Part shown: one piece after another, positions 1 to 64,000 of the stretch
Layout of the letters: every line of letters begins with the position of its first letter
How positions within the stretch are numbered: the first letter of the stretch is position 1
Virus record (IMG/VR): IMGVR_UViG_3300025057_000004
Coordinates: 24,920 to 88,919 of that record
Length of the DNA: 64,000 nucleotides
Direction: 5' to 3' (one strand)
Origin: a virus
The notes under the pieces: generated by a model
Databases searched by the model: none
The model's input: the letters and a program-made list of their open reading frames with translations, nothing else
What the model was told of the DNA's origin: nothing
Program-made: the position numbers and the translations under genes

Positions 1-1
1 G

Positions 2-439
2 ACGATCATATTCAATAATGATCTGTCCACACTTGAGAAGGTTACTGCAAATGTGGTGCGTTCTGCAAAGAAAGGTGAGACAAAGAAACAGCGTGATGAG
101 TTGAACTTTGACCTCCGCAATAGATTTGACAAAGGTAATATACGTACCATCGGTTCGTTCAAGATGCTCAAGCAGGGTGCAAACCTCAAAGGAGCAGACA
201 ACGTGATAATGATGTCATACTATAGTAGTTCCATAGATATGATACAGCGTATAGGCAGATTGCGTAAGAACGGAAACAAGAAAGGAAGCGTGTTCATCTT
301 TGTTACAGTCGGTACACAAGAGGAGAAGTGGTTCAAAAAGATGACAGAGACAATTCCTATGGAAGAGTTCAATGTCATTACTCATTTGGACATTGATCAA
401 TTTGTAAAGACCTATGGTAACACTACAGATGATAAGTGA
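2..439 (+). CDS. Superfamily 2 helicase, C-terminal part (5'-truncated by window)
   Basis: Frame is open from position 2. It contains SF2 motif V-like (MLKQGANL) and motif VI (MIQRIGRLR). Confidence 0.8.
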   Translation, partial: TIIFNNDLSTLEKVTANVVRSAKKGETKKQRDELNFDLRNRFDKGNIRTIGSFKMLKQGANLKGADNVIMMSYYSSSIDMIQRIGRLRKNGNKKGSVFIFVTVGTQEEKWFKKMTETIPMEEFNVITHLDIDQFVKTYGNTTDDK

Positions 440-623
440 TGTTCTCTGGTCAGATATGCTTGATGCTGATGACTATGAGGGTATTGCAAACTCTATTAAC
501 ATGAGAGAGGGTGTCGGTACCACGTGTGCCGAACATATAAGGGAGTTGATGCAAGATGAAATTGTTGATGTTCCTGATATTGATATGATAACACAGATGA
601 ATAATCTAAAAATTGTTTACTAA
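414..623 (+). CDS. Small acidic hypothetical protein
   Basis: 69-aa ATG ORF filling the space between the helicase and the next gene. Confidence 0.6.
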   Translation: MVTLQMISDVLWSDMLDADDYEGIANSINMREGVGTTCAEHIRELMQDEIVDVPDIDMITQMNNLKIVY

Positions 624-636
624 TGAAGAAATACTA

Positions 637-1197
637 ATGGATATAATAGGTGTAAATGTGAAGTTGATGGAAGCGAGAGGAATGACACCTAATGAGGTCT
701 TTTTTCTTAAAGGTTTGTGTGAGAATATTGAATTTACAGTTGGAAATATCTGTAATATTAACTATCTTCACAGTCTTGGTTACGTTGGTGATGACGGTGC
801 TATAACCGATAAAGGTAGAACTATTGTAAAGGCTCTATTCAGAGAGAAGAGGAACTTTGTTCCACCTACTACTGATGAGATAAAAGAGCTTGCTGATAAG
901 TTCAGAGAGTTCTTTCCAAAAGGTGTAAAGACCAACAATCATCCCGTAAGAGGCAATATGACCAATATCATACGTAAGTTCAGGAAGTTCAAAACTGAGT
1001 TTCCGCAGTATGATAACGACACGATACTTAAAGCAACCGAAAAGTATGTCAAAGCAAAGGCGAAGGAGAACTATGCGTTTATGAAAGTAAGCGAATATCT
1101 CATTTACAAAGATGGTACATCCATGCTTGCTTCTCTTTGTGATGCTATACTTGAAGATGAACCTGAAAAGGATGTCAAGTGGGGACGGCATATTTGA
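637..1197 (+). CDS. Hypothetical replication-associated protein (possible helicase loader/initiator)
   Basis: ATG at 637 preferred over TTG at 613. The N-terminus is winged-helix-like (LHSLGYV..GAITDKG). It overlaps the DnaB-like helicase. Function inferred from position only. Confidence 0.5.
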   Translation: MDIIGVNVKLMEARGMTPNEVFFLKGLCENIEFTVGNICNINYLHSLGYVGDDGAITDKGRTIVKALFREKRNFVPPTTDEIKELADKFREFFPKGVKTNNHPVRGNMTNIIRKFRKFKTEFPQYDNDTILKATEKYVKAKAKENYAFMKVSEYLIYKDGTSMLASLCDAILEDEPEKDVKWGRHI

Positions 1198-2284
1198 TGC
1201 AGCTCTGTCTCAGATAAAACAGAGACAGGAAAGAGCTGCTTTAGGACATGTGAACTGCATTCCTTTTCCTTTTGAACGAACATCAAGGTTCTTTCCTGGT
1301 ATAGAACGAGGTACATACGATATATGTACAGCAAACTCAGGCGTTGGTAAGTCCAAGCTTGCACGTTTTCTGTATGTTATCGTCCCTTACACGTTCATCA
1401 AGGAGAACCCTGAGACGGATATCAGATTGAAGATATTCTATTTTAGTTTAGAAGAGAGTAAGGAAAAGTTCATGATGTCCATCATATCATATTGGCTGTT
1501 CGTCAAACACAATATGCGTGTGTCCATCAAGGAGTTACGTTCTGTCGGTAAGGTAGGCTACTATCTGCCTGACAGTGTGATTCAAAAGATCGAAGAAGCA
1601 AAGGATTACTTTGCTGATCTTGAGAAATACGTGACCATTGTGGATGACATACATAATCCTACAGGTATCTTCAAGACGATGAAGACATACAATGAGCAGA
1701 GGGGTAGTTGGACAAAACGAAAGATAACCATTGACGGTATTGAGAAAGAGGTCAATGATTCGTATACTCCAAACGATCCTAATGAGTATGTCATCTGTAT
1801 CACAGATCATATCGGTCTGTTGAGAACAGAGAGAGGTCTTACAAAACACGAGACGATAAGCAAATTCTCATCTCAGCACTGCATTGAACTGCGTAACAAG
1901 TATGCTAACATAGTTGTGAACGTTCAACAGCAGAGTTCAGATAAAGAGAAGAAGCAGTACACTTTCAAGGGTCAATCAATTGATGAGAAACTTGAGCCAT
2001 CATTGGACGGTCTTGCAAACAACAAAGAGACACAGCGTGATGCTGATAATGTCTTCGGTCTGTTTGCTCCTGATCGTTATCAGATGGAAGAGTGTGACAA
2101 CTATCGTGTTGATGTATTGCAAGATCACTTCAGAGTATTATTGATACTTAAGAGTCGTGACGGTGAGTCAAACATCAGAACTCCGCTTTTCTTTGACGGT
2201 GCCTGTAGTTACTTCAAAGAGATGCCGAGATCAGAAGACAGTACAGAGGTAGAAAAGGTCTACCAGTACGTACAGAACCTTTAA
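1172..2284 (+). CDS. dnaB: DnaB-like (SF4) replicative helicase
   Basis: Walker A ANSGVGKS, motif H1a FYFSLEE, Walker B ICITDHI, H3 VQQQ, H4 QRDADNV, and C-terminal LKSRDG. Start moved to MSSGDG at 1172. Confidence 0.85.
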   Translation: MSSGDGIFDAALSQIKQRQERAALGHVNCIPFPFERTSRFFPGIERGTYDICTANSGVGKSKLARFLYVIVPYTFIKENPETDIRLKIFYFSLEESKEKFMMSIISYWLFVKHNMRVSIKELRSVGKVGYYLPDSVIQKIEEAKDYFADLEKYVTIVDDIHNPTGIFKTMKTYNEQRGSWTKRKITIDGIEKEVNDSYTPNDPNEYVICITDHIGLLRTERGLTKHETISKFSSQHCIELRNKYANIVVNVQQQSSDKEKKQYTFKGQSIDEKLEPSLDGLANNKETQRDADNVFGLFAPDRYQMEECDNYRVDVLQDHFRVLLILKSRDGESNIRTPLFFDGACSYFKEMPRSEDSTEVEKVYQYVQNL

Positions 2285-2295
2285 TTTTAAGAAGA

Positions 2296-3009
2296 ATGAG
2301 CGCAATTGGCGTGTTGGTCGTAGGACCATCAGGTGCAGGTAAAAGCACCTCAATGATGAATCTTGATCCTAAGAGTACATACATTGTGAATGTACAAGGA
2401 AAGGCATTGCCGTTTCCTAAAGGTAGAGATTACAAACGTGTTCCGAAAGGAGGAAGACCTGATTCAGGTAATATGTACAGCACAGATGATGTACCTACAA
2501 TTTTGCAGGTGCTTCAGTATGTGAGTGACAAGATGCCTGATATGAAAACAGTAGTGATAGACGATTGGCAGTATTGTGCTGCTAACGAGTTTATGCGTAA
2601 AGCAGAGGTGAAAGGTTTTGAGAAGTTTACACAGATAGGTAAACATATCTGGGAGCTTGCTAATGCACCTACTAACTTACGTGATGACCTTACAGTTATC
2701 TATCTTACTCACGAAGAGGAACTTACGGACTCCACAGGTGCTCGTAAGAAGAAAGCGAAGACCATTGGTAAGCTTGTAGATGATAAGATCACACTTGAAG
2801 GTATGTTCACCATTGTATTGTATGCAGATGTTGAGACAAAAGAAGAGGGTGGTAGCAAGAAACTATGGAATCACTTCGTAACTCAGAATGTGGGTGATAC
2901 TACTGCAAAGTCCCCAATGGGAATGTTCAGTGAACTCAAGATCGATAACGATCTTAAGACAGTCGTTGATACTATCAACGAATACTATGGGAGAGGATCC
3001 CAAAATTGA
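2296..3009 (+). CDS. AAA/P-loop ATPase (Sak4/AAA_24-like recombination protein)
   Basis: Walker A GPSGAGKST, Walker B VVIDD, C-terminal AKSPMGMF; located in the replication module. Confidence 0.8.
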   Translation: MSAIGVLVVGPSGAGKSTSMMNLDPKSTYIVNVQGKALPFPKGRDYKRVPKGGRPDSGNMYSTDDVPTILQVLQYVSDKMPDMKTVVIDDWQYCAANEFMRKAEVKGFEKFTQIGKHIWELANAPTNLRDDLTVIYLTHEEELTDSTGARKKKAKTIGKLVDDKITLEGMFTIVLYADVETKEEGGSKKLWNHFVTQNVGDTTAKSPMGMFSELKIDNDLKTVVDTINEYYGRGSQN

Positions 3010-3040
3010 TCAATTTTAATCTTTAATTATTAACTAAGAA

Positions 3041-3388
3041 ATGGAAAACTCCAATTCTAAAAAACAGATCTCTATCAGCGAGATCATCACCCTTATGGGA
3101 GCAGGATACACACGAACTAATACAGCTCGTAATTACAATCCAGAGATCGGATGTATTCAAGATTACTATGACCTACCGAAAGATCAGGTAAGACTTTTGT
3201 TCGAGCATCCAAAATTGGCGAATGTTAAGACGACAAAGGTTGTTGTTCCTATGTTCGATCTTGTAGATGACACTACTACTACAAGTAGTGAAGATGAGAA
3301 TGCCTCTGCTATTCCAGGTGTAACAGCTAATGAAGAGCCTGTAACAGAGACGTTTACTAACACTAACACTTATAATACTTTTAACTAA
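3041..3388 (+). CDS. Hypothetical protein
   Basis: 115-aa ORF after an AT-rich leader, coupled to the next gene by TAATG. Confidence 0.7.
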   Translation: MENSNSKKQISISEIITLMGAGYTRTNTARNYNPEIGCIQDYYDLPKDQVRLLFEHPKLANVKTTKVVVPMFDLVDDTTTTSSEDENASAIPGVTANEEPVTETFTNTNTYNTFN

Positions 3389-4182
3389 TGGCGATCGGAG
3401 TAAGAGACAGTGCAGAAAAGGTAACAGGAGGAGTAAAATTGATGACAGGTGCAAACTTCGTATATGTCAAAGCAATTGCTCCATCTGTTGAGGAGATGAA
3501 GAATGTTCTCGGATTCGAAGAACCAAAGGCACCAACACCATCAGTTGATACAGACGCAGAGGGTAACACCCGTGTACGTATTGATATGTGGTTGAGTAGA
3601 CCAGAAGATGACTTCCTATATCGTGAGTCTTTCTTCATTACAAAGAAGGATGTAGTATCTCAGAGTGGTAAAGTTCAGTTCGTGAACAACTTTGCTCAGT
3701 TCTGTTATGCAGATCCTGAAGAAGGACCTCAGTATGAGTGGTTCAACAAGGAAGGTCTGAGAAGAGCTTTCAATGGCGAAGAGCAGTTTATGAACTTCAT
3801 CCGTGTATGGGTAAACCATAAGGGTGGTAAGAAAGGTGAGCAATTGTTCTTTGATAATTGGGATGCTATCTTCGCAGGTAACTTCGGAGAGATCAAAGGT
3901 ATTCTACAGATGACCAATGATGGTGAACCTAATCGTGTAGGCATGCTATTCGGTGTGAAGACAACTGACGATGGTAAGCAGTATCAGACATCATACAGAA
4001 AACTGTATGTACGTCCTTATCAGAATGCTGCTACTGAGTTTCAAAAGTCTTTGAACGATGAGTATGGTGCATTCAATCACGATTATCAAGGAAGCCTTGT
4101 GTGGCAGGACTACAATCCTACCGCAGTAAAAGACCCTGTGGGTTCTGAAGCACCAGGTGCATCAGATTCTCCTTGGGGATGA
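3388..4182 (+). CDS. Putative single-stranded DNA-binding protein
   Basis: Aromatic-rich beta-type protein with a flexible tail ending DSPWG. Lies between the Sak4-like ATPase and the primase. Confidence 0.5.
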   Translation: MAIGVRDSAEKVTGGVKLMTGANFVYVKAIAPSVEEMKNVLGFEEPKAPTPSVDTDAEGNTRVRIDMWLSRPEDDFLYRESFFITKKDVVSQSGKVQFVNNFAQFCYADPEEGPQYEWFNKEGLRRAFNGEEQFMNFIRVWVNHKGGKKGEQLFFDNWDAIFAGNFGEIKGILQMTNDGEPNRVGMLFGVKTTDDGKQYQTSYRKLYVRPYQNAATEFQKSLNDEYGAFNHDYQGSLVWQDYNPTAVKDPVGSEAPGASDSPWG

Positions 4183-4211
4183 TAAACAGTTAATATTCAT
4201 TATGCTATACT

Positions 4212-5150
4212 ATGCCTGTAAACGTAAGAAAAGAATTGAGTATCGAAAAGATACTCAGCAAAACATCACAGCTTGACATATATAGAAAGTACATCGGAGA
4301 TGTTTCTCCAAAGAAGATGATATCGTCACCTCTACGTGAGGGCGACAGTACACCTTCATTCAGACTTTACTATGGTAACAACGGTGATCTGCGATTCGTT
4401 GATTACGGTACAGGTATAAGAGGAGGAGTATTTGATCTCGTATCAATGCTTTATCCTTATCTCACTTTCGGGGAGTTGCTTGAAAAAGTATGGGAGGATC
4501 TGCAATGCAGGTCTCTCCCGCAACTTCCGATAGTATCAAACAAGAGGATAAAACCTAAAAGCTTTCCAACGATACTCATAAAGAAACGTCAGCCCACAGA
4601 GGATGATGTACAGATGTGGAAACAATGGGGAATCTCTACTGATACACTCAATCACTTCAGAGTAAGTCCGATATCTAAGTTCTGGATAGACAGGTCTTTG
4701 TTTAAATGCAAGACCCTCTCTTATGCTTATGATCTGTTCACAGAGTTTAAGATATACAGACCTCTTGAAGAAAGAATGAGATTCATATCAGGTGGTATGG
4801 AACTGCAAGGTTACAGATTGCTACCTCATAAAGGTGAGATATGTGTGATACAGAAGTCTTACAAAGATGTAATGCTGATGCATGAAATGGGAATACCTTC
4901 ATTTGCACCACAGGCAGAATCTATTGATGTGCCAGAGGATAAGATGGAGAGTATCATGTCACGTTTTGACCGTGTATTCATTTGGGGTGATCCAGACACA
5001 GCAGGTAATCTGTTCGCAGATAGACATGTTGAGAAGTATGGTGTAACCCCTGTATTCAATGATGACGGTACAAAAGACATTACTGATTCTTATGCAATGC
5101 ACGGTAAGTATCACGCTTATGGTATGATGGAAAAGCTGTTGGGTATCTGA
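4212..5150 (+). CDS. DNA primase (DnaG-type, TOPRIM)
   Basis: N-terminal SPLREGDSTPSF...DYGTG zinc-binding-domain-like region; TOPRIM DxD motif (WGDPDTAG) and KDITD. Confidence 0.8.
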   Translation: MPVNVRKELSIEKILSKTSQLDIYRKYIGDVSPKKMISSPLREGDSTPSFRLYYGNNGDLRFVDYGTGIRGGVFDLVSMLYPYLTFGELLEKVWEDLQCRSLPQLPIVSNKRIKPKSFPTILIKKRQPTEDDVQMWKQWGISTDTLNHFRVSPISKFWIDRSLFKCKTLSYAYDLFTEFKIYRPLEERMRFISGGMELQGYRLLPHKGEICVIQKSYKDVMLMHEMGIPSFAPQAESIDVPEDKMESIMSRFDRVFIWGDPDTAGNLFADRHVEKYGVTPVFNDDGTKDITDSYAMHGKYHAYGMMEKLLGI

Positions 5151-5170
5151 TGGCAAAGTGAAGTTGAAAA

Positions 5171-5518
5171 ATGGCAAACCGCAATAGAAATGCAGGTCAT
5201 TCGTGGGAGAGAGAGTGCGTAAAGCTGTTATCAGAGTTTTTTCCAGACGTTGTGACATCACGTTCGGAGTCAAGAAGAAGAGACGACCAGAAGGTTGACC
5301 TCTGCTACACTGACTACCTGAATGTACAGTGCAAAACACTGAAAGACCGTGTAGATTATATATCTGTACTTAAGACTATGCCTGTAGAGGAAGGTCAACT
5401 CAATGTGATATTTGAGAAGAAGACCACTAAAAGTCCTAAAGGAAGATTTGTAACACAGGGCAAATATGTACATATGACGCTGGATGATTTTATTAACTTA
5501 ATCCGTAAGACATGTTAA
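5171..5518 (+). CDS. Holliday-junction resolvase-like PD-(D/E)XK nuclease
   Basis: N-terminal RNAGHSWERE followed by VDL...NVQCK, matching the Hjc-like catalytic pattern. Confidence 0.7.
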   Translation: MANRNRNAGHSWERECVKLLSEFFPDVVTSRSESRRRDDQKVDLCYTDYLNVQCKTLKDRVDYISVLKTMPVEEGQLNVIFEKKTTKSPKGRFVTQGKYVHMTLDDFINLIRKTC

Positions 5519-5865
5519 ATCTATCAATATCATTTGCAATACTGCATACGTTTGTAACGGCAACATGCTATCAAGCAGTTCCTGAACAATGTGATGCAGA
5601 TCCGTATGTTACAGCATTCAACTACCGTATTGATCCTAAAGATCCATTATCACACAGGTATGTGGCGATAAGCAGAGATCTTGAGGCATTCTATTCACCA
5701 GGTGATTCCATATATATTGTGGGAGTAGGTGAGTATGACGGTATGTGGATGGTTGCTGACAGAATGAATAGAAGATGGTCTAACAGGATTGATCTTCTTG
5801 TAAATAATGATTCCTATGTTGACAGATTTACGGACGTAAGAATCATAGAACATGTTCGGAAATGA
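5512..5865 (+). CDS. 3D-domain (MltA/RlpA-like double-psi barrel) protein with hydrophobic N-terminus
   Basis: VTATCY, TA, YVAISRDL, G-D-x-I, VADRM and RIDL motifs are typical of 3D domains. Confidence 0.7.
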   Translation: MLNLSISFAILHTFVTATCYQAVPEQCDADPYVTAFNYRIDPKDPLSHRYVAISRDLEAFYSPGDSIYIVGVGEYDGMWMVADRMNRRWSNRIDLLVNNDSYVDRFTDVRIIEHVRK

Positions 5866-6124
5866 ACTGTCGGAAACGACAATCTCCAAAACATGTGAAG
5901 TATTGAATCGTGACAGGGAATCCATTGAGAACTGTAATGTTAGCACATTGCGGTTCGAAGTGGAGGAACTGTACGATATCTCACATGACCACGTACTTTC
6001 ATCAGCAATGGCAGGAGATGCTATTGAAGCTGAGATAAAGTACAAAAAGAATGTTGATGAGCTGTATTCACTGCTTATGAACGATATTGAAGCCCACCTT
6101 GATACAGGTGGCATTTTAATCTGA
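5852..6124 (+). CDS. Hypothetical acidic protein
   Basis: 90-aa ORF overlapping the previous gene, immediately upstream of the Ubl gene. Confidence 0.6.
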   Translation: MFGNELSETTISKTCEVLNRDRESIENCNVSTLRFEVEELYDISHDHVLSSAMAGDAIEAEIKYKKNVDELYSLLMNDIEAHLDTGGILI

Positions 6125-6139
6125 CAAAAAACTATAATA

Positions 6140-6574
6140 ATGTCAAGAGCAATCTATATTAAATCAGAAGGTAACGCAAGACCAAAGAAAGTAACTGACT
6201 TCGAAGGAACTACATTCGGTGAGTTGAAAGCTCACGTAACAGATGTAAACTTTGAGAACGCGAATGTGATCATTCACTCTACAAAGACAACATTGTTCGA
6301 TGATACATCATTGATTCCTGCAGAAGGTGATGTCATCTTGCTTGTGGTACCAAAACAAATGAAAGCAGGTAATGATGAACTACAGGTATCTGATACCGAT
6401 GAGTTCAGCGACCTTATGGAGTGCTACAACGAGCTTGTAGATGCCTCATCTCGTTTTAACGAAGCACTTAAGGCAGTAGGAGAACTTATTGTAGAGGATG
6501 AAGAAAATGTTGAAGTTGGTGGTAGCACTCTTGCTGCTATTAACAGAGCATTCAGAAACTTCTCAGGTAAGTAA
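6140..6574 (+). CDS. Ubiquitin-like (beta-grasp) protein precursor with acidic C-terminal extension
   Basis: Residues 1-77 follow the ubiquitin pattern: beta-hairpin, TTFGELK helix start, LFDDTSLIP..GDVILLVV final strand, then PKQMKAG77. Adjacent to JAB and ThiF genes. Confidence 0.7.
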   Translation: MSRAIYIKSEGNARPKKVTDFEGTTFGELKAHVTDVNFENANVIIHSTKTTLFDDTSLIPAEGDVILLVVPKQMKAGNDELQVSDTDEFSDLMECYNELVDASSRFNEALKAVGELIVEDEENVEVGGSTLAAINRAFRNFSGK

Positions 6575-6581
6575 TTGATTA

Positions 6582-6619
6582 GGAGACCCTTCTGAAATAC
6601 GGAGGGTCTCCATTCATTT
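6582..6619 (+). terminator. Stem-loop after the Ubl gene (leaky terminator or mRNA stabiliser)
   Basis: GGAGACCCTTC-tgaaatac-GGAGGGTCTCC, an 11-bp stem with one G.U pair, followed by an imperfect U tract (ATTCATTT). Confidence 0.7.
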
Positions 6620-6631
6620 AAAACGATAAAT

Positions 6632-7714
6632 ATGCGACCACTTGCGTTTAAAATTAAGGGTGATTTCGGCACAGTATATATTACAGAGGGTGGTATCAAA
6701 GATGTTGCTCCTGAAGGTGTATTGTACGTAGCTAATATTCATCCTGATGATGACATCATAGACAGAGATAGTTTTAAATATCATATTATTTTGAAACATC
6801 TTTATGATATATTGGATCATAGATACAAATGTGATGGTGATATAAGTAATATTGATATTGATGTAAGGTATATACATTATTCTGATGCATATAATATCAA
6901 TATAAAAATGTATCATGGTGATATTGAGATCATTAATAGTTTGGGTCATAAAGCTTTGATCAAAGAAGTGTATACTAAAACGTTTATCATAGCAGATGAA
7001 AGAGGTATGAAGTTTCGAGATCTTAATATACTTCGCACTTGTATCAACACCATCGAAGCAGAAAAAAAATTCTGTCATTCTCATGCTCCTGGTTTATCAA
7101 CATTTCGACCTAGTTGGAGTTCTATGTGTTTAGGTGATTCTGAATTGTATAAACATTTCTTTAAAAGAAAGAGAAAGCATACAGATATGAGCCTTTATTC
7201 AGTATATCTTGATACTTATCTTGCTTGGGAGAGTAAAGAAGGTGGACCTTACAGCACTATTGAAAGTGTTTATAATTGTCCTATTAATGATTCAAGTGTT
7301 AATATAAGTATTGACGATGTGAATGTTGATAATCTTATATACAAGTATGCAGATGTGTTTCAAGTAGTTGATTATAACGGTAAACTTACCGTATCATCTG
7401 ACTTTATGAATCATATTGAAATAGAAGGTGTACGTAAGACCAATTCATATGGTAATTACTTTGATTTTGACATTTTTAAAACAACCACTAGTTATACAGG
7501 AGGTAATGATGTTGAATGTTCATCCGCAACATTCAGGGGTGTTCCGTTAAGAATGGCTATAAAGGATATTGACAAAGATGAACTGATGTCATATATGCCT
7601 ACTATTTATAACAGACCGCCAGGAAACCTAATGGATACAATAAAAAATAGAGTTTCTTCAATTATAAATCTTAATTATGAAAAAAGTAACAGAGAAGAAG
7701 TACGAAACGCTTGA
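6632..7714 (+). CDS. Putative E2-like (ubiquitin-conjugating fold) protein
   Basis: FCHSH(149-151)...SMCLG (C166) resembles the HPN/HxH...CL active-site arrangement of E2 enzymes. Lies between the Ubl and JAB genes. Confidence 0.55.
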   Translation: MRPLAFKIKGDFGTVYITEGGIKDVAPEGVLYVANIHPDDDIIDRDSFKYHIILKHLYDILDHRYKCDGDISNIDIDVRYIHYSDAYNINIKMYHGDIEIINSLGHKALIKEVYTKTFIIADERGMKFRDLNILRTCINTIEAEKKFCHSHAPGLSTFRPSWSSMCLGDSELYKHFFKRKRKHTDMSLYSVYLDTYLAWESKEGGPYSTIESVYNCPINDSSVNISIDDVNVDNLIYKYADVFQVVDYNGKLTVSSDFMNHIEIEGVRKTNSYGNYFDFDIFKTTTSYTGGNDVECSSATFRGVPLRMAIKDIDKDELMSYMPTIYNRPPGNLMDTIKNRVSSIINLNYEKSNREEVRNA

Positions 7715-8789
7715 GCTGAAAGAAAAAGGTAAGCTCATTATTACAGAAGATGTAAAGAAAAAGATCGATCAGATGCATGATCGTGTAGGTAATACTGAAT
7801 GGTGTGGTTTTATCTTTTATGAAAAAGTTGAAGGTAGCATCAGTGATCCTGAAACATATGTGGCTAAGACTACAGATGTCTATATGATGGATATCGGCAG
7901 TCATAGTTATACTGAGAGTGATAATCATACTGATGATGTTGTTAGTATGGTAGATCGTATTCCTGCATATATGGAAAACAGATATGGTCTGATACATACG
8001 CATCATAATATGAGTGCTTTCTTTTCAGGTACTGATATTCAAGAGTTGCACGATAACGTTCATCTATATTCTTATTATCTGTCACTGATCGTTAATTTCG
8101 ATGGTAAGTGGTGTGCTAAGATTGCTAAGTTGATAGATGTTGAAAGCAGTTCTTATACCATTACTGAAGAAGATGAGGATGATGTAATTGTAAACATTCC
8201 ATCAAAGAAGGTGATGATCACATTTGATCTTGACATTGAGTTTGAACAGCCTGAAGCTTATGATGATGTAGTTGAATTACGTATTGCTGAGATCAGAGAA
8301 CGTAAGAAGAAGGAAGAAGAAGAGAAGAAGAAAAACAAATCTCTTTTCAACAATCCTTATCAGACAAACATGTTCAAAAACACTGATTACTACAGTCACT
8401 CAAGTCTTAATGCATACAATAATTGGTATGCTCAATATGATGAATTGGTACAGCAACCTAAAACAGGTTTTACAGAAGATGATGAGATAGAGTGGTTCAT
8501 ATCATCTCTTATTTATCTTGATCCTTATGCTGATGAACCATTGCACGATGCATTATCAGATCTTAAGGATCATGAATCAGATCCTTATTTCAATGTGTAT
8601 GTAGATCAATTGAATGACAATGCAGTAAACTATGCTATCGATCATTTTGATATTACTGGGGCATACGAGGGTGTATGCAGTACATTAAAAAAGCTGAAGC
8701 CTTACTCAGGTAAAGGTGTTGAGAAGCTTAGAGAAGCACTTGAGTTAGCTAAACACGAGTTAAATAAGAATAACGAATACTCACTATGA
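7677..8789 (+). CDS. JAB/MPN+ (JAMM) metallo-isopeptidase
   Basis: E41 (TEWCG) plus an exact JAMM motif H107-T-H109-x7-S117-x2-D120 (IHTHHNMSAFFSGTD). Confidence 0.88.
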   Translation: MKKVTEKKYETLELKEKGKLIITEDVKKKIDQMHDRVGNTEWCGFIFYEKVEGSISDPETYVAKTTDVYMMDIGSHSYTESDNHTDDVVSMVDRIPAYMENRYGLIHTHHNMSAFFSGTDIQELHDNVHLYSYYLSLIVNFDGKWCAKIAKLIDVESSSYTITEEDEDDVIVNIPSKKVMITFDLDIEFEQPEAYDDVVELRIAEIRERKKKEEEEKKKNKSLFNNPYQTNMFKNTDYYSHSSLNAYNNWYAQYDELVQQPKTGFTEDDEIEWFISSLIYLDPYADEPLHDALSDLKDHESDPYFNVYVDQLNDNAVNYAIDHFDITGAYEGVCSTLKKLKPYSGKGVEKLREALELAKHELNKNNEYSL

Positions 8790-9475
8790 TAGAAGTACAA
8801 CACAAGGATTCTCATACGAGATTCAATAGTGTTGACTGGTTCGGTGATTTCAGAGAGATAACTATCGGTGGTGTCGGCACTATCGGTAGTTGGCTTTCTC
8901 TGTTATTGGCAAGAACTGGTGAACACGAATTGATCATGTATGATGATGATCAGGTTGAAAGCATCAATCTATCAGGACAACTGTTCTCGAAAGATGATGT
9001 TGGCAGATCTAAAACGGACAGTGCACGTGATAACATATTCTCATTTACTGAGATATCAGATCAGAAAGTGCATTCGATGAATCAGAAACTTACGAGCGAA
9101 TCGTATGTATCTGCAATCTCATTCTCTTGCTTTGACAATATGAAAGCACGTAAAGAGATGTTCAACAAATGGAAGACCCTTGAGAACAGAGAGCTTTTCA
9201 TTGATGGTCGTATGACCATTGAAACATACGAAGTGTATGTTGTAAAGAAAGGAGATGAGAAACGCTACGAGCAGACACTGTTTGATGATTCACAGGTAGC
9301 AGAACAGATATGTTCTTTGAAGAACACATCACATACAGGTGCGCTCATTGCTGCAAGAATGGTAACTTCATTCACAAACCATATTGCCAATCAGATAATG
9401 GGCATTGATATACGTGAAGTACCATTTCATTTTAGAGAAGATATGCAATTACAGTTAATTACTATGGAATGTTAG
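8786..9475 (+). CDS. ThiF/MoeB/E1-like adenylating enzyme
   Basis: GxGxxG (GGVGTIGS), YDDDQVESINLSGQ, K76, CFDNMKAR, IDGR, and candidate catalytic Cys176 (EQICSLK). ATGA overlap with the JAB gene. Confidence 0.9.
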   Translation: MIEVQHKDSHTRFNSVDWFGDFREITIGGVGTIGSWLSLLLARTGEHELIMYDDDQVESINLSGQLFSKDDVGRSKTDSARDNIFSFTEISDQKVHSMNQKLTSESYVSAISFSCFDNMKARKEMFNKWKTLENRELFIDGRMTIETYEVYVVKKGDEKRYEQTLFDDSQVAEQICSLKNTSHTGALIAARMVTSFTNHIANQIMGIDIREVPFHFREDMQLQLITMEC

Positions 9476-9957
9476 CAGAAATAATAAAACATTATGATGA
9501 TCCTTATAAAATTGATCTTTATGATTTTAGACGTTTATATCTTTCTAATGAAAAACAGTCTTTTAAAAGATTGTCTCCTATAGTACATAATACACTTGTA
9601 CCTGTTATTTATGCTATTACAGGTACCAATAAAATAAATGATCGTCAGGTAAATGGTATATACGAAAGTATATATGATTCTAATCGAGGCTTTTATGTAA
9701 ATGCTGTTGCGTGTATAGATCATAGAGAAGTAAAGAAAGTGCGTGAGAATTTTATTCATGCATTACTTAACCACCACGATTTTATGAAAGTGACAAATAT
9801 CACGTTTGTTCTTGAAAATGATAACGCTGAAGTAGCTATTCCAAGTGATTTTATAGCTAAGAAAGAAATGCTTGCTGATGTACAGAACAATCTGTCAACT
9901 ATGATCAAGCAGTCTATTGAGAAAGATAATGAATTAGGTTTAATGATAGTAGAATAA
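9469..9957 (+). CDS. Hypothetical protein coupled to the ThiF gene
   Basis: 162-aa AT-rich ORF overlapping the ThiF stop, TAATG-coupled to the next gene. Confidence 0.65.
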   Translation: MLAEIIKHYDDPYKIDLYDFRRLYLSNEKQSFKRLSPIVHNTLVPVIYAITGTNKINDRQVNGIYESIYDSNRGFYVNAVACIDHREVKKVRENFIHALLNHHDFMKVTNITFVLENDNAEVAIPSDFIAKKEMLADVQNNLSTMIKQSIEKDNELGLMIVE

Positions 9958-11030
9958 TGGAAAGAAACAATTATTTTGAAAGGAAGGCAGTGTCACGTTC
10001 ACTGCTTTCCGAATTTGCTCGTCATCCACAACGAGCTAAAGCAATGCTTGACGGTACTGCAGTAAAAGTAGAGAGTGATGCGATGAACTTCGGTAGCATG
10101 TTCGATTCTTTGATGTTTGATACAGCACAGGAGTTTTCTTCTAAGTATCGTGTATCGCAATATGAGAATCCTTGGACAGACAGACGTAAGAATACAGGTA
10201 AGTTTACATATGCTCTTGAGCAGATAATGCAGGAGACACTTGCTAATGATGCGACTGCAGACCTTGAGACAATGTTTATGCAAGCATATACACAGTCAGG
10301 TATCAAGAGTCCTAAAGTATATGATCTTATTGCTGAGTTTGTAGAAGTAGGAGGTAGAGATTGGGCATCCGAGTATATGATGGCAAGTAAGATCACTCTT
10401 ATTACTCAAGAAGAGTACAACAAAGCTGCTGCAATGAAAGCAATGCTTATCAACAATAAGTATGTAGGTGATATGTTTGTAATGGATGTACCTGAAAGTC
10501 ATAGTGTGTTGCGTGATAAGGTTGAAATCATATATCAAATGGATATATCATTTGAAATGGAAGGCGTTCAATGTAAGGCACTTCCAGATATTGTTATTAT
10601 TGATCACGAGACGAAGGTTATACAGGTTGTAGACCTTAAAACAACATCTTCTTACGATCATAGTGTGATGTCATCATTTATGAAGTTTGGATATGATTAT
10701 CAGGCTGCATGGTATACACTTGCTATTGAGATGATCACACAGCAAGCAGGACCATTGCAAGGCTATACAGTATCTCCTTCATTCTTATTTGTATTTGTTG
10801 ATACAGTACAAGGTAATGAGCCTATATGTGTAAAGATGTCAGAAATGGATGTTGATTGTGCTATCAATGGTGGTTATAGATACAACAGAAAACGCAAAGG
10901 TATTCTTGACGTATTCAGAGACTATCTATGGCATGTCAATAATGATCTGTGGGATTATCATAGAGACTATTACGAGAACGATGGTGTTATCATAACTGAT
11001 ATTTACGACAATGTTCTTGAAGGAGTCTGA
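9957..11030 (+). CDS. PD-(D/E)XK exonuclease (RecE/ExoVIII-like)
   Basis: VSRSLL and AMNFGSMFD in the N-terminus; CKALPDIV, VVDLKTT and YDYQAAWY motifs. Confidence 0.8.
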   Translation: MERNNYFERKAVSRSLLSEFARHPQRAKAMLDGTAVKVESDAMNFGSMFDSLMFDTAQEFSSKYRVSQYENPWTDRRKNTGKFTYALEQIMQETLANDATADLETMFMQAYTQSGIKSPKVYDLIAEFVEVGGRDWASEYMMASKITLITQEEYNKAAAMKAMLINNKYVGDMFVMDVPESHSVLRDKVEIIYQMDISFEMEGVQCKALPDIVIIDHETKVIQVVDLKTTSSYDHSVMSSFMKFGYDYQAAWYTLAIEMITQQAGPLQGYTVSPSFLFVFVDTVQGNEPICVKMSEMDVDCAINGGYRYNRKRKGILDVFRDYLWHVNNDLWDYHRDYYENDGVIITDIYDNVLEGV

Positions 11031-11790
11031 GATAAAAGGTGTCATTACCTATACAGGCTTTCACATTCAGATAAGTGTAAAAGAAGATGGTGAGATTGAA
11101 GAGATGGAAGACGAAAACGGTTTTTTCTATGAAATTAGAAAGAACGGAAAACGTTTATTCTTCAAAGGAGACCATATCTATGTCAAAGATGTAGGTTGGT
11201 ATCAACTCAACGATATTGCTCTGATGCGTTCTCATAACGGTATCAGAGTATATCGCGGTCTTACTATGGAGAGATCAGATACATCACTCTTGATACTGCC
11301 TGTATATGGTGGTACAAGAGCTGATGTGTCATTCTCTACACATCTTATGAATGCTTATCTATATCGTGAAGGTTGTATGGATGGTTGCATATGGGTTCTT
11401 ATGAAAAGACCTTATGTTGTTGACAGTAGATATGAGAATGCAATGCATTTCTTCAGGTCATCTGATCACTTTATGCGTGAAGAAGAACTCGGTAGTGAGT
11501 ATGTAATGCTTACACTTGCAATACCTGATGACTTTGTTGAAGATCTTGTACGCATTCGCGTTGGTAAATTTTCAGAGATCAGTGAGTCTCATAAAAAGCG
11601 TATTTATGATTTTCATATGATACGTGATAAATACAACAAGATTCGTCTTGAATTGGAGAAGAGTCCTCTTCTGCGTGATAAGATGGAGAAAGAGTATGAT
11701 ATTGAGATTCCAGAAGGTAGTGAATTACGCTCACGTATGGATGAAGATAGAGAAACATTTTATGATAAATACATAATATATGAGCGTTGA
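11011..11790 (+). CDS. Hypothetical protein
   Basis: 259-aa ORF overlapping both neighbours; no motif recognised. Confidence 0.7.
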   Translation: MFLKESEIKGVITYTGFHIQISVKEDGEIEEMEDENGFFYEIRKNGKRLFFKGDHIYVKDVGWYQLNDIALMRSHNGIRVYRGLTMERSDTSLLILPVYGGTRADVSFSTHLMNAYLYREGCMDGCIWVLMKRPYVVDSRYENAMHFFRSSDHFMREEELGSEYVMLTLAIPDDFVEDLVRIRVGKFSEISESHKKRIYDFHMIRDKYNKIRLELEKSPLLRDKMEKEYDIEIPEGSELRSRMDEDRETFYDKYIIYER

Positions 11791-12487
11791 AAAGGTAATG
11801 ACAGACCTTTTCGGTATCGGTTGGTATGGTGCTATGAGGACATATCTTCAGTCTCAGGACTTTGCAAACTTAGGTCATTGGTTGATGGCTGAACGTAAGC
11901 AAAGAGTAGTATATCCTGAACAGAAGAATGTCTTCAAGGCATTCCAATTGACACCGTATGAAAAGGTAAAAGTAGTATTCTTAGGTCTTGATCCTTACAT
12001 CAGAAAAAATCAGGCAACAGGTTTGTCTTTTGGTGTTGATATTGACAAGACAGACAGAAAGATACCACCATCACTGAAGACCATCATTAAAGAGTTGGAG
12101 GAAGATCTTGATACATTGTGTCTTGATTTTGATTATTCTTTGGAAGGATGGGCAAAACAGGGAGTGCTTATGCTCAATACATCATTGACCGTACAGGATG
12201 GACAGACGAACTCACATTTGAATATGTGGAAACCGTTCACACTGGAGGTAATTGATGCAATAAATGATATGAATGAGAATGTCATATTCATTCTATTGGG
12301 TAGAACAGCACAATCCTATGAGAAATATCTTGACCCTGATTCTACAAGAATCATAAAAGCACCACACCCTGCAGCAGAAGCATACGCAGGAGGCAAGGCA
12401 GGATTCTATGGGAGTAAGATATTCAGTAAGTGTAACAGCATGCTGTATATGCTTGGAAAAGAAGAGATAAACTGGAATATAAAATAA
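11780..12487 (+). CDS. ung: Uracil-DNA glycosylase (family 1)
   Basis: VYP, KVVFLGLDPY (GQDPY variant), ATGLSF, PPSL, WAKQGVLMLNTSLTV and HP motifs. Confidence 0.93.
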   Translation: MSVEKVMTDLFGIGWYGAMRTYLQSQDFANLGHWLMAERKQRVVYPEQKNVFKAFQLTPYEKVKVVFLGLDPYIRKNQATGLSFGVDIDKTDRKIPPSLKTIIKELEEDLDTLCLDFDYSLEGWAKQGVLMLNTSLTVQDGQTNSHLNMWKPFTLEVIDAINDMNENVIFILLGRTAQSYEKYLDPDSTRIIKAPHPAAEAYAGGKAGFYGSKIFSKCNSMLYMLGKEEINWNIK

Positions 12488-12490
12488 ACT

Positions 12491-12724
12491 ATGTATTTAG
12501 ACTATAAGTGTACAGTTTGGAGAAGGATACATTTTTCTGAAAAACAGAATGATGTAGACAAAATCCTTGAAGATATCAAGGGAGGGTATCATCCTGATAT
12601 TGTAGATGCAGAGTATGAAACTCTATATGATACTTCAGAAGATATGACAGTAGATGAGAATGGAGGTTCTTCAACTATTGAATTGTATGATAATAATGAA
12701 TTAATATTTCAAAACGGAGAGTAA
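12491..12724 (+). CDS. Small acidic hypothetical protein
   Basis: ATG ORF, TAATG-coupled to the next gene. Confidence 0.7.
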   Translation: MYLDYKCTVWRRIHFSEKQNDVDKILEDIKGGYHPDIVDAEYETLYDTSEDMTVDENGGSSTIELYDNNELIFQNGE

Positions 12725-13092
12725 TGGGAAGATATTATAACGGAGATGTAGAAGGTAAATTCTGGTTTGCCATTCAAGGCAGTGATGCACCTGAAAGATT
12801 TGGTGCGTTTGAAAGAGATCGGGAGTATATAGACTATGCTATTGATCGTGAATCTTTACCTGAGATCATAGAAGAAATAAAAAGCATTGAATCAAACCCT
12901 AAAGTTCAATTGCTTATGAAGCTATGTGATGAATCAGACACGATATCTATAACAGATGCATGGCAAAAAGAGAACGGTGTATCAAGAGAAGACCTTGCAG
13001 AATATGCAGATCTTACTCTTGGTAGAAAGATACGTGACTTCTTTGAGTCTGATTCAGACAATGATTATTGTGAAATACAAGCAGATCTATAA
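12724..13092 (+). CDS. Hypothetical protein (MGRYYNGDVEGKFWF N-terminus)
   Basis: 122-aa ORF, TAATG-coupled on both sides. Confidence 0.75.
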   Translation: MGRYYNGDVEGKFWFAIQGSDAPERFGAFERDREYIDYAIDRESLPEIIEEIKSIESNPKVQLLMKLCDESDTISITDAWQKENGVSREDLAEYADLTLGRKIRDFFESDSDNDYCEIQADL

Positions 13093-13328
13093 TGAGTAAA
13101 GAAAAAACAATACGACCCGAGCTATTTGAAATAATAGTTGAGCACGGTACATACTATGTAGTAGCTTACGATGCAGCTCATGCTATTACATCATTGATTG
13201 AAAAATGGAGTAGTGAAAAAGATATTAAATCAGTAAAGAAATTGACGGATGATGTATTGAAAATTCTATTCGTAGCTAAAGAATGTTTACCTCAAGGGCT
13301 TGTAAATAAAACTATAGAAAATGAGTGA
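13092..13328 (+). CDS. Small hypothetical protein
   Basis: Coupled ORF in the small-gene cluster. Confidence 0.65.
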   Translation: MSKEKTIRPELFEIIVEHGTYYVVAYDAAHAITSLIEKWSSEKDIKSVKKLTDDVLKILFVAKECLPQGLVNKTIENE

Positions 13329-13530
13329 TGTAATAATGACGAATAAGCTTGAGCTTGCTTCAGAACTTGCTCATAGGATGCTTGTGATAGAATGGGATGA
13401 CCGTTCTGAGAGCATATATGAAGATGATACCGCAGGCGTGACAGTATATACTGAGAACGCACAGGACATCTTCAATGACTATTACGATATGTTTTTAACA
13501 ATTATAGAAGATACACGTTATGACAAATAA
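13321..13530 (+). CDS. Small acidic hypothetical protein
   Basis: Overlapping ORF in the small-gene cluster. Confidence 0.65.
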   Translation: MSDVIMTNKLELASELAHRMLVIEWDDRSESIYEDDTAGVTVYTENAQDIFNDYYDMFLTIIEDTRYDK

Positions 13531-13768
13531 AGATTCTATTATCAACCATGTTCAAAAAATATCATGGTTCGATCACGATGAAACTGATGGTAACAAGCTT
13601 ACTTTCAGTACACGTGAGAACGGTAATGTCGGTGATGAAGAGCCAGGAGATAAAGATATTCAAATGGCACACCGTGTAGCTGGTGATATACGTCATCAGT
13701 ATGATGTGAAGAATATTGAAGTTTCTTCAGTAGATGAATGGGTATACCTTGAATTTGAAATAGTATGA
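13520..13768 (+). CDS. Small acidic hypothetical protein
   Basis: Overlapping ORF in the small-gene cluster. Confidence 0.65.
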   Translation: MTNKDSIINHVQKISWFDHDETDGNKLTFSTRENGNVGDEEPGDKDIQMAHRVAGDIRHQYDVKNIEVSSVDEWVYLEFEIV

Positions 13769-13935
13769 AAAGAACATATGCATATATTGTAACGCTTACC
13801 AATGATGGTGGAGATACACAATTTAAAGTTGCTATTGCAGCTACTGATGATGATGGATTAAAAAAGCAAGTTGCTGAATTATATCCTGATTACGAGTGGT
13901 ACTCGCATGTTGATGAAAAATATCCGTTAGTGTAA
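13765..13935 (+). CDS. Small hypothetical protein, 56 aa (not in ORF track): MKRTYAYIVTLTNDGGDTQFKVAIAATDDDGLKKQVAELYPDYEWYSHVDEKYPLV
   Basis: ATGA overlap with the previous stop; ends just before a terminator. Confidence 0.65.
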   Translation: MKRTYAYIVTLTNDGGDTQFKVAIAATDDDGLKKQVAELYPDYEWYSHVDEKYPLV

Positions 13936-13966
13936 AATTAATTGATATTTTATTTGCAAAACCTAT

Positions 13967-14007
13967 AAGGGAGGCTGTATATTCGCAGCTTCCCTTTTTT
14001 ATTTTTT
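13967..14007 (+). terminator. Rho-independent terminator
   Basis: AAGGGAGGCTG-tatattcg-CAGCTTCCCTT followed by TTTTATTTTTT. Confidence 0.8.
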
Positions 14008-14011
14008 GAAT

Positions 14012-14191
14012 ATGGCAAATTTCTATAGTATACAAGGTCAATGCGCAGCTTTTGTGGCTGGTAGACTCAGTGACCTTCAGTGGAAGAATATATCTCATGT
14101 AAAGAGGGGTAAAAAGCAGTGTATACTGCATATGAAGAATGGAGATAGATATGAACTCAAGATTGAAAAACTAAAACGTAATGAAAGTTAA
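14012..14191 (+). CDS. Small basic hypothetical protein
   Basis: ATG at 14012 (MANFYS...), overlapping the next gene. Confidence 0.55.
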   Translation: MANFYSIQGQCAAFVAGRLSDLQWKNISHVKRGKKQCILHMKNGDRYELKIEKLKRNES

Positions 14192-14690
14192 TCCATTACA
14201 CTCGTACATAACAGTGTGGTTAGAAAAGATCGGCATGAAAAAGCCTAATAGACCATCCCTTATGACACCTGAACAGAAAAAGATGAATATGATGCTCATC
14301 GATGAAGAAGTTCAGGAACTTATGATTGCATTGTCAAAGAATGATGACATTGTAGAACTATGTGATGCGTACTTTGATGTACTATGGGTAGTTACTCAGT
14401 CAGCAATGATGAACGGTATCAATATCAATGATATTGTACGTGCAGGAGCTGCGAGTAACCTTAGTAAATTCTGTGATACGCATGAAGAAGCTATTCAAAC
14501 AGTCACAGCATATATGAATGGTACACATCCTAATAAAAAAGGTGTATTTATTGAAACCCGTATTGAGGAGGTCAACGGTTCTTATGTTATTAAACGTACT
14601 AAAGATGGTAAAGTACTGAAGAGTATCAGTTTCAGAGAACCTGATTTCAGCTTTATTGAAAACCGTATGAAAAAAACAGAAGCCGTATGA
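14181..14690 (+). CDS. MazG-like / PRA-PH-type nucleoside-triphosphate pyrophosphohydrolase
   Basis: LIDEEVQEL...LCDAYFDVLWV (EExxE...DxxD), SNLSK and KDGKVLK motifs; adjacent to the RNR. Confidence 0.75.
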   Translation: MKVNPLHSYITVWLEKIGMKKPNRPSLMTPEQKKMNMMLIDEEVQELMIALSKNDDIVELCDAYFDVLWVVTQSAMMNGININDIVRAGAASNLSKFCDTHEEAIQTVTAYMNGTHPNKKGVFIETRIEEVNGSYVIKRTKDGKVLKSISFREPDFSFIENRMKKTEAV

Positions 14691-17221
14691 ATAGCAAGGA
14701 ATATTTCAATGATGATGAACTTGCCGCTTCCGTATGGGAAGGTAAGTATGCTGCAGAAGGTGAAAACAATCCTGATGACATGCATAGACGCATGGCAAAA
14801 GAGTTTGCGAGAATTGAAGAATCGTATCTTAAAAATGACGAACCGATAGAGATCGTTGCAGTAAAACATTCAAATCTTAGCAATTACGGTAAGAGCAGAA
14901 GCTTTCTTACAGCAGATAAAATATATATGCTGTTCAAGAATTTCAAATACATAGTTCCTCAAGGTTCTATTATGTCAATGCTCGGAGTAGATAAGATAGG
15001 TTCTCTGTCTAACTGCTTTGTAATAGGACAACCTGAAGACAGCTACGGTGGTATCCTTCAAAAGGATGAACAGCTTGTACAGCTTATGAAGAGGCGTGGA
15101 GGTGTCGGTATAGACATCTCTACACTTAGACCAAGTGGTACAGATGTTACCAATGCTGCTAAGACATCTACTGGTGCAGCTTCATTCATGGAGCGTTTCT
15201 CTAATAGTACAAGAGAGGTAGCACAAGGAGGTCGTAGAGGTGCGTTGATGATTACTATTGATGTACGTCATCCTGATGTCTTTGAGTTTGTCAACATCAA
15301 GAAGGACAGAACAAAAGTTACAGGAGCTAACATCTCAGTTATGCTTCGAGATGATTTCATGGAAGCTGTCAAGAATGATGAGGATTACATGCTTAGATTT
15401 CCATGTAATCTTGAAAATAGGGATATTATAGGGACTCTTGAAGAATCTGAAAAAGTAGTTACTAAAAAGATCAGAGCCAAAGAACTCTATGATTCGATTG
15501 TAGAGAATGCATGGGAGAATGCAGAGCCAGGACAGATGTTCATTGATAGACATTGGGATTATAGTCCTGATGGTGCATATGAACAATATCGCGGTGTAAC
15601 TACAAATCCTTGCGGTGAAATATTCATGCAACCTTATGATGCATGTAGATTGATGGCTATTAATCTGCTCAGTTTTGTAGAGAATCCTTACACAGATGAG
15701 GCGTATATTGATTGGGTAAAACTGTATGAAGTTGCTTATGAACAACAAAGACTCGCTGATGATCTGGTCGATCTTGAACTTGAACACATATCTCGAATCC
15801 TTGCTAAGATACACTCCGATGAAGAATCTGATGAAGTTAAAAGAACTGAAATTAAACTTTGGGAAAAAGTGTATGATGTTGCTTCTGCAGGTAGGCGTAC
15901 TGGTTGCGGGTTTACTGCTCTCGGTGATATGCTTGCTGCTGTGGGGGTTGCTTACGACTCTCAACAAGGTTGTGATTATATTGAGAAAGTAATGCATACC
16001 AAGATGGAAGCAGAGCTTGATTGTACTATTGATCTTGCTATTCTTAGAGGTTCGTTTGAAGGTTGGGATTATAATGAAGAATTTGTAAAAATGAGTTCTG
16101 TTGGAACTAATGATTTTTACCAAATGCTTTGTGATGAATTTCCTGAACAAGCTGAGAGAATGTATATTTATGGACGCAGAAACGTTTCGTGGAGTACAGT
16201 TGCACCTACAGGTTCAGTAAGTATCCTGACACAGACTACATCAGGTTTAGAGCCTTTATTTGCTCCTTACTACATGCGTAGAAAGAAAGTGAATCCAGGC
16301 GAAGAAGGTGTACGTGTTGACTTTGTAGATCAGAATGGTGATAATTGGATGGAATATCCCGTTATGCATCCTCAATTTATTGAGTGGTGTAAAGAACATG
16401 AACCTGATGCAACTAAAGATGTATTGGAAAGCTTAACTAAAGCTCAATTAGACTCTTTATTTGAAGAGTCACCGTGGTATAACTCATGTGCTCCTGATAT
16501 TGATTGGAAGAAACGTGTAGATGTGCAAGCTATCATTCAGAAGTATACATCACATTCGATAAGTTCAACTATTAACTTGCCGAATGATGTTACCAAAGAA
16601 GAAGTAGCTGAGATCTACATACATTCCTATGATAAAGGTCTGAAAGGAGTTACAGTATATCGTGACGGTTGTCGTACAGGTGTGCTTGTAACAGAAACTG
16701 CAAAATCAAATGATAAGTTTGAGTATCACGATGCTCCTAAACGTCCTGATTGTTTACCTGTAGATATTCATACTACAGTATCAAAAGGAGTAAAATGGAA
16801 TGTCATTGTAGGACTGTTCGATAGTAAGCCGTATGAGGTCTTTGCCATTCCGCACTTTACGAATGAAACTGAACTCGAACTGTGCAAGATCAAAAGAGGT
16901 AGATACGATCTGCTGAAAAACGGTGATACATACAGTGAAGATATAACCTCTCAGATTACTGATGAGCAGGATGTATTGACACGTATGGTAAGCACAGCGT
17001 TAAGACACGGAGCTGATATAACATTCATTGTTGAGCAATTGAATAAGTCTCACGGTGATATTACCAGTTTCAGCAAAGCTATTGCAAGAACTCTTAAAAA
17101 ATACATCGATGAAAAGAAGATGGTATCAAGAGCAGCCTGTACCGAATGCGGAAGTAATAATGTCGTATTTGAAGAAGGTTGTCTTATGTGTAAAGACTGC
17201 GGTAGCTCGAAATGTGGATAG
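14687..17221 (+). CDS. nrdJ: Class II (adenosylcobalamin-dependent) ribonucleotide reductase
   Basis: SLSNCFV, RRGGVG, GRRGALM, TNPCGEI, TVAPTGS, SSTINLP and KGVTVYRDG motifs; C-terminal Zn ribbon (CTECG...CLMCKDCGSSKCG). No beta-subunit gene nearby. Confidence 0.92.
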   Translation: MNSKEYFNDDELAASVWEGKYAAEGENNPDDMHRRMAKEFARIEESYLKNDEPIEIVAVKHSNLSNYGKSRSFLTADKIYMLFKNFKYIVPQGSIMSMLGVDKIGSLSNCFVIGQPEDSYGGILQKDEQLVQLMKRRGGVGIDISTLRPSGTDVTNAAKTSTGAASFMERFSNSTREVAQGGRRGALMITIDVRHPDVFEFVNIKKDRTKVTGANISVMLRDDFMEAVKNDEDYMLRFPCNLENRDIIGTLEESEKVVTKKIRAKELYDSIVENAWENAEPGQMFIDRHWDYSPDGAYEQYRGVTTNPCGEIFMQPYDACRLMAINLLSFVENPYTDEAYIDWVKLYEVAYEQQRLADDLVDLELEHISRILAKIHSDEESDEVKRTEIKLWEKVYDVASAGRRTGCGFTALGDMLAAVGVAYDSQQGCDYIEKVMHTKMEAELDCTIDLAILRGSFEGWDYNEEFVKMSSVGTNDFYQMLCDEFPEQAERMYIYGRRNVSWSTVAPTGSVSILTQTTSGLEPLFAPYYMRRKKVNPGEEGVRVDFVDQNGDNWMEYPVMHPQFIEWCKEHEPDATKDVLESLTKAQLDSLFEESPWYNSCAPDIDWKKRVDVQAIIQKYTSHSISSTINLPNDVTKEEVAEIYIHSYDKGLKGVTVYRDGCRTGVLVTETAKSNDKFEYHDAPKRPDCLPVDIHTTVSKGVKWNVIVGLFDSKPYEVFAIPHFTNETELELCKIKRGRYDLLKNGDTYSEDITSQITDEQDVLTRMVSTALRHGADITFIVEQLNKSHGDITSFSKAIARTLKKYIDEKKMVSRAACTECGSNNVVFEEGCLMCKDCGSSKCG

Positions 17222-17230
17222 ATAATAATT

Positions 17231-17263
17231 GAAGGGGAGGGAAACCTCCTCTTCTTTATTTTT
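17231..17263 (+). terminator. Rho-independent terminator after nrdJ
   Basis: GAAGGGGAGG-GAAA-CCTCCTCTTC with a GNRA loop, followed by TTTATTTTT. Confidence 0.85.
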
Positions 17264-17268
17264 ATATT

Positions 17269-17655
17269 ATGGAAGATATTATAAAAAAGTGGCAGCATAT
17301 TCTTAGGCTTAAGGATTGGATTATTAAAACCAATAAGATTTATCCAGAGAGTATAATCTATAATGGCGAGAAGTATTTTATAGGTATTCATAGAGATTTT
17401 GGTAGAAAACTTGGAATCATATACCACGATGTAGATCTTACAGAAGAAGACATAATACACGAACTCCTTCACATCGTATTTCCTATACCTCAAGAAGATG
17501 AGTCTTATGAAGACTATGAGCGTTGGATAACTGAGGCTGCAGAGAATCTTGCTCAATCTGAAGATGTTTGGAAACCTGTTTGTAATATTCCAAAAATGTT
17601 TACAGGATTTCAACCTTATCATCACTTAGAAGCATTCAATAAAAATGAAAAATGA
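17269..17655 (+). CDS. Small HExxH zincin-like protein
   Basis: DIIHELLHIVF motif with downstream Glu residues. Confidence 0.6.
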   Translation: MEDIIKKWQHILRLKDWIIKTNKIYPESIIYNGEKYFIGIHRDFGRKLGIIYHDVDLTEEDIIHELLHIVFPIPQEDESYEDYERWITEAAENLAQSEDVWKPVCNIPKMFTGFQPYHHLEAFNKNEK

Positions 17656-17735
17656 GATACGGATATATAGGATATTCTTATGTATCCTTCTCATTATTCT
17701 TATAATAGTATCACATAAATATTATAGACTTAAAA

Positions 17736-17954
17736 ATGAATCCACAACTACACGTAGAGAGAGTGCTAAAGAGATGCTTTGAAGTTTACCCACCCAAGGG
17801 TAAGGAGCATCGTAAGTTTTTTAAGAACCTTGTTAAGCAGGGTAGTATGCCTGAGAAGATGGCGAGTATGATCGTCAGGATCATTGAGAACCCGAACTGT
17901 GTGTACATAGTGAAGGCTGACGGAACGCTGAAGATATTAGATAGTGCGGAATAA
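17736..17954 (+). CDS. Small basic hypothetical protein
   Basis: 72-aa ATG ORF after an A-rich leader. Confidence 0.55.
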   Translation: MNPQLHVERVLKRCFEVYPPKGKEHRKFFKNLVKQGSMPEKMASMIVRIIENPNCVYIVKADGTLKILDSAE

Positions 17955-18181
17955 CGCACTTTATCGTAAATCGCAATTTGCGAATCACGAATTGAAGTCA
18001 AATAGTGCGGTAAATCACACTAAACAAATAAGATATGTAGTGCTTTGAGTATTTTAATTGATAAGCTTAAATGTGGTGAATCCAACCCAGCTACATTACT
18101 CAATAAATGCAAATATTTTACAAAAAAGGCGTTTTGAGTGCAGTTATTTTACAATCTTTACAGTTGTCGAATTAACTAAAA

Positions 18182-18239
18182 GTAACCCAGTAGTTACAGA
18201 ACCGTCAAAAAACGAACAAAATGTAACGAGGTAGTTACA
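18182..18239. promoter_or_regulatory. Pair of GTAAC-N6-GTTAC inverted repeats (operator-like)
   Basis: GTAACccagtaGTTAC at 18182-18197 and TGTAACgaggtaGTTACA at 18222-18239, just upstream of ORF 18258. Confidence 0.5.
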
Positions 18240-18257
18240 CTTTAAACCAAAACAAAG

Positions 18258-18509
18258 ATGAGTAAAGAAACAGAATGCCCTTTCTGCCATAAGGTAGGAT
18301 TCCATAAGCTGAGTTGCCCAACGCAGAAGGTGACGGTGTTCCTGTCAGATGTGAAAGTTGAGGGAGTAACTGCTGAAAGTGAGGGAGCAACTAAAAGACG
18401 CTGTAAGAATCATGTATGGCGCAAGGACTACTTAAACGGTGGTAAGAAGTGTCAGGTGTGTGGCAAGGCACGGGAAGAAGTGAAACGAAGTAAAGACGTA
18501 GAAGAATGA
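18258..18509 (+). CDS. Small Cys/His-rich (zinc-finger-like) protein
   Basis: Two clusters: CPFCHKVGFHKLSC and CKNH...CQVCG. Confidence 0.6.
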   Translation: MSKETECPFCHKVGFHKLSCPTQKVTVFLSDVKVEGVTAESEGATKRRCKNHVWRKDYLNGGKKCQVCGKAREEVKRSKDVEE

Positions 18510-18787
18510 TGTTTTTCTTAAAGATAATCGCACTTGCTTATATACAGAATATCAGTTTTGCGTTAATATCAAGAGCAAGGAACAGAGACAATATGTATTA
18601 CCATGCTGTAGCATCAGTGTTCAGTAATGCAATATGGTTTCTCACAATGAAAGAGATAGTAATAAATGATTTCAGCCTTGATCTGTTCATACCTTATACA
18701 TTTGGTACAGTAGCAGGAAGTCTTACTGGTGCCAAGGTATCAATGAGAATAGAGAAGTGGTTGGATGCAAAAGCAGACAGTAAATGA
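18506..18787 (+). CDS. Small membrane protein
   Basis: About three hydrophobic segments; ATGA-coupled. Confidence 0.65.
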   Translation: MMFFLKIIALAYIQNISFALISRARNRDNMYYHAVASVFSNAIWFLTMKEIVINDFSLDLFIPYTFGTVAGSLTGAKVSMRIEKWLDAKADSK

Positions 18788-19116
18788 AAATAGATTGGAA
18801 AGAAATACTCAGCCCTATTAAGATAGCTGAGTTAACATATGGAAAGGATGCATCAAGATTCAATGGTCTTGATATCATTGTAAAAGAGATCAATGATGTA
18901 TCAGAAAGATGGCAAGAGTTTGTAAAAGAGAACTTTATACCAAAGACAAAAGCTGATAAGGAACGTAAGGAAGCATTGGAAGCACTGCTTGCAGTTGTAG
19001 AAGATATTCAAATGCTACGTACAGGCACTTGGGAGCCAGATAATGATAGTTGTGATGCAACTACTGATAATTTAAAATTGGTTATCAAGTATATAGAAAA
19101 AACAAAGGGGTCTTAA
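18784..19116 (+). CDS. Hypothetical protein
   Basis: Last + strand ORF; its stop codon lies in the loop of the convergent terminator. Confidence 0.65.
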   Translation: MKIDWKEILSPIKIAELTYGKDASRFNGLDIIVKEINDVSERWQEFVKENFIPKTKADKERKEALEALLAVVEDIQMLRTGTWEPDNDSCDATTDNLKLVIKYIEKTKGS

Positions 19117-19133
19117 TTGACCCCCTTTTTGTT
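19097..19133. terminator. Bidirectional terminator between converging gene blocks
   Basis: AAAAAACAAAGGGGTC-ttaatt-GACCCCCTTTTTGTT, with A and T tracts on both sides, exactly where the strand switches. Confidence 0.85.
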
Positions 19134-19152
19134 GTTCACAAGTGAGTAGTTA

Positions 19153-19389
19153 TTACTTCTTACGAGCACCACCCATCTTCATCATCTTTTTAGCACCACC
19201 GTTTTTCATATAACCCATTTTGTTACGTACAGATGTTGGTAGTTTTTTAAGACCAGTTTGACTTGCTGCAGGTTTCTTAAGACCTGATTTAGCTTTAGGT
19301 GCAGATTTCTTAGCACCTCCTGATTTGTAAGTTGACTTTTTCATCATAGAAGATGCTCCACCTCCCATGTACTTCTTTTTTGACATCAT
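19153..19389 (-). CDS. Small Lys-rich protein with repeated xxxGG motifs
   Basis: YMGGG, YKSGG, MKNGG and MKMGG motifs; very basic. Confidence 0.7.
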   Translation of the reverse strand: MMSKKKYMGGGASSMMKKSTYKSGGAKKSAPKAKSGLKKPAASQTGLKKLPTSVRNKMGYMKNGGAKKMMKMGGARKK

Positions 19390-19646
19390 TATTTCTTAGA
19401 TTTTTTTCTGATTGATGAAGTACGGTTACCCATACCTACTCTTCTTTTTTCTGCAACAACTGCAGACTTTCTCTTGCCTACACCTTTCCAGGTGACAGGT
19501 GTTTCCTTACTAACACTTTTAGAAGGACGGCATTTTTTTACACCTTTTGTCTTTGAAGAACCACAAGGTCTCCCATGTTGGTCTGTCCATTTTTCTTTAA
19601 ACCAACGTTTAAGGTTAGCTCCTGCTTTTGTTTTACGAACAGCCAT
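19389..19646 (-). CDS. Small basic protein (LKRWFKEKW...GRPCG motif)
   Basis: TAATG-coupled; the motif is recalled from small basic proteins of aquatic phages. Confidence 0.75.
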   Translation of the reverse strand: MAVRKTKAGANLKRWFKEKWTDQHGRPCGSSKTKGVKKCRPSKSVSKETPVTWKGVGKRKSAVVAEKRRVGMGNRTSSIRKKSKK

Positions 19647-19813
19647 TATTTCTTCTTTTTTGGTTTCATTCCGCGCATTTTCTTTCCTTTTGCAGCAGCT
19701 TCTTGAAACTTCTTCTTACCGTATTTCTTACGACCTATGGATGCAGCAATAGCAGCACCTTTTTTACCTCCACCAAGTTTCTTTGCTAGTTTTTTAAATC
19801 CTACGTATGCCAT
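19646..19813 (-). CDS. Small Lys-rich protein, 55 aa (not in ORF track): MAYVGFKKLAKKLGGGKKGAAIAASIGRKKYGKKKFQEAAAKGKKMRGMKPKKKK
   Basis: Translated by hand; TAATG-coupled at both ends. Confidence 0.75.
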   Translation of the reverse strand: MAYVGFKKLAKKLGGGKKGAAIAASIGRKKYGKKKFQEAAAKGKKMRGMKPKKKK

Positions 19814-19956
19814 TATTTTTTTCCTTTATTCTTCCTACACTTAGCGATTGCTCCACTTGCATACGCTGAAGGAAACACCTTATATTGTGCTTTTACCTTG
19901 TGGTAGCAAGCATCGTGTAAGGCTTTGTTCTTTTTGTTCATTTTCTTTTTTGCCAT
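19813..19956 (-). CDS. Small basic protein, 47 aa (not in ORF track): MAKKKMNKKNKALHDACYHKVKAQYKVFPSAYASGAIAKCRKNKGKK
   Basis: Translated by hand; TAATG-coupled; DACYHKVK...PSAYASG motif. Confidence 0.75.
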   Translation of the reverse strand: MAKKKMNKKNKALHDACYHKVKAQYKVFPSAYASGAIAKCRKNKGKK

Positions 19957-19960
19957 AATA

Positions 19961-20257
19961 CTAACATTTCCATCGTCTTCTTGCAGCACAAATACGTTTA
20001 TCAGGTGTTTTACTGCAACTGATGTTGTGCATCTTCATCTGTCCTGCAGATCTTGAACAATACGAACTTCTTCGTTTTGCAGCTTTAGATCCTGCTTTTA
20101 CCTTTCCTGTAACTGCGCCTTTCAGTTTAGATCCAGGATTGGCTCTTCTATGTGCAGCTATACCTTTCTTGGTCATTCCTGCACCACTCTTAGTAGATCG
20201 GAAGTTACCTCCCTTACCTACTGTTCGTCTTACATTTTTTTGTCTTCGAGCAGCCAT
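19961..20257 (-). CDS. Small Arg/Lys-rich protein (GAGMTKKG...RRSSYCSRS...RRRWKC)
   Basis: 98-aa basic ORF directly downstream of the giant cargo gene. Confidence 0.75.
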   Translation of the reverse strand: MAARRQKNVRRTVGKGGNFRSTKSGAGMTKKGIAAHRRANPGSKLKGAVTGKVKAGSKAAKRRSSYCSRSAGQMKMHNISCSKTPDKRICAARRRWKC

Positions 20258-20258
20258 T

Positions 20259-23200
20259 TTACATGTTTGTAAAGAATCTTAATCTTTCTTCAGGGTAGAA
20301 TACATCTTCTATTGTATCTACCATTGGTATCTGCCTCTTTGCCCAAACACCTAATTTAAGATCACCTTTATTTCTTCCAGCCTTGTACTCTGAAAAGAAA
20401 GGGTCATCATTGTAGAACCACCAAGGGTTGATGGTTCTTGTAATATCAAGAAGGTTTTCAAATTGATCAACCGCAGCAGATGGTGATTTAAGAATCTTTG
20501 TTGCTTCTTTAATATTCCAAACGGGAATGAATATACCAAGTTCTGTACTAAATCTATTTACCTGGTAAGCAAGCATATTCAAAGCCCAATTATCATCATC
20601 ATCTCCAGCTAAAGCAGCGAGAAACCCACCTGCTATGACAGCAGTTAAGAAATAACCTACCTCAACCATACTTCTTTTAATATTTGCTTTTTCCATTGGA
20701 GATAACTTATCAAAAGCATCTCCCGCAGAAGCAAATGTAAATTGACCTTCTTTGATCTCTTTTACAAGTTGTAACATAAAACGACCAGAAGTTCGATACA
20801 TACCTTCTATTTCGTCACCTATCATATAGTTACGATATTTTCTTTCAAAACGTCTATGAATACCTGTTGGCATCCACTTTCTAAACAACATTCCTGCTCT
20901 ACCGAGAGCTGATTTTTGAATAGCGTTTCTATCATTTATATTATAGATACCATGCAGTCTTTGATTTACAGATTGCATTTTTAGAATAAATTGGTTCTTA
21001 TCTGCGTCCGTAAAATCAGAACCGTCAAGATTCTTAACACCATCACGCACTTTTAATCTATTATTTTCTACTTCAAGAACATCATAGAAATCTACCTTTT
21101 TACCATCAAGCAATACTTTTTTATTGAATGCCATACCAAGTGCCATGCGTGATTGCATTTGGTGTTCACCCATATGGTTTAGCAAAAAGAAAGCAGATTC
21201 TGTCATTTGTCTTCCGAATCTATTACGATCTGTATTTGCTTCACTTACACGATTTTCAAAATCTTGCAATACATCAAAATCTTCAAGAAATAATCTAAGT
21301 TTATTATCGGATCTTGTTTTACCAGTATCTCCCATAAGACCTGCTAAACCATCGTTTGTATCAGTCCAATACGCTTTACGCGCTTTAGAAAGATCTTCTT
21401 GAGTTACAAACTGTTTTGCAAATGCTTCTTCTCTTATAAGTGCATTACCAAGAATAACGTTTGACATACCAGAGAAAACGTTGAGAGCAAGATTATTAAC
21501 AGAAGTATACTTTATAAGACCATCTATGATTTTTGCTTCGCTTACACTATCAGGAAGAATAAGATTCTTATTATCTTTTAGTTCACCATAAAATATCATA
21601 TCAATATATGATTTATATCTATCATAAACATTTCCACCTTCTGTAGATTCTACATTTATACCTCCTAACTTTTTTGCTTTTGCTAATAGACTTTCATCTA
21701 CAACTTTACGTTCCCTCATTACATCAGCACCTATTTCTATTACGCCTACGATTGAATTGAGTTCACGATGTCTGTTTGCCATGTTTGCAAATAGAACCAT
21801 TGAGGCTGTTGCGTCTGTAGACAGATCATTCATATTCTTTAAAGGACTGCTGTAATAGATAGGAACCTGTTTAATCGGTCTTCCCATTTCATCAAGCATA
21901 CCGAATGCTGTGTCATCCTGCTGGATCCTTAATATATCATTCAATGTCTCTTGAGCAGTATTCTTAGGGTCACTTTTAAGACGTTCCAATATATCTTTAC
22001 GTATCTGTGGAGCTAACATCTTATTGCGATACCTATCATTCATATGTGACATCAAAGATGTACGCATGTTCATATACTTCTCATAGTACTCTTTTTTAGG
22101 AGCACTACTCATAATTTCAGCATACTGACGATTCTTATATTTATTGGCAGGTTGAGCAAATTCTTTTCGATATCGAATATTACCATCTATATCTTTCCAA
22201 ATACGCTCGTTTTTCCAACGGTTATAATTTTTCAGTGCTCTTACTGTATTATTATATACAACCTTGTTTTCTTTTTTAAGCTTGTCAAGAAAGTCTTCAG
22301 GGTACTTGTTCTTTATTTCATAATAAAGATCAATGTCCTTTTTAAATTTTAAAGTATTCTCTATAAACTCCTTTCTTTTTTGCTGAAGAGCTTTTTTATA
22401 TTCAGGATTAAGCTGTGAATTTTCTTCATACCACCTGTTTTCAGCCTCAATATAATCCTGATCAAGATTAGGATTATTTGATCTGATCTTAAATCTCTCA
22501 AGAGAATCCTCGTGAGGTAAATTCAATCTTTCGTGTAATTCTTTATAGAATTTCTCTTTTGCTTTCTCATACTCACCTTGATTATATTCTGAAACAAGAT
22601 TACCTGTAAGGTTTCCGTCAACATCTCTTTCATAAATAAATTCTGTATTTGGAACACCAGCAGCTTTTAATTTAGCATCCATATCAAAAAGATCACGCAT
22701 GTCACGGATCGTAGATGTCTGAGCGTTTAGAATACGGTCTTTGACAAGACGGTCTGTAAGCCTAAGAAGTTCATCAGGATTTTCTGCCATAGAAGAAATA
22801 AGACGATTCCAATGAATTATATCAGGAGTGACCTCTTCAGTCATTCTCAATAACTCTTCAAGCTCAAGATTTACCTGATTTGATAGCTCATCTTTTGATA
22901 ACCCTTTATCTTTATGATAGGTTTCAAGAAACGGTCTCATAGTATGAACAAATATATTACGGGCATAAAACTTATAATCATTTTCCATTTGTTCTATACC
23001 TGTACTAATATTTTCAAGGGCTTCAATAAGTGCATTATGCCTATCAAGAGTATCTCCTGACACACCTGCGTTAACTAATTTACGTTTATCAAAACGTGTT
23101 TCCTGAAGAACAGACGTTACAATAGGTTTGTATATCGTAATGAATTTGCTCATATCATTTACTATAGTTGAAAACTCTGCAAGTTCATCATTATACATAC

Positions 23201-26200
23201 CAGATGAAAAAGCATCACGCATATACAATAATCTATTCATTACTTTATCAGCTTCACTTTCAGCATGATTGATAAATTTGATAAGACCTTGTGTTACTCT
23301 TATATCCTGTGTATCAACAGCATATCTATCATTAAATACTTTAGCCCTCTTACCAAGAACAAGAGATTCCCACGCTTTCTTTTCATCAGCAGTAAGTTGT
23401 GTTAACGGTTTTGATACTGCTGTTGAAAGTTTTTGTATTTTAAAGAAAGCTCCTAAAAGAGAAGGTTCTATGTTTTTATATTCAGGCTCTACAGTCATAC
23501 TTTCAACTACATTCTTATCATTGAGCTTTATTTCTGCAGCTTTTTCACCTTTATATATTACATCATATACACCAGGCTCAGATCTTTCTACGGATACTTT
23601 CTTTTCAAATTGCGTAAGCGCATTTAGATCTCTGTTCAAAGCTCTTATTAAAGCTTTTTCTTCTTGTAAAAATTCTGAACTACCTCTTTGTTTGTAAGCA
23701 TTTATACGTGTGCCAAGAACGTCAACTGCTTTTTCAAGTTCTTTCTTCATGCCATCAAGCATTTTAGAGTTCTTGAACATTTTAGGATCTATCTGAAAGA
23801 ATTGTGCATCTTCTTTCATATCTTCCATTGCATCAATTCTATCTTTTACAATAGATGGAGATTCAAGTGTTTCAGCTACCAATGCGTCAAGACCTTCACG
23901 AATACGTCTTTCTTTTGCTCTATTACCTATTCTAAAGAATGACATAAAAGCATTGAATATTCTTGAAAGAAGAGTTTTCCATTTAGGAGTAATGCTTCCA
24001 TCAGCTACTTGATCCAATAAGGAATCATTAAGCATTTTACCAACAATCTCAAGTTTTACTTTCTCAACATCATTGTTATATGCTTCCATATATTGCTCAG
24101 AGTATTGTTCCCAATATTTAGTTGATTCTACACCATTAAGTGCTTCGAGAACTCTCGGATCTTCCTTCATTGCATATACAATAAAGTGAGAAACTTCCTC
24201 GCCTAATGTGTCTTTTCTTCTAGTACCTTCGCGTACAGCAATAGACCTGTTAAGTATATCCGCTACTGCATTTGCAGTAAGAGGTTTGCCGTATCTTTTT
24301 TCATACCATGACTTATATTCATCATAATTAACAAGTGATATACCAAGGTCATTCATTAATGACATCAATCGCTTGTCAAGTTTTTCATCAGGTACCGTTT
24401 CTTCTCTAGACTCTCTTTGAAAAAATGAAGGAGAAGGGTTTATCTTAATAAAGAATATCTCACGACCTCCTCTACCGAATTTACTTGATTTATGTACTGT
24501 TACAGCTTTTGATCCTATCTGTCTGTTTACACGACCTACCTTGTTTACTGCATCTACATAACCGTTCTTAGTTATCATCAAGCCACCTTGATATCTTTTA
24601 ATGCCAGGTGATCTGAGCAGTTCAGTTTCAATTTCAGCTATCGTATTAAGGGAAGGTTCTTGAAAAAATATAGGAGTGTCAAGTTCTTTATTTACATCTA
24701 ATATTATTTCATTCCAAGTGTTACCATATTCATCAGTAATTACTTTTACATCGTATAATTTGTTAAGGATATTGGTTACTCTATTAGTATAGAAAGCTTC
24801 TATAGGCTTAAGTTTTTCTAAACCTTCTGTTTTTGCCCGATCTATTCGTGCTTGTTGTGCTTTTTTTATTTCCTCAAGTTCATTGCGTTTTATGTTATAA
24901 TCTTCTTCTGGGTCATAACGATATCCAGTCTCTTGATCGTATAAAGGAACACTGTTTTTACCGATAGTTAATGTCCATTCACCGTTTATTTTTTTGTATT
25001 TTCGAGAACCATAATTAAAAGATTCTACTGTATCAAAAGGTTTTATAGCTTTAAGTTTTTTATTGACAGAATTAATTGATTCTTGTGCTGATTTGATATC
25101 TTCAGCAATAGTTTGATGTCCTTCTATTTTAGCAGCAGTTTCTCCTGTAGGAAATAATACTTTTTCATAGCCTTTTTTAGCAGAGTCTTTTACAATAGAT
25201 TGTATAAAAAAATTAACCCATTTACCATCTTTGTTTAGAAGTTGTAGGAATTGATTTTCCTTCTCGCCTTTTTTTAAAGTTTGTTCTTTATATTTTTTAA
25301 AACCTCTTTTATTAGCTATTTCTAAAGTAGGGGCTTTTCTACCTGTAGGATTACCATTTTCATCTATTTCTACTAACCAAGCTTTAATATAATTATCTGT
25401 TAAATCCTTTTTATCTCTACCTTTCTGAAATAAATCAGATTGTACTTCAAGAATACGCCTTGTTTTAATGTTTTTAGAAGGCTCCTCTTGAGCCTTTTGT
25501 AAAGCAGTTATAAACTCGTCTTGAGATATAAGTTCTTTGTTTTTCCAAAAATCATTGATTTCATAACCTAGTTCAAAATCTTGTTCAAAAACATGCTCGT
25601 ATACATCTCCATTATATACAAATTTCTTACTATTACCTTTATAGCTATAATCTTCCAGTGGGTTACTACTATATCTTGATAATGAACTTTCAGACAATGT
25701 TGATTTATCATCACTTCTAAACCACCCAATACCTTGATCTGTAGCAAACTGAGCATGTCCTTTAATGTTAGGAGTAATAGCAGGTGTAGCTATTTCATTT
25801 TCTGTATAATTGGTACCTCCTGGAACTGTTAGGTTAGAGTAATACTGAGAAGGCTTCATAACAGATTCATCATAAGCACTTCTAAATTCTTTATATGATA
25901 TTTCTATCCCATTCTTAAAATATTTATTACCTTTTCCAAGACTATATGATGAAGAATAAGAATCTTCATTTAATAAAAATCCTTCTCCAGTATTGGGAGT
26001 TACTTGTGTTCCAGTTGGGCGACCTTTAGCAATATTAATCTCAACAGTAAAACTATTATCGGCTAATAATACAGCTATCATATCCTCAACAGGCATTTCT
26101 TTAATGTTGTTAGTCTTCATATAATCAAATACTATATCTATTTGATTATTACTAACTCCTTTATTTTGAAGCCGTTTTCTTAAATTGCTTTCTAAGTTAG

Positions 26201-26492
26201 GACGTTCTTTAGTATTGAGTCTTAATGTCAGTCTTTCAGGACCTGAAGTTTCTCCATATTTTCTTGTCCTTTTTGTATCTTCAGGTTTTATAAACTCACG
26301 TAAAGCTTTTGTAACATTCATAAGATACTTTACTTCTTGATCTCTATACTCAAGACTATCTGCAGTAGGAAACTCATCAGAATTATTTTCTTGTTGCCAC
26401 TCCATTATAGACATTTCAAGATCAAAAGATCTCATTCCTGTCTCAACAAGAAGATCTTTAAATTCGGTACTTGATGTATTTATACAACTCAT
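20259..26492 (-). CDS. Giant virion cargo/ejection protein (~2077 aa), polyvalent-type
   Basis: Start moved to MSCINTSS at 26492, just after the upstream stop. Contains an RRILEVQSDLFQ module, a degenerate zincin motif (GEEVSHF), a long helical C-terminal region and a hydrophobic segment near the C-terminus. Follows the vRNAP gene as in crAss-like phages. Confidence 0.75.
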   Translation of the reverse strand: MSCINTSSTEFKDLLVETGMRSFDLEMSIMEWQQENNSDEFPTADSLEYRDQEVKYLMNVTKALREFIKPEDTKRTRKYGETSGPERLTLRLNTKERPNLESNLRKRLQNKGVSNNQIDIVFDYMKTNNIKEMPVEDMIAVLLADNSFTVEINIAKGRPTGTQVTPNTGEGFLLNEDSYSSSYSLGKGNKYFKNGIEISYKEFRSAYDESVMKPSQYYSNLTVPGGTNYTENEIATPAITPNIKGHAQFATDQGIGWFRSDDKSTLSESSLSRYSSNPLEDYSYKGNSKKFVYNGDVYEHVFEQDFELGYEINDFWKNKELISQDEFITALQKAQEEPSKNIKTRRILEVQSDLFQKGRDKKDLTDNYIKAWLVEIDENGNPTGRKAPTLEIANKRGFKKYKEQTLKKGEKENQFLQLLNKDGKWVNFFIQSIVKDSAKKGYEKVLFPTGETAAKIEGHQTIAEDIKSAQESINSVNKKLKAIKPFDTVESFNYGSRKYKKINGEWTLTIGKNSVPLYDQETGYRYDPEEDYNIKRNELEEIKKAQQARIDRAKTEGLEKLKPIEAFYTNRVTNILNKLYDVKVITDEYGNTWNEIILDVNKELDTPIFFQEPSLNTIAEIETELLRSPGIKRYQGGLMITKNGYVDAVNKVGRVNRQIGSKAVTVHKSSKFGRGGREIFFIKINPSPSFFQRESREETVPDEKLDKRLMSLMNDLGISLVNYDEYKSWYEKRYGKPLTANAVADILNRSIAVREGTRRKDTLGEEVSHFIVYAMKEDPRVLEALNGVESTKYWEQYSEQYMEAYNNDVEKVKLEIVGKMLNDSLLDQVADGSITPKWKTLLSRIFNAFMSFFRIGNRAKERRIREGLDALVAETLESPSIVKDRIDAMEDMKEDAQFFQIDPKMFKNSKMLDGMKKELEKAVDVLGTRINAYKQRGSSEFLQEEKALIRALNRDLNALTQFEKKVSVERSEPGVYDVIYKGEKAAEIKLNDKNVVESMTVEPEYKNIEPSLLGAFFKIQKLSTAVSKPLTQLTADEKKAWESLVLGKRAKVFNDRYAVDTQDIRVTQGLIKFINHAESEADKVMNRLLYMRDAFSSGMYNDELAEFSTIVNDMSKFITIYKPIVTSVLQETRFDKRKLVNAGVSGDTLDRHNALIEALENISTGIEQMENDYKFYARNIFVHTMRPFLETYHKDKGLSKDELSNQVNLELEELLRMTEEVTPDIIHWNRLISSMAENPDELLRLTDRLVKDRILNAQTSTIRDMRDLFDMDAKLKAAGVPNTEFIYERDVDGNLTGNLVSEYNQGEYEKAKEKFYKELHERLNLPHEDSLERFKIRSNNPNLDQDYIEAENRWYEENSQLNPEYKKALQQKRKEFIENTLKFKKDIDLYYEIKNKYPEDFLDKLKKENKVVYNNTVRALKNYNRWKNERIWKDIDGNIRYRKEFAQPANKYKNRQYAEIMSSAPKKEYYEKYMNMRTSLMSHMNDRYRNKMLAPQIRKDILERLKSDPKNTAQETLNDILRIQQDDTAFGMLDEMGRPIKQVPIYYSSPLKNMNDLSTDATASMVLFANMANRHRELNSIVGVIEIGADVMRERKVVDESLLAKAKKLGGINVESTEGGNVYDRYKSYIDMIFYGELKDNKNLILPDSVSEAKIIDGLIKYTSVNNLALNVFSGMSNVILGNALIREEAFAKQFVTQEDLSKARKAYWTDTNDGLAGLMGDTGKTRSDNKLRLFLEDFDVLQDFENRVSEANTDRNRFGRQMTESAFFLLNHMGEHQMQSRMALGMAFNKKVLLDGKKVDFYDVLEVENNRLKVRDGVKNLDGSDFTDADKNQFILKMQSVNQRLHGIYNINDRNAIQKSALGRAGMLFRKWMPTGIHRRFERKYRNYMIGDEIEGMYRTSGRFMLQLVKEIKEGQFTFASAGDAFDKLSPMEKANIKRSMVEVGYFLTAVIAGGFLAALAGDDDDNWALNMLAYQVNRFSTELGIFIPVWNIKEATKILKSPSAAVDQFENLLDITRTINPWWFYNDDPFFSEYKAGRNKGDLKLGVWAKRQIPMVDTIEDVFYPEERLRFFTNM

Positions 26493-26493
26493 T

Positions 26494-29400
26494 TTATCCG
26501 TAACATTTTTTAAGGTATTGATCAAGAAGATTAAGACCACTCTTACCTTCTGAATCCCATTTATTAACCCATTCTTTTAAAACATCAGCAGTAGTATCTG
26601 GATGTTTTGCGTTTATTTGATCTTGATACTTTTCAAATAACTTTTCAATAGCTTCGTTTTGCACAGTACCAACCTCTGTAAAATTATTGAGTATTGCTTC
26701 AAGTATCATATAACCAGTTCGAGATGTTGATCCTACAAGATTTTTTAATTGTACTTTTTTATCATTAGGTAAAGCTTCTATCTTTTGAATAAAAGGATGT
26801 GTCTTTACCTCTTTTACATTCTCTACAGGTCTTATCTCATTAATGTTAAAATCAGGAATGATATTCATCATTTCAATCATTGTTTGAGCAATACCTACAT
26901 CTGATATATTAAGATCTTTAGCCTCTGTTTCTTCTTTTGTGGGAATATATTCAAGAGATGCCATTTGAGATACTAAAGGTTTATTTAATACTGCAGAATC
27001 ATAGTCAAACTCCATCATTTCATTATGCAGACCTAATGGTTGAACTTGCTCATATATTATATAATCTCCTTCAGATTCAATCGCTTTCATTAATGCTGAC
27101 CGCATTCCTTGCTTGTCATTTATGACAGTCTTTATGTATTGAAGTTGAAATGTTTCACCTTTTTCTTTTTTTGTAACATCTTCATACCATACTTTTTGTC
27201 TGTAAGTACCGTTTACTTTATACGGCTTTACTTCATCAGGATTAATATATTTTACAAAACTAAAGCTTCTATACATATTTCTTAATATCTGATCTATCAT
27301 TTGCAAAACTACAGGTCCAGAATTTTCATAATCAAACATATCTTTAGAATATATGTCTTCAATAGATTCCACAAATCTTTTCTTTCCTGGCTCTCTTAAA
27401 TCTGAAGTGTACATAACAGGAATCATATCAGTAAACTTAAATGGAGTTACTACATATCCTGAAGTCGCAAAAGCATATTTAACAAGGTCATTTGCAATTT
27501 TTGAAACATTAGGATCAGAATCATTAATCATACTATACCAATCATTCTTAATATCGGTCTGTTGTATCTTGTCAACTCCATTTCTTGTAAACTTCATTAT
27601 AGCAAGTGCTTTCTGTTGTTTTGAAGGTATTGCCATGAAATGTCTAAGAAAAGGTACATACGGACTATCCTCATTTGCAGATATAAAATTACTTATCTCA
27701 GAAGGAAGATTTTCTATTACACGTTTTAGTTCAACAGGTTTGAATGTTTCATAAGATGTAGCTATCAGCGTTTCAATAGCACGATAAATCTTATTTGTAT
27801 CATCTGGATTTATAGATCTACCTTCAGGTGCAATATATTGTTTTATTGTCTTTTCTGTAAAATTGAAAATGTTAAATTCATCTGTACTAGCATACGGAAT
27901 ATTTGTAACTTCCCCTATAATTTTAACAGCTTCTTTTAAACCATATTCTCTAAAGGCTGCAACATATCGTTCTGGGTTTGATTCAATATCTGATATAAGT
28001 TGTCTAAAACCTGCAATACCTTTTACTTCTAAAGCACTGTCGTATCGATCAAGTTTATTTTTTGTATGAGCTACAGTAGGTCCTGCTGCATTTTTACTTG
28101 AATCATATCTCATTGCAGACATTACAGTTTTAAGATCTGATGCTTGATTGTTCATTAGGTTTCTGAATGAACTGATAACGTTAAGTCTAAGCTTTATCTC
28201 ATTAAGATCTTTCTCTTTAATAAGATCTTCAGTACTCATATTTGATTTTTTAATTGAATCAAGAAGATTACCTTTTTTAGTTTTTCTGTCGTAAGTAAGA
28301 TATAAAGAGCTTAATCCTTTATCTAAAATCTTATCTGCTTGGGTACTTCCTGCAACTTTTCTAAGAGCGACCTTAAGCTCTGATTCAATTTCATTGATTG
28401 TATCATTTATTGTGCTGCTATATGTATTACCTGCTTTAGACAATCTATTTGTAAAGTCTTTAAGCGTAGGATTTGCGGTAAACATCATTACTGATTCAAT
28501 AGGATGTCCCACACGAACCATTGAGGCAACAAGGTCTGCTGTAATAGTTGTTACATTTAAGAATGAAGCAACAGGGTCTTTACCGTTATCAACAGCAGCA
28601 GCAAGGAACTCTTTAAGGTCTGCAATGTTAACATCACCTACCATCATTTGACTAAGACCTGCAAGTTCTTTACCATTGAACTTTATTGGTTTTGTAAATG
28701 CTACATTACCAAGAGTCATAAGAGAATGATTGACCGTATGGTTTGCAAAGATTCCGATAAGATCAAGACCTGTCATCATACGATTATGAATCTCTCTAAC
28801 AGTAGAATTAAGCATTGGGTTGATCTGACCTTTATCTGCACCTTGTGCTTTAAGAATCATATCTACAAGGTCTTTTAATGTTTCAAATCCACCAGGAGTT
28901 GTCTGCTCAACGGCAGTTCTTTTATTTGAAAGTATAGAAAATGCAATATCAAGTTTTAAATTATCTCTGCCTTTTTTAGTGTCCATACTGGATTCTACCT
29001 TTCGCAAAGACTTTTTAGTAAATACATTTTCATCGGCATTCCATCTCAGACCTTCTTTAGCTGCAAATTCTCTACGTGCTCTTGCGTCATCAAAATTTGG
29101 AATATTCTTTCTTATGATGTTTCTTCCTAATTTCTTAGAAAAATTAGATGAGTTTATATAATTCTGATATGCAATTTCTTTTTCAGGAAGAGGTTGACCA
29201 TATACTTCTATATTGTACAATAGACCGTACAATTTATCAATATCGAAGTCAAGACCTGCAAGAGTAGTAGCTTCATCAGGTAGAATAATTTGCCCTGCAA
29301 CACCTTGAGGTAGGAATCCTATGACCTTAATATGGAACATAGAATACTTATGCTCTGTAGGAATACGATAAAATACACCTTTAAGTAGATCAGGTTCTAT

Positions 29401-32400
29401 TTCTTCGATCTTTTTGATATCAATGAATCCATTTTCGTCAGCATAATCTAACAATGCTTCAGACGTAACAGGCATGATAGCTTCCATATATTCGATACCT
29501 CCATCTTCACTCCATTTGATCTTAGGTTTTCTAAGCCCTTTAGGATTCTCATTTTCAAACCCCCAAGAAGAAGCATTGTACAACGAAGCACCTGCAGACT
29601 TATCAGTTCTTTGTTTTGTTACTCTATTCTTAAAGAAAGAGTTCATCATACTTTCAACCTGATACACAATATCAGGATGCCATAATGGAAGAACAGTTAC
29701 TTGAGATGCTTTTTTTAGATTACCGTTTTCATCAACAGTATATCCTTCATTATTTTCAAGAAAATCAAGAGCTGTAAGAAAATCATCTGGAAGTTCCTGT
29801 TCAATAGCTTGTTCTCTAAGTGCTGTAAGAATTTTGTTATTATCAGGAAGACCTGTTTCTTCATCGTAGAATAACTTCTTAAGTTCTTCATACGATTCCT
29901 TTACATTCAGGTATACAGCTTCGTTGAAATCTTTTACAAGTTTATCACCTTTTACTTTAGTACCATCAGGTAAAGTATATTCAGCATTAGGGTCTACATT
30001 CTCAATAATAAGCTTTCTGTATTGAGTACCCTCCATAATATCTGTATCAATATGATGCTCTGGTGTTTCCATCTGAATACGATAATTCGCATTTTTAAAT
30101 GTATGAGCATCTGTTTCTACAGCATCTTCAATATTATCAATCGTACCTTTTTCTCCAACCTTAACTGCTGTTGTATACATAACAGCATCGGTAATACGCT
30201 TAGATGAATCGTATGTCCAAGAACCGTCTTTTTTAAATACATACCCAAACTTTTCCATCATTTTTTCAAGCTTTGGATTACCTACAGCCATAGATGGTGT
30301 GATTAAAAATTCAGCATTCTTGTGTTGTACTGGATTGAATCGTGTAGTATTATTCGTATCAGTACTTTTTTCAAACATGAATTGGAAAGGTTTGTAAACG
30401 ATCGATGTAGCTTCTTCTCCTATATGTCTGATAGTTTTTCCTGTCATCAAAGAATCATACATTTCATATAAAGAGGCATTGAGACCTTTAGAACCCAAAT
30501 GTATCTCTCTTGCTCTTATGGGGTCTATGATCGTAGCAGCATCTGTATTGTTCAGTTTTGAAAAAGCATCGATTATCTGATCTTTTTTAGGATTGTTCTT
30601 ATGAACACGTTCAAGTTCTTTTATGCTTTCAGATACAATGTTTTCTACTTCACCTGGATCTTTTACATATATTACTTTATAATCATTTCTTACTTTTACT
30701 TTTTCTGAGGTCTCTCCTTCTTTAACATGTGTATATACAGCATCTGTATTGATATAGTCACCTGGTGACCATATCTCTTTAATACGTTTATATACATCTG
30801 TAAAATCAGTCAGACCGTCTTTTCCAGCTTTATAAAAAGCAGTGTCACCACCGAAAGTAACAAGGGTCTGAATGTTCATAACCATCGTATTATAAACGTA
30901 TTGAGTAAGATTATCTCTTCTTACTTTTTCGTCAAGAATACGCTCATCTAGCATATCTGTAGCATCATTACCGTCTTTATCAAATATGCCTTCTTCTATT
31001 AAAGATCTCAGTTCACTGTTCAAATTTTCTTGAATCATATTCATTACAGCATCTTCAAACTGACTTTCTGTAGAAAGATCCATATCATTGAGTCCTCTGA
31101 ATATCTGATACTTAAGACCATTCTTAAGCATGTTGTATTCAATATCTTTTAGTTGTTCAGGTAATTTTGCTTTTTCTTTATAAGGCTTGTTGCGATCATT
31201 TTGATCTGCTAACCACTTGTTGTACTCTTTTTGTACAGGTTTTATTCTACCTTCTAACCATTCAATACGTTCTCGTTCCTGTCTTGCAGAATCTACTAGT
31301 GCAGCTTTTGCCTCTTCAGTAGTATACTTCTTAAATCTTAGGAACGCAGACGATGTAGAATCTGAGAATATAGGCATCATAAAATACCCATATGCAGTAT
31401 CTGTTTTACCTCCAAATTGAAGATTGAAGAAAGCATTTATTTTCAATGCCTCAAGCTGTTGTCTTGTAAGTTTAGTATAAGGGATAGCACTTCCGTCATT
31501 TGTTCTTAATGTATCAAATACAGCCATTCGCATATTTCCTGCAAGATCTGGTATTTCAAGTATCTTACTTAAGAAAGGAGAATTTTTGTAAAAAGGATCC
31601 TGCATCCTTTCTTCAATGTAAGCATCTCTTTCTTTTTTGTTTGGATTTTGCAGTTCACGCATAAAGTTCTGCATAAATCGTGATTGTAGAAATGAATAAG
31701 CAAGTTCTCCTTCTCCAGTTCTGAATGATGATTGATATGTTTCAGGATACGCTATCATATAGACTTCCATCATATCATTAAAGTTATCACTAGCTTCCTT
31801 ATTACCGTCATAAGGATTTTCTCCTTTTTTGATCCTGTTCATATAATATGTAAGACCAGAAGCAAACTGCAGGAATCTCTCTTTACCACCTTTTACATTT
31901 TCTCCATTATCAGGAGTAGAGAACATATCGATTACTTCATTTCTTGTAACAGGTATGTTCAAAAACTTTAAAACGTTATATATTTCACCTGCTTGAGATC
32001 TTGATATGTTACCTTCTTTATCAAGCCTTTCTGTTTTCTTCTTTTTTTCTATATCATCAACAATACGTGATAATACTTCGTACTTTTCATCAAACCTAGC
32101 AGTAGGTGCAATAATATTATTTGATACATCATAGAACGGAGAATCGAAGAAGTTCTGTTGCCAAGTAGCTTTTAAATCTTTTCTTGCATCCTTCTCATTA
32201 CCTATAAATGTACGGGTTCGTTTACCATCATTTTGCAATACAAGGAATGGTGTAAATTTTCGCTGCCCAATGTTTTTCCAAAACTCTGTTGCTATTGTAG
32301 AATCTTCACTGGTCAATGCATTTTTAATAACCTTATATCCTGGATTATAATTGATAAGATCATCTAACTTTCTTTTCATATCCTCAAGATTCTTTGAGTC

Positions 32401-35400
32401 TGAAAGTCTTGAACTTAACTTATTGAATACATGTGCAGGAGTTTCAAATACAGGAAACCCTCCGAACTTAGCATTCTTTACAGGAACCATTGAAAAAAGA
32501 GCTTTTGATTTTTGAGAAAACTTTTCTTTTGCAGAAATGAATTTCTCTTTTACCATCCAGTTTTCAATTACATCTTCTGTTTCTTCTAAAAGGTCTGATT
32601 CCTCAATATTATCATTTGTTGTGTCTACACTACCTGTATCATAAGCCATTCTGATACCGTAGTATTGTAATGAACGTGCTGCTTTAATATACAGACGTTT
32701 CATTTTAAGAGTATTACCTTCTTCTGTAGCAAAACTATTAAGCAACCTACCAAGAGTTTTCCTATCATTTTCACTACGTCTTTTATCCTCAGATGCAGTT
32801 TTAAGGAACTGATACACATTAGTATATAAAGCCTGTACTGAATATCTTGGATCATTATCACGAATACCTTTTTTAATGATTGCTTTTATTATTTCAGTAT
32901 CATCTGCATGAGGCATATTAAGCAGGGTTTTATATCTTGGTAATACATCACTTATAAGTATACCATTCATTAAACGTTTTGCTACATCTGCTTCACGTGC
33001 ATTTAACAACCCATTATTTTCTATTTCCTTTGGTCTAAAACGAGTGACGCTGTTTCTGAATTTTACATTACCTATTTTACGGATAAGACCTTTGTTGTAA
33101 AGACCCCTACTTACACGATACATATAATCATTCATAGAAGCAGGACTTGCAAAACCTACACGTTCTGCAGCAATACGTATCATATGCCATAGGCGTTTAA
33201 AGAAATCAGCAACTTTTGCAGGAAGCGTGTGTGCGCTTGCACCTTCTGACAACTGATATTCCATATATTCATCTGCCCAATACTCTTCAATAGCAACAGC
33301 TCCTTTTGCTTTTGTAGCACCTTCTTCAAGAATTTGTTTACGTTCAGCATCAGTAAGCATAAGGTTGAATACAACGTGAAAAGCTTCGTGATATAATGTT
33401 CCTGTTTTAGCATTTGTTGCTATGAATACAGAAGCATTACGGAACATTCCCCACAACTCAGGACCTCCTTTACCTACAACTTCACGAAGGTCATCAAGGA
33501 CTTCCAACGGTACATTCGGATAGTTTTTTTTGAACCATGCTACTTCTTTTTCTTGATCCCATAATTCATATGAACCATCAGGGTCAGTAATTTCTCTAAG
33601 TCTTTTAACAACATCAGACTCTGAAAATGGCTCGTTATCATCATCATCTTTCTTTTTATCTTCCTCCTCTGTAGGTTCTTGACCTAAAGTATCAAGTGAT
33701 GATGTTTGACCTGTAAAATCAATAGCAGTATTCATAGACACATTTACAGTAGGTTCTTCTGCAGATACATCATTCTGTTCTGTCTGCTTTGCAACTTCCT
33801 GTATACGCTCTTCTACTTCTTTTGCACGACCTTCAAGAATTTTTTGTTCACGGATTGATAACCCTTCGCCTTTAATAATCTTATCAGCAATAGTATTTAT
33901 ACGAGCTTGATCTACTGTACCATCATTTACAAAAGCATCGTATTCTTTTTTAGAAATAACTTCCCCTTCTTCTGCTGCTTTCTGTTGCGCATCAAATTCC
34001 TGTGCTCTTTTAACAGCAGCTTCATAAGTAGGTAAGTAGTCTCCAATAATACCTTCACCTTCATATTCTACATCAAATAAACCATCAGTTTCATATATAG
34101 ATGCCTTCTCTGGCACTTGAAGTTCTGTTGTAGTTGTTTTAGTAAGTAGTCTTTCTAAATCTTTATATTCTTTACTTGCTTTTACTTCCGCTTCTGCTTG
34201 GTCATATTCTTCTCTACTTTCAAAAGCATCTGGAGGAGGGAGCATTGCATCCATTGCGGCTTTAATTGTAGCTCGTTCTGCTTCTGCTATTCCTTGTTCT
34301 CCAGATTCTGCTTCTCTAAGTTGTTGTGTTGCTGTAGATCGAGCAGAAGTTTGTTGTGTTGGCTGTACAGGTGCAGGTACTTCTCCTGCTTGTTCAAGTA
34401 TACTTGTTCTTTGCTTTGAATCTTTTATCCATTTTTCTTTGCCAGTATTTGATTTTGACATCGAAATAATACGATTATCAGAAAGAATCTTATATTCTGT
34501 ATTATTGTATGTAGCTGTTCTTATAGTACCCTGTTGTGTTTCATATCTTACAAGTGCTTTATTTACCACTGTTTCTTCAGTAACAGGATTACCAGAAGTC
34601 TTAAATGTCATCTCACCCGTCTGAGGGTTGTAGACAATAGTCATATTATTTACAGGTATATCTACAGTTCCTTCAGTAGTAGATTGAGATTTTAAAGCTG
34701 CTAGTTCTGCATCGTATTGTTTTATTAATCTATCTGCTATTTTTTGTCTTAAATTAAATATAATACTATTACCCTCTTTGCTATTTTTATTTCGTCTACT
34801 GAGTCCTCTAGAAAATTCTCTCCATTCATCTATAGAGATTTCTATAGAATCTGTTAATTTTTTACCTGTAATATCTATATAATAAGCTATAGTTTTATTA
34901 GAATCATGCCTAGAAGGAAAACTTAATTTATATTCATTATCTTTAAGTAATTCTGCTAATACTTTTCTTCTTTCTATATCAGCTTTCTTAGCATCAATAT
35001 CAGTAGTTGGTGCTGTTGTAGTATCAAACTCACCTCTTCTCCATGCAGCAAATGATTGTTTGTTATTACCGATTTCAGGAGCATCTGAAGTTCTATCATT
35101 AATATACGCAGCTATTGAATCCATCTCATTAACGAGAAATGCATATTCTCTAGAAATCTGCTCTATTGCTTGCTGCGCTGTTATCTTGCCACTTAAAACA
35201 TTTTGGATTTTGTTTTCAATACGTATTTCATGTCTTTTTGCATCTAGTCCTGTTGCAATCTCGTCACCCCACGATTGCCCTTCTTTTATTCTCGTTCTAA
35301 TAGAAATACCGTATCCTTTAGGTAAGTTACCCCTTTTAGCATTCTTTTTAGCAACATCTAAATCTTTACCAAGCTGTTTAAACTCAGCCACATTTTCTTT

Positions 35401-38400
35401 AGGAACAGTACCATCTTCTCCTCTTAGAGCTTGTCTTTTTTCTTCTATTTCTTTTACTTTATTTTCTAACTTCTCTTGTCTTTTTGTATCTGTATCACTA
35501 GTTTGTTGCGTAGGTTGTGCTTGAACTTTTGTAGCTTTGATATCAGGAACTGAATCAATATGCATAGTTATCATAGAGTTGATAAAAGGCATCTCAGGAT
35601 CAATATTCACTTCATACCATCCTTTTTTAGAAAGGTCAGCATTGTACGAACCTGTATTCATTTTATCAACATTGAATCGCATTACCTTTTTAGAAGCAAT
35701 ATCTTTTGCTTCAGCACGATTGATATAACCTGTCTTAAATACCCGAACACCATCTTTTCCTTGACGGTATTCTTTTATCTTTCCTTTATTTCCATCGTAA
35801 TAAAGAGTGTAAGGAATGTAATCAAGAGATTTTTTATTAAACTCTTTTATAGCTTGAAACTTTTGACTGACTGAAAGAGCAGGGTCTTCAATCTTATCAT
35901 AAAGAGCATCTATTAATGAGTTTACGACAGCTTGCTCTTTTGGTAATTGAGAAAGCTTTTTAGGCTTCATTCTTACAGGTTTAAAATCACCATTAGGTGT
36001 TTGAATAAGAATGAATACGTTACCTTTTTTATCTACAAGTTTAGAATTATCATTGTAATCTATATCTGTACCTTTAGGTAACTGAGACCTTGCGTTGTCG
36101 TCAATAAGTTTTACGGTACCATCGGCTGTAGTATCTGTAATGACTACAAGATAATTTTCATTTAAAATATGAGGAGGTATGGATTTCTTACTAAAAGTAG
36201 AATTGAATTTTTCATTTACACGACCTCCAGAACGTACAGTATCTATAGATGATTTGAATACCCCACCTGTTTGTCCTGAGTTTTTAAATTCATTGAATAT
36301 ACTTTGACGCAACTGTTTGATAGGGTCGGAGCCGAGTAGTCCTCTACTATTCTTTATCATACCCACCTTAAGTTCTTTCTCTACACCGTTAACCTCTGTT
36401 ACAAGACTTACCATGATAAGAAGGTCATCAGCATTACGAGCAGAATCTTTATTGAAATCAACATCTGCAGGTACTGAAAATATCAACTGCTTTCCAAGCA
36501 TATCTACAGAAGGATCATTCAACGCAGCAATCTCCTCATCTGTAAATACTTCAACATCAACACCATTTATTTTTACAGTGCTTTGAGCGTGTTTTACAGG
36601 AATACCTTCTTTAGTAAATAGTACACGCTGACCTGGAATAAAATCATCATAACCTAATTTTCTTGCATCCTCAATAGACATTCTTCTATTGTTCTCAGCA
36701 CCAATGAATTGTACAGTTCCTTCTTGAGCGTTATATACATATAGAGCGTTTTGCTGCGCAAGAAGCTTTGACATTGTACGACCTTCCTTTGCAGGATTCG
36801 CATCTTCAGAAGCATCAGCAGGAGGTTCATTACTTTCAGCATCCTGCATTTCAGTATAATTATCCTCCTTGTAATTTATTTCATCGTCCTCTTTTTGTTC
36901 CTGTTTTTTTTGAAGTTCAGATGTAAGGTCTTTGTATACCTTTCTCACATCAGCATTATTGCTATATAAATTGTAAAACTCTTCAGCAGTTTCTACTTTG
37001 TCAAGAGCACTTATTGCTTTTGTGTTTCCTTTGGCAAGAGCCTTCATTTTTTGAATCTCTCTATACAATAAAGGTGTAGAACGATAACGCTGTTTAAAAT
37101 CCTGCTCAAATGTTTCAGAACCTTCTTGTGGAATTTCACTTGACATTTCAGCAAGAGTTGCAACCCCCTCAAGCTTTTTCATAAGGTCACTATAACCTGG
37201 AGTATCCTTTTCGTTCACAAGAGATTTTACAGCATTCATCGTCATGCTAGGTCTGATACTACGTTTTGTCATATCAAGCTGACGTTGCTCATGCTCTTTT
37301 TGAATTTCTGCTTTACCTTCTACTGTATTTGCATTTTGAATAACACGCTGCGACTCTTGCTGACGCAGGTCAACATAAGCTTCTTGATCATTCATATTAG
37401 CAAGGTCTACATCTCTTGACGTTGTAGGAATTACAGCATCTCCTGTACGCTCTTCAAGTTGTTGTTTTTCTTCAGCAATCTCTTTTTCTAACTGCTCAAT
37501 TTTATTATCAAGATAAGATACGACACCCTCAGAACCTTCTTTCTTTCCTACTTGCTCTTTATATTTATCTCGGTATTTCTTATAACTATTAAGTTTATAT
37601 TCTTTATTTTTTATACTGAGCTGATTTGTATCTATCTGATTTGATATTTCTTCTTCAATCTTTGTTTTTTCAGCAGCAATAACGTCATTTGCCTGTGCAA
37701 GCTTATGCTTTTCATATAAAGAACCTAACTCTTCAATCTTAACAACATTATCTTTAGAAGCGTCTTCTGTAAGTCTTGAATACTCTCTCTCCAAAAAGTC
37801 AAGATCAGAAAGTATTTCAGCATCTTTTTTTCTTTTATCTTCTATCTGTTCTGGAGTAAGTCCTTCTGCTTCAAGCTCTTGATCTGTTTTATCTGCAAGA
37901 TCCTGATAAAAACTTCTAAGTGAAGAAAACTTACCTGCATTACCATATTGAACAGCTTGGTTCATAAGAATAGAACCGTCTACAAGATATGAGTTAGTAA
38001 CGTCTAATTTATCTAAGAATGTACGTTTAGCAAGATCAGCATCCTGTGCTTCATATACTCCTGCTAATCTGTTATATAATTGACCTGTACTACCAGCAGC
38101 TTTAAAGAATGTTCCACCTACAGCACCTAATAAAGCAGATGCCTGTGCTTCAGGATCTTTTACATAATCTGACATTCTTCTGTCAAGACCTTCAAGTTCA
38201 AAGAAACTTCTATCGTTCTTTGCTGCTCTTGCTGATTCCTGTGATATTACATACTGTCCAAACTCTTCAAGACCTTCCCCTGCTGCATTCTTAATATAAT
38301 CATACCCTCCTTTTGCAAGTTGTTTTCTAAGACCTTTAGCAGCAGGTGCTGCGTAATTCAATCCTTTTGTGAGAGAACCGTATTGAACAAGATCTGTAGC

Positions 38401-39321
38401 GATATTTATCCAGTTTGCTTTCCAAGTATTAGCTGCTGCTTCCCCTGCTTTTAAACGTGCTTCTTGATCGCTTACTCCTTCAGCAATAAGTTCTTGATAT
38501 ACAGAATTGAAAGTCTCATTTGCTTCCATTGTATTTTCCATATATCTTGATATGGTAGCAGAAGCACCCGTTCTAAGTAAACTTTCAGCCTTCTCACCAT
38601 ACACAAGCTTATTAAGACCTTTTGTTATTTTAGAAGCATCTTGAGCTACGTTAGCAATTCTTGTAGTATTAAGAAGCCCTCTAGCTGTTTTACCAGCAAA
38701 AGCTAGTGCTCTCATTATACCTGCAGTAGGAATGAACATAGAGGCAGTTGTTGCAATACTTTCTATGTTGTTTGCCCACCATGTAGCAGAATCCCACGCA
38801 AAATCCTGTTGACCTCTTTCAGAACGATATATAGGAGTTACCTCACGTACTTCTTCCTGTGCTTTTTCCATAAGATCAGCAAACCAGTTGCTATAATCTT
38901 TTTCACCTTCCTGCAACGCCATACCGATATTCTCAGCATCAGCAAAATAAGATAATGCCTCTGCACCACCTAAGACCACTGTAGAAGCTCCTCTGGCAAT
39001 TGTATTTGCAAATAGACCGAATGCAGATTGATCACGTTCTAACTGCGCTTCAATATTACTATCAGCATAAATAGGAAGGTCAATATTTTTCAGATCTAGA
39101 TCAAAACCTTGAGTACTAATAGGACCTCCCATAATCTCTGGCATACCTTGCAATGCCTCACGTGGAGTCATTTCTGAGGTCGGAGGTTTAGGTTTTGCTG
39201 CTCTTGTTATATTAAGTGGAGCACTATTTCTGCTTTCTTCTACGGGAAGATTATTCTCATCAAGCTGTGCCTGAGTATCAGTACGTCCCCTCATCGGACG
39301 AGTGATCTTAATGTTTCTCAT
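26494..39321 (-). CDS. Giant virion-packaged RNA polymerase (crAss-like, 4275 aa) with zincin protease-like domain
   Basis: FYRIPT followed by AGLDFDIDKLY (catalytic DxDxD, 29236-29250), as in the phi14:2 gp66-type vRNAP; LYHEAFH zincin motif at 33376-33390. Confidence 0.85.
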   Translation of the reverse strand: MRNIKITRPMRGRTDTQAQLDENNLPVEESRNSAPLNITRAAKPKPPTSEMTPREALQGMPEIMGGPISTQGFDLDLKNIDLPIYADSNIEAQLERDQSAFGLFANTIARGASTVVLGGAEALSYFADAENIGMALQEGEKDYSNWFADLMEKAQEEVREVTPIYRSERGQQDFAWDSATWWANNIESIATTASMFIPTAGIMRALAFAGKTARGLLNTTRIANVAQDASKITKGLNKLVYGEKAESLLRTGASATISRYMENTMEANETFNSVYQELIAEGVSDQEARLKAGEAAANTWKANWINIATDLVQYGSLTKGLNYAAPAAKGLRKQLAKGGYDYIKNAAGEGLEEFGQYVISQESARAAKNDRSFFELEGLDRRMSDYVKDPEAQASALLGAVGGTFFKAAGSTGQLYNRLAGVYEAQDADLAKRTFLDKLDVTNSYLVDGSILMNQAVQYGNAGKFSSLRSFYQDLADKTDQELEAEGLTPEQIEDKRKKDAEILSDLDFLEREYSRLTEDASKDNVVKIEELGSLYEKHKLAQANDVIAAEKTKIEEEISNQIDTNQLSIKNKEYKLNSYKKYRDKYKEQVGKKEGSEGVVSYLDNKIEQLEKEIAEEKQQLEERTGDAVIPTTSRDVDLANMNDQEAYVDLRQQESQRVIQNANTVEGKAEIQKEHEQRQLDMTKRSIRPSMTMNAVKSLVNEKDTPGYSDLMKKLEGVATLAEMSSEIPQEGSETFEQDFKQRYRSTPLLYREIQKMKALAKGNTKAISALDKVETAEEFYNLYSNNADVRKVYKDLTSELQKKQEQKEDDEINYKEDNYTEMQDAESNEPPADASEDANPAKEGRTMSKLLAQQNALYVYNAQEGTVQFIGAENNRRMSIEDARKLGYDDFIPGQRVLFTKEGIPVKHAQSTVKINGVDVEVFTDEEIAALNDPSVDMLGKQLIFSVPADVDFNKDSARNADDLLIMVSLVTEVNGVEKELKVGMIKNSRGLLGSDPIKQLRQSIFNEFKNSGQTGGVFKSSIDTVRSGGRVNEKFNSTFSKKSIPPHILNENYLVVITDTTADGTVKLIDDNARSQLPKGTDIDYNDNSKLVDKKGNVFILIQTPNGDFKPVRMKPKKLSQLPKEQAVVNSLIDALYDKIEDPALSVSQKFQAIKEFNKKSLDYIPYTLYYDGNKGKIKEYRQGKDGVRVFKTGYINRAEAKDIASKKVMRFNVDKMNTGSYNADLSKKGWYEVNIDPEMPFINSMITMHIDSVPDIKATKVQAQPTQQTSDTDTKRQEKLENKVKEIEEKRQALRGEDGTVPKENVAEFKQLGKDLDVAKKNAKRGNLPKGYGISIRTRIKEGQSWGDEIATGLDAKRHEIRIENKIQNVLSGKITAQQAIEQISREYAFLVNEMDSIAAYINDRTSDAPEIGNNKQSFAAWRRGEFDTTTAPTTDIDAKKADIERRKVLAELLKDNEYKLSFPSRHDSNKTIAYYIDITGKKLTDSIEISIDEWREFSRGLSRRNKNSKEGNSIIFNLRQKIADRLIKQYDAELAALKSQSTTEGTVDIPVNNMTIVYNPQTGEMTFKTSGNPVTEETVVNKALVRYETQQGTIRTATYNNTEYKILSDNRIISMSKSNTGKEKWIKDSKQRTSILEQAGEVPAPVQPTQQTSARSTATQQLREAESGEQGIAEAERATIKAAMDAMLPPPDAFESREEYDQAEAEVKASKEYKDLERLLTKTTTTELQVPEKASIYETDGLFDVEYEGEGIIGDYLPTYEAAVKRAQEFDAQQKAAEEGEVISKKEYDAFVNDGTVDQARINTIADKIIKGEGLSIREQKILEGRAKEVEERIQEVAKQTEQNDVSAEEPTVNVSMNTAIDFTGQTSSLDTLGQEPTEEEDKKKDDDDNEPFSESDVVKRLREITDPDGSYELWDQEKEVAWFKKNYPNVPLEVLDDLREVVGKGGPELWGMFRNASVFIATNAKTGTLYHEAFHVVFNLMLTDAERKQILEEGATKAKGAVAIEEYWADEYMEYQLSEGASAHTLPAKVADFFKRLWHMIRIAAERVGFASPASMNDYMYRVSRGLYNKGLIRKIGNVKFRNSVTRFRPKEIENNGLLNAREADVAKRLMNGILISDVLPRYKTLLNMPHADDTEIIKAIIKKGIRDNDPRYSVQALYTNVYQFLKTASEDKRRSENDRKTLGRLLNSFATEEGNTLKMKRLYIKAARSLQYYGIRMAYDTGSVDTTNDNIEESDLLEETEDVIENWMVKEKFISAKEKFSQKSKALFSMVPVKNAKFGGFPVFETPAHVFNKLSSRLSDSKNLEDMKRKLDDLINYNPGYKVIKNALTSEDSTIATEFWKNIGQRKFTPFLVLQNDGKRTRTFIGNEKDARKDLKATWQQNFFDSPFYDVSNNIIAPTARFDEKYEVLSRIVDDIEKKKKTERLDKEGNISRSQAGEIYNVLKFLNIPVTRNEVIDMFSTPDNGENVKGGKERFLQFASGLTYYMNRIKKGENPYDGNKEASDNFNDMMEVYMIAYPETYQSSFRTGEGELAYSFLQSRFMQNFMRELQNPNKKERDAYIEERMQDPFYKNSPFLSKILEIPDLAGNMRMAVFDTLRTNDGSAIPYTKLTRQQLEALKINAFFNLQFGGKTDTAYGYFMMPIFSDSTSSAFLRFKKYTTEEAKAALVDSARQERERIEWLEGRIKPVQKEYNKWLADQNDRNKPYKEKAKLPEQLKDIEYNMLKNGLKYQIFRGLNDMDLSTESQFEDAVMNMIQENLNSELRSLIEEGIFDKDGNDATDMLDERILDEKVRRDNLTQYVYNTMVMNIQTLVTFGGDTAFYKAGKDGLTDFTDVYKRIKEIWSPGDYINTDAVYTHVKEGETSEKVKVRNDYKVIYVKDPGEVENIVSESIKELERVHKNNPKKDQIIDAFSKLNNTDAATIIDPIRAREIHLGSKGLNASLYEMYDSLMTGKTIRHIGEEATSIVYKPFQFMFEKSTDTNNTTRFNPVQHKNAEFLITPSMAVGNPKLEKMMEKFGYVFKKDGSWTYDSSKRITDAVMYTTAVKVGEKGTIDNIEDAVETDAHTFKNANYRIQMETPEHHIDTDIMEGTQYRKLIIENVDPNAEYTLPDGTKVKGDKLVKDFNEAVYLNVKESYEELKKLFYDEETGLPDNNKILTALREQAIEQELPDDFLTALDFLENNEGYTVDENGNLKKASQVTVLPLWHPDIVYQVESMMNSFFKNRVTKQRTDKSAGASLYNASSWGFENENPKGLRKPKIKWSEDGGIEYMEAIMPVTSEALLDYADENGFIDIKKIEEIEPDLLKGVFYRIPTEHKYSMFHIKVIGFLPQGVAGQIILPDEATTLAGLDFDIDKLYGLLYNIEVYGQPLPEKEIAYQNYINSSNFSKKLGRNIIRKNIPNFDDARARREFAAKEGLRWNADENVFTKKSLRKVESSMDTKKGRDNLKLDIAFSILSNKRTAVEQTTPGGFETLKDLVDMILKAQGADKGQINPMLNSTVREIHNRMMTGLDLIGIFANHTVNHSLMTLGNVAFTKPIKFNGKELAGLSQMMVGDVNIADLKEFLAAAVDNGKDPVASFLNVTTITADLVASMVRVGHPIESVMMFTANPTLKDFTNRLSKAGNTYSSTINDTINEIESELKVALRKVAGSTQADKILDKGLSSLYLTYDRKTKKGNLLDSIKKSNMSTEDLIKEKDLNEIKLRLNVISSFRNLMNNQASDLKTVMSAMRYDSSKNAAGPTVAHTKNKLDRYDSALEVKGIAGFRQLISDIESNPERYVAAFREYGLKEAVKIIGEVTNIPYASTDEFNIFNFTEKTIKQYIAPEGRSINPDDTNKIYRAIETLIATSYETFKPVELKRVIENLPSEISNFISANEDSPYVPFLRHFMAIPSKQQKALAIMKFTRNGVDKIQQTDIKNDWYSMINDSDPNVSKIANDLVKYAFATSGYVVTPFKFTDMIPVMYTSDLREPGKKRFVESIEDIYSKDMFDYENSGPVVLQMIDQILRNMYRSFSFVKYINPDEVKPYKVNGTYRQKVWYEDVTKKEKGETFQLQYIKTVINDKQGMRSALMKAIESEGDYIIYEQVQPLGLHNEMMEFDYDSAVLNKPLVSQMASLEYIPTKEETEAKDLNISDVGIAQTMIEMMNIIPDFNINEIRPVENVKEVKTHPFIQKIEALPNDKKVQLKNLVGSTSRTGYMILEAILNNFTEVGTVQNEAIEKLFEKYQDQINAKHPDTTADVLKEWVNKWDSEGKSGLNLLDQYLKKCYG

Positions 39322-42300
39322 TTATAAAGATTTGCTTTTACAGAATCAGGATTTGCATTTGATTCATTTAAGATGACAGCAATAGCATACATCCAATCTG
39401 GAATGTTGGAATCGTTAATATTGGTTTCAATTGTACCATTACCTTTTGCTGCTCTGTAAGATGACATTTGGCTGAATTGGCTATACACTACATCTACAAG
39501 TCTATTATCGTTAACAGATGCATTTTCAATTTCAGTGAATTTATCTTCAATATTAGCTTTCAATGTATTTACATCTCTATTACCATCTTCATCTAAAGAC
39601 TCTTCGAATATGTTCTGTAGTTTCTGAACATCGGATACAAATTTAGCATCTTTTCTTTTAACTACATCCCAATTGTTCCAACCACCGTTCTTTTCTCCTA
39701 TTTTAGTATTGGCAACTGTTCTTGCTGCAAATTCTATATTCTGTTCATGACTCATATTAGCAGGAGCAATAGGTGATTGATTTGCAGAAATGAATCCTAT
39801 CTCACTCTGTACTCCAGAGTTCTGATATATATTTCTATCATTCAGACCGAATAAACCTACGTTAAAACTTTCTATTTCATCAGGATTATTTATCTGACCT
39901 GTAGCTTTAAGATTGTCTATTACAGGTTGATACTCTTGATAATTCATAGGAATCTGAGATTCTGTTTCTGAAGTTTGTAAAGAACTATAAGCATCATAGA
40001 TGTCAGATATCATAGGAATTATTTTTTGTTTTGCCTGTTGCAATGTCAGATTTTGAAAATCTGTAGCATTAGGTAGATTCTCTATAGATTGAATAGTTGC
40101 ATTTTCTGATGCACCATCAATACCAGGAGTCCAAAGAACTGTACTACCATTTATATTATAACTATTGTCTGAGTTCTTGCTTATAAAAAGATTGAAATTA
40201 TCGTCAGCTACTTCACTCATTTTTGTAACAACGCTTTCAGGTAAAAATGATTCATTACCAAAAGCGTCAAGGTTGAATATTTTATCGTTAATCATATCAG
40301 AGAATCCCACATAAGCACGTTCTTTAGGATTAAGATAAAACTCTGAATTTTGTAAAAACTGATCTGTTACATCAATATCAAAATCTTCTTGTGTAGCCTG
40401 TTTTTCTCCGTCTTTAGTAACTGTATATTTACCTTTTACATATACAGAATAAGGTCTTGAATTACCATCACTACTTTGAACATCGTTATAATCAAACATA
40501 AGATATTCGGGTTCAAATTTTATATTCTTTTCAAGATCTTCTGGAAGATCAGCAAAACTATTATATATATCATTTTTACTTACAATATTTGCTCCGTCTT
40601 TAAATATTCTGACAGGTTGTTCGATATCATCAGCACGTTTAACTGCAGTTTCTGCAATTAACATGTGTTTTGGGTTTTTAGTTTTATCTGTTCTTGAAGG
40701 GTCTACTGTAATATCCAGTTCGATCATATCATTTACATATTCTCTTTCTCCATATGCAGTTTTAACATTAGCATCAAGAGCATCTATAAATTCAGTATTG
40801 ATACTGTATTTTTTAAATGCTTTTTGTTGTGCGTCATTTTGAATACCAACTACAAAATCTCTATAATTTTGTTTTTTAGAATTAGATACTGATGTTCCTC
40901 CTACAGGTGTATTTACCCATTGTTGTTCTGTTACAGTCCCTTCAATAGAACCCATTTCAGTTATAATATCATTGATATTTTCTGTAATAAAGTTTTCATC
41001 AAAGCCGTTTCTATATGCTTGAACAATTTTACTATTAGGACCTAACGCTTGAATAATTGCTTTTTCTCTATTTGCAATTTGTTCTTCAATAGGTTGAAAA
41101 CTTGTCATTGAAACAGAAGGCATTTGTTTTCCATTTATAATAATATCTTCTGGAAAAAATCCATACTTCATAATTGTATTAGGATCAGCAATAGTAGCTT
41201 GGTCTGTTAATGCTGCAATATTAAAAATATCACCAAGCATAGGAGATATTGTTTCTGCAGACTTTCTATTTACATCTCTTGTAACAGCTTCTTGTTGTGC
41301 AGGTGTTATTTGAGGTATACCGTTTACAACATCTTCTTGTTTAAACTTCCCACGTAATTGATTCTTTGTTTGTACAGCTTGAGATCTGAGATTCATAGCT
41401 ACATTGAATCTTGCATCAGCTTCTCTTTTTGCTCTTTGCATTTTTGCTTCATCACTGAACTCATTTGAAACAACTTCTTTTCCATTTACAAGTTTTGTTA
41501 TTTTTTGATTTAAAGAAGGTCTGTTAAGTTCTTGTTCAAGCATTTGATCATAAAAAGCTTTTCTGTCTTCTTTTGTAAATTCTGCATCAAACAAACCAGT
41601 TTCAGAAAGATATTGTATTCCTTTATTACGATCAGTAAATTGAAAATCTTGTATAACATAATTAAGCAGTCCGTCATCTCCTCCTAAACCGTTTTTTGAA
41701 ATTTTTTCATTTACTACTTTTTCATATGCTTCAGATTGAGTTTTAGTATAAGCAAGACCTTCGCTGCTATTATATAAAGAAGGTCCTTGCGCTACGTTTG
41801 AAGGTTTTGTTACTGTACCGCCAGTTTGTGCAGTACCTCCTTCATTTGAAAATCCTTGCCAATAAGTATATAATTTAGCATCTTGCGCAAAATCGTTTAT
41901 AAGATTGGCAACACCGTAATTAGGATTCTTAGCTTTTTGAAACTCAATATACTTTACAAGTTCAGGTTCAGTTGATTCAAATTGATCAAGATTTATACCG
42001 TCACTGCTTAACGATTGAATACTTGGTAATCCTTTACCCATAATGTTATCTAATGTAAGTGCTTTACCTTCATAAGTATAGTAACTTCCTTTACCATCAG
42101 GTTTAACTTGTAACTCGCGTCTCTTAAGAACATCAGGTTCTATAGATTTATGTATCCATTCAAATGCTGTATGTCTACCTGGATTACTTATAAAGTTATA
42201 GGTCTCAGGAGTAACTGTCATACCTGCAGCTATCTGTTCTGGTGTAAGACCTAATGTAAATTCTCCTGTATTAGGATTAAGTTTTTCATAGATCTTAGTA

Positions 42301-42698
42301 GTACCAAAATCAGGATCTGCCATATTCTTAAGAACAAGATCTTTAAGTGCAGCATCGCTTTCTACAAACTTTACACGTGGATCATTTGCCCAAGTAGAAC
42401 TAAGACCTGAAAGATCACGCATTGCTTGACGCACGTTACGTGATTCGTAAAATCTATTTGATATATCCTGAAGCTGTTGCTTTCTTTCTTTATTGATTGC
42501 AGCAGCAGTTTCCTTACTTTCTTTTGAAAGACCAGGCATTATAACTGAATCAGCTTCTGCTTTTCCTATAGCAGCATCAATAGCATCAAAACGTTTCTGT
42601 TGATGTTGAGCTAACGGTAACAGTTTTTCAATAGGGTACGGATCGTATGCCTGTACAAACTGAGGTGCTGTATATTTTGTAAATCTATTTATTGCCAT
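39318..42698 (-). CDS. Large virion cargo protein (1126 aa) with a C-terminal lysozyme-like region
   Basis: MAINRFT...YDPYP N-terminus typical of the gene preceding crAss-like vRNAPs; GLFGLN, GGWNNW and ILNESNANP motifs near the C-terminus. Confidence 0.65.
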   Translation of the reverse strand: MAINRFTKYTAPQFVQAYDPYPIEKLLPLAQHQQKRFDAIDAAIGKAEADSVIMPGLSKESKETAAAINKERKQQLQDISNRFYESRNVRQAMRDLSGLSSTWANDPRVKFVESDAALKDLVLKNMADPDFGTTKIYEKLNPNTGEFTLGLTPEQIAAGMTVTPETYNFISNPGRHTAFEWIHKSIEPDVLKRRELQVKPDGKGSYYTYEGKALTLDNIMGKGLPSIQSLSSDGINLDQFESTEPELVKYIEFQKAKNPNYGVANLINDFAQDAKLYTYWQGFSNEGGTAQTGGTVTKPSNVAQGPSLYNSSEGLAYTKTQSEAYEKVVNEKISKNGLGGDDGLLNYVIQDFQFTDRNKGIQYLSETGLFDAEFTKEDRKAFYDQMLEQELNRPSLNQKITKLVNGKEVVSNEFSDEAKMQRAKREADARFNVAMNLRSQAVQTKNQLRGKFKQEDVVNGIPQITPAQQEAVTRDVNRKSAETISPMLGDIFNIAALTDQATIADPNTIMKYGFFPEDIIINGKQMPSVSMTSFQPIEEQIANREKAIIQALGPNSKIVQAYRNGFDENFITENINDIITEMGSIEGTVTEQQWVNTPVGGTSVSNSKKQNYRDFVVGIQNDAQQKAFKKYSINTEFIDALDANVKTAYGEREYVNDMIELDITVDPSRTDKTKNPKHMLIAETAVKRADDIEQPVRIFKDGANIVSKNDIYNSFADLPEDLEKNIKFEPEYLMFDYNDVQSSDGNSRPYSVYVKGKYTVTKDGEKQATQEDFDIDVTDQFLQNSEFYLNPKERAYVGFSDMINDKIFNLDAFGNESFLPESVVTKMSEVADDNFNLFISKNSDNSYNINGSTVLWTPGIDGASENATIQSIENLPNATDFQNLTLQQAKQKIIPMISDIYDAYSSLQTSETESQIPMNYQEYQPVIDNLKATGQINNPDEIESFNVGLFGLNDRNIYQNSGVQSEIGFISANQSPIAPANMSHEQNIEFAARTVANTKIGEKNGGWNNWDVVKRKDAKFVSDVQKLQNIFEESLDEDGNRDVNTLKANIEDKFTEIENASVNDNRLVDVVYSQFSQMSSYRAAKGNGTIETNINDSNIPDWMYAIAVILNESNANPDSVKANLYK

Positions 42699-42701
42699 AA
42701 C

Positions 42702-45074
42702 TTAAGCGTTACTATATTTATCTTTAAGGTAGTTACCAAATTCATCACCAAAGACATTTGAAAACATCTCTTTCACAATAGCATCATTACGTCTCATATT
42801 AGCTTCTCTAAGACTACCTTGACCCATCTCACTCATTGCAGCAAGTGCTTGATACTTCATTGTCTGTGCAGCACCTTTGTTAGCAGCAGTATCTGCCATC
42901 TCCTGCATAGTTATCTGATTATTTAACTGTTGTGCCTGATTAAGTAATCCTACTCTTTCGTTAGCTACATTCTCTTCTACACGTGCAGTCTCTTTAGCTT
43001 GCTGAGTGGCAAGTGCAGATAATGTACCTAAGTCAAGTTTGCCTTGTTGTAAAGCTGATTGTTGTGCTGTAGCAAACGCATCTCGTACATCACGTTTAGG
43101 TAATGTAGCTGTAGGAAGTATAGGAGCAAATCTTGGATATCTTTCTTCATCATAAGAAGATGCTTCTCTCATTGCTCTCATTAAAGGACCCATACGTGCA
43201 GCATAACCACCTATGTCTGAAAGAAGACCCATATAGTCCTGACCTTTGAGTTTAGATAGGAAATTACGATCTACAGTTTTAGGTCTTACATCAGGATTAT
43301 CATAATTACCTTTAGGCTGTGCCATCCTTGTTGCTGGTGGTTGATAAGGACTTACTTCTTTTTCAATAAATTCATCAAGTGCTCTGTCTCTAATAGTAGC
43401 ATCTTCTTCAAGCATATTAGGTTTTCTCATAGGAAAATCAGCTCCTCTTTCAGCAGACACAACAACTTCAGGTAATAAATTTGAAAGTTCTTGACCTTCT
43501 TGCATACGTCTAGCAAGAAATTGAGGTGCTTGAGGACCTTCTTCAAACTCTCCAGAAACAAGAGCAGGAGGAACACCTGCTGCGGCTGCAGCAGCATCAG
43601 CTTCTAATAGACCTTGATAGATGTTTTGAAGATCTTGAGCTGACATACCTTCGTAACCTGATGCTCTACTTGCAGCTTGTGCTTCTGTAGAACGATCAGT
43701 GCTAGGAGGTGAAGGTATATTATCTGCACCTTGAAAGTAATCAGCAAGTTCTGGGTTAAATTCTAAGTACTGCTCAGATATTGATCTGTCAGGATCATAA
43801 CTTTGATTCGGTAAAGGAACTACTATACTAGGGTCTGAAGCAGCAAGTTCTTCATAAGCTTTAATATCATTGTAAGCTTGTAATTGAGTTTTGACATCAT
43901 CTGATGTAGGTAATCCTAAAGCTTGTGCTGTATTATCAAGAGTACTGTCAATATTAAAAGAAGATAAAGCATTTCTTACAGAAGTTTGAGGTAATGCATT
44001 TTTATAATAATCAATAGCTTCTTTTCCCCCTTCTTGAATAATCATAGAAGCAACAAGATCATCTATTTTTTCCGATGAAACTTTATCATCAGGATCAACA
44101 CCTATTGATTTTGCTATATTATTGATATAAACATCTGTTTTATTTTCTGTAGGAGGAGCGTATTTGTTTAAAAACTCTTTAAGTGTCATCCCTCTTTTTA
44201 TAAGATCAAGACGTAATTGCTTTTTCATTGCTTCAATACCTTCTTCTATTGTATTGAATTTTGCAAATCCTGCATCTCCTTTTGTAGCTCCTTCTAAAAC
44301 ATACCCTGGTTTTGTAAGATTTTCTGAATACCTTAAATTACCAGGGTTGTTGTTTCTAACAGATAATACAGGAGTATTATCAACACCACCAGTAGCGTAA
44401 TATCTTTTCATGTTATTTGCGTTTCTTGCTCCACCTTGAGCAAAATAATTCATTTGTTGTCCTGCAAGAGCAAGATCATTCATTATATCATTTAAATTAA
44501 GATCTATATATTCTTTCGTAGGATCTTTTTCAATTACATTTACAGGAGGTAATACATAACTTCGAAATGTCTCAGAAGCATAAGGTTTTGTATTCTGTGC
44601 TTCTATTTGAGTTAAAAGATCAGGAACATACTCCAACCTTTTTTCTGCTTGTTTAAACCTGTTCTTGGGTCTTTCCCAATCTGTAGTAAAATACCTTGAA
44701 GCGTCTTCTAATGTATCAAACTTTTTATCAAGATATTTTTTTGTTTCAGGCTCTGATAGAGCGAAGTCAATTTGACCTTTCCAGTTTGTTTGCCAATCTG
44801 GAACTGCTTCTACAAATTTCTTACGTCTTGTAGGTTCTGTATATTGAAATAAACCTATACCTTGCCTTCCTTTAGAATGATCAGGGTCATACTTTGCATC
44901 GTTTTGAATCCTATTATAGATGAACTCTGATTCCTCTACAATATTAGGAAGCATACCCATAGCATGCTCATGAGATAACCCTTTATCTATAGTAAGATAT
45001 TTGTATATCTCATCAGGAGTAACCGTAGCATTTGCTAACTTTTTTTCAAGAGATGTCTTTCTAGTAGGAGGCAT
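42702..45074 (-). CDS. Virion cargo protein with two peptidoglycan-hydrolase-like domains
   Basis: Domain 1 is phage-tail-lysozyme-like (GMLPNIVEES, GIGLFQYT..RR, QIDF, WERP). Domain 2 is lysozyme-fold-like (RNNNPGNL, GFAKF, KYAPPTEN, IIQEGG). The C-terminus is Gln/Ala-rich and helical. Confidence 0.75.
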   Translation of the reverse strand: MPPTRKTSLEKKLANATVTPDEIYKYLTIDKGLSHEHAMGMLPNIVEESEFIYNRIQNDAKYDPDHSKGRQGIGLFQYTEPTRRKKFVEAVPDWQTNWKGQIDFALSEPETKKYLDKKFDTLEDASRYFTTDWERPKNRFKQAEKRLEYVPDLLTQIEAQNTKPYASETFRSYVLPPVNVIEKDPTKEYIDLNLNDIMNDLALAGQQMNYFAQGGARNANNMKRYYATGGVDNTPVLSVRNNNPGNLRYSENLTKPGYVLEGATKGDAGFAKFNTIEEGIEAMKKQLRLDLIKRGMTLKEFLNKYAPPTENKTDVYINNIAKSIGVDPDDKVSSEKIDDLVASMIIQEGGKEAIDYYKNALPQTSVRNALSSFNIDSTLDNTAQALGLPTSDDVKTQLQAYNDIKAYEELAASDPSIVVPLPNQSYDPDRSISEQYLEFNPELADYFQGADNIPSPPSTDRSTEAQAASRASGYEGMSAQDLQNIYQGLLEADAAAAAAGVPPALVSGEFEEGPQAPQFLARRMQEGQELSNLLPEVVVSAERGADFPMRKPNMLEEDATIRDRALDEFIEKEVSPYQPPATRMAQPKGNYDNPDVRPKTVDRNFLSKLKGQDYMGLLSDIGGYAARMGPLMRAMREASSYDEERYPRFAPILPTATLPKRDVRDAFATAQQSALQQGKLDLGTLSALATQQAKETARVEENVANERVGLLNQAQQLNNQITMQEMADTAANKGAAQTMKYQALAAMSEMGQGSLREANMRRNDAIVKEMFSNVFGDEFGNYLKDKYSNA

Positions 45075-45077
45075 TAT

Positions 45078-47561
45078 TTAAAATGTTGAAGAAGGGTAAG
45101 AAGAAGTCTTGTTATAATAAGGGTTTACCTTTTTTGCTTCCATTTTTCTTTTTGGTATTGTGATATTTATAGGTGCTTTAGATCCTTTTTGAACAGACAT
45201 TGCTTCAGCATCTGCAAAAGGCGACATGTTCCACAAATAAGCAAGATAATCAGCTCCTTGAAGATCGTCCCAATCTTTTTCTTTTGCAAAATCATAATCT
45301 GATTGTATAATGTAAGCGTCATCAGTCTCTTGTACTGATCCTTTACCTGTTAAAAACTTAAGTGCGGTAGGATCATGAAATAAAGCTTTTATAAAATGCT
45401 CAGGATCATTAAGTATCTTTTCTGCATATGCAGCACTAAACCTATTAAAATCATCATAACCTAACCATTTTTTATCATCGTAAGCTACTCCTTCGTTCAA
45501 TCTTGTTGCAGTTTCTTTATGTCGATCTTGCAGTTCTCTGTTCTCAAGAATATCTTGAAATACACTTATTTCTTCATCAGAAAGTTGTTTTTCTGTAAAC
45601 GGTTCTGTACCACCGAACATTGTATATAAATATTCCGCCATATGAGGAGGAAGAATTGCATCTGCTACTCCTCTATTACGCTCAGAAAACTCAACATAAG
45701 GTTCTGCAAAATCTTTAACATAACCTTTTAATTTATCGGTAAACGAGTCTTCATCTTCTTTTTTTTTACCTCCACCGTTTTGAAATTTTTTTGGCAAACT
45801 ATAAGGATCGCTATCTGATATTACTACTCCAGGATAAGTTTCTTCGTCTCTTATTTTATCAAGCATTAATTGTTTTGCTTCTCTATCAAAAAGAACATCT
45901 TCTATCATTGACGCTCCTACATAATTGTTATAAGCATCTTGAGCTGCTTCTGTTAAAGCATCAACTAAACCCATTCTATTAGTAGAAGGAGCAGCGAATT
46001 CGTGACCTACACCTGCAATTGTAGAACCTGCAATAGCAAGTTTATTAGCTACAGATTCAGGCATCCAATCAGGCATTTTTTTCTTCATAGCATCTGCAGT
46101 ATAATATCCTGCCATACCATGTCTATAAGGGTCAAGATACATATCGTCACCTCTTAATCTTGGATTATTTCGCAATTCATTGCTAAAATCATCAAAAGCT
46201 TTATTCATAGGATTACCAAGAGATTGGTTGAGATCGTCTTCTGCATCTTTTATTTTGTCAGTATAACTCTTACCACCTCCATTTGCATAGTAACCATAGA
46301 TAGGTTTTGCTCCACCATTTTTAAGCACAGTGACATTAGAGTATCTACCAGGGTCTGCAAACATAGGACTAGAAGAAAATTCTATATTAGCAGAGGGATC
46401 TAAATAAGGATTAAAATAGTTTTGACTTCCGTATGAAGAAGAGTTTAGATCCATAGCACTTGGTTTAAGACCAAAAGATTCTCCTTGATTTAAAATAGGC
46501 TGCTCTTCTGCTTGTTTTGTATTTTTAGGAGGAATAGCTAAACTACCGCCTCCCATAGTTTGTCGAGGACCCCCTATTTTATCAGTAATGTATTCTTCAC
46601 CCATTTTGCTTGCAATAGTTTGATCCATTGCTGAACCAGCAAGTTGAGCACTAGAGTCCTTGATTCCCTTAACAGCTTTTACTATTTGTATCCAAGGCAT
46701 ACCTCCTCCCATTTGATATATATCTTTAGCACCACCTTGAGCATACTTATCTTTAGGCATTGCACCTCCGTCAGCCATACCACCTAAAACTTGCCCTCCC
46801 ATATTACTTATAACATTTTGAGATTGCATTTGACCGTAACCGAAAGCAGTACCTGTCATAGTATCATCACCTACCATACGTTTAGTAAGGTCAGAAGAAC
46901 TATAACCTTCATCTGCCATTACTGTCTCACTAAATGATTTACCAGTAAATGATGCCATCGGATAACCAAAAAAGATATCTCCAATAAGAAGACCTGCTTC
47001 TTTTGCAGCTCCTACCTCTTTAAAAGCTTTTCGAGTAGGTTCTTCACGCATTGCTTGAGTACCAAAAGAATCTCGCATACGTGATTCTCCTAATGTTTGC
47101 ATTTGATGCTCTTCCATTGTCATTGGAGCATAAGACATAGAAGTATTATATTGAGCACCAGGATTTACATTTGGAACTTCTGCAGGATTCATCATAGGTC
47201 CTCCTGTAGCATACTTTACACCACCGTTAGCAGCTTGACCTCCTTGATCGTACATATTACGGAAAGGATCTATACCTTTCTCGTTTACAGAACGTTGTGC
47301 GTGTTTAAGAGCTTCTTCTCTTGCTATCTGATCAAATGCCTCTAAAGCAAGAGGGTCATCTTCAGTGAGACGACCGTTCTTATCAAGTTTCTTATATTCT
47401 TTGGAAAGCCTTTCCCCTTCGGAAGAGTTCTTATCAAAGATGTATTCGTTTCCGCTTTTACCTATCTGTACTGCGAACTCTCCCCCTTCTACTTCGGAAC
47501 CTTCAGTGTAATCAATTCCACCGAACTCATGGGGCATTCCTTTAAAGGCTTTTAACTCCAT
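45078..47561 (-). CDS. Virion cargo protein with repeated [YFML]xxGG motifs
   Basis: N-terminal GMPHEFGG...EVEGGE motif seen in crAss-like cargo proteins; low-complexity middle with eight [YFML]xxGG motifs. Confidence 0.65.
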   Translation of the reverse strand: MELKAFKGMPHEFGGIDYTEGSEVEGGEFAVQIGKSGNEYIFDKNSSEGERLSKEYKKLDKNGRLTEDDPLALEAFDQIAREEALKHAQRSVNEKGIDPFRNMYDQGGQAANGGVKYATGGPMMNPAEVPNVNPGAQYNTSMSYAPMTMEEHQMQTLGESRMRDSFGTQAMREEPTRKAFKEVGAAKEAGLLIGDIFFGYPMASFTGKSFSETVMADEGYSSSDLTKRMVGDDTMTGTAFGYGQMQSQNVISNMGGQVLGGMADGGAMPKDKYAQGGAKDIYQMGGGMPWIQIVKAVKGIKDSSAQLAGSAMDQTIASKMGEEYITDKIGGPRQTMGGGSLAIPPKNTKQAEEQPILNQGESFGLKPSAMDLNSSSYGSQNYFNPYLDPSANIEFSSSPMFADPGRYSNVTVLKNGGAKPIYGYYANGGGKSYTDKIKDAEDDLNQSLGNPMNKAFDDFSNELRNNPRLRGDDMYLDPYRHGMAGYYTADAMKKKMPDWMPESVANKLAIAGSTIAGVGHEFAAPSTNRMGLVDALTEAAQDAYNNYVGASMIEDVLFDREAKQLMLDKIRDEETYPGVVISDSDPYSLPKKFQNGGGKKKEDEDSFTDKLKGYVKDFAEPYVEFSERNRGVADAILPPHMAEYLYTMFGGTEPFTEKQLSDEEISVFQDILENRELQDRHKETATRLNEGVAYDDKKWLGYDDFNRFSAAYAEKILNDPEHFIKALFHDPTALKFLTGKGSVQETDDAYIIQSDYDFAKEKDWDDLQGADYLAYLWNMSPFADAEAMSVQKGSKAPINITIPKRKMEAKKVNPYYNKTSSYPSSTF

Positions 47562-47565
47562 TTTA

Positions 47566-47596
47566 CAAATATAATTTATTGCGTTTCATTTGTCAA
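47566..47596 (-). promoter_or_regulatory. Bacteroidota-type primary-sigma promoter upstream of the cargo/vRNAP operon
   Basis: Minus strand reads TTGACA-17 nt-TATATTTG, matching the -7 consensus TAnnTTTG with TTG 20 nt upstream. It ends 4 nt before the ATG. Confidence 0.65.
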
Positions 47597-47612
47597 GTAC
47601 ATTTTTATAATA

Positions 47613-50600
47613 TTATTTCATAATCTTTCTAAAAAGATTCATTATATAATGTAGCCTGAACTCTTTGTCGTTGTTATTTAAGAACTCAAACTTCTGTCTT
47701 ACGTAGTGACTTCTGATTCTGTTCTTTGTACCGAACTCATACTGAATAGCATGTTTCCATTCTCGCATCAATCTTCTGAATTGAGTACGTACACCTGTTG
47801 TCTGATACGTATTGAATGTTTCTATTGACGATACTGTTTCATCTGATACCTCTGTACCATTAGGTAAGAATATTTCACTGAACCATCTGATATTATCAAA
47901 TATCTTTGTGATGAATGGTTCTTTATTCACTACTGTAGTAATAGATGATGTTGTAGGAGGATTGTCATAGAAAACACCATAATCTCCTTCTTCATGTATA
48001 TATACTTCTGAAGGTATGCTAAAAGGTTTAGGTGTGAATATGTTCTTGTTATCATTGATATACATAATAGGTTTGAACGATCTGAATGATGTGAATACAT
48101 CAGACGTATCACTATATGCAATTGTAAATGAATCTCCTATAAGGTTAAGACTACCAGACTCTGTATAAGGATCTCTATCAAAAAATGTAATAAGAAACTC
48201 TTTATTTACATAATCGTATGTAGAAGACATACCTGCATAGCCTATAATAGGATTTGAACCTATAGGTGCATCATACAAAAGAACATTACCTCTTGTATTC
48301 TCGTGTAACCAAGAGTTGATCTTACCTGCTGAAACATCACGCAATCCTTGTGGGCTATATAGATACAGACCTCCATCTTTACCGTCAAAGAACAATACAC
48401 CCATAGGAGATACTGCAAAACTGAACTGATGCCAACTACCTACATATTGAGATACATAATCAAATCTTGGAAGTATTCCTGATTTACCGAGTATGATACC
48501 TGCACCGCTTTGATCATTAAGAATAGATCTTTCATTTACAGATGCAATACCAAAACCTCTTTTTTGCCATGCAAGTAAAGTATTATCTCTATTTACAAGC
48601 TGTCGTATCTCTCCAAGATCTCCTTGTATATCAATATATGTTTCGTTAGTAAACTGTCTCCAACTGTCAACACGTTCTCCGTGTGTTTTTGTTTCTGATG
48701 CCCAAATACGATGAGGATGTTCACTGATCTCTTCAAATCCTATAGGTTTAGGAAATGATCGTTGAGTATCCATTTCTTCTGAGAACAGATAATTGTATTT
48801 AAAATCTTCACCGTAATCCAATGGATATTCATCAGGGTCAGGTGCACCATTCTCATCATCTGATCCAAATAAACCTCCTGCAGGATTGAATCTGCCGTTC
48901 AAATGATACCCTTCTCGTAAATAAGTATTCACAAAAGACTCACAAGGGTAGTATAGTCCTACTGCTGTAGTAGGATTCTGTTGATCATTCGGAGAAACAA
49001 TTCCAAAATTTCTATGTAGTTTGAAAGCATCAAACACATTCACGAATGTATCTCCACCGAACACTCTTACATTATTAAAAGTTGTCTGCCCATTAAGTTG
49101 AATGTCACAACCAGTATTTATATACACGTTTTTAGAACGTGCAGAATATCCCTGCCCTCCGTATTGATTCTCTCTTAGTCTTACATAGTTGCATAAGTAT
49201 TTATCTGGAGCGTCTTCTGTAATATTTCCATCACCACCACCGTTAGGTGCTTGTATGGGATTTCCTATACGATTTCGTGAGGAAGAGAATTGTGCTCCAG
49301 TACCTGCAGTATTATCAGTTTCTATCCTGAAAAAACCTCTTGTTCCTAGTTTTATTACTGTAGTATCAGAACCTATACTTAATGGATTGTCATTATAACT
49401 ACCATCGTATCTTGTAGTATTTCTATATTGTGTGCCATCTACAGTGATATCTCCATCATAAGGACATTGTGCAGCTCCTATTATGGTCTTATATATATCA
49501 AATTCAAATCGATTGTTAGGTTCAGGACTTATATGCCAATTCACAGGAGCGTAGTTATAAAGCTTCCACGCACTAAAATTATACCCTGGAGGACTATAAG
49601 TATTACCATCTTCATCCTCCAATCGAGGTAATGAATAAGTACCTGCTGCTTCTACAAGACCTCCTACGATCTTCAATACATCTCCTGGTACAAAATTCGG
49701 TGATTCACCAAAAAGGAAGTCAGGAGAATGGAATGACACTAAGGGATGACTTGCCTTATTAGTACTTCCTGAACCGCTTGACTGATTCTCAGGATCGACC
49801 ATATTAGGAGAATATCCAGTATAGAAATTGTATTGAGGAGTGTTTACCCAAGATTCTAAACCTCCACTTGAGTTCAATCCGTATGTAGGATTTCCGTTAC
49901 TGTTCCAATGTCCTACAGGATGATATCTTGTTGTAGGAGAAATCTGATCATCCTCTTTCATACTTAAGTGTACAATACCTTGAGCAACGATAGTTCTATC
50001 TTCTGGCTCTAATTTCACACGTTTGATACGGAAACCGTCTATTTGATCTGCAACAGATTGCGGTATGTCTACACTGAACTCTACGCCTAATGAATTGGCT
50101 ACCCATGCAGATAGATCGTTATTGTACTCCAAAGGTCTGAATATTTGATCCTCATTATTCGGGTGCTCAAATATCTCAGGCATTTTAATATCAGCGATCC
50201 ATTTGGCATAACCTTCTACACCATCTTTTACAGGAACCCATGAGAAACGATATGTCTCACCTCTGCGATATCCTCTAAAAATGTGTTTAGTATTAGGTGA
50301 TTTAAAATCAGGAAAAGGAACACCATTATAATAATCATAAGTATCATTCAAAAATGGAAATTGATAGTTAGGTACATTGTAAGGTAATTGAAAAGGGTAT
50401 GACCATCCATTATTAGTATTGGCATCTGTAACTCTATCTTTCTGTGTAAACTTATAACTGATGTGAGGACCTTCACCTCCAAGTGTAATGCCGTCTGCTT
50501 GAAACTTGAATACTGATTGATCAGGATTAATAGCATCCTCATCTTCAGGTATTCCAAATGGTGTAAGTAATTCAGATGAAGAGTATTGAACCTCTGTACC

Positions 50601-51989
50601 CGCTTCGTCTTGAAGTTTTGTTATAGCTCCATTTAAAGCTTTTCCGAACCTATAAGCACGAGCATCAAAATCAACATCAAAAACTCTTTTCACGGTATTT
50701 GCCGCAAATAGAATATTATCTTTTTGAGCAATTGTCTGACACTTTTCAAAGAATATTCTAATTCTATTAAAATCAGCTTCCGTAATAATAACCTGTGGTT
50801 CATTACCACTATGTGTGTAAGTAAATGTGCTTGATGTAATAGGTAGGTCTGTTATCTTTCCTATTACTGCTGTTGCATTAGCATTGTCTTTTCTAAGAAC
50901 TACAAGGTCAACAAACTCATAATTGGTGTCAATATCCTGTATTTCAATAGTAAATGATTTACCTGTAAGAATACCGCTATCATTACCTTCGCATAAAGCA
51001 TAGCCATTGAGGTTTGCTACGAATATGTCAAAGTTGTTCGATGTGTGTGAATAAGGTGTTGTAGCACCGTCTGCATTACGCAGATTATATGCAACCTGAT
51101 ATACACCTGTAAGCAGCTCTCCTCCGTTCTGTACTGATTTCAATACAGGCTTTTTCATAGATGTTGACAATCTCAGATCAAGATCTTCTGGATCAAAACA
51201 CATTACATTGTCATCAGCAATGTTTATTGTACGCAAAGGATTAAGTCTGTCTGTCCAATATATACGTGATGTCTGAGAGTTTTCAAGTATTGTTTCAATA
51301 CCACCAGGGTTTGCAATAAGATTCTGTGTAGTAAAATTCAAGAACTCAGAATACTTGAGTTCTATAGCAGGATCGAGTGTTACTTCATTGTATGTAACCT
51401 TCCAAAATGTACCGTAACCTCCAGTAGAAGAACTATCATTTGTAGTAAGCAGATATATCTCATCTCCTATATTATCCCATCCTATTATCTGTTGAGATGT
51501 TTGAGGAGCCTGTACTGTAAACTCTATATCTGTACTATTGGATATCCATAGTGCAGTATTAAGTGTTATTTGATCAGTGTTAGACCATACACGAATAGTA
51601 GTACCTATTCTATGTACATTCAGATTCAAAGAACTGAAAGCTGCGTTTGTTTTTAGTATCTCTTCAAGCTGATCAAAGAATGCGTTCAGCGTATTTGCTT
51701 CTACATTCTCTGTTGCATATATATTAGTAGAGTTTACAGTTATGTGAGGTGTGTATATTTGATTTTCAATATATTTATCACCTGTTGCTTTTACTTTGCA
51801 TATCTGTGGAACATCAGGAACAGTAAAGGATAGCTTATTACCTTTTACGTTAGATATAATATATTCAGATGCACTGTTACCTGCATTGAGCTTCATGTCT
51901 TGCGCATCCTCGTATGAATCTTCAGGACGTAGCGTTTCTGCTACATCTTTTATCATTCCCTTTGCAAATGTGTTAAGCGTATTATCCAT
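47613..51989 (-). CDS. Tail stabilisation/muzzle protein (crAss-like, P22 gp10-like)
   Basis: 1458 aa, beta-rich. NTFAKGMIKD...SNVKGN N-terminus, IYWTD..NPLR, GYRRGETYRF and FGGDTFV motifs; located upstream of the cargo genes. Confidence 0.75.
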   Translation of the reverse strand: MDNTLNTFAKGMIKDVAETLRPEDSYEDAQDMKLNAGNSASEYIISNVKGNKLSFTVPDVPQICKVKATGDKYIENQIYTPHITVNSTNIYATENVEANTLNAFFDQLEEILKTNAAFSSLNLNVHRIGTTIRVWSNTDQITLNTALWISNSTDIEFTVQAPQTSQQIIGWDNIGDEIYLLTTNDSSSTGGYGTFWKVTYNEVTLDPAIELKYSEFLNFTTQNLIANPGGIETILENSQTSRIYWTDRLNPLRTINIADDNVMCFDPEDLDLRLSTSMKKPVLKSVQNGGELLTGVYQVAYNLRNADGATTPYSHTSNNFDIFVANLNGYALCEGNDSGILTGKSFTIEIQDIDTNYEFVDLVVLRKDNANATAVIGKITDLPITSSTFTYTHSGNEPQVIITEADFNRIRIFFEKCQTIAQKDNILFAANTVKRVFDVDFDARAYRFGKALNGAITKLQDEAGTEVQYSSSELLTPFGIPEDEDAINPDQSVFKFQADGITLGGEGPHISYKFTQKDRVTDANTNNGWSYPFQLPYNVPNYQFPFLNDTYDYYNGVPFPDFKSPNTKHIFRGYRRGETYRFSWVPVKDGVEGYAKWIADIKMPEIFEHPNNEDQIFRPLEYNNDLSAWVANSLGVEFSVDIPQSVADQIDGFRIKRVKLEPEDRTIVAQGIVHLSMKEDDQISPTTRYHPVGHWNSNGNPTYGLNSSGGLESWVNTPQYNFYTGYSPNMVDPENQSSGSGSTNKASHPLVSFHSPDFLFGESPNFVPGDVLKIVGGLVEAAGTYSLPRLEDEDGNTYSPPGYNFSAWKLYNYAPVNWHISPEPNNRFEFDIYKTIIGAAQCPYDGDITVDGTQYRNTTRYDGSYNDNPLSIGSDTTVIKLGTRGFFRIETDNTAGTGAQFSSSRNRIGNPIQAPNGGGDGNITEDAPDKYLCNYVRLRENQYGGQGYSARSKNVYINTGCDIQLNGQTTFNNVRVFGGDTFVNVFDAFKLHRNFGIVSPNDQQNPTTAVGLYYPCESFVNTYLREGYHLNGRFNPAGGLFGSDDENGAPDPDEYPLDYGEDFKYNYLFSEEMDTQRSFPKPIGFEEISEHPHRIWASETKTHGERVDSWRQFTNETYIDIQGDLGEIRQLVNRDNTLLAWQKRGFGIASVNERSILNDQSGAGIILGKSGILPRFDYVSQYVGSWHQFSFAVSPMGVLFFDGKDGGLYLYSPQGLRDVSAGKINSWLHENTRGNVLLYDAPIGSNPIIGYAGMSSTYDYVNKEFLITFFDRDPYTESGSLNLIGDSFTIAYSDTSDVFTSFRSFKPIMYINDNKNIFTPKPFSIPSEVYIHEEGDYGVFYDNPPTTSSITTVVNKEPFITKIFDNIRWFSEIFLPNGTEVSDETVSSIETFNTYQTTGVRTQFRRLMREWKHAIQYEFGTKNRIRSHYVRQKFEFLNNNDKEFRLHYIMNLFRKIMK

Positions 51990-52750
51990 TATCTTCTGTT
52001 TCTGTAACTAGAGTTTCTACTTAGGTTTGAATGGTTTCTAATGGTCTGCATCACACTTGTTGACTTGTAACCACCAGGATGTTCATTCTCAAATGATACA
52101 ATTCTTCTGAACTGATTCTTGATACTTTCGATCTTATCTCTATTAGGAATAAGCGGTTTAGTGGTAGCTCTTGCTACATACCAATCTCTTTCCTGTTTAA
52201 GTAACTGATAAGCACCTGCCTGTATCTTACTGCGCATAAGTAATCTGAATCCTATACGTTCTGCTACATAAGCAGTTGCTGCCTGTTTGAACACCTCATC
52301 ATCAGGCACCATAGGATAGCCTCTCTCATCAGTAGGAAAGGCAAGGTATGCCATACGTATCTTACCTTCTTTGAAGTTGGTAAAGATGTAATTGTTGTTC
52401 AGCTTGTATGTGAGGTCACCACTGCACGTAAGATCTCTACAACCTTCAACATGACTTGCATAATGAAAACTGTCTGTTGAGTATCTTACAGGTGCACCCT
52501 CGCAGGTTTGCGTTTGAATAATACGTATCAGATCGCATGGAAGCTCTCCTCTACCGTTCACTATCTCAATGTAGGGTTTATCTACATCATCAGTTATTCT
52601 TTCAATGTACTGCATGGGAGCGTTGATCAGATCAATAACACTACCGATCCATTCAGCTACATCGATCCAATCTACATCAATTTCAAAACCTGTATCTCTA
52701 TATACACGTTCTACAATTGACTCTAAACTCACATACTTTCCGTTCAACAT
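51989..52750 (-). CDS. Tail ring/tubular protein
   Basis: YVSLESIVERV, GELPCDL, YIFTNFKEG and AFPTDERGYPMVPD motifs; adjacent to the stabilisation protein. Confidence 0.65.
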   Translation of the reverse strand: MLNGKYVSLESIVERVYRDTGFEIDVDWIDVAEWIGSVIDLINAPMQYIERITDDVDKPYIEIVNGRGELPCDLIRIIQTQTCEGAPVRYSTDSFHYASHVEGCRDLTCSGDLTYKLNNNYIFTNFKEGKIRMAYLAFPTDERGYPMVPDDEVFKQAATAYVAERIGFRLLMRSKIQAGAYQLLKQERDWYVARATTKPLIPNRDKIESIKNQFRRIVSFENEHPGGYKSTSVMQTIRNHSNLSRNSSYRNRR

Positions 52751-52751
52751 C

Positions 52752-53042
52752 TTATAACATATCTATGATTGCAAAAACATCTTCGCGTGTCATATCACGC
52801 TCTTCTTCCTCTTGCTTTGCCTCTTTGTTCAAAGGGTTCTCCTTTGAGTAAAATCTTTTAGTTTCATCAATGTATTCACCATCACACTCACTACAGCCCT
52901 CTCCTGAAGACTTCATTCCGTATTTGTGAATACTTACAATAAAACCGTTTTCGATTTCTTCAACGTTTACAGACTTTGTAATACCATCAACGGTTTCACT
53001 CATACTGCTTACGCCTTCTGTTTGGTTCATCATTCCGTGCAT
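52752..53042 (-). CDS. Small acidic hypothetical protein
   Basis: Start moved to MHGMMNQ at 53042, right after the upstream stop. Confidence 0.6.
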   Translation of the reverse strand: MHGMMNQTEGVSSMSETVDGITKSVNVEEIENGFIVSIHKYGMKSSGEGCSECDGEYIDETKRFYSKENPLNKEAKQEEEERDMTREDVFAIIDML

Positions 53043-53043
53043 T

Positions 53044-53553
53044 TTACTTTCTTTCAAAAAAATCAACTTTTATCAACGGATCTTTCATTGCTTTTGCAAG
53101 ATCCCTCTTTGCCTGTTTTACAGGTACAAACTTATAACCGAATATATTCTTTGTCTTTGCTCTACTTTTCAACCATTTGAACGAAGCTATATATCCTCCT
53201 GAATGACTATTTGTATGATACACGTATCTTCTATTGTCTTTTGCTTCAGGATTATCTCTCCACAATTTATTCGTCTCACCGTAATCAATTGCAAGATTAA
53301 GGTTTCCGTTTTCTTTTCTTTTTACTTTAGGTTGATGTTTCAGTATTGCCAGGTTTCCCAGATTATATGGCAGACTTATGAATTTGTTCTTCATTATCAT
53401 ATTTTCTACCAATCTTTTATTCAGATCGAATACAGCAGCATTTATTACTCTTTGAGGTAATAGATACCCCTGTGCTCTTTCAAACGAGTCAAGGTCATCT
53501 ATATAATGCTCATAGATGTGATTCGATCCTATGTCAAGACTGTTTTTAGCCAT
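53044..53553 (-). CDS. IHF/HU-like DNA-binding protein (crAss-type)
   Basis: Start moved to MAKNSLD at 53553. ISLPYNLGNLAILK beta-hairpin and IDYGET...YKFVP basic arm. Confidence 0.6.
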   Translation of the reverse strand: MAKNSLDIGSNHIYEHYIDDLDSFERAQGYLLPQRVINAAVFDLNKRLVENMIMKNKFISLPYNLGNLAILKHQPKVKRKENGNLNLAIDYGETNKLWRDNPEAKDNRRYVYHTNSHSGGYIASFKWLKSRAKTKNIFGYKFVPVKQAKRDLAKAMKDPLIKVDFFERK

Positions 53554-54253
53554 TGTTCTGAGGAGCTGGAGCTGCACCACCCATAGTGTGTGTAGCATCG
53601 TTAGTAGTATCATTTGGTATCTGATACTTCATCATCAACTGTTTTACAACAAACTCTTTCATATATCCCCACATCCAATCTGTAAGAGGATATTCCATAT
53701 CATCTGAATAGCAAGGGTCTCCACTGCAATGATTAAACTTTGCGGCTTCTGTAGGGTCTGATGCGATCAAACGTACATTGATATGTGTCATACCATCTAT
53801 CAATGCATTTTTTGACATTATATATATTCTGTCGTTGTAATAAAAAGCTGTTGTAAGTTTCTGATTAAATCTACCGTTACCGAAGAAAACCGCATTCTTA
53901 TAGCTTTTAAGCGAGAATGGTTTCTGTGTAATATCAATCGGTCCCACACGCTCAATAGAGTCTCTGTGATGCAGATTGATAGGTTTAGGTATTACAAGTT
54001 TTGTTCGCAGTATCTTGCAGTCAGAACTAAAATCGCAGCACTCTGCAGTAGATGCTTTCTCAAGCTCTACACAACCGAGATCCTGAATGAGTTCTTCAGG
54101 AATACTACGATTTTTATTCAATTCTTGACGTATCCAAATAGAACGCTGATTGTGTATTAGCTCTTTTACCAAACGCAGATCAACGACATCATCATCGTGA
54201 AACTCTGGTCTGATGGCTTCTACAGTTTGATATGCAAGTTCATTAAGAGTCAT
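53546..54253 (-). CDS. Tail ring/adaptor structural protein
   Basis: MTLNELAY, LIQDLGCVELE and DDMEYPL pattern; located in the tail module. Confidence 0.6.
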   Translation of the reverse strand: MTLNELAYQTVEAIRPEFHDDDVVDLRLVKELIHNQRSIWIRQELNKNRSIPEELIQDLGCVELEKASTAECCDFSSDCKILRTKLVIPKPINLHHRDSIERVGPIDITQKPFSLKSYKNAVFFGNGRFNQKLTTAFYYNDRIYIMSKNALIDGMTHINVRLIASDPTEAAKFNHCSGDPCYSDDMEYPLTDWMWGYMKEFVVKQLMMKYQIPNDTTNDATHTMGGAAPAPQNNG

Positions 54254-55427
54254 GTCCGTATGTTATTCTTGAGCGATATATCTCTTCACCATTAAGATCC
54301 ATTATCTCATAATTTACTCCTGCTTTACCGCTACCGAAGTTTGAGTGAATCCATTTAGATGAACCGTACATGCTCATATTATTGCAGTATCTGAATTTTT
54401 TACCGTAGTTGATAGATGACTGATGAAGGTCTCCCTTCTGCACGTGCACATACTTGCTACGGATTCTTTTTCTATCAATGTAGTCATTGATAAAATTCTC
54501 TGTCTTTATATCAAGATTCAAAGGAAGACCGCTTTTCATATCGTGATCATCTTTACCGTGACCGAAGATGATAGTGTGCTTACCGAACGTAATGTGATCA
54601 AGAGGTTTTCCTGTTACAAATGTCTTTACAAGTTCAGGGTGTTTAGCCTCTATATACATTTGTATTGCTCTTAATGCACCGTGACCGAATGAACCTGCAT
54701 GATTGTCATTGCTTGTTGCAATAAACCATATTTCATCTGCAATATCATTTTTGACAAGTGCGTCTATCGTCATTATGGTAACCTCAATAAAAGTATCTAC
54801 TTGCTCTCGGTCATCCATGTTCTGAGGAAGACTGTGACCTCCTCTTACGGTCTTATTGTCTGCACCATCAAGAGCATCTCCAAGATCGAAATAGCAGAAC
54901 TTCTTGAACTTGCCAAATTTCTTTTTCTGTTCTAAAAGTCTGTCAATCATCTTATCGTGTCTATCAAATACTTCTTCACGATCGTAATCGTTTGAATAAA
55001 GACTGTTAAAAGGAGTACGTGCACCTATATGCTTATCACTTGTAAACACTGACAACATCATATCATTTGTAGACGGTTCAGTATTTTTAGGTTGATAAGG
55101 AGTTACGTTTTCCTTTATAAGTTTTTCTACAGCATCGTATACATCCTTGCTTGCAGTTTCAACTTGGTCTGTAATGTATGACACTCCCATTTTACCTCCA
55201 GGAGTAAACCATACCTTTTTGACTTTCATATCACTTGTAATGCCATTAGCATCACTAGGATGAGAGTACTTTATCTTCTGCCTTGCCTCTGCTTGAAGTT
55301 TTCTTACATCATCTATATCAGTTGGCATATTCAAGTTCTCCAATCTTGAAACAAGATCTTTTGGAGACTTTTTTATCCACCCTCTGTGTGAGTAAAGAAA
55401 CTCAAGTACCTCTTCTTTATGAATCAT
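54243..55427 (-). CDS. Calcineurin-like metallophosphoesterase
   Basis: SDKHIG, DLGDALDG, NDNH, FGHG and GDLH metal-binding motifs. Confidence 0.8.
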   Translation of the reverse strand: MIHKEEVLEFLYSHRGWIKKSPKDLVSRLENLNMPTDIDDVRKLQAEARQKIKYSHPSDANGITSDMKVKKVWFTPGGKMGVSYITDQVETASKDVYDAVEKLIKENVTPYQPKNTEPSTNDMMLSVFTSDKHIGARTPFNSLYSNDYDREEVFDRHDKMIDRLLEQKKKFGKFKKFCYFDLGDALDGADNKTVRGGHSLPQNMDDREQVDTFIEVTIMTIDALVKNDIADEIWFIATSNDNHAGSFGHGALRAIQMYIEAKHPELVKTFVTGKPLDHITFGKHTIIFGHGKDDHDMKSGLPLNLDIKTENFINDYIDRKRIRSKYVHVQKGDLHQSSINYGKKFRYCNNMSMYGSSKWIHSNFGSGKAGVNYEIMDLNGEEIYRSRITYGHDS

Positions 55428-55735
55428 TCGTTATACCCTATGATTGAACCTGCCGTGTCTAAATCTATTGTTGCTACAGTAACACCTAATTTTGTTGTAA
55501 GCAATGCTCCTTGCTTAAGAGTCTTTCCTGAGATTCCCCAATAAGCAATAAGATCACTACCATCACTACCTGTAATAGTTGCAAAATCAGTATCCTCTTG
55601 TACTACAATACTTGAGAATCTTACGTTTGAAACAGAACCGTCAGCAACATTGATATGCTTACAGCCTTTTGCTCCTGTTACACGATTAAAAAAAGATGCA
55701 ACTACGGAATAAATGTTTGGTACCATTTTTTTCAT
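55424..55735 (-). CDS. Hypothetical (possibly structural) protein
   Basis: 103-aa ORF, ATGA-coupled. Confidence 0.6.
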   Translation of the reverse strand: MKKMVPNIYSVVASFFNRVTGAKGCKHINVADGSVSNVRFSSIVVQEDTDFATITGSDGSDLIAYWGISGKTLKQGALLTTKLGVTVATIDLDTAGSIIGYNE

Positions 55736-56220
55736 TTTAAGACCGCATACAGTACACCTGCAATACCTATTCCGATTGCAACGCTTCCTGCGATGGTCAT
55801 TATTTTACCATTTATCGCTTTGCCTTCAAGTTCCTTTATGGTTCTATCGGCAATCATATTTCGCTTAACTTCATTGTTAAGCATTTGATCACTAAGATCA
55901 AGTTGTCTTGAAAGATCAAGCTTATCATTTACAAGGAGTGTAACTTGTTTGTCACACTCTTGCAAAGTGTTTTTATATATAGAGTTTAAGGACGATAGTG
56001 AATCAGCAAGTGCTACAGCAGCCTTTCTATCAGCATGTATCTCACGGATGATCTTCATACCAATTTGATCGGTACGCATCAAATATTTCTGTACCGTATT
56101 ATCATAGACCATATCAAGATGGTATTCTCTACCGTCTGCTGTGATTGCTGAAAATGTTTGAGACTTCACCAATGTCACCATTGATATTAGAGTCAGCAAT
56201 GTCAATAATGTCCTTCTCAT
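55732..56220 (-). CDS. Secreted/membrane coiled-coil protein, spanin-like
   Basis: Signal-peptide-like N-terminus, coiled coil and C-terminal hydrophobic helix; overlaps the upstream gene by 92 nt. Confidence 0.55.
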   Translation of the reverse strand: MRRTLLTLLTLISMVTLVKSQTFSAITADGREYHLDMVYDNTVQKYLMRTDQIGMKIIREIHADRKAAVALADSLSSLNSIYKNTLQECDKQVTLLVNDKLDLSRQLDLSDQMLNNEVKRNMIADRTIKELEGKAINGKIMTIAGSVAIGIGIAGVLYAVLK

Positions 56221-56497
56221 ACTCTATGTCAATTTCTTTAAGTTCTTTTTCTTTTTCTGCAATTTTTACTTCAAGAAGCTTTCTTTCGTCTAAAACTTTT
56301 TCAAGTTCTTTCTTTCTTTCTTTTAGTATTTTATCAAGACCTTCTTTTTCTTTCAGTAATTCTTTATTGTTACTTTTTAAAAGGTCTCGTTCGCTTTCAA
56401 GATATTTTATGTGCTTCCATCCAGCAAATAAAGAACCTGCACTTGCTGTTATAAAAACAAATATAATAACAATATATATAAAATCTTTTTTAAACAT
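56129..56497 (-). CDS. Putative i-spanin-like protein
   Basis: N-terminal TM helix followed by a long K/E coiled coil; within the lysis module. Confidence 0.55.
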   Translation of the reverse strand: MFKKDFIYIVIIFVFITASAGSLFAGWKHIKYLESERDLLKSNNKELLKEKEGLDKILKERKKELEKVLDERKLLEVKIAEKEKELKEIDIEYEKDIIDIADSNINGDIGEVSNIFSNHSRR

Positions 56498-57482
56498 ATT
56501 CTAAAAAGAACTGAAATTTATATGTTTTAGTAGCTGCATCAGCAGGTATTAACATTCCAAATGTTACATAGTATCTTGAAAATTGCCCACCAAGACCCAT
56601 TTGATCTGAAATTCCGTTACCGCCACCTATAAAGCCTACTTGCTCATAATACATTGTATTTGTATCACCTATTTCAGGTGGACTACTTAAAACACCAACT
56701 GGTGCAAAATACGTAGATGTAGATGGAGATGGGTTGAAATTAATATATGATCGGATTCCAGAAGTTGAGCTATTTACAGCAGTTTTGTATGCTTGATAAA
56801 CACCTACTTGAATATAATTAGAAGCTAAATCTGACTGAAGTATATTCGTATAAACTTTAAGCCTTGTCATTGTAGCTAATTGATTTAGACTTATCCACCC
56901 AGCCACTGCTGGAGTTAAAGTTAAATTTTGATTACCATCAATTCCAGAACCTACACCAGTTCCAAGAGTAGCAGTAGTTATTCCAAATCTATTTGTAGCA
57001 ACACCATTTGTATGAGCAACTTCAATTTCTAATCCCTCATACTGCGATGTAGCAGGTGGGGCAATAACATTCCATTCTCCTGGTAGAGGGTTCTCTGTAC
57101 ATATAAACTCATAAGCTTTCCCGTCATTTGGTATAACTAATGGTTGATCTACAGGTAGATTGTTTATCCTTCCCCCCACATTAGATGGATGTACACTAAT
57201 AGCCTGAGTAGACATATTTACAATAGTTGACCTTTTGCCTGTCACAGGTTGAGGTAGCTTAGTGCAAAAGTCTGTTTGTGAAGCAGTAGTAAATAGATTT
57301 ACACCGTAACTCATTATAGATGTAGTTGTATTGTCTATCCCTTGTGCTGATAAATTTTGAGATACATCTTCTACATTAGAATATGATTTAATTATATCAG
57401 AAAACAAATTAATTTGCTCTGGAGTATCAAGTAATCCTAATCTACTAAATAACTGTTTTGATTTACCGTCAGTATTTAACAT
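56490..57482 (-). CDS. Hypothetical beta-rich (possibly structural) protein
   Basis: 330 aa, Thr/Gly/Ser-rich; sits between the endolysin-like and spanin-like genes. Confidence 0.6.
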   Translation of the reverse strand: MLNTDGKSKQLFSRLGLLDTPEQINLFSDIIKSYSNVEDVSQNLSAQGIDNTTTSIMSYGVNLFTTASQTDFCTKLPQPVTGKRSTIVNMSTQAISVHPSNVGGRINNLPVDQPLVIPNDGKAYEFICTENPLPGEWNVIAPPATSQYEGLEIEVAHTNGVATNRFGITTATLGTGVGSGIDGNQNLTLTPAVAGWISLNQLATMTRLKVYTNILQSDLASNYIQVGVYQAYKTAVNSSTSGIRSYINFNPSPSTSTYFAPVGVLSSPPEIGDTNTMYYEQVGFIGGGNGISDQMGLGGQFSRYYVTFGMLIPADAATKTYKFQFFLEYV

Positions 57483-57499
57483 TTTTTATTTTTTATTTT

Positions 57500-57955
57500 T
57501 TATTCGGGTGAATATTTACCACCATTTCCGCAGATTTCAACTGTTATTTCATCAGGCATAATAGCCATCAACTTTTTAAATGTAGTTTTTGACCTTAGTA
57601 TCTCATCAATACCATCACCTGTTATGTCTTTAAATCCAGTACCTGTAAGAATACATCCTCTAATATCAGGACTTCCTGTTTTAGGATTTACAGAACCTGC
57701 ATAGTTTCCCCAATGTATAAGAATCAGTGAACGACCTTCTACATCTGTTATATGCATATGGTTTTTGTATTTTTTAGAATATCTACGCTTGGCAATATAA
57801 ACACCCTCTGGAATACAACTTACGTTTGTAGCGTTATCTTTCCAAGGAAGCTCTAAAGTGTCAAGCGTAAATATGACAGTTCCTTCAGCATCAAATACTG
57901 CTGCATAACCTTTGGTCTGCTTTTCTTCGTATGTCCTATCAATGCTGATTTTCAT
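57500..57955 (-). CDS. DUF5675-like protein, putative endolysin (L,D-transpeptidase-like His/Cys peptidase)
   Basis: TLELPW, SCIPEGVY, ILIHWGN and RGCIL motifs; downstream of the holin-like genes. Confidence 0.7.
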   Translation of the reverse strand: MKISIDRTYEEKQTKGYAAVFDAEGTVIFTLDTLELPWKDNATNVSCIPEGVYIAKRRYSKKYKNHMHITDVEGRSLILIHWGNYAGSVNPKTGSPDIRGCILTGTGFKDITGDGIDEILRSKTTFKKLMAIMPDEITVEICGNGGKYSPE

Positions 57956-58067
57956 TTCTATCTTTCTTTTTAGGTTCTCTTCCTTTCCTTGAACACGTTC
58001 CTGTCATCAAACATTTCTTATCGCATTCGGCAGGAACAATTTCACACCATTTCTTTTTACTTTCCAA
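57939..58067 (-). CDS. Possible 42-aa Cys-rich peptide (TTG start): MESKKKWCEIVPAECDKKCLMTGTCSRKGREPKKKDRNENQH
   Basis: Fills the gap between the holin-like gene and the endolysin, overlapping both; four Cys residues. Confidence 0.35.
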   Translation of the reverse strand: MESKKKWCEIVPAECDKKCLMTGTCSRKGREPKKKDRNENQH

Positions 58068-58350
58068 TCCTTTCTCTAAACATCTTTCTATGGAATAGAT
58101 ATGCCCACACAAACGTCAAGGCTAATCCTACATTAAGTACAACTTCAGTTAGCGGAGGATCTGATAATGTAAGAACATTCAATGCGCTTCCACATATGAT
58201 ACCTACCAATCCTAACTTCAGAGTCCAGTGACCTACAAATGACCACTTATGTACAACCTTTGTCTTGTCACCGTATAGATACACGTACATCATTATTACG
58301 CTAATACACATAACAAAGTTTGATACCTCGTTAACTACTACTGCTATCAT
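58057..58350 (-). CDS. Holin/antiholin-like membrane protein
   Basis: 97 aa, three TM helices, basic C-terminus. Confidence 0.6.
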   Translation of the reverse strand: MIAVVVNEVSNFVMCISVIMMYVYLYGDKTKVVHKWSFVGHWTLKLGLVGIICGSALNVLTLSDPPLTEVVLNVGLALTFVWAYLFHRKMFRERIGK

Positions 58351-58624
58351 CTTCGTGGAATATTTTCTTTGATAATTTTTCTACGCCCTTGAGTCCGATG
58401 TATCCAAGGATAAATGCAAGACCGTACTCTGTCTTCCCATTTAAACCTGTTATCTCAACAACTACCTGAGTGAGATAGTTAGCAGAGAATGTACCTGCAA
58501 TGATACCAGCAATAGAAGACTTCAGATTCTTCGTAGCATCGTTACTTACAGTTACAAGTGATCCAGCAAGTCCTGCCAACACAAAGGCAATGTTAATCCC
58601 TATTTCTTCTAAAAATTCTTTCAT
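58331..58624 (-). CDS. Putative holin
   Basis: 97 aa, 2-3 TM helices (AGLAGSLV, GIIAGTFSA, AFILGYIGLKG), charged tail. Confidence 0.65.
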   Translation of the reverse strand: MKEFLEEIGINIAFVLAGLAGSLVTVSNDATKNLKSSIAGIIAGTFSANYLTQVVVEITGLNGKTEYGLAFILGYIGLKGVEKLSKKIFHEDDSSSS

Positions 58625-58839
58625 AACACTACGTTTCCTTCTTCATCAACATCTGGAATAATACCGTACTCTGCTAATCTTGCAAGCCAAACTGCTTCGT
58701 CAGTTGTAGTCTCCCAAACGTGAATTGTATCTGTTCGTTGGTTCGGGTCAGTCCATCCGTAACCTAATACAGATTCTTTGTCTTCACCATCAAAAGTGAT
58801 CCAATACGTTCTAACTGGTGGGTGATCTATTGTGTTCAT
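58621..58839 (-). CDS. Small hypothetical protein (possible fibre-associated)
   Basis: 72 aa, directly after the BspA-like gene. Confidence 0.6.
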   Translation of the reverse strand: MNTIDHPPVRTYWITFDGEDKESVLGYGWTDPNQRTDTIHVWETTTDEAVWLARLAEYGIIPDVDEEGNVVL

Positions 58840-58851
58840 TTTTTCTTTTTT

Positions 58852-61236
58852 TTAAACTGCTCCTCCGTCTGTAATTGTCCAACCGAACACGTTAACTAAA
58901 TTGTAACGTGCTTCTCCTACATTCATTAATGCACTTGAATATTGACTGTTGCCAAATCGTGCACTTATAGTATGTGGATAACCTGCACCGCCTGGATAAG
59001 CCGCTTGAAGTGTGGCTTCCCAACCAACTAAAAGGGCATCGTAGTTTGATGTGTTGAAGTTGGTTGATAACATAAAGTTATTTAAGGTAGTTACGTTGGT
59101 AATATCCCAACCTGACAAATCTTGCTCAAACAAGGGTAAAGCCCAAAATACACTATCCATATTTGTAACTGAGCTTGTATCCCAACCACTAATGTCAGGA
59201 TTGAAATTCGGGTTATACTGAAACGCTTTTCTAAGACTCGTCAAACCACTTGTATTCCAGCTGTCAAGACCAGTCCCCGTAAAAGCATTCATTACTGAAA
59301 AAGTTAACTCGTTGAATGATCCTTTTACAGTCCATCCAGCTAATGATCCATTAAATGCAGATGCATTTCTCATAAACTCGCTCCATGATGTCACATTACT
59401 AACATCCCAAGAGTTTAGATCTTGATTGAAAGAAGTTGCGCCATTGAACATCCTTGAGACATTTGTAGCGTTTGACATATCAAACAGATTAACTGGTTGA
59501 TTGAAAGAAGTTGCGGCTTGGAACATAGATTGAAAGTTAGTAGCTGACGATGTATCCCAACCGTTTACTGTGCCATTGAAATTCGTGCAATTTGTAAAAC
59601 AGTTTCTGAATATAGTTACGGTAGATGTATCCCAATGACTAAAATCTTCATTCGTCAATGATGTGCAAGATCTAAACGCAGTATCCAAAGACGTTCCTAT
59701 GTTTGGTGCATCTGTTGCTGATATTGTTAGATTTTCACAACCATCAAATACTCGTGCATCTCCTACACTTGAAAATTTGAAGATTCCCCAGTTGCTTATG
59801 TCTGTTATTTTTCTTCTATCTCCAGCAAATACAAACCTCCAAGCATCAAACACATCTCCACTTATAGTTATTGTGTACGTTCCACTACTTGCGTAAACGT
59901 GAGTTCGGTTAGCATAGCTTAAAGCTGAAGTAGTAGAATCGCCCCAGTCAATAGTACCACTATATACACCACCACTAAGAAGAGGAAGTACAACTGTGTC
60001 ACTCGCAGACCCTGCTTGTGTAGTATCCCAAGTTGATACGAAGTCACAATTTACAGATACATCTTGACCACCATCTGTAATTGTCCATCCAAATGTGGTA
60101 ATAAGACTATTTCGTGCAGTAAGTGATTTGCAGCTATATTGACTTCCTCCAAAATTTATGTTAATAGTCGCAGGATACCCAGATCCGCTTGGGTATGCTG
60201 CTTGCAATGTTGCTTCCCATCCTGTCAGAAGATCGTCATAATTTGCAGTAGATAAGGCAGTTGAACCTGACATAAAGTTTGTAAAATTACTTACATTGGT
60301 AATATCCCAAGCACTTAGGTCTTGATTGAATGAGGGATCACTGGCGAATGTGTTCTCCATATTAGTAACACCACTCACATCCCACCCACTAACATCAGGG
60401 TTGAAAACAGGGTTAGATCCGAAAGCTGATCTAAGACTGGTTATACCGCTTGTATCCCAACTGTCAAGACCAATTCCTGTAAATGAATTCATTATTGAAA
60501 AAGACAACTCGTTTAATGACCCTTGTACGGTCCATCCTGCCATAGATCCATTAAATGCGCTTGCACCTCTCATAAATTCATACCAACTCGTAACACCACT
60601 AACATCCCAACTGTCAAGATCTTGATTGAAGTTTGTAGAGTTTATAAACATCCTGAATAAACTCGTAACACCGCTATGAACCCAATTAGCTACATTACCA
60701 TTGAATAAATTACATCTAGCAAGAGCATCTCGCATATTGCTCACACTACTCGTATCCCAATTGCTGAAATCTGGAGTAGTTAATGCATCACACTCGTTAA
60801 ATATGAAAGCAAAAGATGATGTAGTAATTATTGGAGCATCTGTCGCAGTTATATCTAAGTTAGAACATCCATTAAATGCGTTATCGGTTGTAATTGTAAA
60901 AAATCCCCAATTGCTGATGTCGATGAATTTTCGCCTGTCTCCGCTATTTGCTACCCTCCAACCCTCAAACGTATCTCCACTTATAGTTATTGTGTATGTA
61001 CCGCCACTTGCATAGGTATGCTGTCTGTTCGCATATGATAATGAGCTTGTACTGCTATCCCCCCAATCAATAGTGCCAGAGTATGTACCTCCAGATAATA
61101 ATGGTAAGATAATAGTATCCGATGCTGATCCTGCCTGAGTAGTATCAACTTCAATAACGAAGTCGTTGTTGACAGAAGGTCCTCCTCCTGCTTTATTTAC
61201 AAAAGGTAATCCTATACCTGCGCCTATACCTATCAT
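58852..61236 (-). CDS. BspA/DUF285-type repeat protein with PKD-like domains; candidate receptor-binding fibre
   Basis: Many ~25-aa repeats (FNQDLxxWDVSxVTxMxxMF); two GTIDWGDS...HxYASxGTYTITISG domains; whole unit duplicated. Confidence 0.8.
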   Translation of the reverse strand: MIGIGAGIGLPFVNKAGGGPSVNNDFVIEVDTTQAGSASDTIILPLLSGGTYSGTIDWGDSSTSSLSYANRQHTYASGGTYTITISGDTFEGWRVANSGDRRKFIDISNWGFFTITTDNAFNGCSNLDITATDAPIITTSSFAFIFNECDALTTPDFSNWDTSSVSNMRDALARCNLFNGNVANWVHSGVTSLFRMFINSTNFNQDLDSWDVSGVTSWYEFMRGASAFNGSMAGWTVQGSLNELSFSIMNSFTGIGLDSWDTSGITSLRSAFGSNPVFNPDVSGWDVSGVTNMENTFASDPSFNQDLSAWDITNVSNFTNFMSGSTALSTANYDDLLTGWEATLQAAYPSGSGYPATININFGGSQYSCKSLTARNSLITTFGWTITDGGQDVSVNCDFVSTWDTTQAGSASDTVVLPLLSGGVYSGTIDWGDSTTSALSYANRTHVYASSGTYTITISGDVFDAWRFVFAGDRRKITDISNWGIFKFSSVGDARVFDGCENLTISATDAPNIGTSLDTAFRSCTSLTNEDFSHWDTSTVTIFRNCFTNCTNFNGTVNGWDTSSATNFQSMFQAATSFNQPVNLFDMSNATNVSRMFNGATSFNQDLNSWDVSNVTSWSEFMRNASAFNGSLAGWTVKGSFNELTFSVMNAFTGTGLDSWNTSGLTSLRKAFQYNPNFNPDISGWDTSSVTNMDSVFWALPLFEQDLSGWDITNVTTLNNFMLSTNFNTSNYDALLVGWEATLQAAYPGGAGYPHTISARFGNSQYSSALMNVGEARYNLVNVFGWTITDGGAV
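58859..61164 (-). repeat. Internal tandem duplication (~1.1-1.2 kb units) in the BspA-like gene
   Basis: DTTQAGSASDT..LPLLSGG.YSGTIDWGDS and NYD.LL.GWEATLQAAYP.G.GYP...FGWTITDGG each occur twice (units ~60067-61164 and ~58859-60045). Confidence 0.85.
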
Positions 61237-61937
61237 TAGTTACAACTTTTACAATAATCATCCACTACTCTTTTCATTGCACATAACTGCGCTTCTGTAA
61301 AACAAGCAGATGATGTTATGGTACTGTCCTGCGTATAACTTTCTACCTCAGTAGTACTGTCAAAAGGCACTGTAGCTCCACCACCTATATCACTTGCAGA
61401 TAAAGATCTTTCATCATTATCCCCCCAAGTTGAATCGTGATATATATCAACAGAAACAATATTAGGATTTGCATCTCCTGGAACTACAACGTATTTAGCA
61501 AACGCAAAAAAAGTATTAGTTGTTTGAGATTTTCCCCAATCGTCTATCTTTTCAGCAAAAGCTTGACTTACAGCATCCATATTAGCTAAAACTCCATAGT
61601 TACCTTTAAAGCTTAAAGGTGTTGTACTTTGAGCACCATCATAACTTGTTAAAGTCACTGAACCACTTGTAATAATAAGATCAGATGCAAAATCATATTC
61701 TGCAGGTGTTTTACTTGAATACTCTAATTTTAATACTGCATGATACCAAGTAGTACCACTTACGTCAGAACTACACTGCATCATCTTTAAAAATGTTTGT
61801 GCTCTAAAATCTTTAGCTACACAACACAAAGCATCTTCGCTACCGTACCTGATCTTTCTATCTGTCTTTACTGTATTTGTAGCAAGACAGCAGATCTTAT
61901 TGGTAGTATATCTTTTTACTATTTGTGAATTTGCCAT
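61236..61937 (-). CDS. Putative structural protein (Cys-containing termini)
   Basis: 233 aa, TAATG-coupled at both ends, in the tail block. Confidence 0.6.
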   Translation of the reverse strand: MANSQIVKRYTTNKICCLATNTVKTDRKIRYGSEDALCCVAKDFRAQTFLKMMQCSSDVSGTTWYHAVLKLEYSSKTPAEYDFASDLIITSGSVTLTSYDGAQSTTPLSFKGNYGVLANMDAVSQAFAEKIDDWGKSQTTNTFFAFAKYVVVPGDANPNIVSVDIYHDSTWGDNDERSLSASDIGGGATVPFDSTTEVESYTQDSTITSSACFTEAQLCAMKRVVDDYCKSCN

Positions 61938-62659
61938 TAGATTCCTTTCTTAGTGTATCTTACATACCAACCATTTACAACGCAAGTACAGTTATTGTCA
62001 GCTTTTATCTTTAACTGTGCAGCATTATTTTTTACATCCTCACTCCCTATATAAAGTCCCTGATATCTAATAAGATTATATGTCCCTGCCGTCTTAAAGT
62101 TTTGAGCAGATATGAATGGAACATCAATAGACCCACCAAAACCCATAAACAAATCTACGTCTACCGCAGTATTGTTTGTTACGGTTGTAACAGAAAGATC
62201 AAGTCGTATATCAATCATATCTCCAACCTTCAACTCGCTCCAATCAAAAGAGTTTGTGGATGAATCCCAAAGCTGTGTAACTCCTTCTGGCAGGTATGCT
62301 GTGTTTGTATTTACACCAAGACCGTCATTGGTAATTACGCTGTAAACAGCAGTAACATTCAATGGTGTTCCTGTCGTAGCAAAATCAGCATAGTCTGCCC
62401 ATCCACCTGAGAAGCTATCTCCACCATCTGTTTGAAGATACGCCTTGATTGTAGTAACAAGTTCATAAAGACCGTTGAACGCAGGAAGATCTATTTTAGA
62501 AACATCATCATTGATGATACTCTGAGAGCCGTTACTTAAAACTACTCTACCTTCAGACGCTGATACACTGAGATTTGATTTGGGATAGTAATTGATACTT
62601 TTAGTATCAGTATTATAAATAAGAAGTTCTGTTGCCTTATTCTCTATTCTATAACCCAT
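61937..62659 (-). CDS. Putative structural/tail protein
   Basis: 240 aa, beta-rich C-terminal domain, TAATG-coupled. Confidence 0.6.
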   Translation of the reverse strand: MGYRIENKATELLIYNTDTKSINYYPKSNLSVSASEGRVVLSNGSQSIINDDVSKIDLPAFNGLYELVTTIKAYLQTDGGDSFSGGWADYADFATTGTPLNVTAVYSVITNDGLGVNTNTAYLPEGVTQLWDSSTNSFDWSELKVGDMIDIRLDLSVTTVTNNTAVDVDLFMGFGGSIDVPFISAQNFKTAGTYNLIRYQGLYIGSEDVKNNAAQLKIKADNNCTCVVNGWYVRYTKKGI

Positions 62660-63711
62660 TACGTTCTCTTAGTATAAATTGCAATGTTATATGCTCCTGA
62701 AGTCTGAGTAGTTTTAGATACTTCTATTAAAAGATTTTGAATTGTAGGATAACCTGTAAAACTGTTATTACTTGATAACGGAGAAGCTGCGCTTGCTAAT
62801 GTTGCTTTATTACCTATTGACATTGCCGTAGTAACATCTATTGAACCCATTGATGCACCACCGTTATCCTTGAATACAAATGTTGTATCATCATCTGCTG
62901 CTGCTTCAAGAACTGTAATTACAATATGTGTGATGTCACAATCATAAGGCATTGTAAAGTTTACATTTCCTGTGGCTGCTGCAGATTTAGTATCCAACCT
63001 GATGTTGAACATATCATAAAGCAACTTGTCTTCAAGCTTTGCAAGAGTTATGTCTCCATCTGTAATCTTAGCTGTAGTAATCGCATTAGCTGCAATTGTC
63101 AATGCTCCTGATTTAGCAAGAGTTGCGTCACCGCTTACTGCTACAGAAACTAAACCTGTAGAGCTATCTCCGATAACTATTGTGCTGTCTGCTACACTTA
63201 AAGCAGTAGGTCTATTTGATGCATTTCCAAATATGACATTACCAGTAGCAAGCTCATACATTTTAGCAAGTGTAACAGCGTTATCTGCAACTTTACCTTC
63301 TGTAACAGCAAGGTCTTTAATATTCCCTGTTTCAATAAAACCTGTAGCAGAAATATCAGGAATAATAATTACTGTCCAAGCTGTAGCAGTTGAGTCATAT
63401 ACACACTCTGCCATAAACTCTTGAGTTGCAAGAGCATTAGGTACTGCTTCACCGAAGATCGTGATATCAAATGCTCCTACAGTAACTGTAGCATCAAATA
63501 ATATCCTGATACGTATCTTATCGTGTAAAGTACCTGTCGAGGTAACTTGCATATCTGCAATCAAAGTAGAAGTACCTGTTAATCTGTAGTACGTATACTC
63601 ATCATTAGGTGCTGCAGGAAACGTAAAATCACCTGTATCGATCTGAATCGGAGAACTACCGTCATTAACGGTAAGATCTTTTATGGAATATGCTTTTGCT
63701 GATAATGACAT
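62659..63711 (-). CDS. Putative tail fibre/spike protein
   Basis: Short fibre-type repeats (IKDLAVTEGKVADNAVTLAK; IAANAITTAKITDGDITLAKL). Confidence 0.6.
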   Translation of the reverse strand: MSLSAKAYSIKDLTVNDGSSPIQIDTGDFTFPAAPNDEYTYYRLTGTSTLIADMQVTSTGTLHDKIRIRILFDATVTVGAFDITIFGEAVPNALATQEFMAECVYDSTATAWTVIIIPDISATGFIETGNIKDLAVTEGKVADNAVTLAKMYELATGNVIFGNASNRPTALSVADSTIVIGDSSTGLVSVAVSGDATLAKSGALTIAANAITTAKITDGDITLAKLEDKLLYDMFNIRLDTKSAAATGNVNFTMPYDCDITHIVITVLEAAADDDTTFVFKDNGGASMGSIDVTTAMSIGNKATLASAASPLSSNNSFTGYPTIQNLLIEVSKTTQTSGAYNIAIYTKRT

Positions 63712-63713
63712 GA

Positions 63714-63998
63714 TTATGCTTTAAGTAGTTTAATTACCTCACAGAACATAAATGAGATGTTTGAAGTACCATCAGTACTCTTCAATGAGAGTTCCAATGT
63801 ATTATTTGAAGAAAGATCTGCTACTGATATGTTTGAAAGTATCGAATTATAATAAGAGATTCCTGAACCCATTATCTTTGCTGAACGATCCCCAAAAGAT
63901 CTTATCTGTGAAAGAACAGGGGTCAATGTGTTTGATGCTGAGACAATAAGATCCAATGATATCTTAGTAGCATTATTTCCACCCTTACTGAAATTAAA
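63714..63998 (-). CDS. Structural protein, C-terminal part (truncated by window end)
   Basis: The frame is open to the window edge (FNFSKGGNNATKISLDLIVS...). Confidence 0.55.
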   Translation of the reverse strand, partial: FNFSKGGNNATKISLDLIVSASNTLTPVLSQIRSFGDRSAKIMGSGISYYNSILSNISVADLSSNNTLELSLKSTDGTSNISFMFCEVIKLLKA

Positions 63999-64000
63999 AT

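What the first reader, a model, noticed from the sequence alone, without database searches (positions are those of the whole stretch)
6140..9475. Phage-encoded, apparently complete ubiquitin-like conjugation cassette (Ubl - E2 - JAB - E1)
Seen in sequence: four consecutive + strand genes, the last three overlapping, inside the replication block. (1) A 144-aa protein whose first 77 residues follow the ubiquitin beta-grasp pattern and end ...LLVVPKQMKAG77. (2) A 360-aa protein with HSH...C166LG. (3) A JAMM peptidase with intact E41/H107/H109/S117/D120. (4) A ThiF/E1 enzyme with GxGxxG, the DxDxVxxxNL motif and Cys176. Established: E1+E2+JAB+Ubl is the architecture of bacterial ubiquitin-like systems such as Bil antiviral defence, CBASS Cap2/Cap3 and the Bacteroidota PRTRC cassette, which are normally host- or MGE-encoded. 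Inference: here the phage has its own protein-tagging pathway, which could modify host defence proteins or its own replication proteins, or subvert host Ubl-based immunity. No sulfur-relay partners (desulfurase, rhodanese, ThiG, MoaE) are in the window, which argues against a ThiS/MoaD cofactor role. I cannot confirm it is undescribed; ThiF or MPN annotations alone may already exist for related phages.
Basis: partly seen in the sequence, partly recalled or inferred. Interest (0 to 1): 0.95.

Follow-up and report, generated by a model that had tools for sequence, protein, structure and literature searches.

The report
Phage-encoded ubiquitin-like tagging gene set
A marine crAss-like phage keeps four adjacent genes beside its DNA primase: a ubiquitin-like protein made with a removable tail, a trimming protease, an activating enzyme and a probable carrier enzyme. 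Cultured gut phages such as crAss001 have the same set, which has so far been studied only in cells and in bacterial anti-phage defence, and no tagging by the phage set has yet been shown.

Summary

- **Ubl (6140-6574):** residues 1-77 are predicted to form a ubiquitin-type beta-grasp. This domain ends at an invariant Gly, and everything after it varies between relatives.
- **JAB (7677-8789):** a JAMM peptidase with the complete motif.
- **E1 (8786-9475):** a minimal E1/ThiF adenylation domain with an invariant Cys176.

The order primase, Ubl, E2-like, JAB, E1 is kept in Flavobacterium phage FpV4, crAss001, DAC15 and other Crassvirales. There the genes are labelled only "thiamine biosynthesis protein", "metalloprotease" or hypothetical. 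No sulfur-relay partner is found anywhere in the 88.9-kb genome.

My best reading is that JAB exposes Gly77, E1 activates it, and the Ubl passes to Cys166 and then to an unknown target. The set is not a member of Bil, Bub, CBASS or PRTRC.

This scan has already noted the same cassette in at least 90 other genomes, with the same verdict. I found no paper that describes it.

The parts
6140..6574 (+). Pro-Ubl, 144 aa. Residues 1-77 (6140-6370) form a ubiquitin-like beta-grasp ending in KQMKAG77. Residues 78-144 (6371-6574) form an acidic helical tail, the presumed pro-peptide or cargo.
6582..6611 (+). An 11-bp GC-rich hairpin 8 nt after the Ubl stop codon. It may be a partial terminator or a 3' stabiliser.
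   Evidence: The terminator scan lists it. The RNA fold gives -22.7 kcal/mol with z -4.4. One metatranscriptome contig covers 5000-6566 and stops just before it, which is a weak hint only.
6632..7714 (+). E2-like protein, 360 aa. It has a UBC-like core at about 45-215 with H149-S-H151 and Cys166-x-Gly168, plus extra N- and C-terminal domains.
7677..8789 (+). JAB/JAMM (MPN+) metallopeptidase, 370 aa. The catalytic domain spans about 10-175, followed by a K/E-rich linker and a helical C-terminal domain.
   Evidence: Pfam Prok-JAB 1.1e-4. PADLOC JAB 2.6e-3 over residues 15-149. The six-frame genome search reaches the Pfam cut-off and finds this as the only JAB in the genome. The motif E41, H107xH109, S117 and D120 is intact, and G..HxH.....FFSGTD is invariant in nine phages.
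8786..9475 (+). Minimal E1/ThiF-type adenylating enzyme, 229 aa. It is a single adenylation domain with an invariant Cys176.
   Evidence: Pfam ThiF 3.8e-18. phrog_15670 7.8e-43. PADLOC Cap2 'E1-E2' models reach 1e-10 on the E1 part only. The profile hits solved MccB, UBA5, PaaA, Uba1, ThiF, MoeB, Cap2 and BubCD. G29, G31, D53, D55, N61, Q65, K76, D117, R122 and C176 are invariant in 10 phage sequences. It is the only ThiF in the genome.

Best explanation
This is a phage-encoded ubiquitin-like protein conjugation cassette, expressed with the replication genes. The proposed steps are as follows. (1) The 144-aa protein is made as a precursor. (2) The JAMM peptidase cuts after the invariant Gly77, freeing a 77-residue beta-grasp Ubl with a C-terminal Ala-Gly and releasing the tail. 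(3) The minimal E1 adenylates Gly77 with ATP and takes the Ubl as a thioester on Cys176. (4) The Ubl passes to Cys166 of the 360-aa E2-like protein. Its extra domains probably select the substrate, since no E3 is seen. (5) The Ubl ends up on a lysine of one or more unknown phage or host proteins, and the JAB may also reverse the tagging. Shown here by computation: the folds or families of the Ubl, JAB and E1, the invariance of the reactive residues, the domain boundary at Gly77, and the conserved gene order. Inferred: the cleavage, both thioesters, the E2 role of ORF 6632-7714, and any target.
For: - The Ubl fold is a beta-grasp and Gly77 is invariant.
- The boundary falls exactly at the Gly. 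Relatives carry insertions of 0-70 residues right after it. In phage cr106_1 an HNH endonuclease gene sits two codons after the Gly, so the Ubl (92 aa, ending KIKSGKF) and the tail are separate ORFs. A metatranscriptome contig of a relative diverges from the window right after base 6370, the last base of the Gly77 codon.
- The JAMM motif is intact and invariant.
- The E1 keeps its ATP and Mg residues, and Cys176 is invariant in 10 phages.
- The E2-like protein has invariant H151 and C166 in 141 sequences. Its confident model has UBC-like topology, and UBC-superfold hits dominate the VIA list.
- The four genes are kept together and in order in nine divergent phages. Their starts and stops overlap.
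- The 88.9-kb genome has no rhodanese, cysteine desulfurase, ThiG, MoaE or PP-loop thiolase.
Against: - There is no biochemical evidence of any kind.
- The E2-like protein matches no E2 profile: Pfam, PADLOC and NCBIfam on 98 family members, UQ_con on the genome, and hhalign against Cap2 E2 domains.
- Foldseek on PDB has no significant hit.
- The His-to-Cys spacing (17 residues from H149) differs from the classical HPN-to-Cys spacing. That comparison is from my own knowledge.
- The Ubl ends in Ala-Gly or Ser-Gly, not Gly-Gly.
- The E1 is only 229 aa and has no recognisable E2-recruiting domain.
- No target or E3 has been identified.
Confidence: 0.6

Rival explanations
1. Sulfur-carrier or other non-protein acyl-adenylate pathway. 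JAB trims the Ubl, and E1 adenylates it and converts it to a thiocarboxylate using host sulfur donors. The 360-aa protein would then be the acceptor enzyme, using the sulfur or the activated carboxylate to modify a nucleotide, DNA, tRNA or a cofactor. This would resemble CysO/Mec+, QbsE/QbsD or TtuB/TtuC rather than an E2.
For: The best-scoring NCBIfam models for the E1 are ThiF and MoeB. JAB + Ubl + E1 sulfur-carrier operons are described in Iyer et al. 2006 (PMC1779556). The cassette sits among nucleotide and DNA metabolism genes. E2 membership is unproven.
Against: All ThiF and MoeB scores are far below their cut-offs, for example 50.5 against 159 bits. The whole genome lacks rhodanese, desulfurase, ThiG, MoaE and PP-loop enzymes, while the controls ring. 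The Ubl ends in Ala-Gly or Ser-Gly, not the Gly-Gly of ThiS and MoaD (that comparison is from my own knowledge). The 360-aa protein has an invariant Cys in a UBC-like topology.
Confidence: 0.12
2. Processing-only module. The Ubl is a cleavable N-terminal chaperone or timer, and the real product is the released tail. Precedents are ubiquitin-ribosomal protein fusions and the lambda TAPI/TAPK pair. E1 and the 360-aa protein would act on something else, for example a C-terminal peptide modification of the MccB or PaaA type.
For: The tails are modular and carry recognisable cargo. In cr126_1 the tail holds a ribosomal L7/L12 C-terminal domain (Pfam 5e-12). In gut phages a conserved helix-rich stretch follows the Gly and a conserved acidic ...SEIDxMFxFV motif ends the tail. 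The top solved relatives of the E1 by sequence are MccB and PaaA. Ubl + JAB without E1 or E2 exists in phage tail modules (PMC1779556).
Against: The tail is the least conserved part and is shortest in this phage, while the Ubl domain and Gly are invariant. E1 Cys176 and Cys166 of the E2-like protein are invariant, which a pure adenylation or cyclisation chemistry would not need. In cr106_1 the tail is already a separate gene, yet JAB, E1 and the E2-like gene are all kept.
Confidence: 0.1
3. Counter-defence decoy or deconjugase. The main job would be to interfere with host Ubl-type immunity (CBASS Cap2/Cap3, Bil). The JAB would strip host conjugates, or the phage Ubl and E1 would titrate host enzymes, and the phage system would not tag targets of its own.
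For: The JAB and E1 resemble Cap3 and Cap2 models in PADLOC. In those systems JAB peptidases reverse conjugation (PMC11601596). Bil systems tag phage structural proteins, so phages have a motive.
Against: A decoy does not need a complete, co-conserved set with its own Ubl, invariant E1 and E2-like cysteines and translational coupling. The cassette sits in the replication module and is conserved across hosts as different as marine bacteria, Flavobacterium and Bacteroides.
Confidence: 0.1

Closest known systems
Bil (BilABCD, types I and II) bacterial anti-phage ubiquitination operons, as summarised in Ye et al. 2024 (PMC11601596)
   Same: Four separate genes: Ubl, E2, JAB/JAMM peptidase and E1. 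No E3 is present, and the E2 is thought to choose the target. Cysteine thioester chemistry is implied by the invariant cysteines.
   Different: This set is encoded by a lytic-type phage inside its replication module, not by a bacterial defence island. The E1 is a single 229-aa adenylation domain, not the IAD-AAD-CYS architecture of BilD. The only Bil model hit is BilD at 1.4e-4 (18.7 bits), and BilA, BilB and BilC have no hit. The Ubl is made with a long C-terminal tail. The E2-like protein is 360 aa and belongs to a family that no library describes.
Type I Bub (formerly 6E.1) operons: BubAB, BubCD, BubE (PMC11601596)
   Different: Bub fuses Ubl to E2 and JAB to E1, whereas here all four are separate genes. 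Bub works through Tyr and Ser oxyesters and lacks catalytic cysteines, whereas here Cys176 and Cys166 are invariant. No BubE/DUF6527-type match turned up among the ORFs next to the cassette that were scanned with Pfam.
Type II CBASS Cap2 (E2-E1 fusion) and Cap3 (JAB)
   Same: The E1 domain is closest to Cap2 models in PADLOC (1e-10). A JAB partner is present.
   Different: There is no CD-NTase in the genome (SMODS search). E2 and E1 are not fused. A dedicated Ubl is present instead of the C-terminus of a signalling enzyme. hhalign of the E2-like family against three Cap2 proteins found nothing.
Lambda and T1 tail assembly pair TAPI (Ubl + C-terminal domain) and TAPK (JAB + NlpC/P60), Iyer et al. 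2006 (PMC1779556)
   Same: Both are phage-encoded. In both, a Ubl domain ending in a conserved Gly is followed by a second module, with a JAB peptidase predicted to cut at that Gly.
   Different: TAPI and TAPK lie in the tail module and have no E1 or E2. The present set lies beside the primase and adds an E1 and an E2-like protein.
ThiS-ThiF and MoaD-MoeB sulfur-carrier pairs
   Same: A beta-grasp protein with a C-terminal Gly and a ThiF-fold adenylating enzyme with a Cys after the nucleotide-binding half.
   Different: The scores are far below the equivalog cut-offs. The genome has no ThiG, MoaE, rhodanese or desulfurase. The C-terminus is Ala-Gly, made by processing. An E2-like partner is present.
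PRTRC (ParB-related, ThiF-related cassette) of Bacteroidota plasmids
   Same: It holds a ThiF-family protein and a JAB-like protein A on a mobile element of the same host phylum.
   Different: PRTRC_ThiF scores 34 bits against a cut-off of 144.75. PRTRC_A scores 15 bits against 101.8. No hit to any other PRTRC component was found.

Membership tests
Ubiquitin-like beta-grasp modifiers (Ubl) | Beta-grasp fold of about 70-80 residues | tested here: met
Ubiquitin-like beta-grasp modifiers (Ubl) | Conserved Gly at the end of the fold that becomes the free C-terminus | tested here: inconclusive
   Gly77 is invariant and marks the domain boundary. In no sequence seen is it the last residue. The closest is cr106_1, with two more residues. 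Cleavage has not been shown.
JAB/JAMM (MPN+) metallopeptidases | E...HxHx7Sx2D metal-binding and catalytic motif in an MPN domain | tested here: met
   E41, H107, H109, S117 and D120 are present. Pfam Prok-JAB scores 22.5 bits on the protein and reaches the 25-bit cut-off in the six-frame search. The motif is invariant in nine phages.
E1 / ThiF / MoeB adenylating enzymes | Rossmann-type ATP-binding domain with GxGxxG, the DxD...N..Q, K and D(N) motifs | tested here: met
   Pfam ThiF 3.8e-18, 66 bits against a cut-off of 28.1. The motif residues are invariant. Profile hits to solved MccB, UBA5, Uba1, ThiF, MoeB and Cap2.
E1 / ThiF / MoeB adenylating enzymes | Catalytic Cys that accepts the Ubl as a thioester | tested here: inconclusive
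   Cys176 is invariant in 10 phage E1s. The alignments to solved E1s stop before it, so equivalence to the catalytic Cys of E1s is inferred from its position only.
E2 / UBC-fold conjugating enzymes | Sequence membership in a UBC or prokaryotic E2 family | tested here: not met
   No hit in Pfam, PADLOC or NCBIfam for this protein or for the 97 other family members scanned. UQ_con is absent from the genome. hhalign against Cap2 finds nothing. The profile against PDB sequences gives no hit.
E2 / UBC-fold conjugating enzymes | UBC fold: N-terminal helix, four-strand antiparallel meander, active-site loop, then helices | tested here: inconclusive
E2 / UBC-fold conjugating enzymes | Invariant catalytic Cys in the loop after strand 4, with a conserved His upstream | tested here: met
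   C166 and H151 are invariant and S150 nearly so in 141 sequences. They lie between strand 4 (125-139) and the next helices. Thioester formation was not tested.
Bil (BilABCD) | [quoted passage not shown] | tested here: not met
   The E1 is 229 aa with one adenylation domain. PADLOC gives BilD only at 1.4e-4 and nothing for the other three proteins.
Bub (types I and II) | Ubl-E2 and JAB-E1 (or E2-E1) fusions, oxyester chemistry without catalytic Cys, and the BubE/DUF6527 protease | tested here: not met
   The genes are separate. Cysteines are invariant in both the E1 and the E2-like protein. No DUF6527 hit in the Pfam scan of the ORFs next to the cassette. The defining features are taken from PMC11601596.
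Type II CBASS (Cap2/Cap3) | CD-NTase substrate gene and an E2-E1 fusion | tested here: not met
   No SMODS domain in the genome. E2-like and E1 are separate genes. Only the E1 part matches the Cap2 models.
ThiS/ThiF or MoaD/MoeB sulfur-carrier systems | Equivalog-level E1, a Gly-Gly C-terminus, and the partner enzymes ThiG or MoaE with a sulfur donor | tested here: not met
   ThiF and MoeB scores are far below their cut-offs. ThiG, MoaE, rhodanese and Aminotran_5 are absent from the genome while the controls are positive. The C-terminus is Ala-Gly followed by 67 more residues.
PRTRC cassette | PRTRC_ThiF and PRTRC proteins A-F above the NCBIfam cut-offs, with ParB | tested here: not met
   PRTRC_ThiF scores 34.4 bits against 144.75. 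PRTRC_A scores 15.1 bits against 101.8. No other component hit.

The most novel reading that the evidence does not exclude
crAss-like phages run their own ubiquitin-type protein-tagging pathway during replication. It would use a previously undescribed E2 family with built-in substrate recognition to modify replisome or host proteins. At the same time, JAB cleavage would release a modular tail as a second effector. That tail carries an acidic, SSB-tail-like end, and in some phages a ribosomal L7/L12 domain. One precursor gene would thus give both a covalent tag and a free regulator.
Probability: 0.3. Interest if true: 0.9.

Novelty: new variant of a known kind. Interest (0 to 1): 0.8.

Why it matters
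Ubiquitin-like conjugation in prokaryotes has so far been worked out only for cellular systems, mostly anti-phage defences (CBASS type II, Bil, Bub). Here the virus carries the whole kit, and it carries it in one of the most abundant phage groups of the human gut and the sea. The kit is present in cultured phages (crAss001, DAC15, FpV4), where it can be tested directly. If it conjugates, it would be a viral post-translational tagging system in bacteria. It would also define a new E2-like family with hundreds of diverged members and a minimal 229-aa E1. In addition, it corrects database labels: "thiamine biosynthesis protein ThiF" and "metalloprotease" in these phage genomes are very probably an E1 and a Ubl-processing peptidase.

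Tried and rejected
- **DNA similarity:** blastn of the cassette against phage records found nothing.
- **The search for related loci on viral contigs:** the E1, alignment A3 and alignment A2 all gave no confirmed locus.
- **The look-up of encoding contigs:** The gene context of the 898 E2-like family representatives could therefore not be surveyed. Synteny rests on nine phage records.
- **ESM Atlas:** no usable hit for the E2-like protein.
- **Sequence libraries for the E2-like family:** PDB sequence profile search, Pfam, PADLOC and NCBIfam on 98 members, hhalign against three Cap2 proteins and UQ_con on the genome all gave no match.
- **Structure searches for the E2-like model:** Foldseek on PDB had no significant hit. 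BFVD returned only uncharacterised crAss-like and podovirus proteins.
- **Fifth gene:** a profile of the gene that follows the E1 in gut crAss phages (crAss001 gp75 type) finds nothing in this genome. The window ORF 9469-9957 has no detectable relative among those genes. I therefore do not count a fifth component here.
- **RNA contigs:** they cover parts of the cassette in four marine or coral metatranscriptomes. They are contigs, DNA carry-over cannot be excluded, and gaps in cover mean nothing. I take them only as a hint of expression.
- **Paper searches:** combining crAss-like or Crassvirales with ubiquitin or ThiF found no description of the cassette. The library lacks most subscription journals, so this does not prove that none exists.
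- both structure-prediction jobs went to the Ubl and the E2-like protein. The JAB, the E1, single domains and complexes were not folded.


Full report
**1. The observation**

The ORF list shows four consecutive + strand ORFs exactly as reported:
- 6140-6574 (144 aa)
- 6632-7714 (360 aa)
- 7677-8789 (370 aa)
- 8786-9475 (229 aa)

- The first protein reads ...LLVVPKQMKAG77.
- The second reads CHSH...x14...MC166LG.
- The third has E41, H107, H109, S117 and D120, a complete JAMM motif.
- The fourth has GVGTIG (29-34), DDDQVESINL (53-62) and Cys176.

The last three genes overlap by 38 and 4 nt, and the next ORF overlaps the E1 by 7 nt.

The window is part of an 88,919-bp virus record. It encodes a primase, a ribonucleotide reductase, giant 4275-aa and 2093-aa ORFs and a transglycosylase-bearing protein. 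Near-identical DNA occurs in seawater and marine-sediment metagenomes of several studies.

**2. The ubiquitin-like protein**

No profile library recognises it. It has many relatives. In their alignment the first 77 residues are strongly conserved and end in MK(A/G)G, and insertions of 0-70 residues start right after that Gly.

AlphaFold2 on this alignment predicts a strand-strand-helix-strand-strand-strand domain for residues 1-72 (pLDDT about 80-88). A disordered linker follows at 75-82, then two helices.
- Foldseek on PDB returns almost only ubiquitin and Ubl domains. For ubiquitin itself TM is 0.63-0.70 and rmsd 2.4-2.7 A over about 75 residues.

The homologous gene in FpV4, bajarodcaudo virus, crAss001, cr128_1, cr111_1, cr126_1 and DAC15 has the same N-terminal domain. 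It ends in K-x-[KR]-[SA]-G and is followed by a long, variable, acidic tail.

Three observations place a module boundary exactly at the Gly:
- the indels that start right after it;
- phage cr106_1, where an HNH endonuclease gene lies two codons after the Gly, so the Ubl (92 aa...KIKSGKF) and the tail are separate ORFs;
- a metatranscriptome contig of a relative that matches the window up to base 6370, the last base of the Gly77 codon, and then continues into the insertion-bearing variant.

A profile of the family finds at least 6,735 protein clusters. Many lie on contigs of about 100 kb.

**3. JAB and E1**

The third protein scores 22.5 bits with Pfam Prok-JAB. In the six-frame genome search it reaches the cut-off and is the only JAB in the genome. 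Its motif G..HxH.....FFSGTD is invariant in nine phages.

The fourth protein is a clear ThiF-fold enzyme (Pfam 3.8e-18; phrog_15670 7.8e-43). All ThiF and MoeB equivalog scores are far below their cut-offs. The best PADLOC hits are the E1 halves of CBASS Cap2 (1e-10), and BilD scores only 1.4e-4.

A profile of ten phage E1s hits solved MccB, UBA5, PaaA, Uba1, ThiF, MoeB, UBA6/7, NAE, Cap2, SAE2 and BubCD. The nucleotide and Mg residues and Cys176 are invariant in these ten sequences. The alignments to solved structures end before Cys176. Its equivalence to the E1 catalytic Cys is therefore inferred from position only.

**4. The E2-like protein**

This is the weak link. It has close relatives. 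A profile search of 1.84 billion representatives found 898 at E<=1e-3. In 141 of them, H151, C166, G168 and P206 are invariant, and N102, R135, E142, S150, E200, S201, G204 and F301 nearly so.

AlphaFold2 with this alignment gives a confident model (pLDDT 92.8, pTM 0.89). The order of elements is as follows:
- helix 51-68;
- four long antiparallel strands at 74-139;
- a loop holding HSH149-151 and Cys166;
- helices 171-177 and 186-197;
- a further C-terminal domain.

This is the order of elements in a UBC fold, a statement from my own knowledge of that fold.

The structure searches give mixed support:
- Foldseek has no significant hit. Cap2 ranks 4th and UFC1 43rd.
- In the second look, CapZ and Mediator subunits score the same as the E2s.

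Sequence methods give nothing: Pfam, PADLOC and NCBIfam on 98 members, PDB sequences, hhalign against Cap2 and UQ_con on the genome.

I therefore call it E2-like on three grounds: topology, an invariant His...Cys in the right loop, and gene context. I do not file it as a member of any E2 family.

**5. Conservation of the set**

tblastn with the E1 finds 81 phage records. They include 29 Flavobacterium phages, 29 Bacteroides crAss-like phages and 12 uncultured crAss-like phages.

In all eight relatives I opened, the order is primase, (small genes), pro-Ubl, E2-like, JAB, E1. In crAss001 these are gp79, gp78, gp77 ("metalloprotease domain") and gp76 ("thiamine biosynthesis protein, ThiF").

The window ORF 3388-4182 is also homologous to crAss001 gp81. 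The gene after the E1 in gut phages has no relative in this genome, so here the conserved unit is four genes.

**6. Ruling out the cofactor reading**

Six-frame searches of the whole genome find no rhodanese, Aminotran_5 desulfurase, ThiG, MoaE, PP-loop ATPase or CD-NTase. The control genomes ring for each. The record is estimated 88% complete, so a missing part cannot be excluded.

**7. Mechanism and comparison**

The closest functional parallel for the first step is Type I Bub. There the JAB domain of BubCD cuts the BubAB pre-protein right after a conserved Gly to give a conjugation-competent Ubl (PMC11601596).

The gene complement is that of Bil: separate Ubl, E2, JAB and E1, with no E3. 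The present set differs from both:
- Unlike BilD, the E1 lacks the IAD-AAD-CYS architecture.
- Unlike Bub, there are no fusions, no BubE and no oxyester chemistry.
- Both reactive cysteines are invariant.

The phage tail-assembly pair TAPI/TAPK (PMC1779556) is the known phage precedent for a Ubl-plus-tail protein with a JAB, but it lacks E1 and E2.

My best reading is therefore a phage-encoded thioester cascade: JAB cut after Gly77, E1~Cys176, E2-like~Cys166, then a target lysine. I put this at about 0.6. The identities of the Ubl, JAB and E1 I put at about 0.9. The rivals (a sulfur or acyl carrier, a processing-only module, a counter-defence decoy) cannot be excluded without biochemistry.

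**8. Expression signals**

A strong hairpin (6582-6611, -22.7 kcal/mol, z -4.4) follows the Ubl gene. One 1,640-nt metatranscriptome contig covers 5000-6566 and ends just before it. This fits the idea of more Ubl mRNA than enzyme mRNA, but it is a single contig end and only a weak hint.

**9. Novelty**

I found no paper in the searchable library that links crAss-like phages to a ubiquitin-like system. Existing annotations name only two of the genes, and misleadingly.

Within this scan the cassette has been noted 118 times in at least 90 genomes. Follow-up agents reached the same verdict, which I arrived at independently before reading those notes.

What this window adds:
- a marine lineage with the shortest precursor (144 aa);
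- genome-wide exclusion of sulfur partners;
- the cr106_1 natural split and the RNA-contig junction at the Gly codon;
- a possible JAB-less variant in a Xanthomonas jumbo phage.

Noticed in passing
L004 (Xanthomonas phage PhiXhv-16, PV764603.1) 1730-5606: A jumbo phage has an E1 homolog (7e-26 with the nine-phage E1 profile) but no JAB neighbour. Two genes upstream, a 140-aa ORF ends in ...AKASGG, a free C-terminal Gly-Gly. The adjacent 892-aa Cys-rich ORF carries IHPH-x13-LCLGS, the core motif of the E2-like family. hhalign aligns only 33 columns (E 0.0086, probability 4.7%). This may be a JAB-less version of the same system.
   Followed up: partly
L008 (uncultured phage cr126_1) 2344-3270: The tail of this phage's pro-Ubl contains a ribosomal protein L7/L12 C-terminal domain (Pfam PF00542, 5e-12, above the cut-off). 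Several metagenomic relatives carry it too.
   Followed up: partly
L007 (uncultured phage cr106_1) 1743-2946: An HNH endonuclease gene is inserted two codons after the conserved Ubl Gly. It splits the precursor into a 92-aa Ubl ORF and a separate 130-aa tail ORF.
   Followed up: yes
L003, L005, L002, L009: C-termini of the pro-Ubl genes: The tails of the gut crAss pro-Ubls end in an acidic stretch followed by a conserved S-E-I-[DN]-x-M-F-x-F-V motif. This recalls the acidic, aromatic-ended C-terminal tails of SSB-type replication proteins (a resemblance from memory). A conserved helix-rich stretch (..GKNFT.C.T.DL..L) follows the Gly.
   Followed up: no
window 6582-6611: An 11-bp GC-rich hairpin lies right after the Ubl stop (-22.7 kcal/mol, z -4.4). 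A metatranscriptome contig covering 5000-6566 stops just before it.
   Followed up: partly
window 9469-9957: A 162-aa ORF overlaps the E1 stop by 7 nt. It has no family hit and no detectable relative among the genes that follow the E1 in the other phages. The gp75-type gene of gut crAss phages is absent from this genome.
   Followed up: partly
window 20259-39321 (- strand): Two giant ORFs of 2093 aa and 4275 aa lie back to back. Such giant genes are typical of crAss-like phages, but I did not examine these.
   Followed up: no
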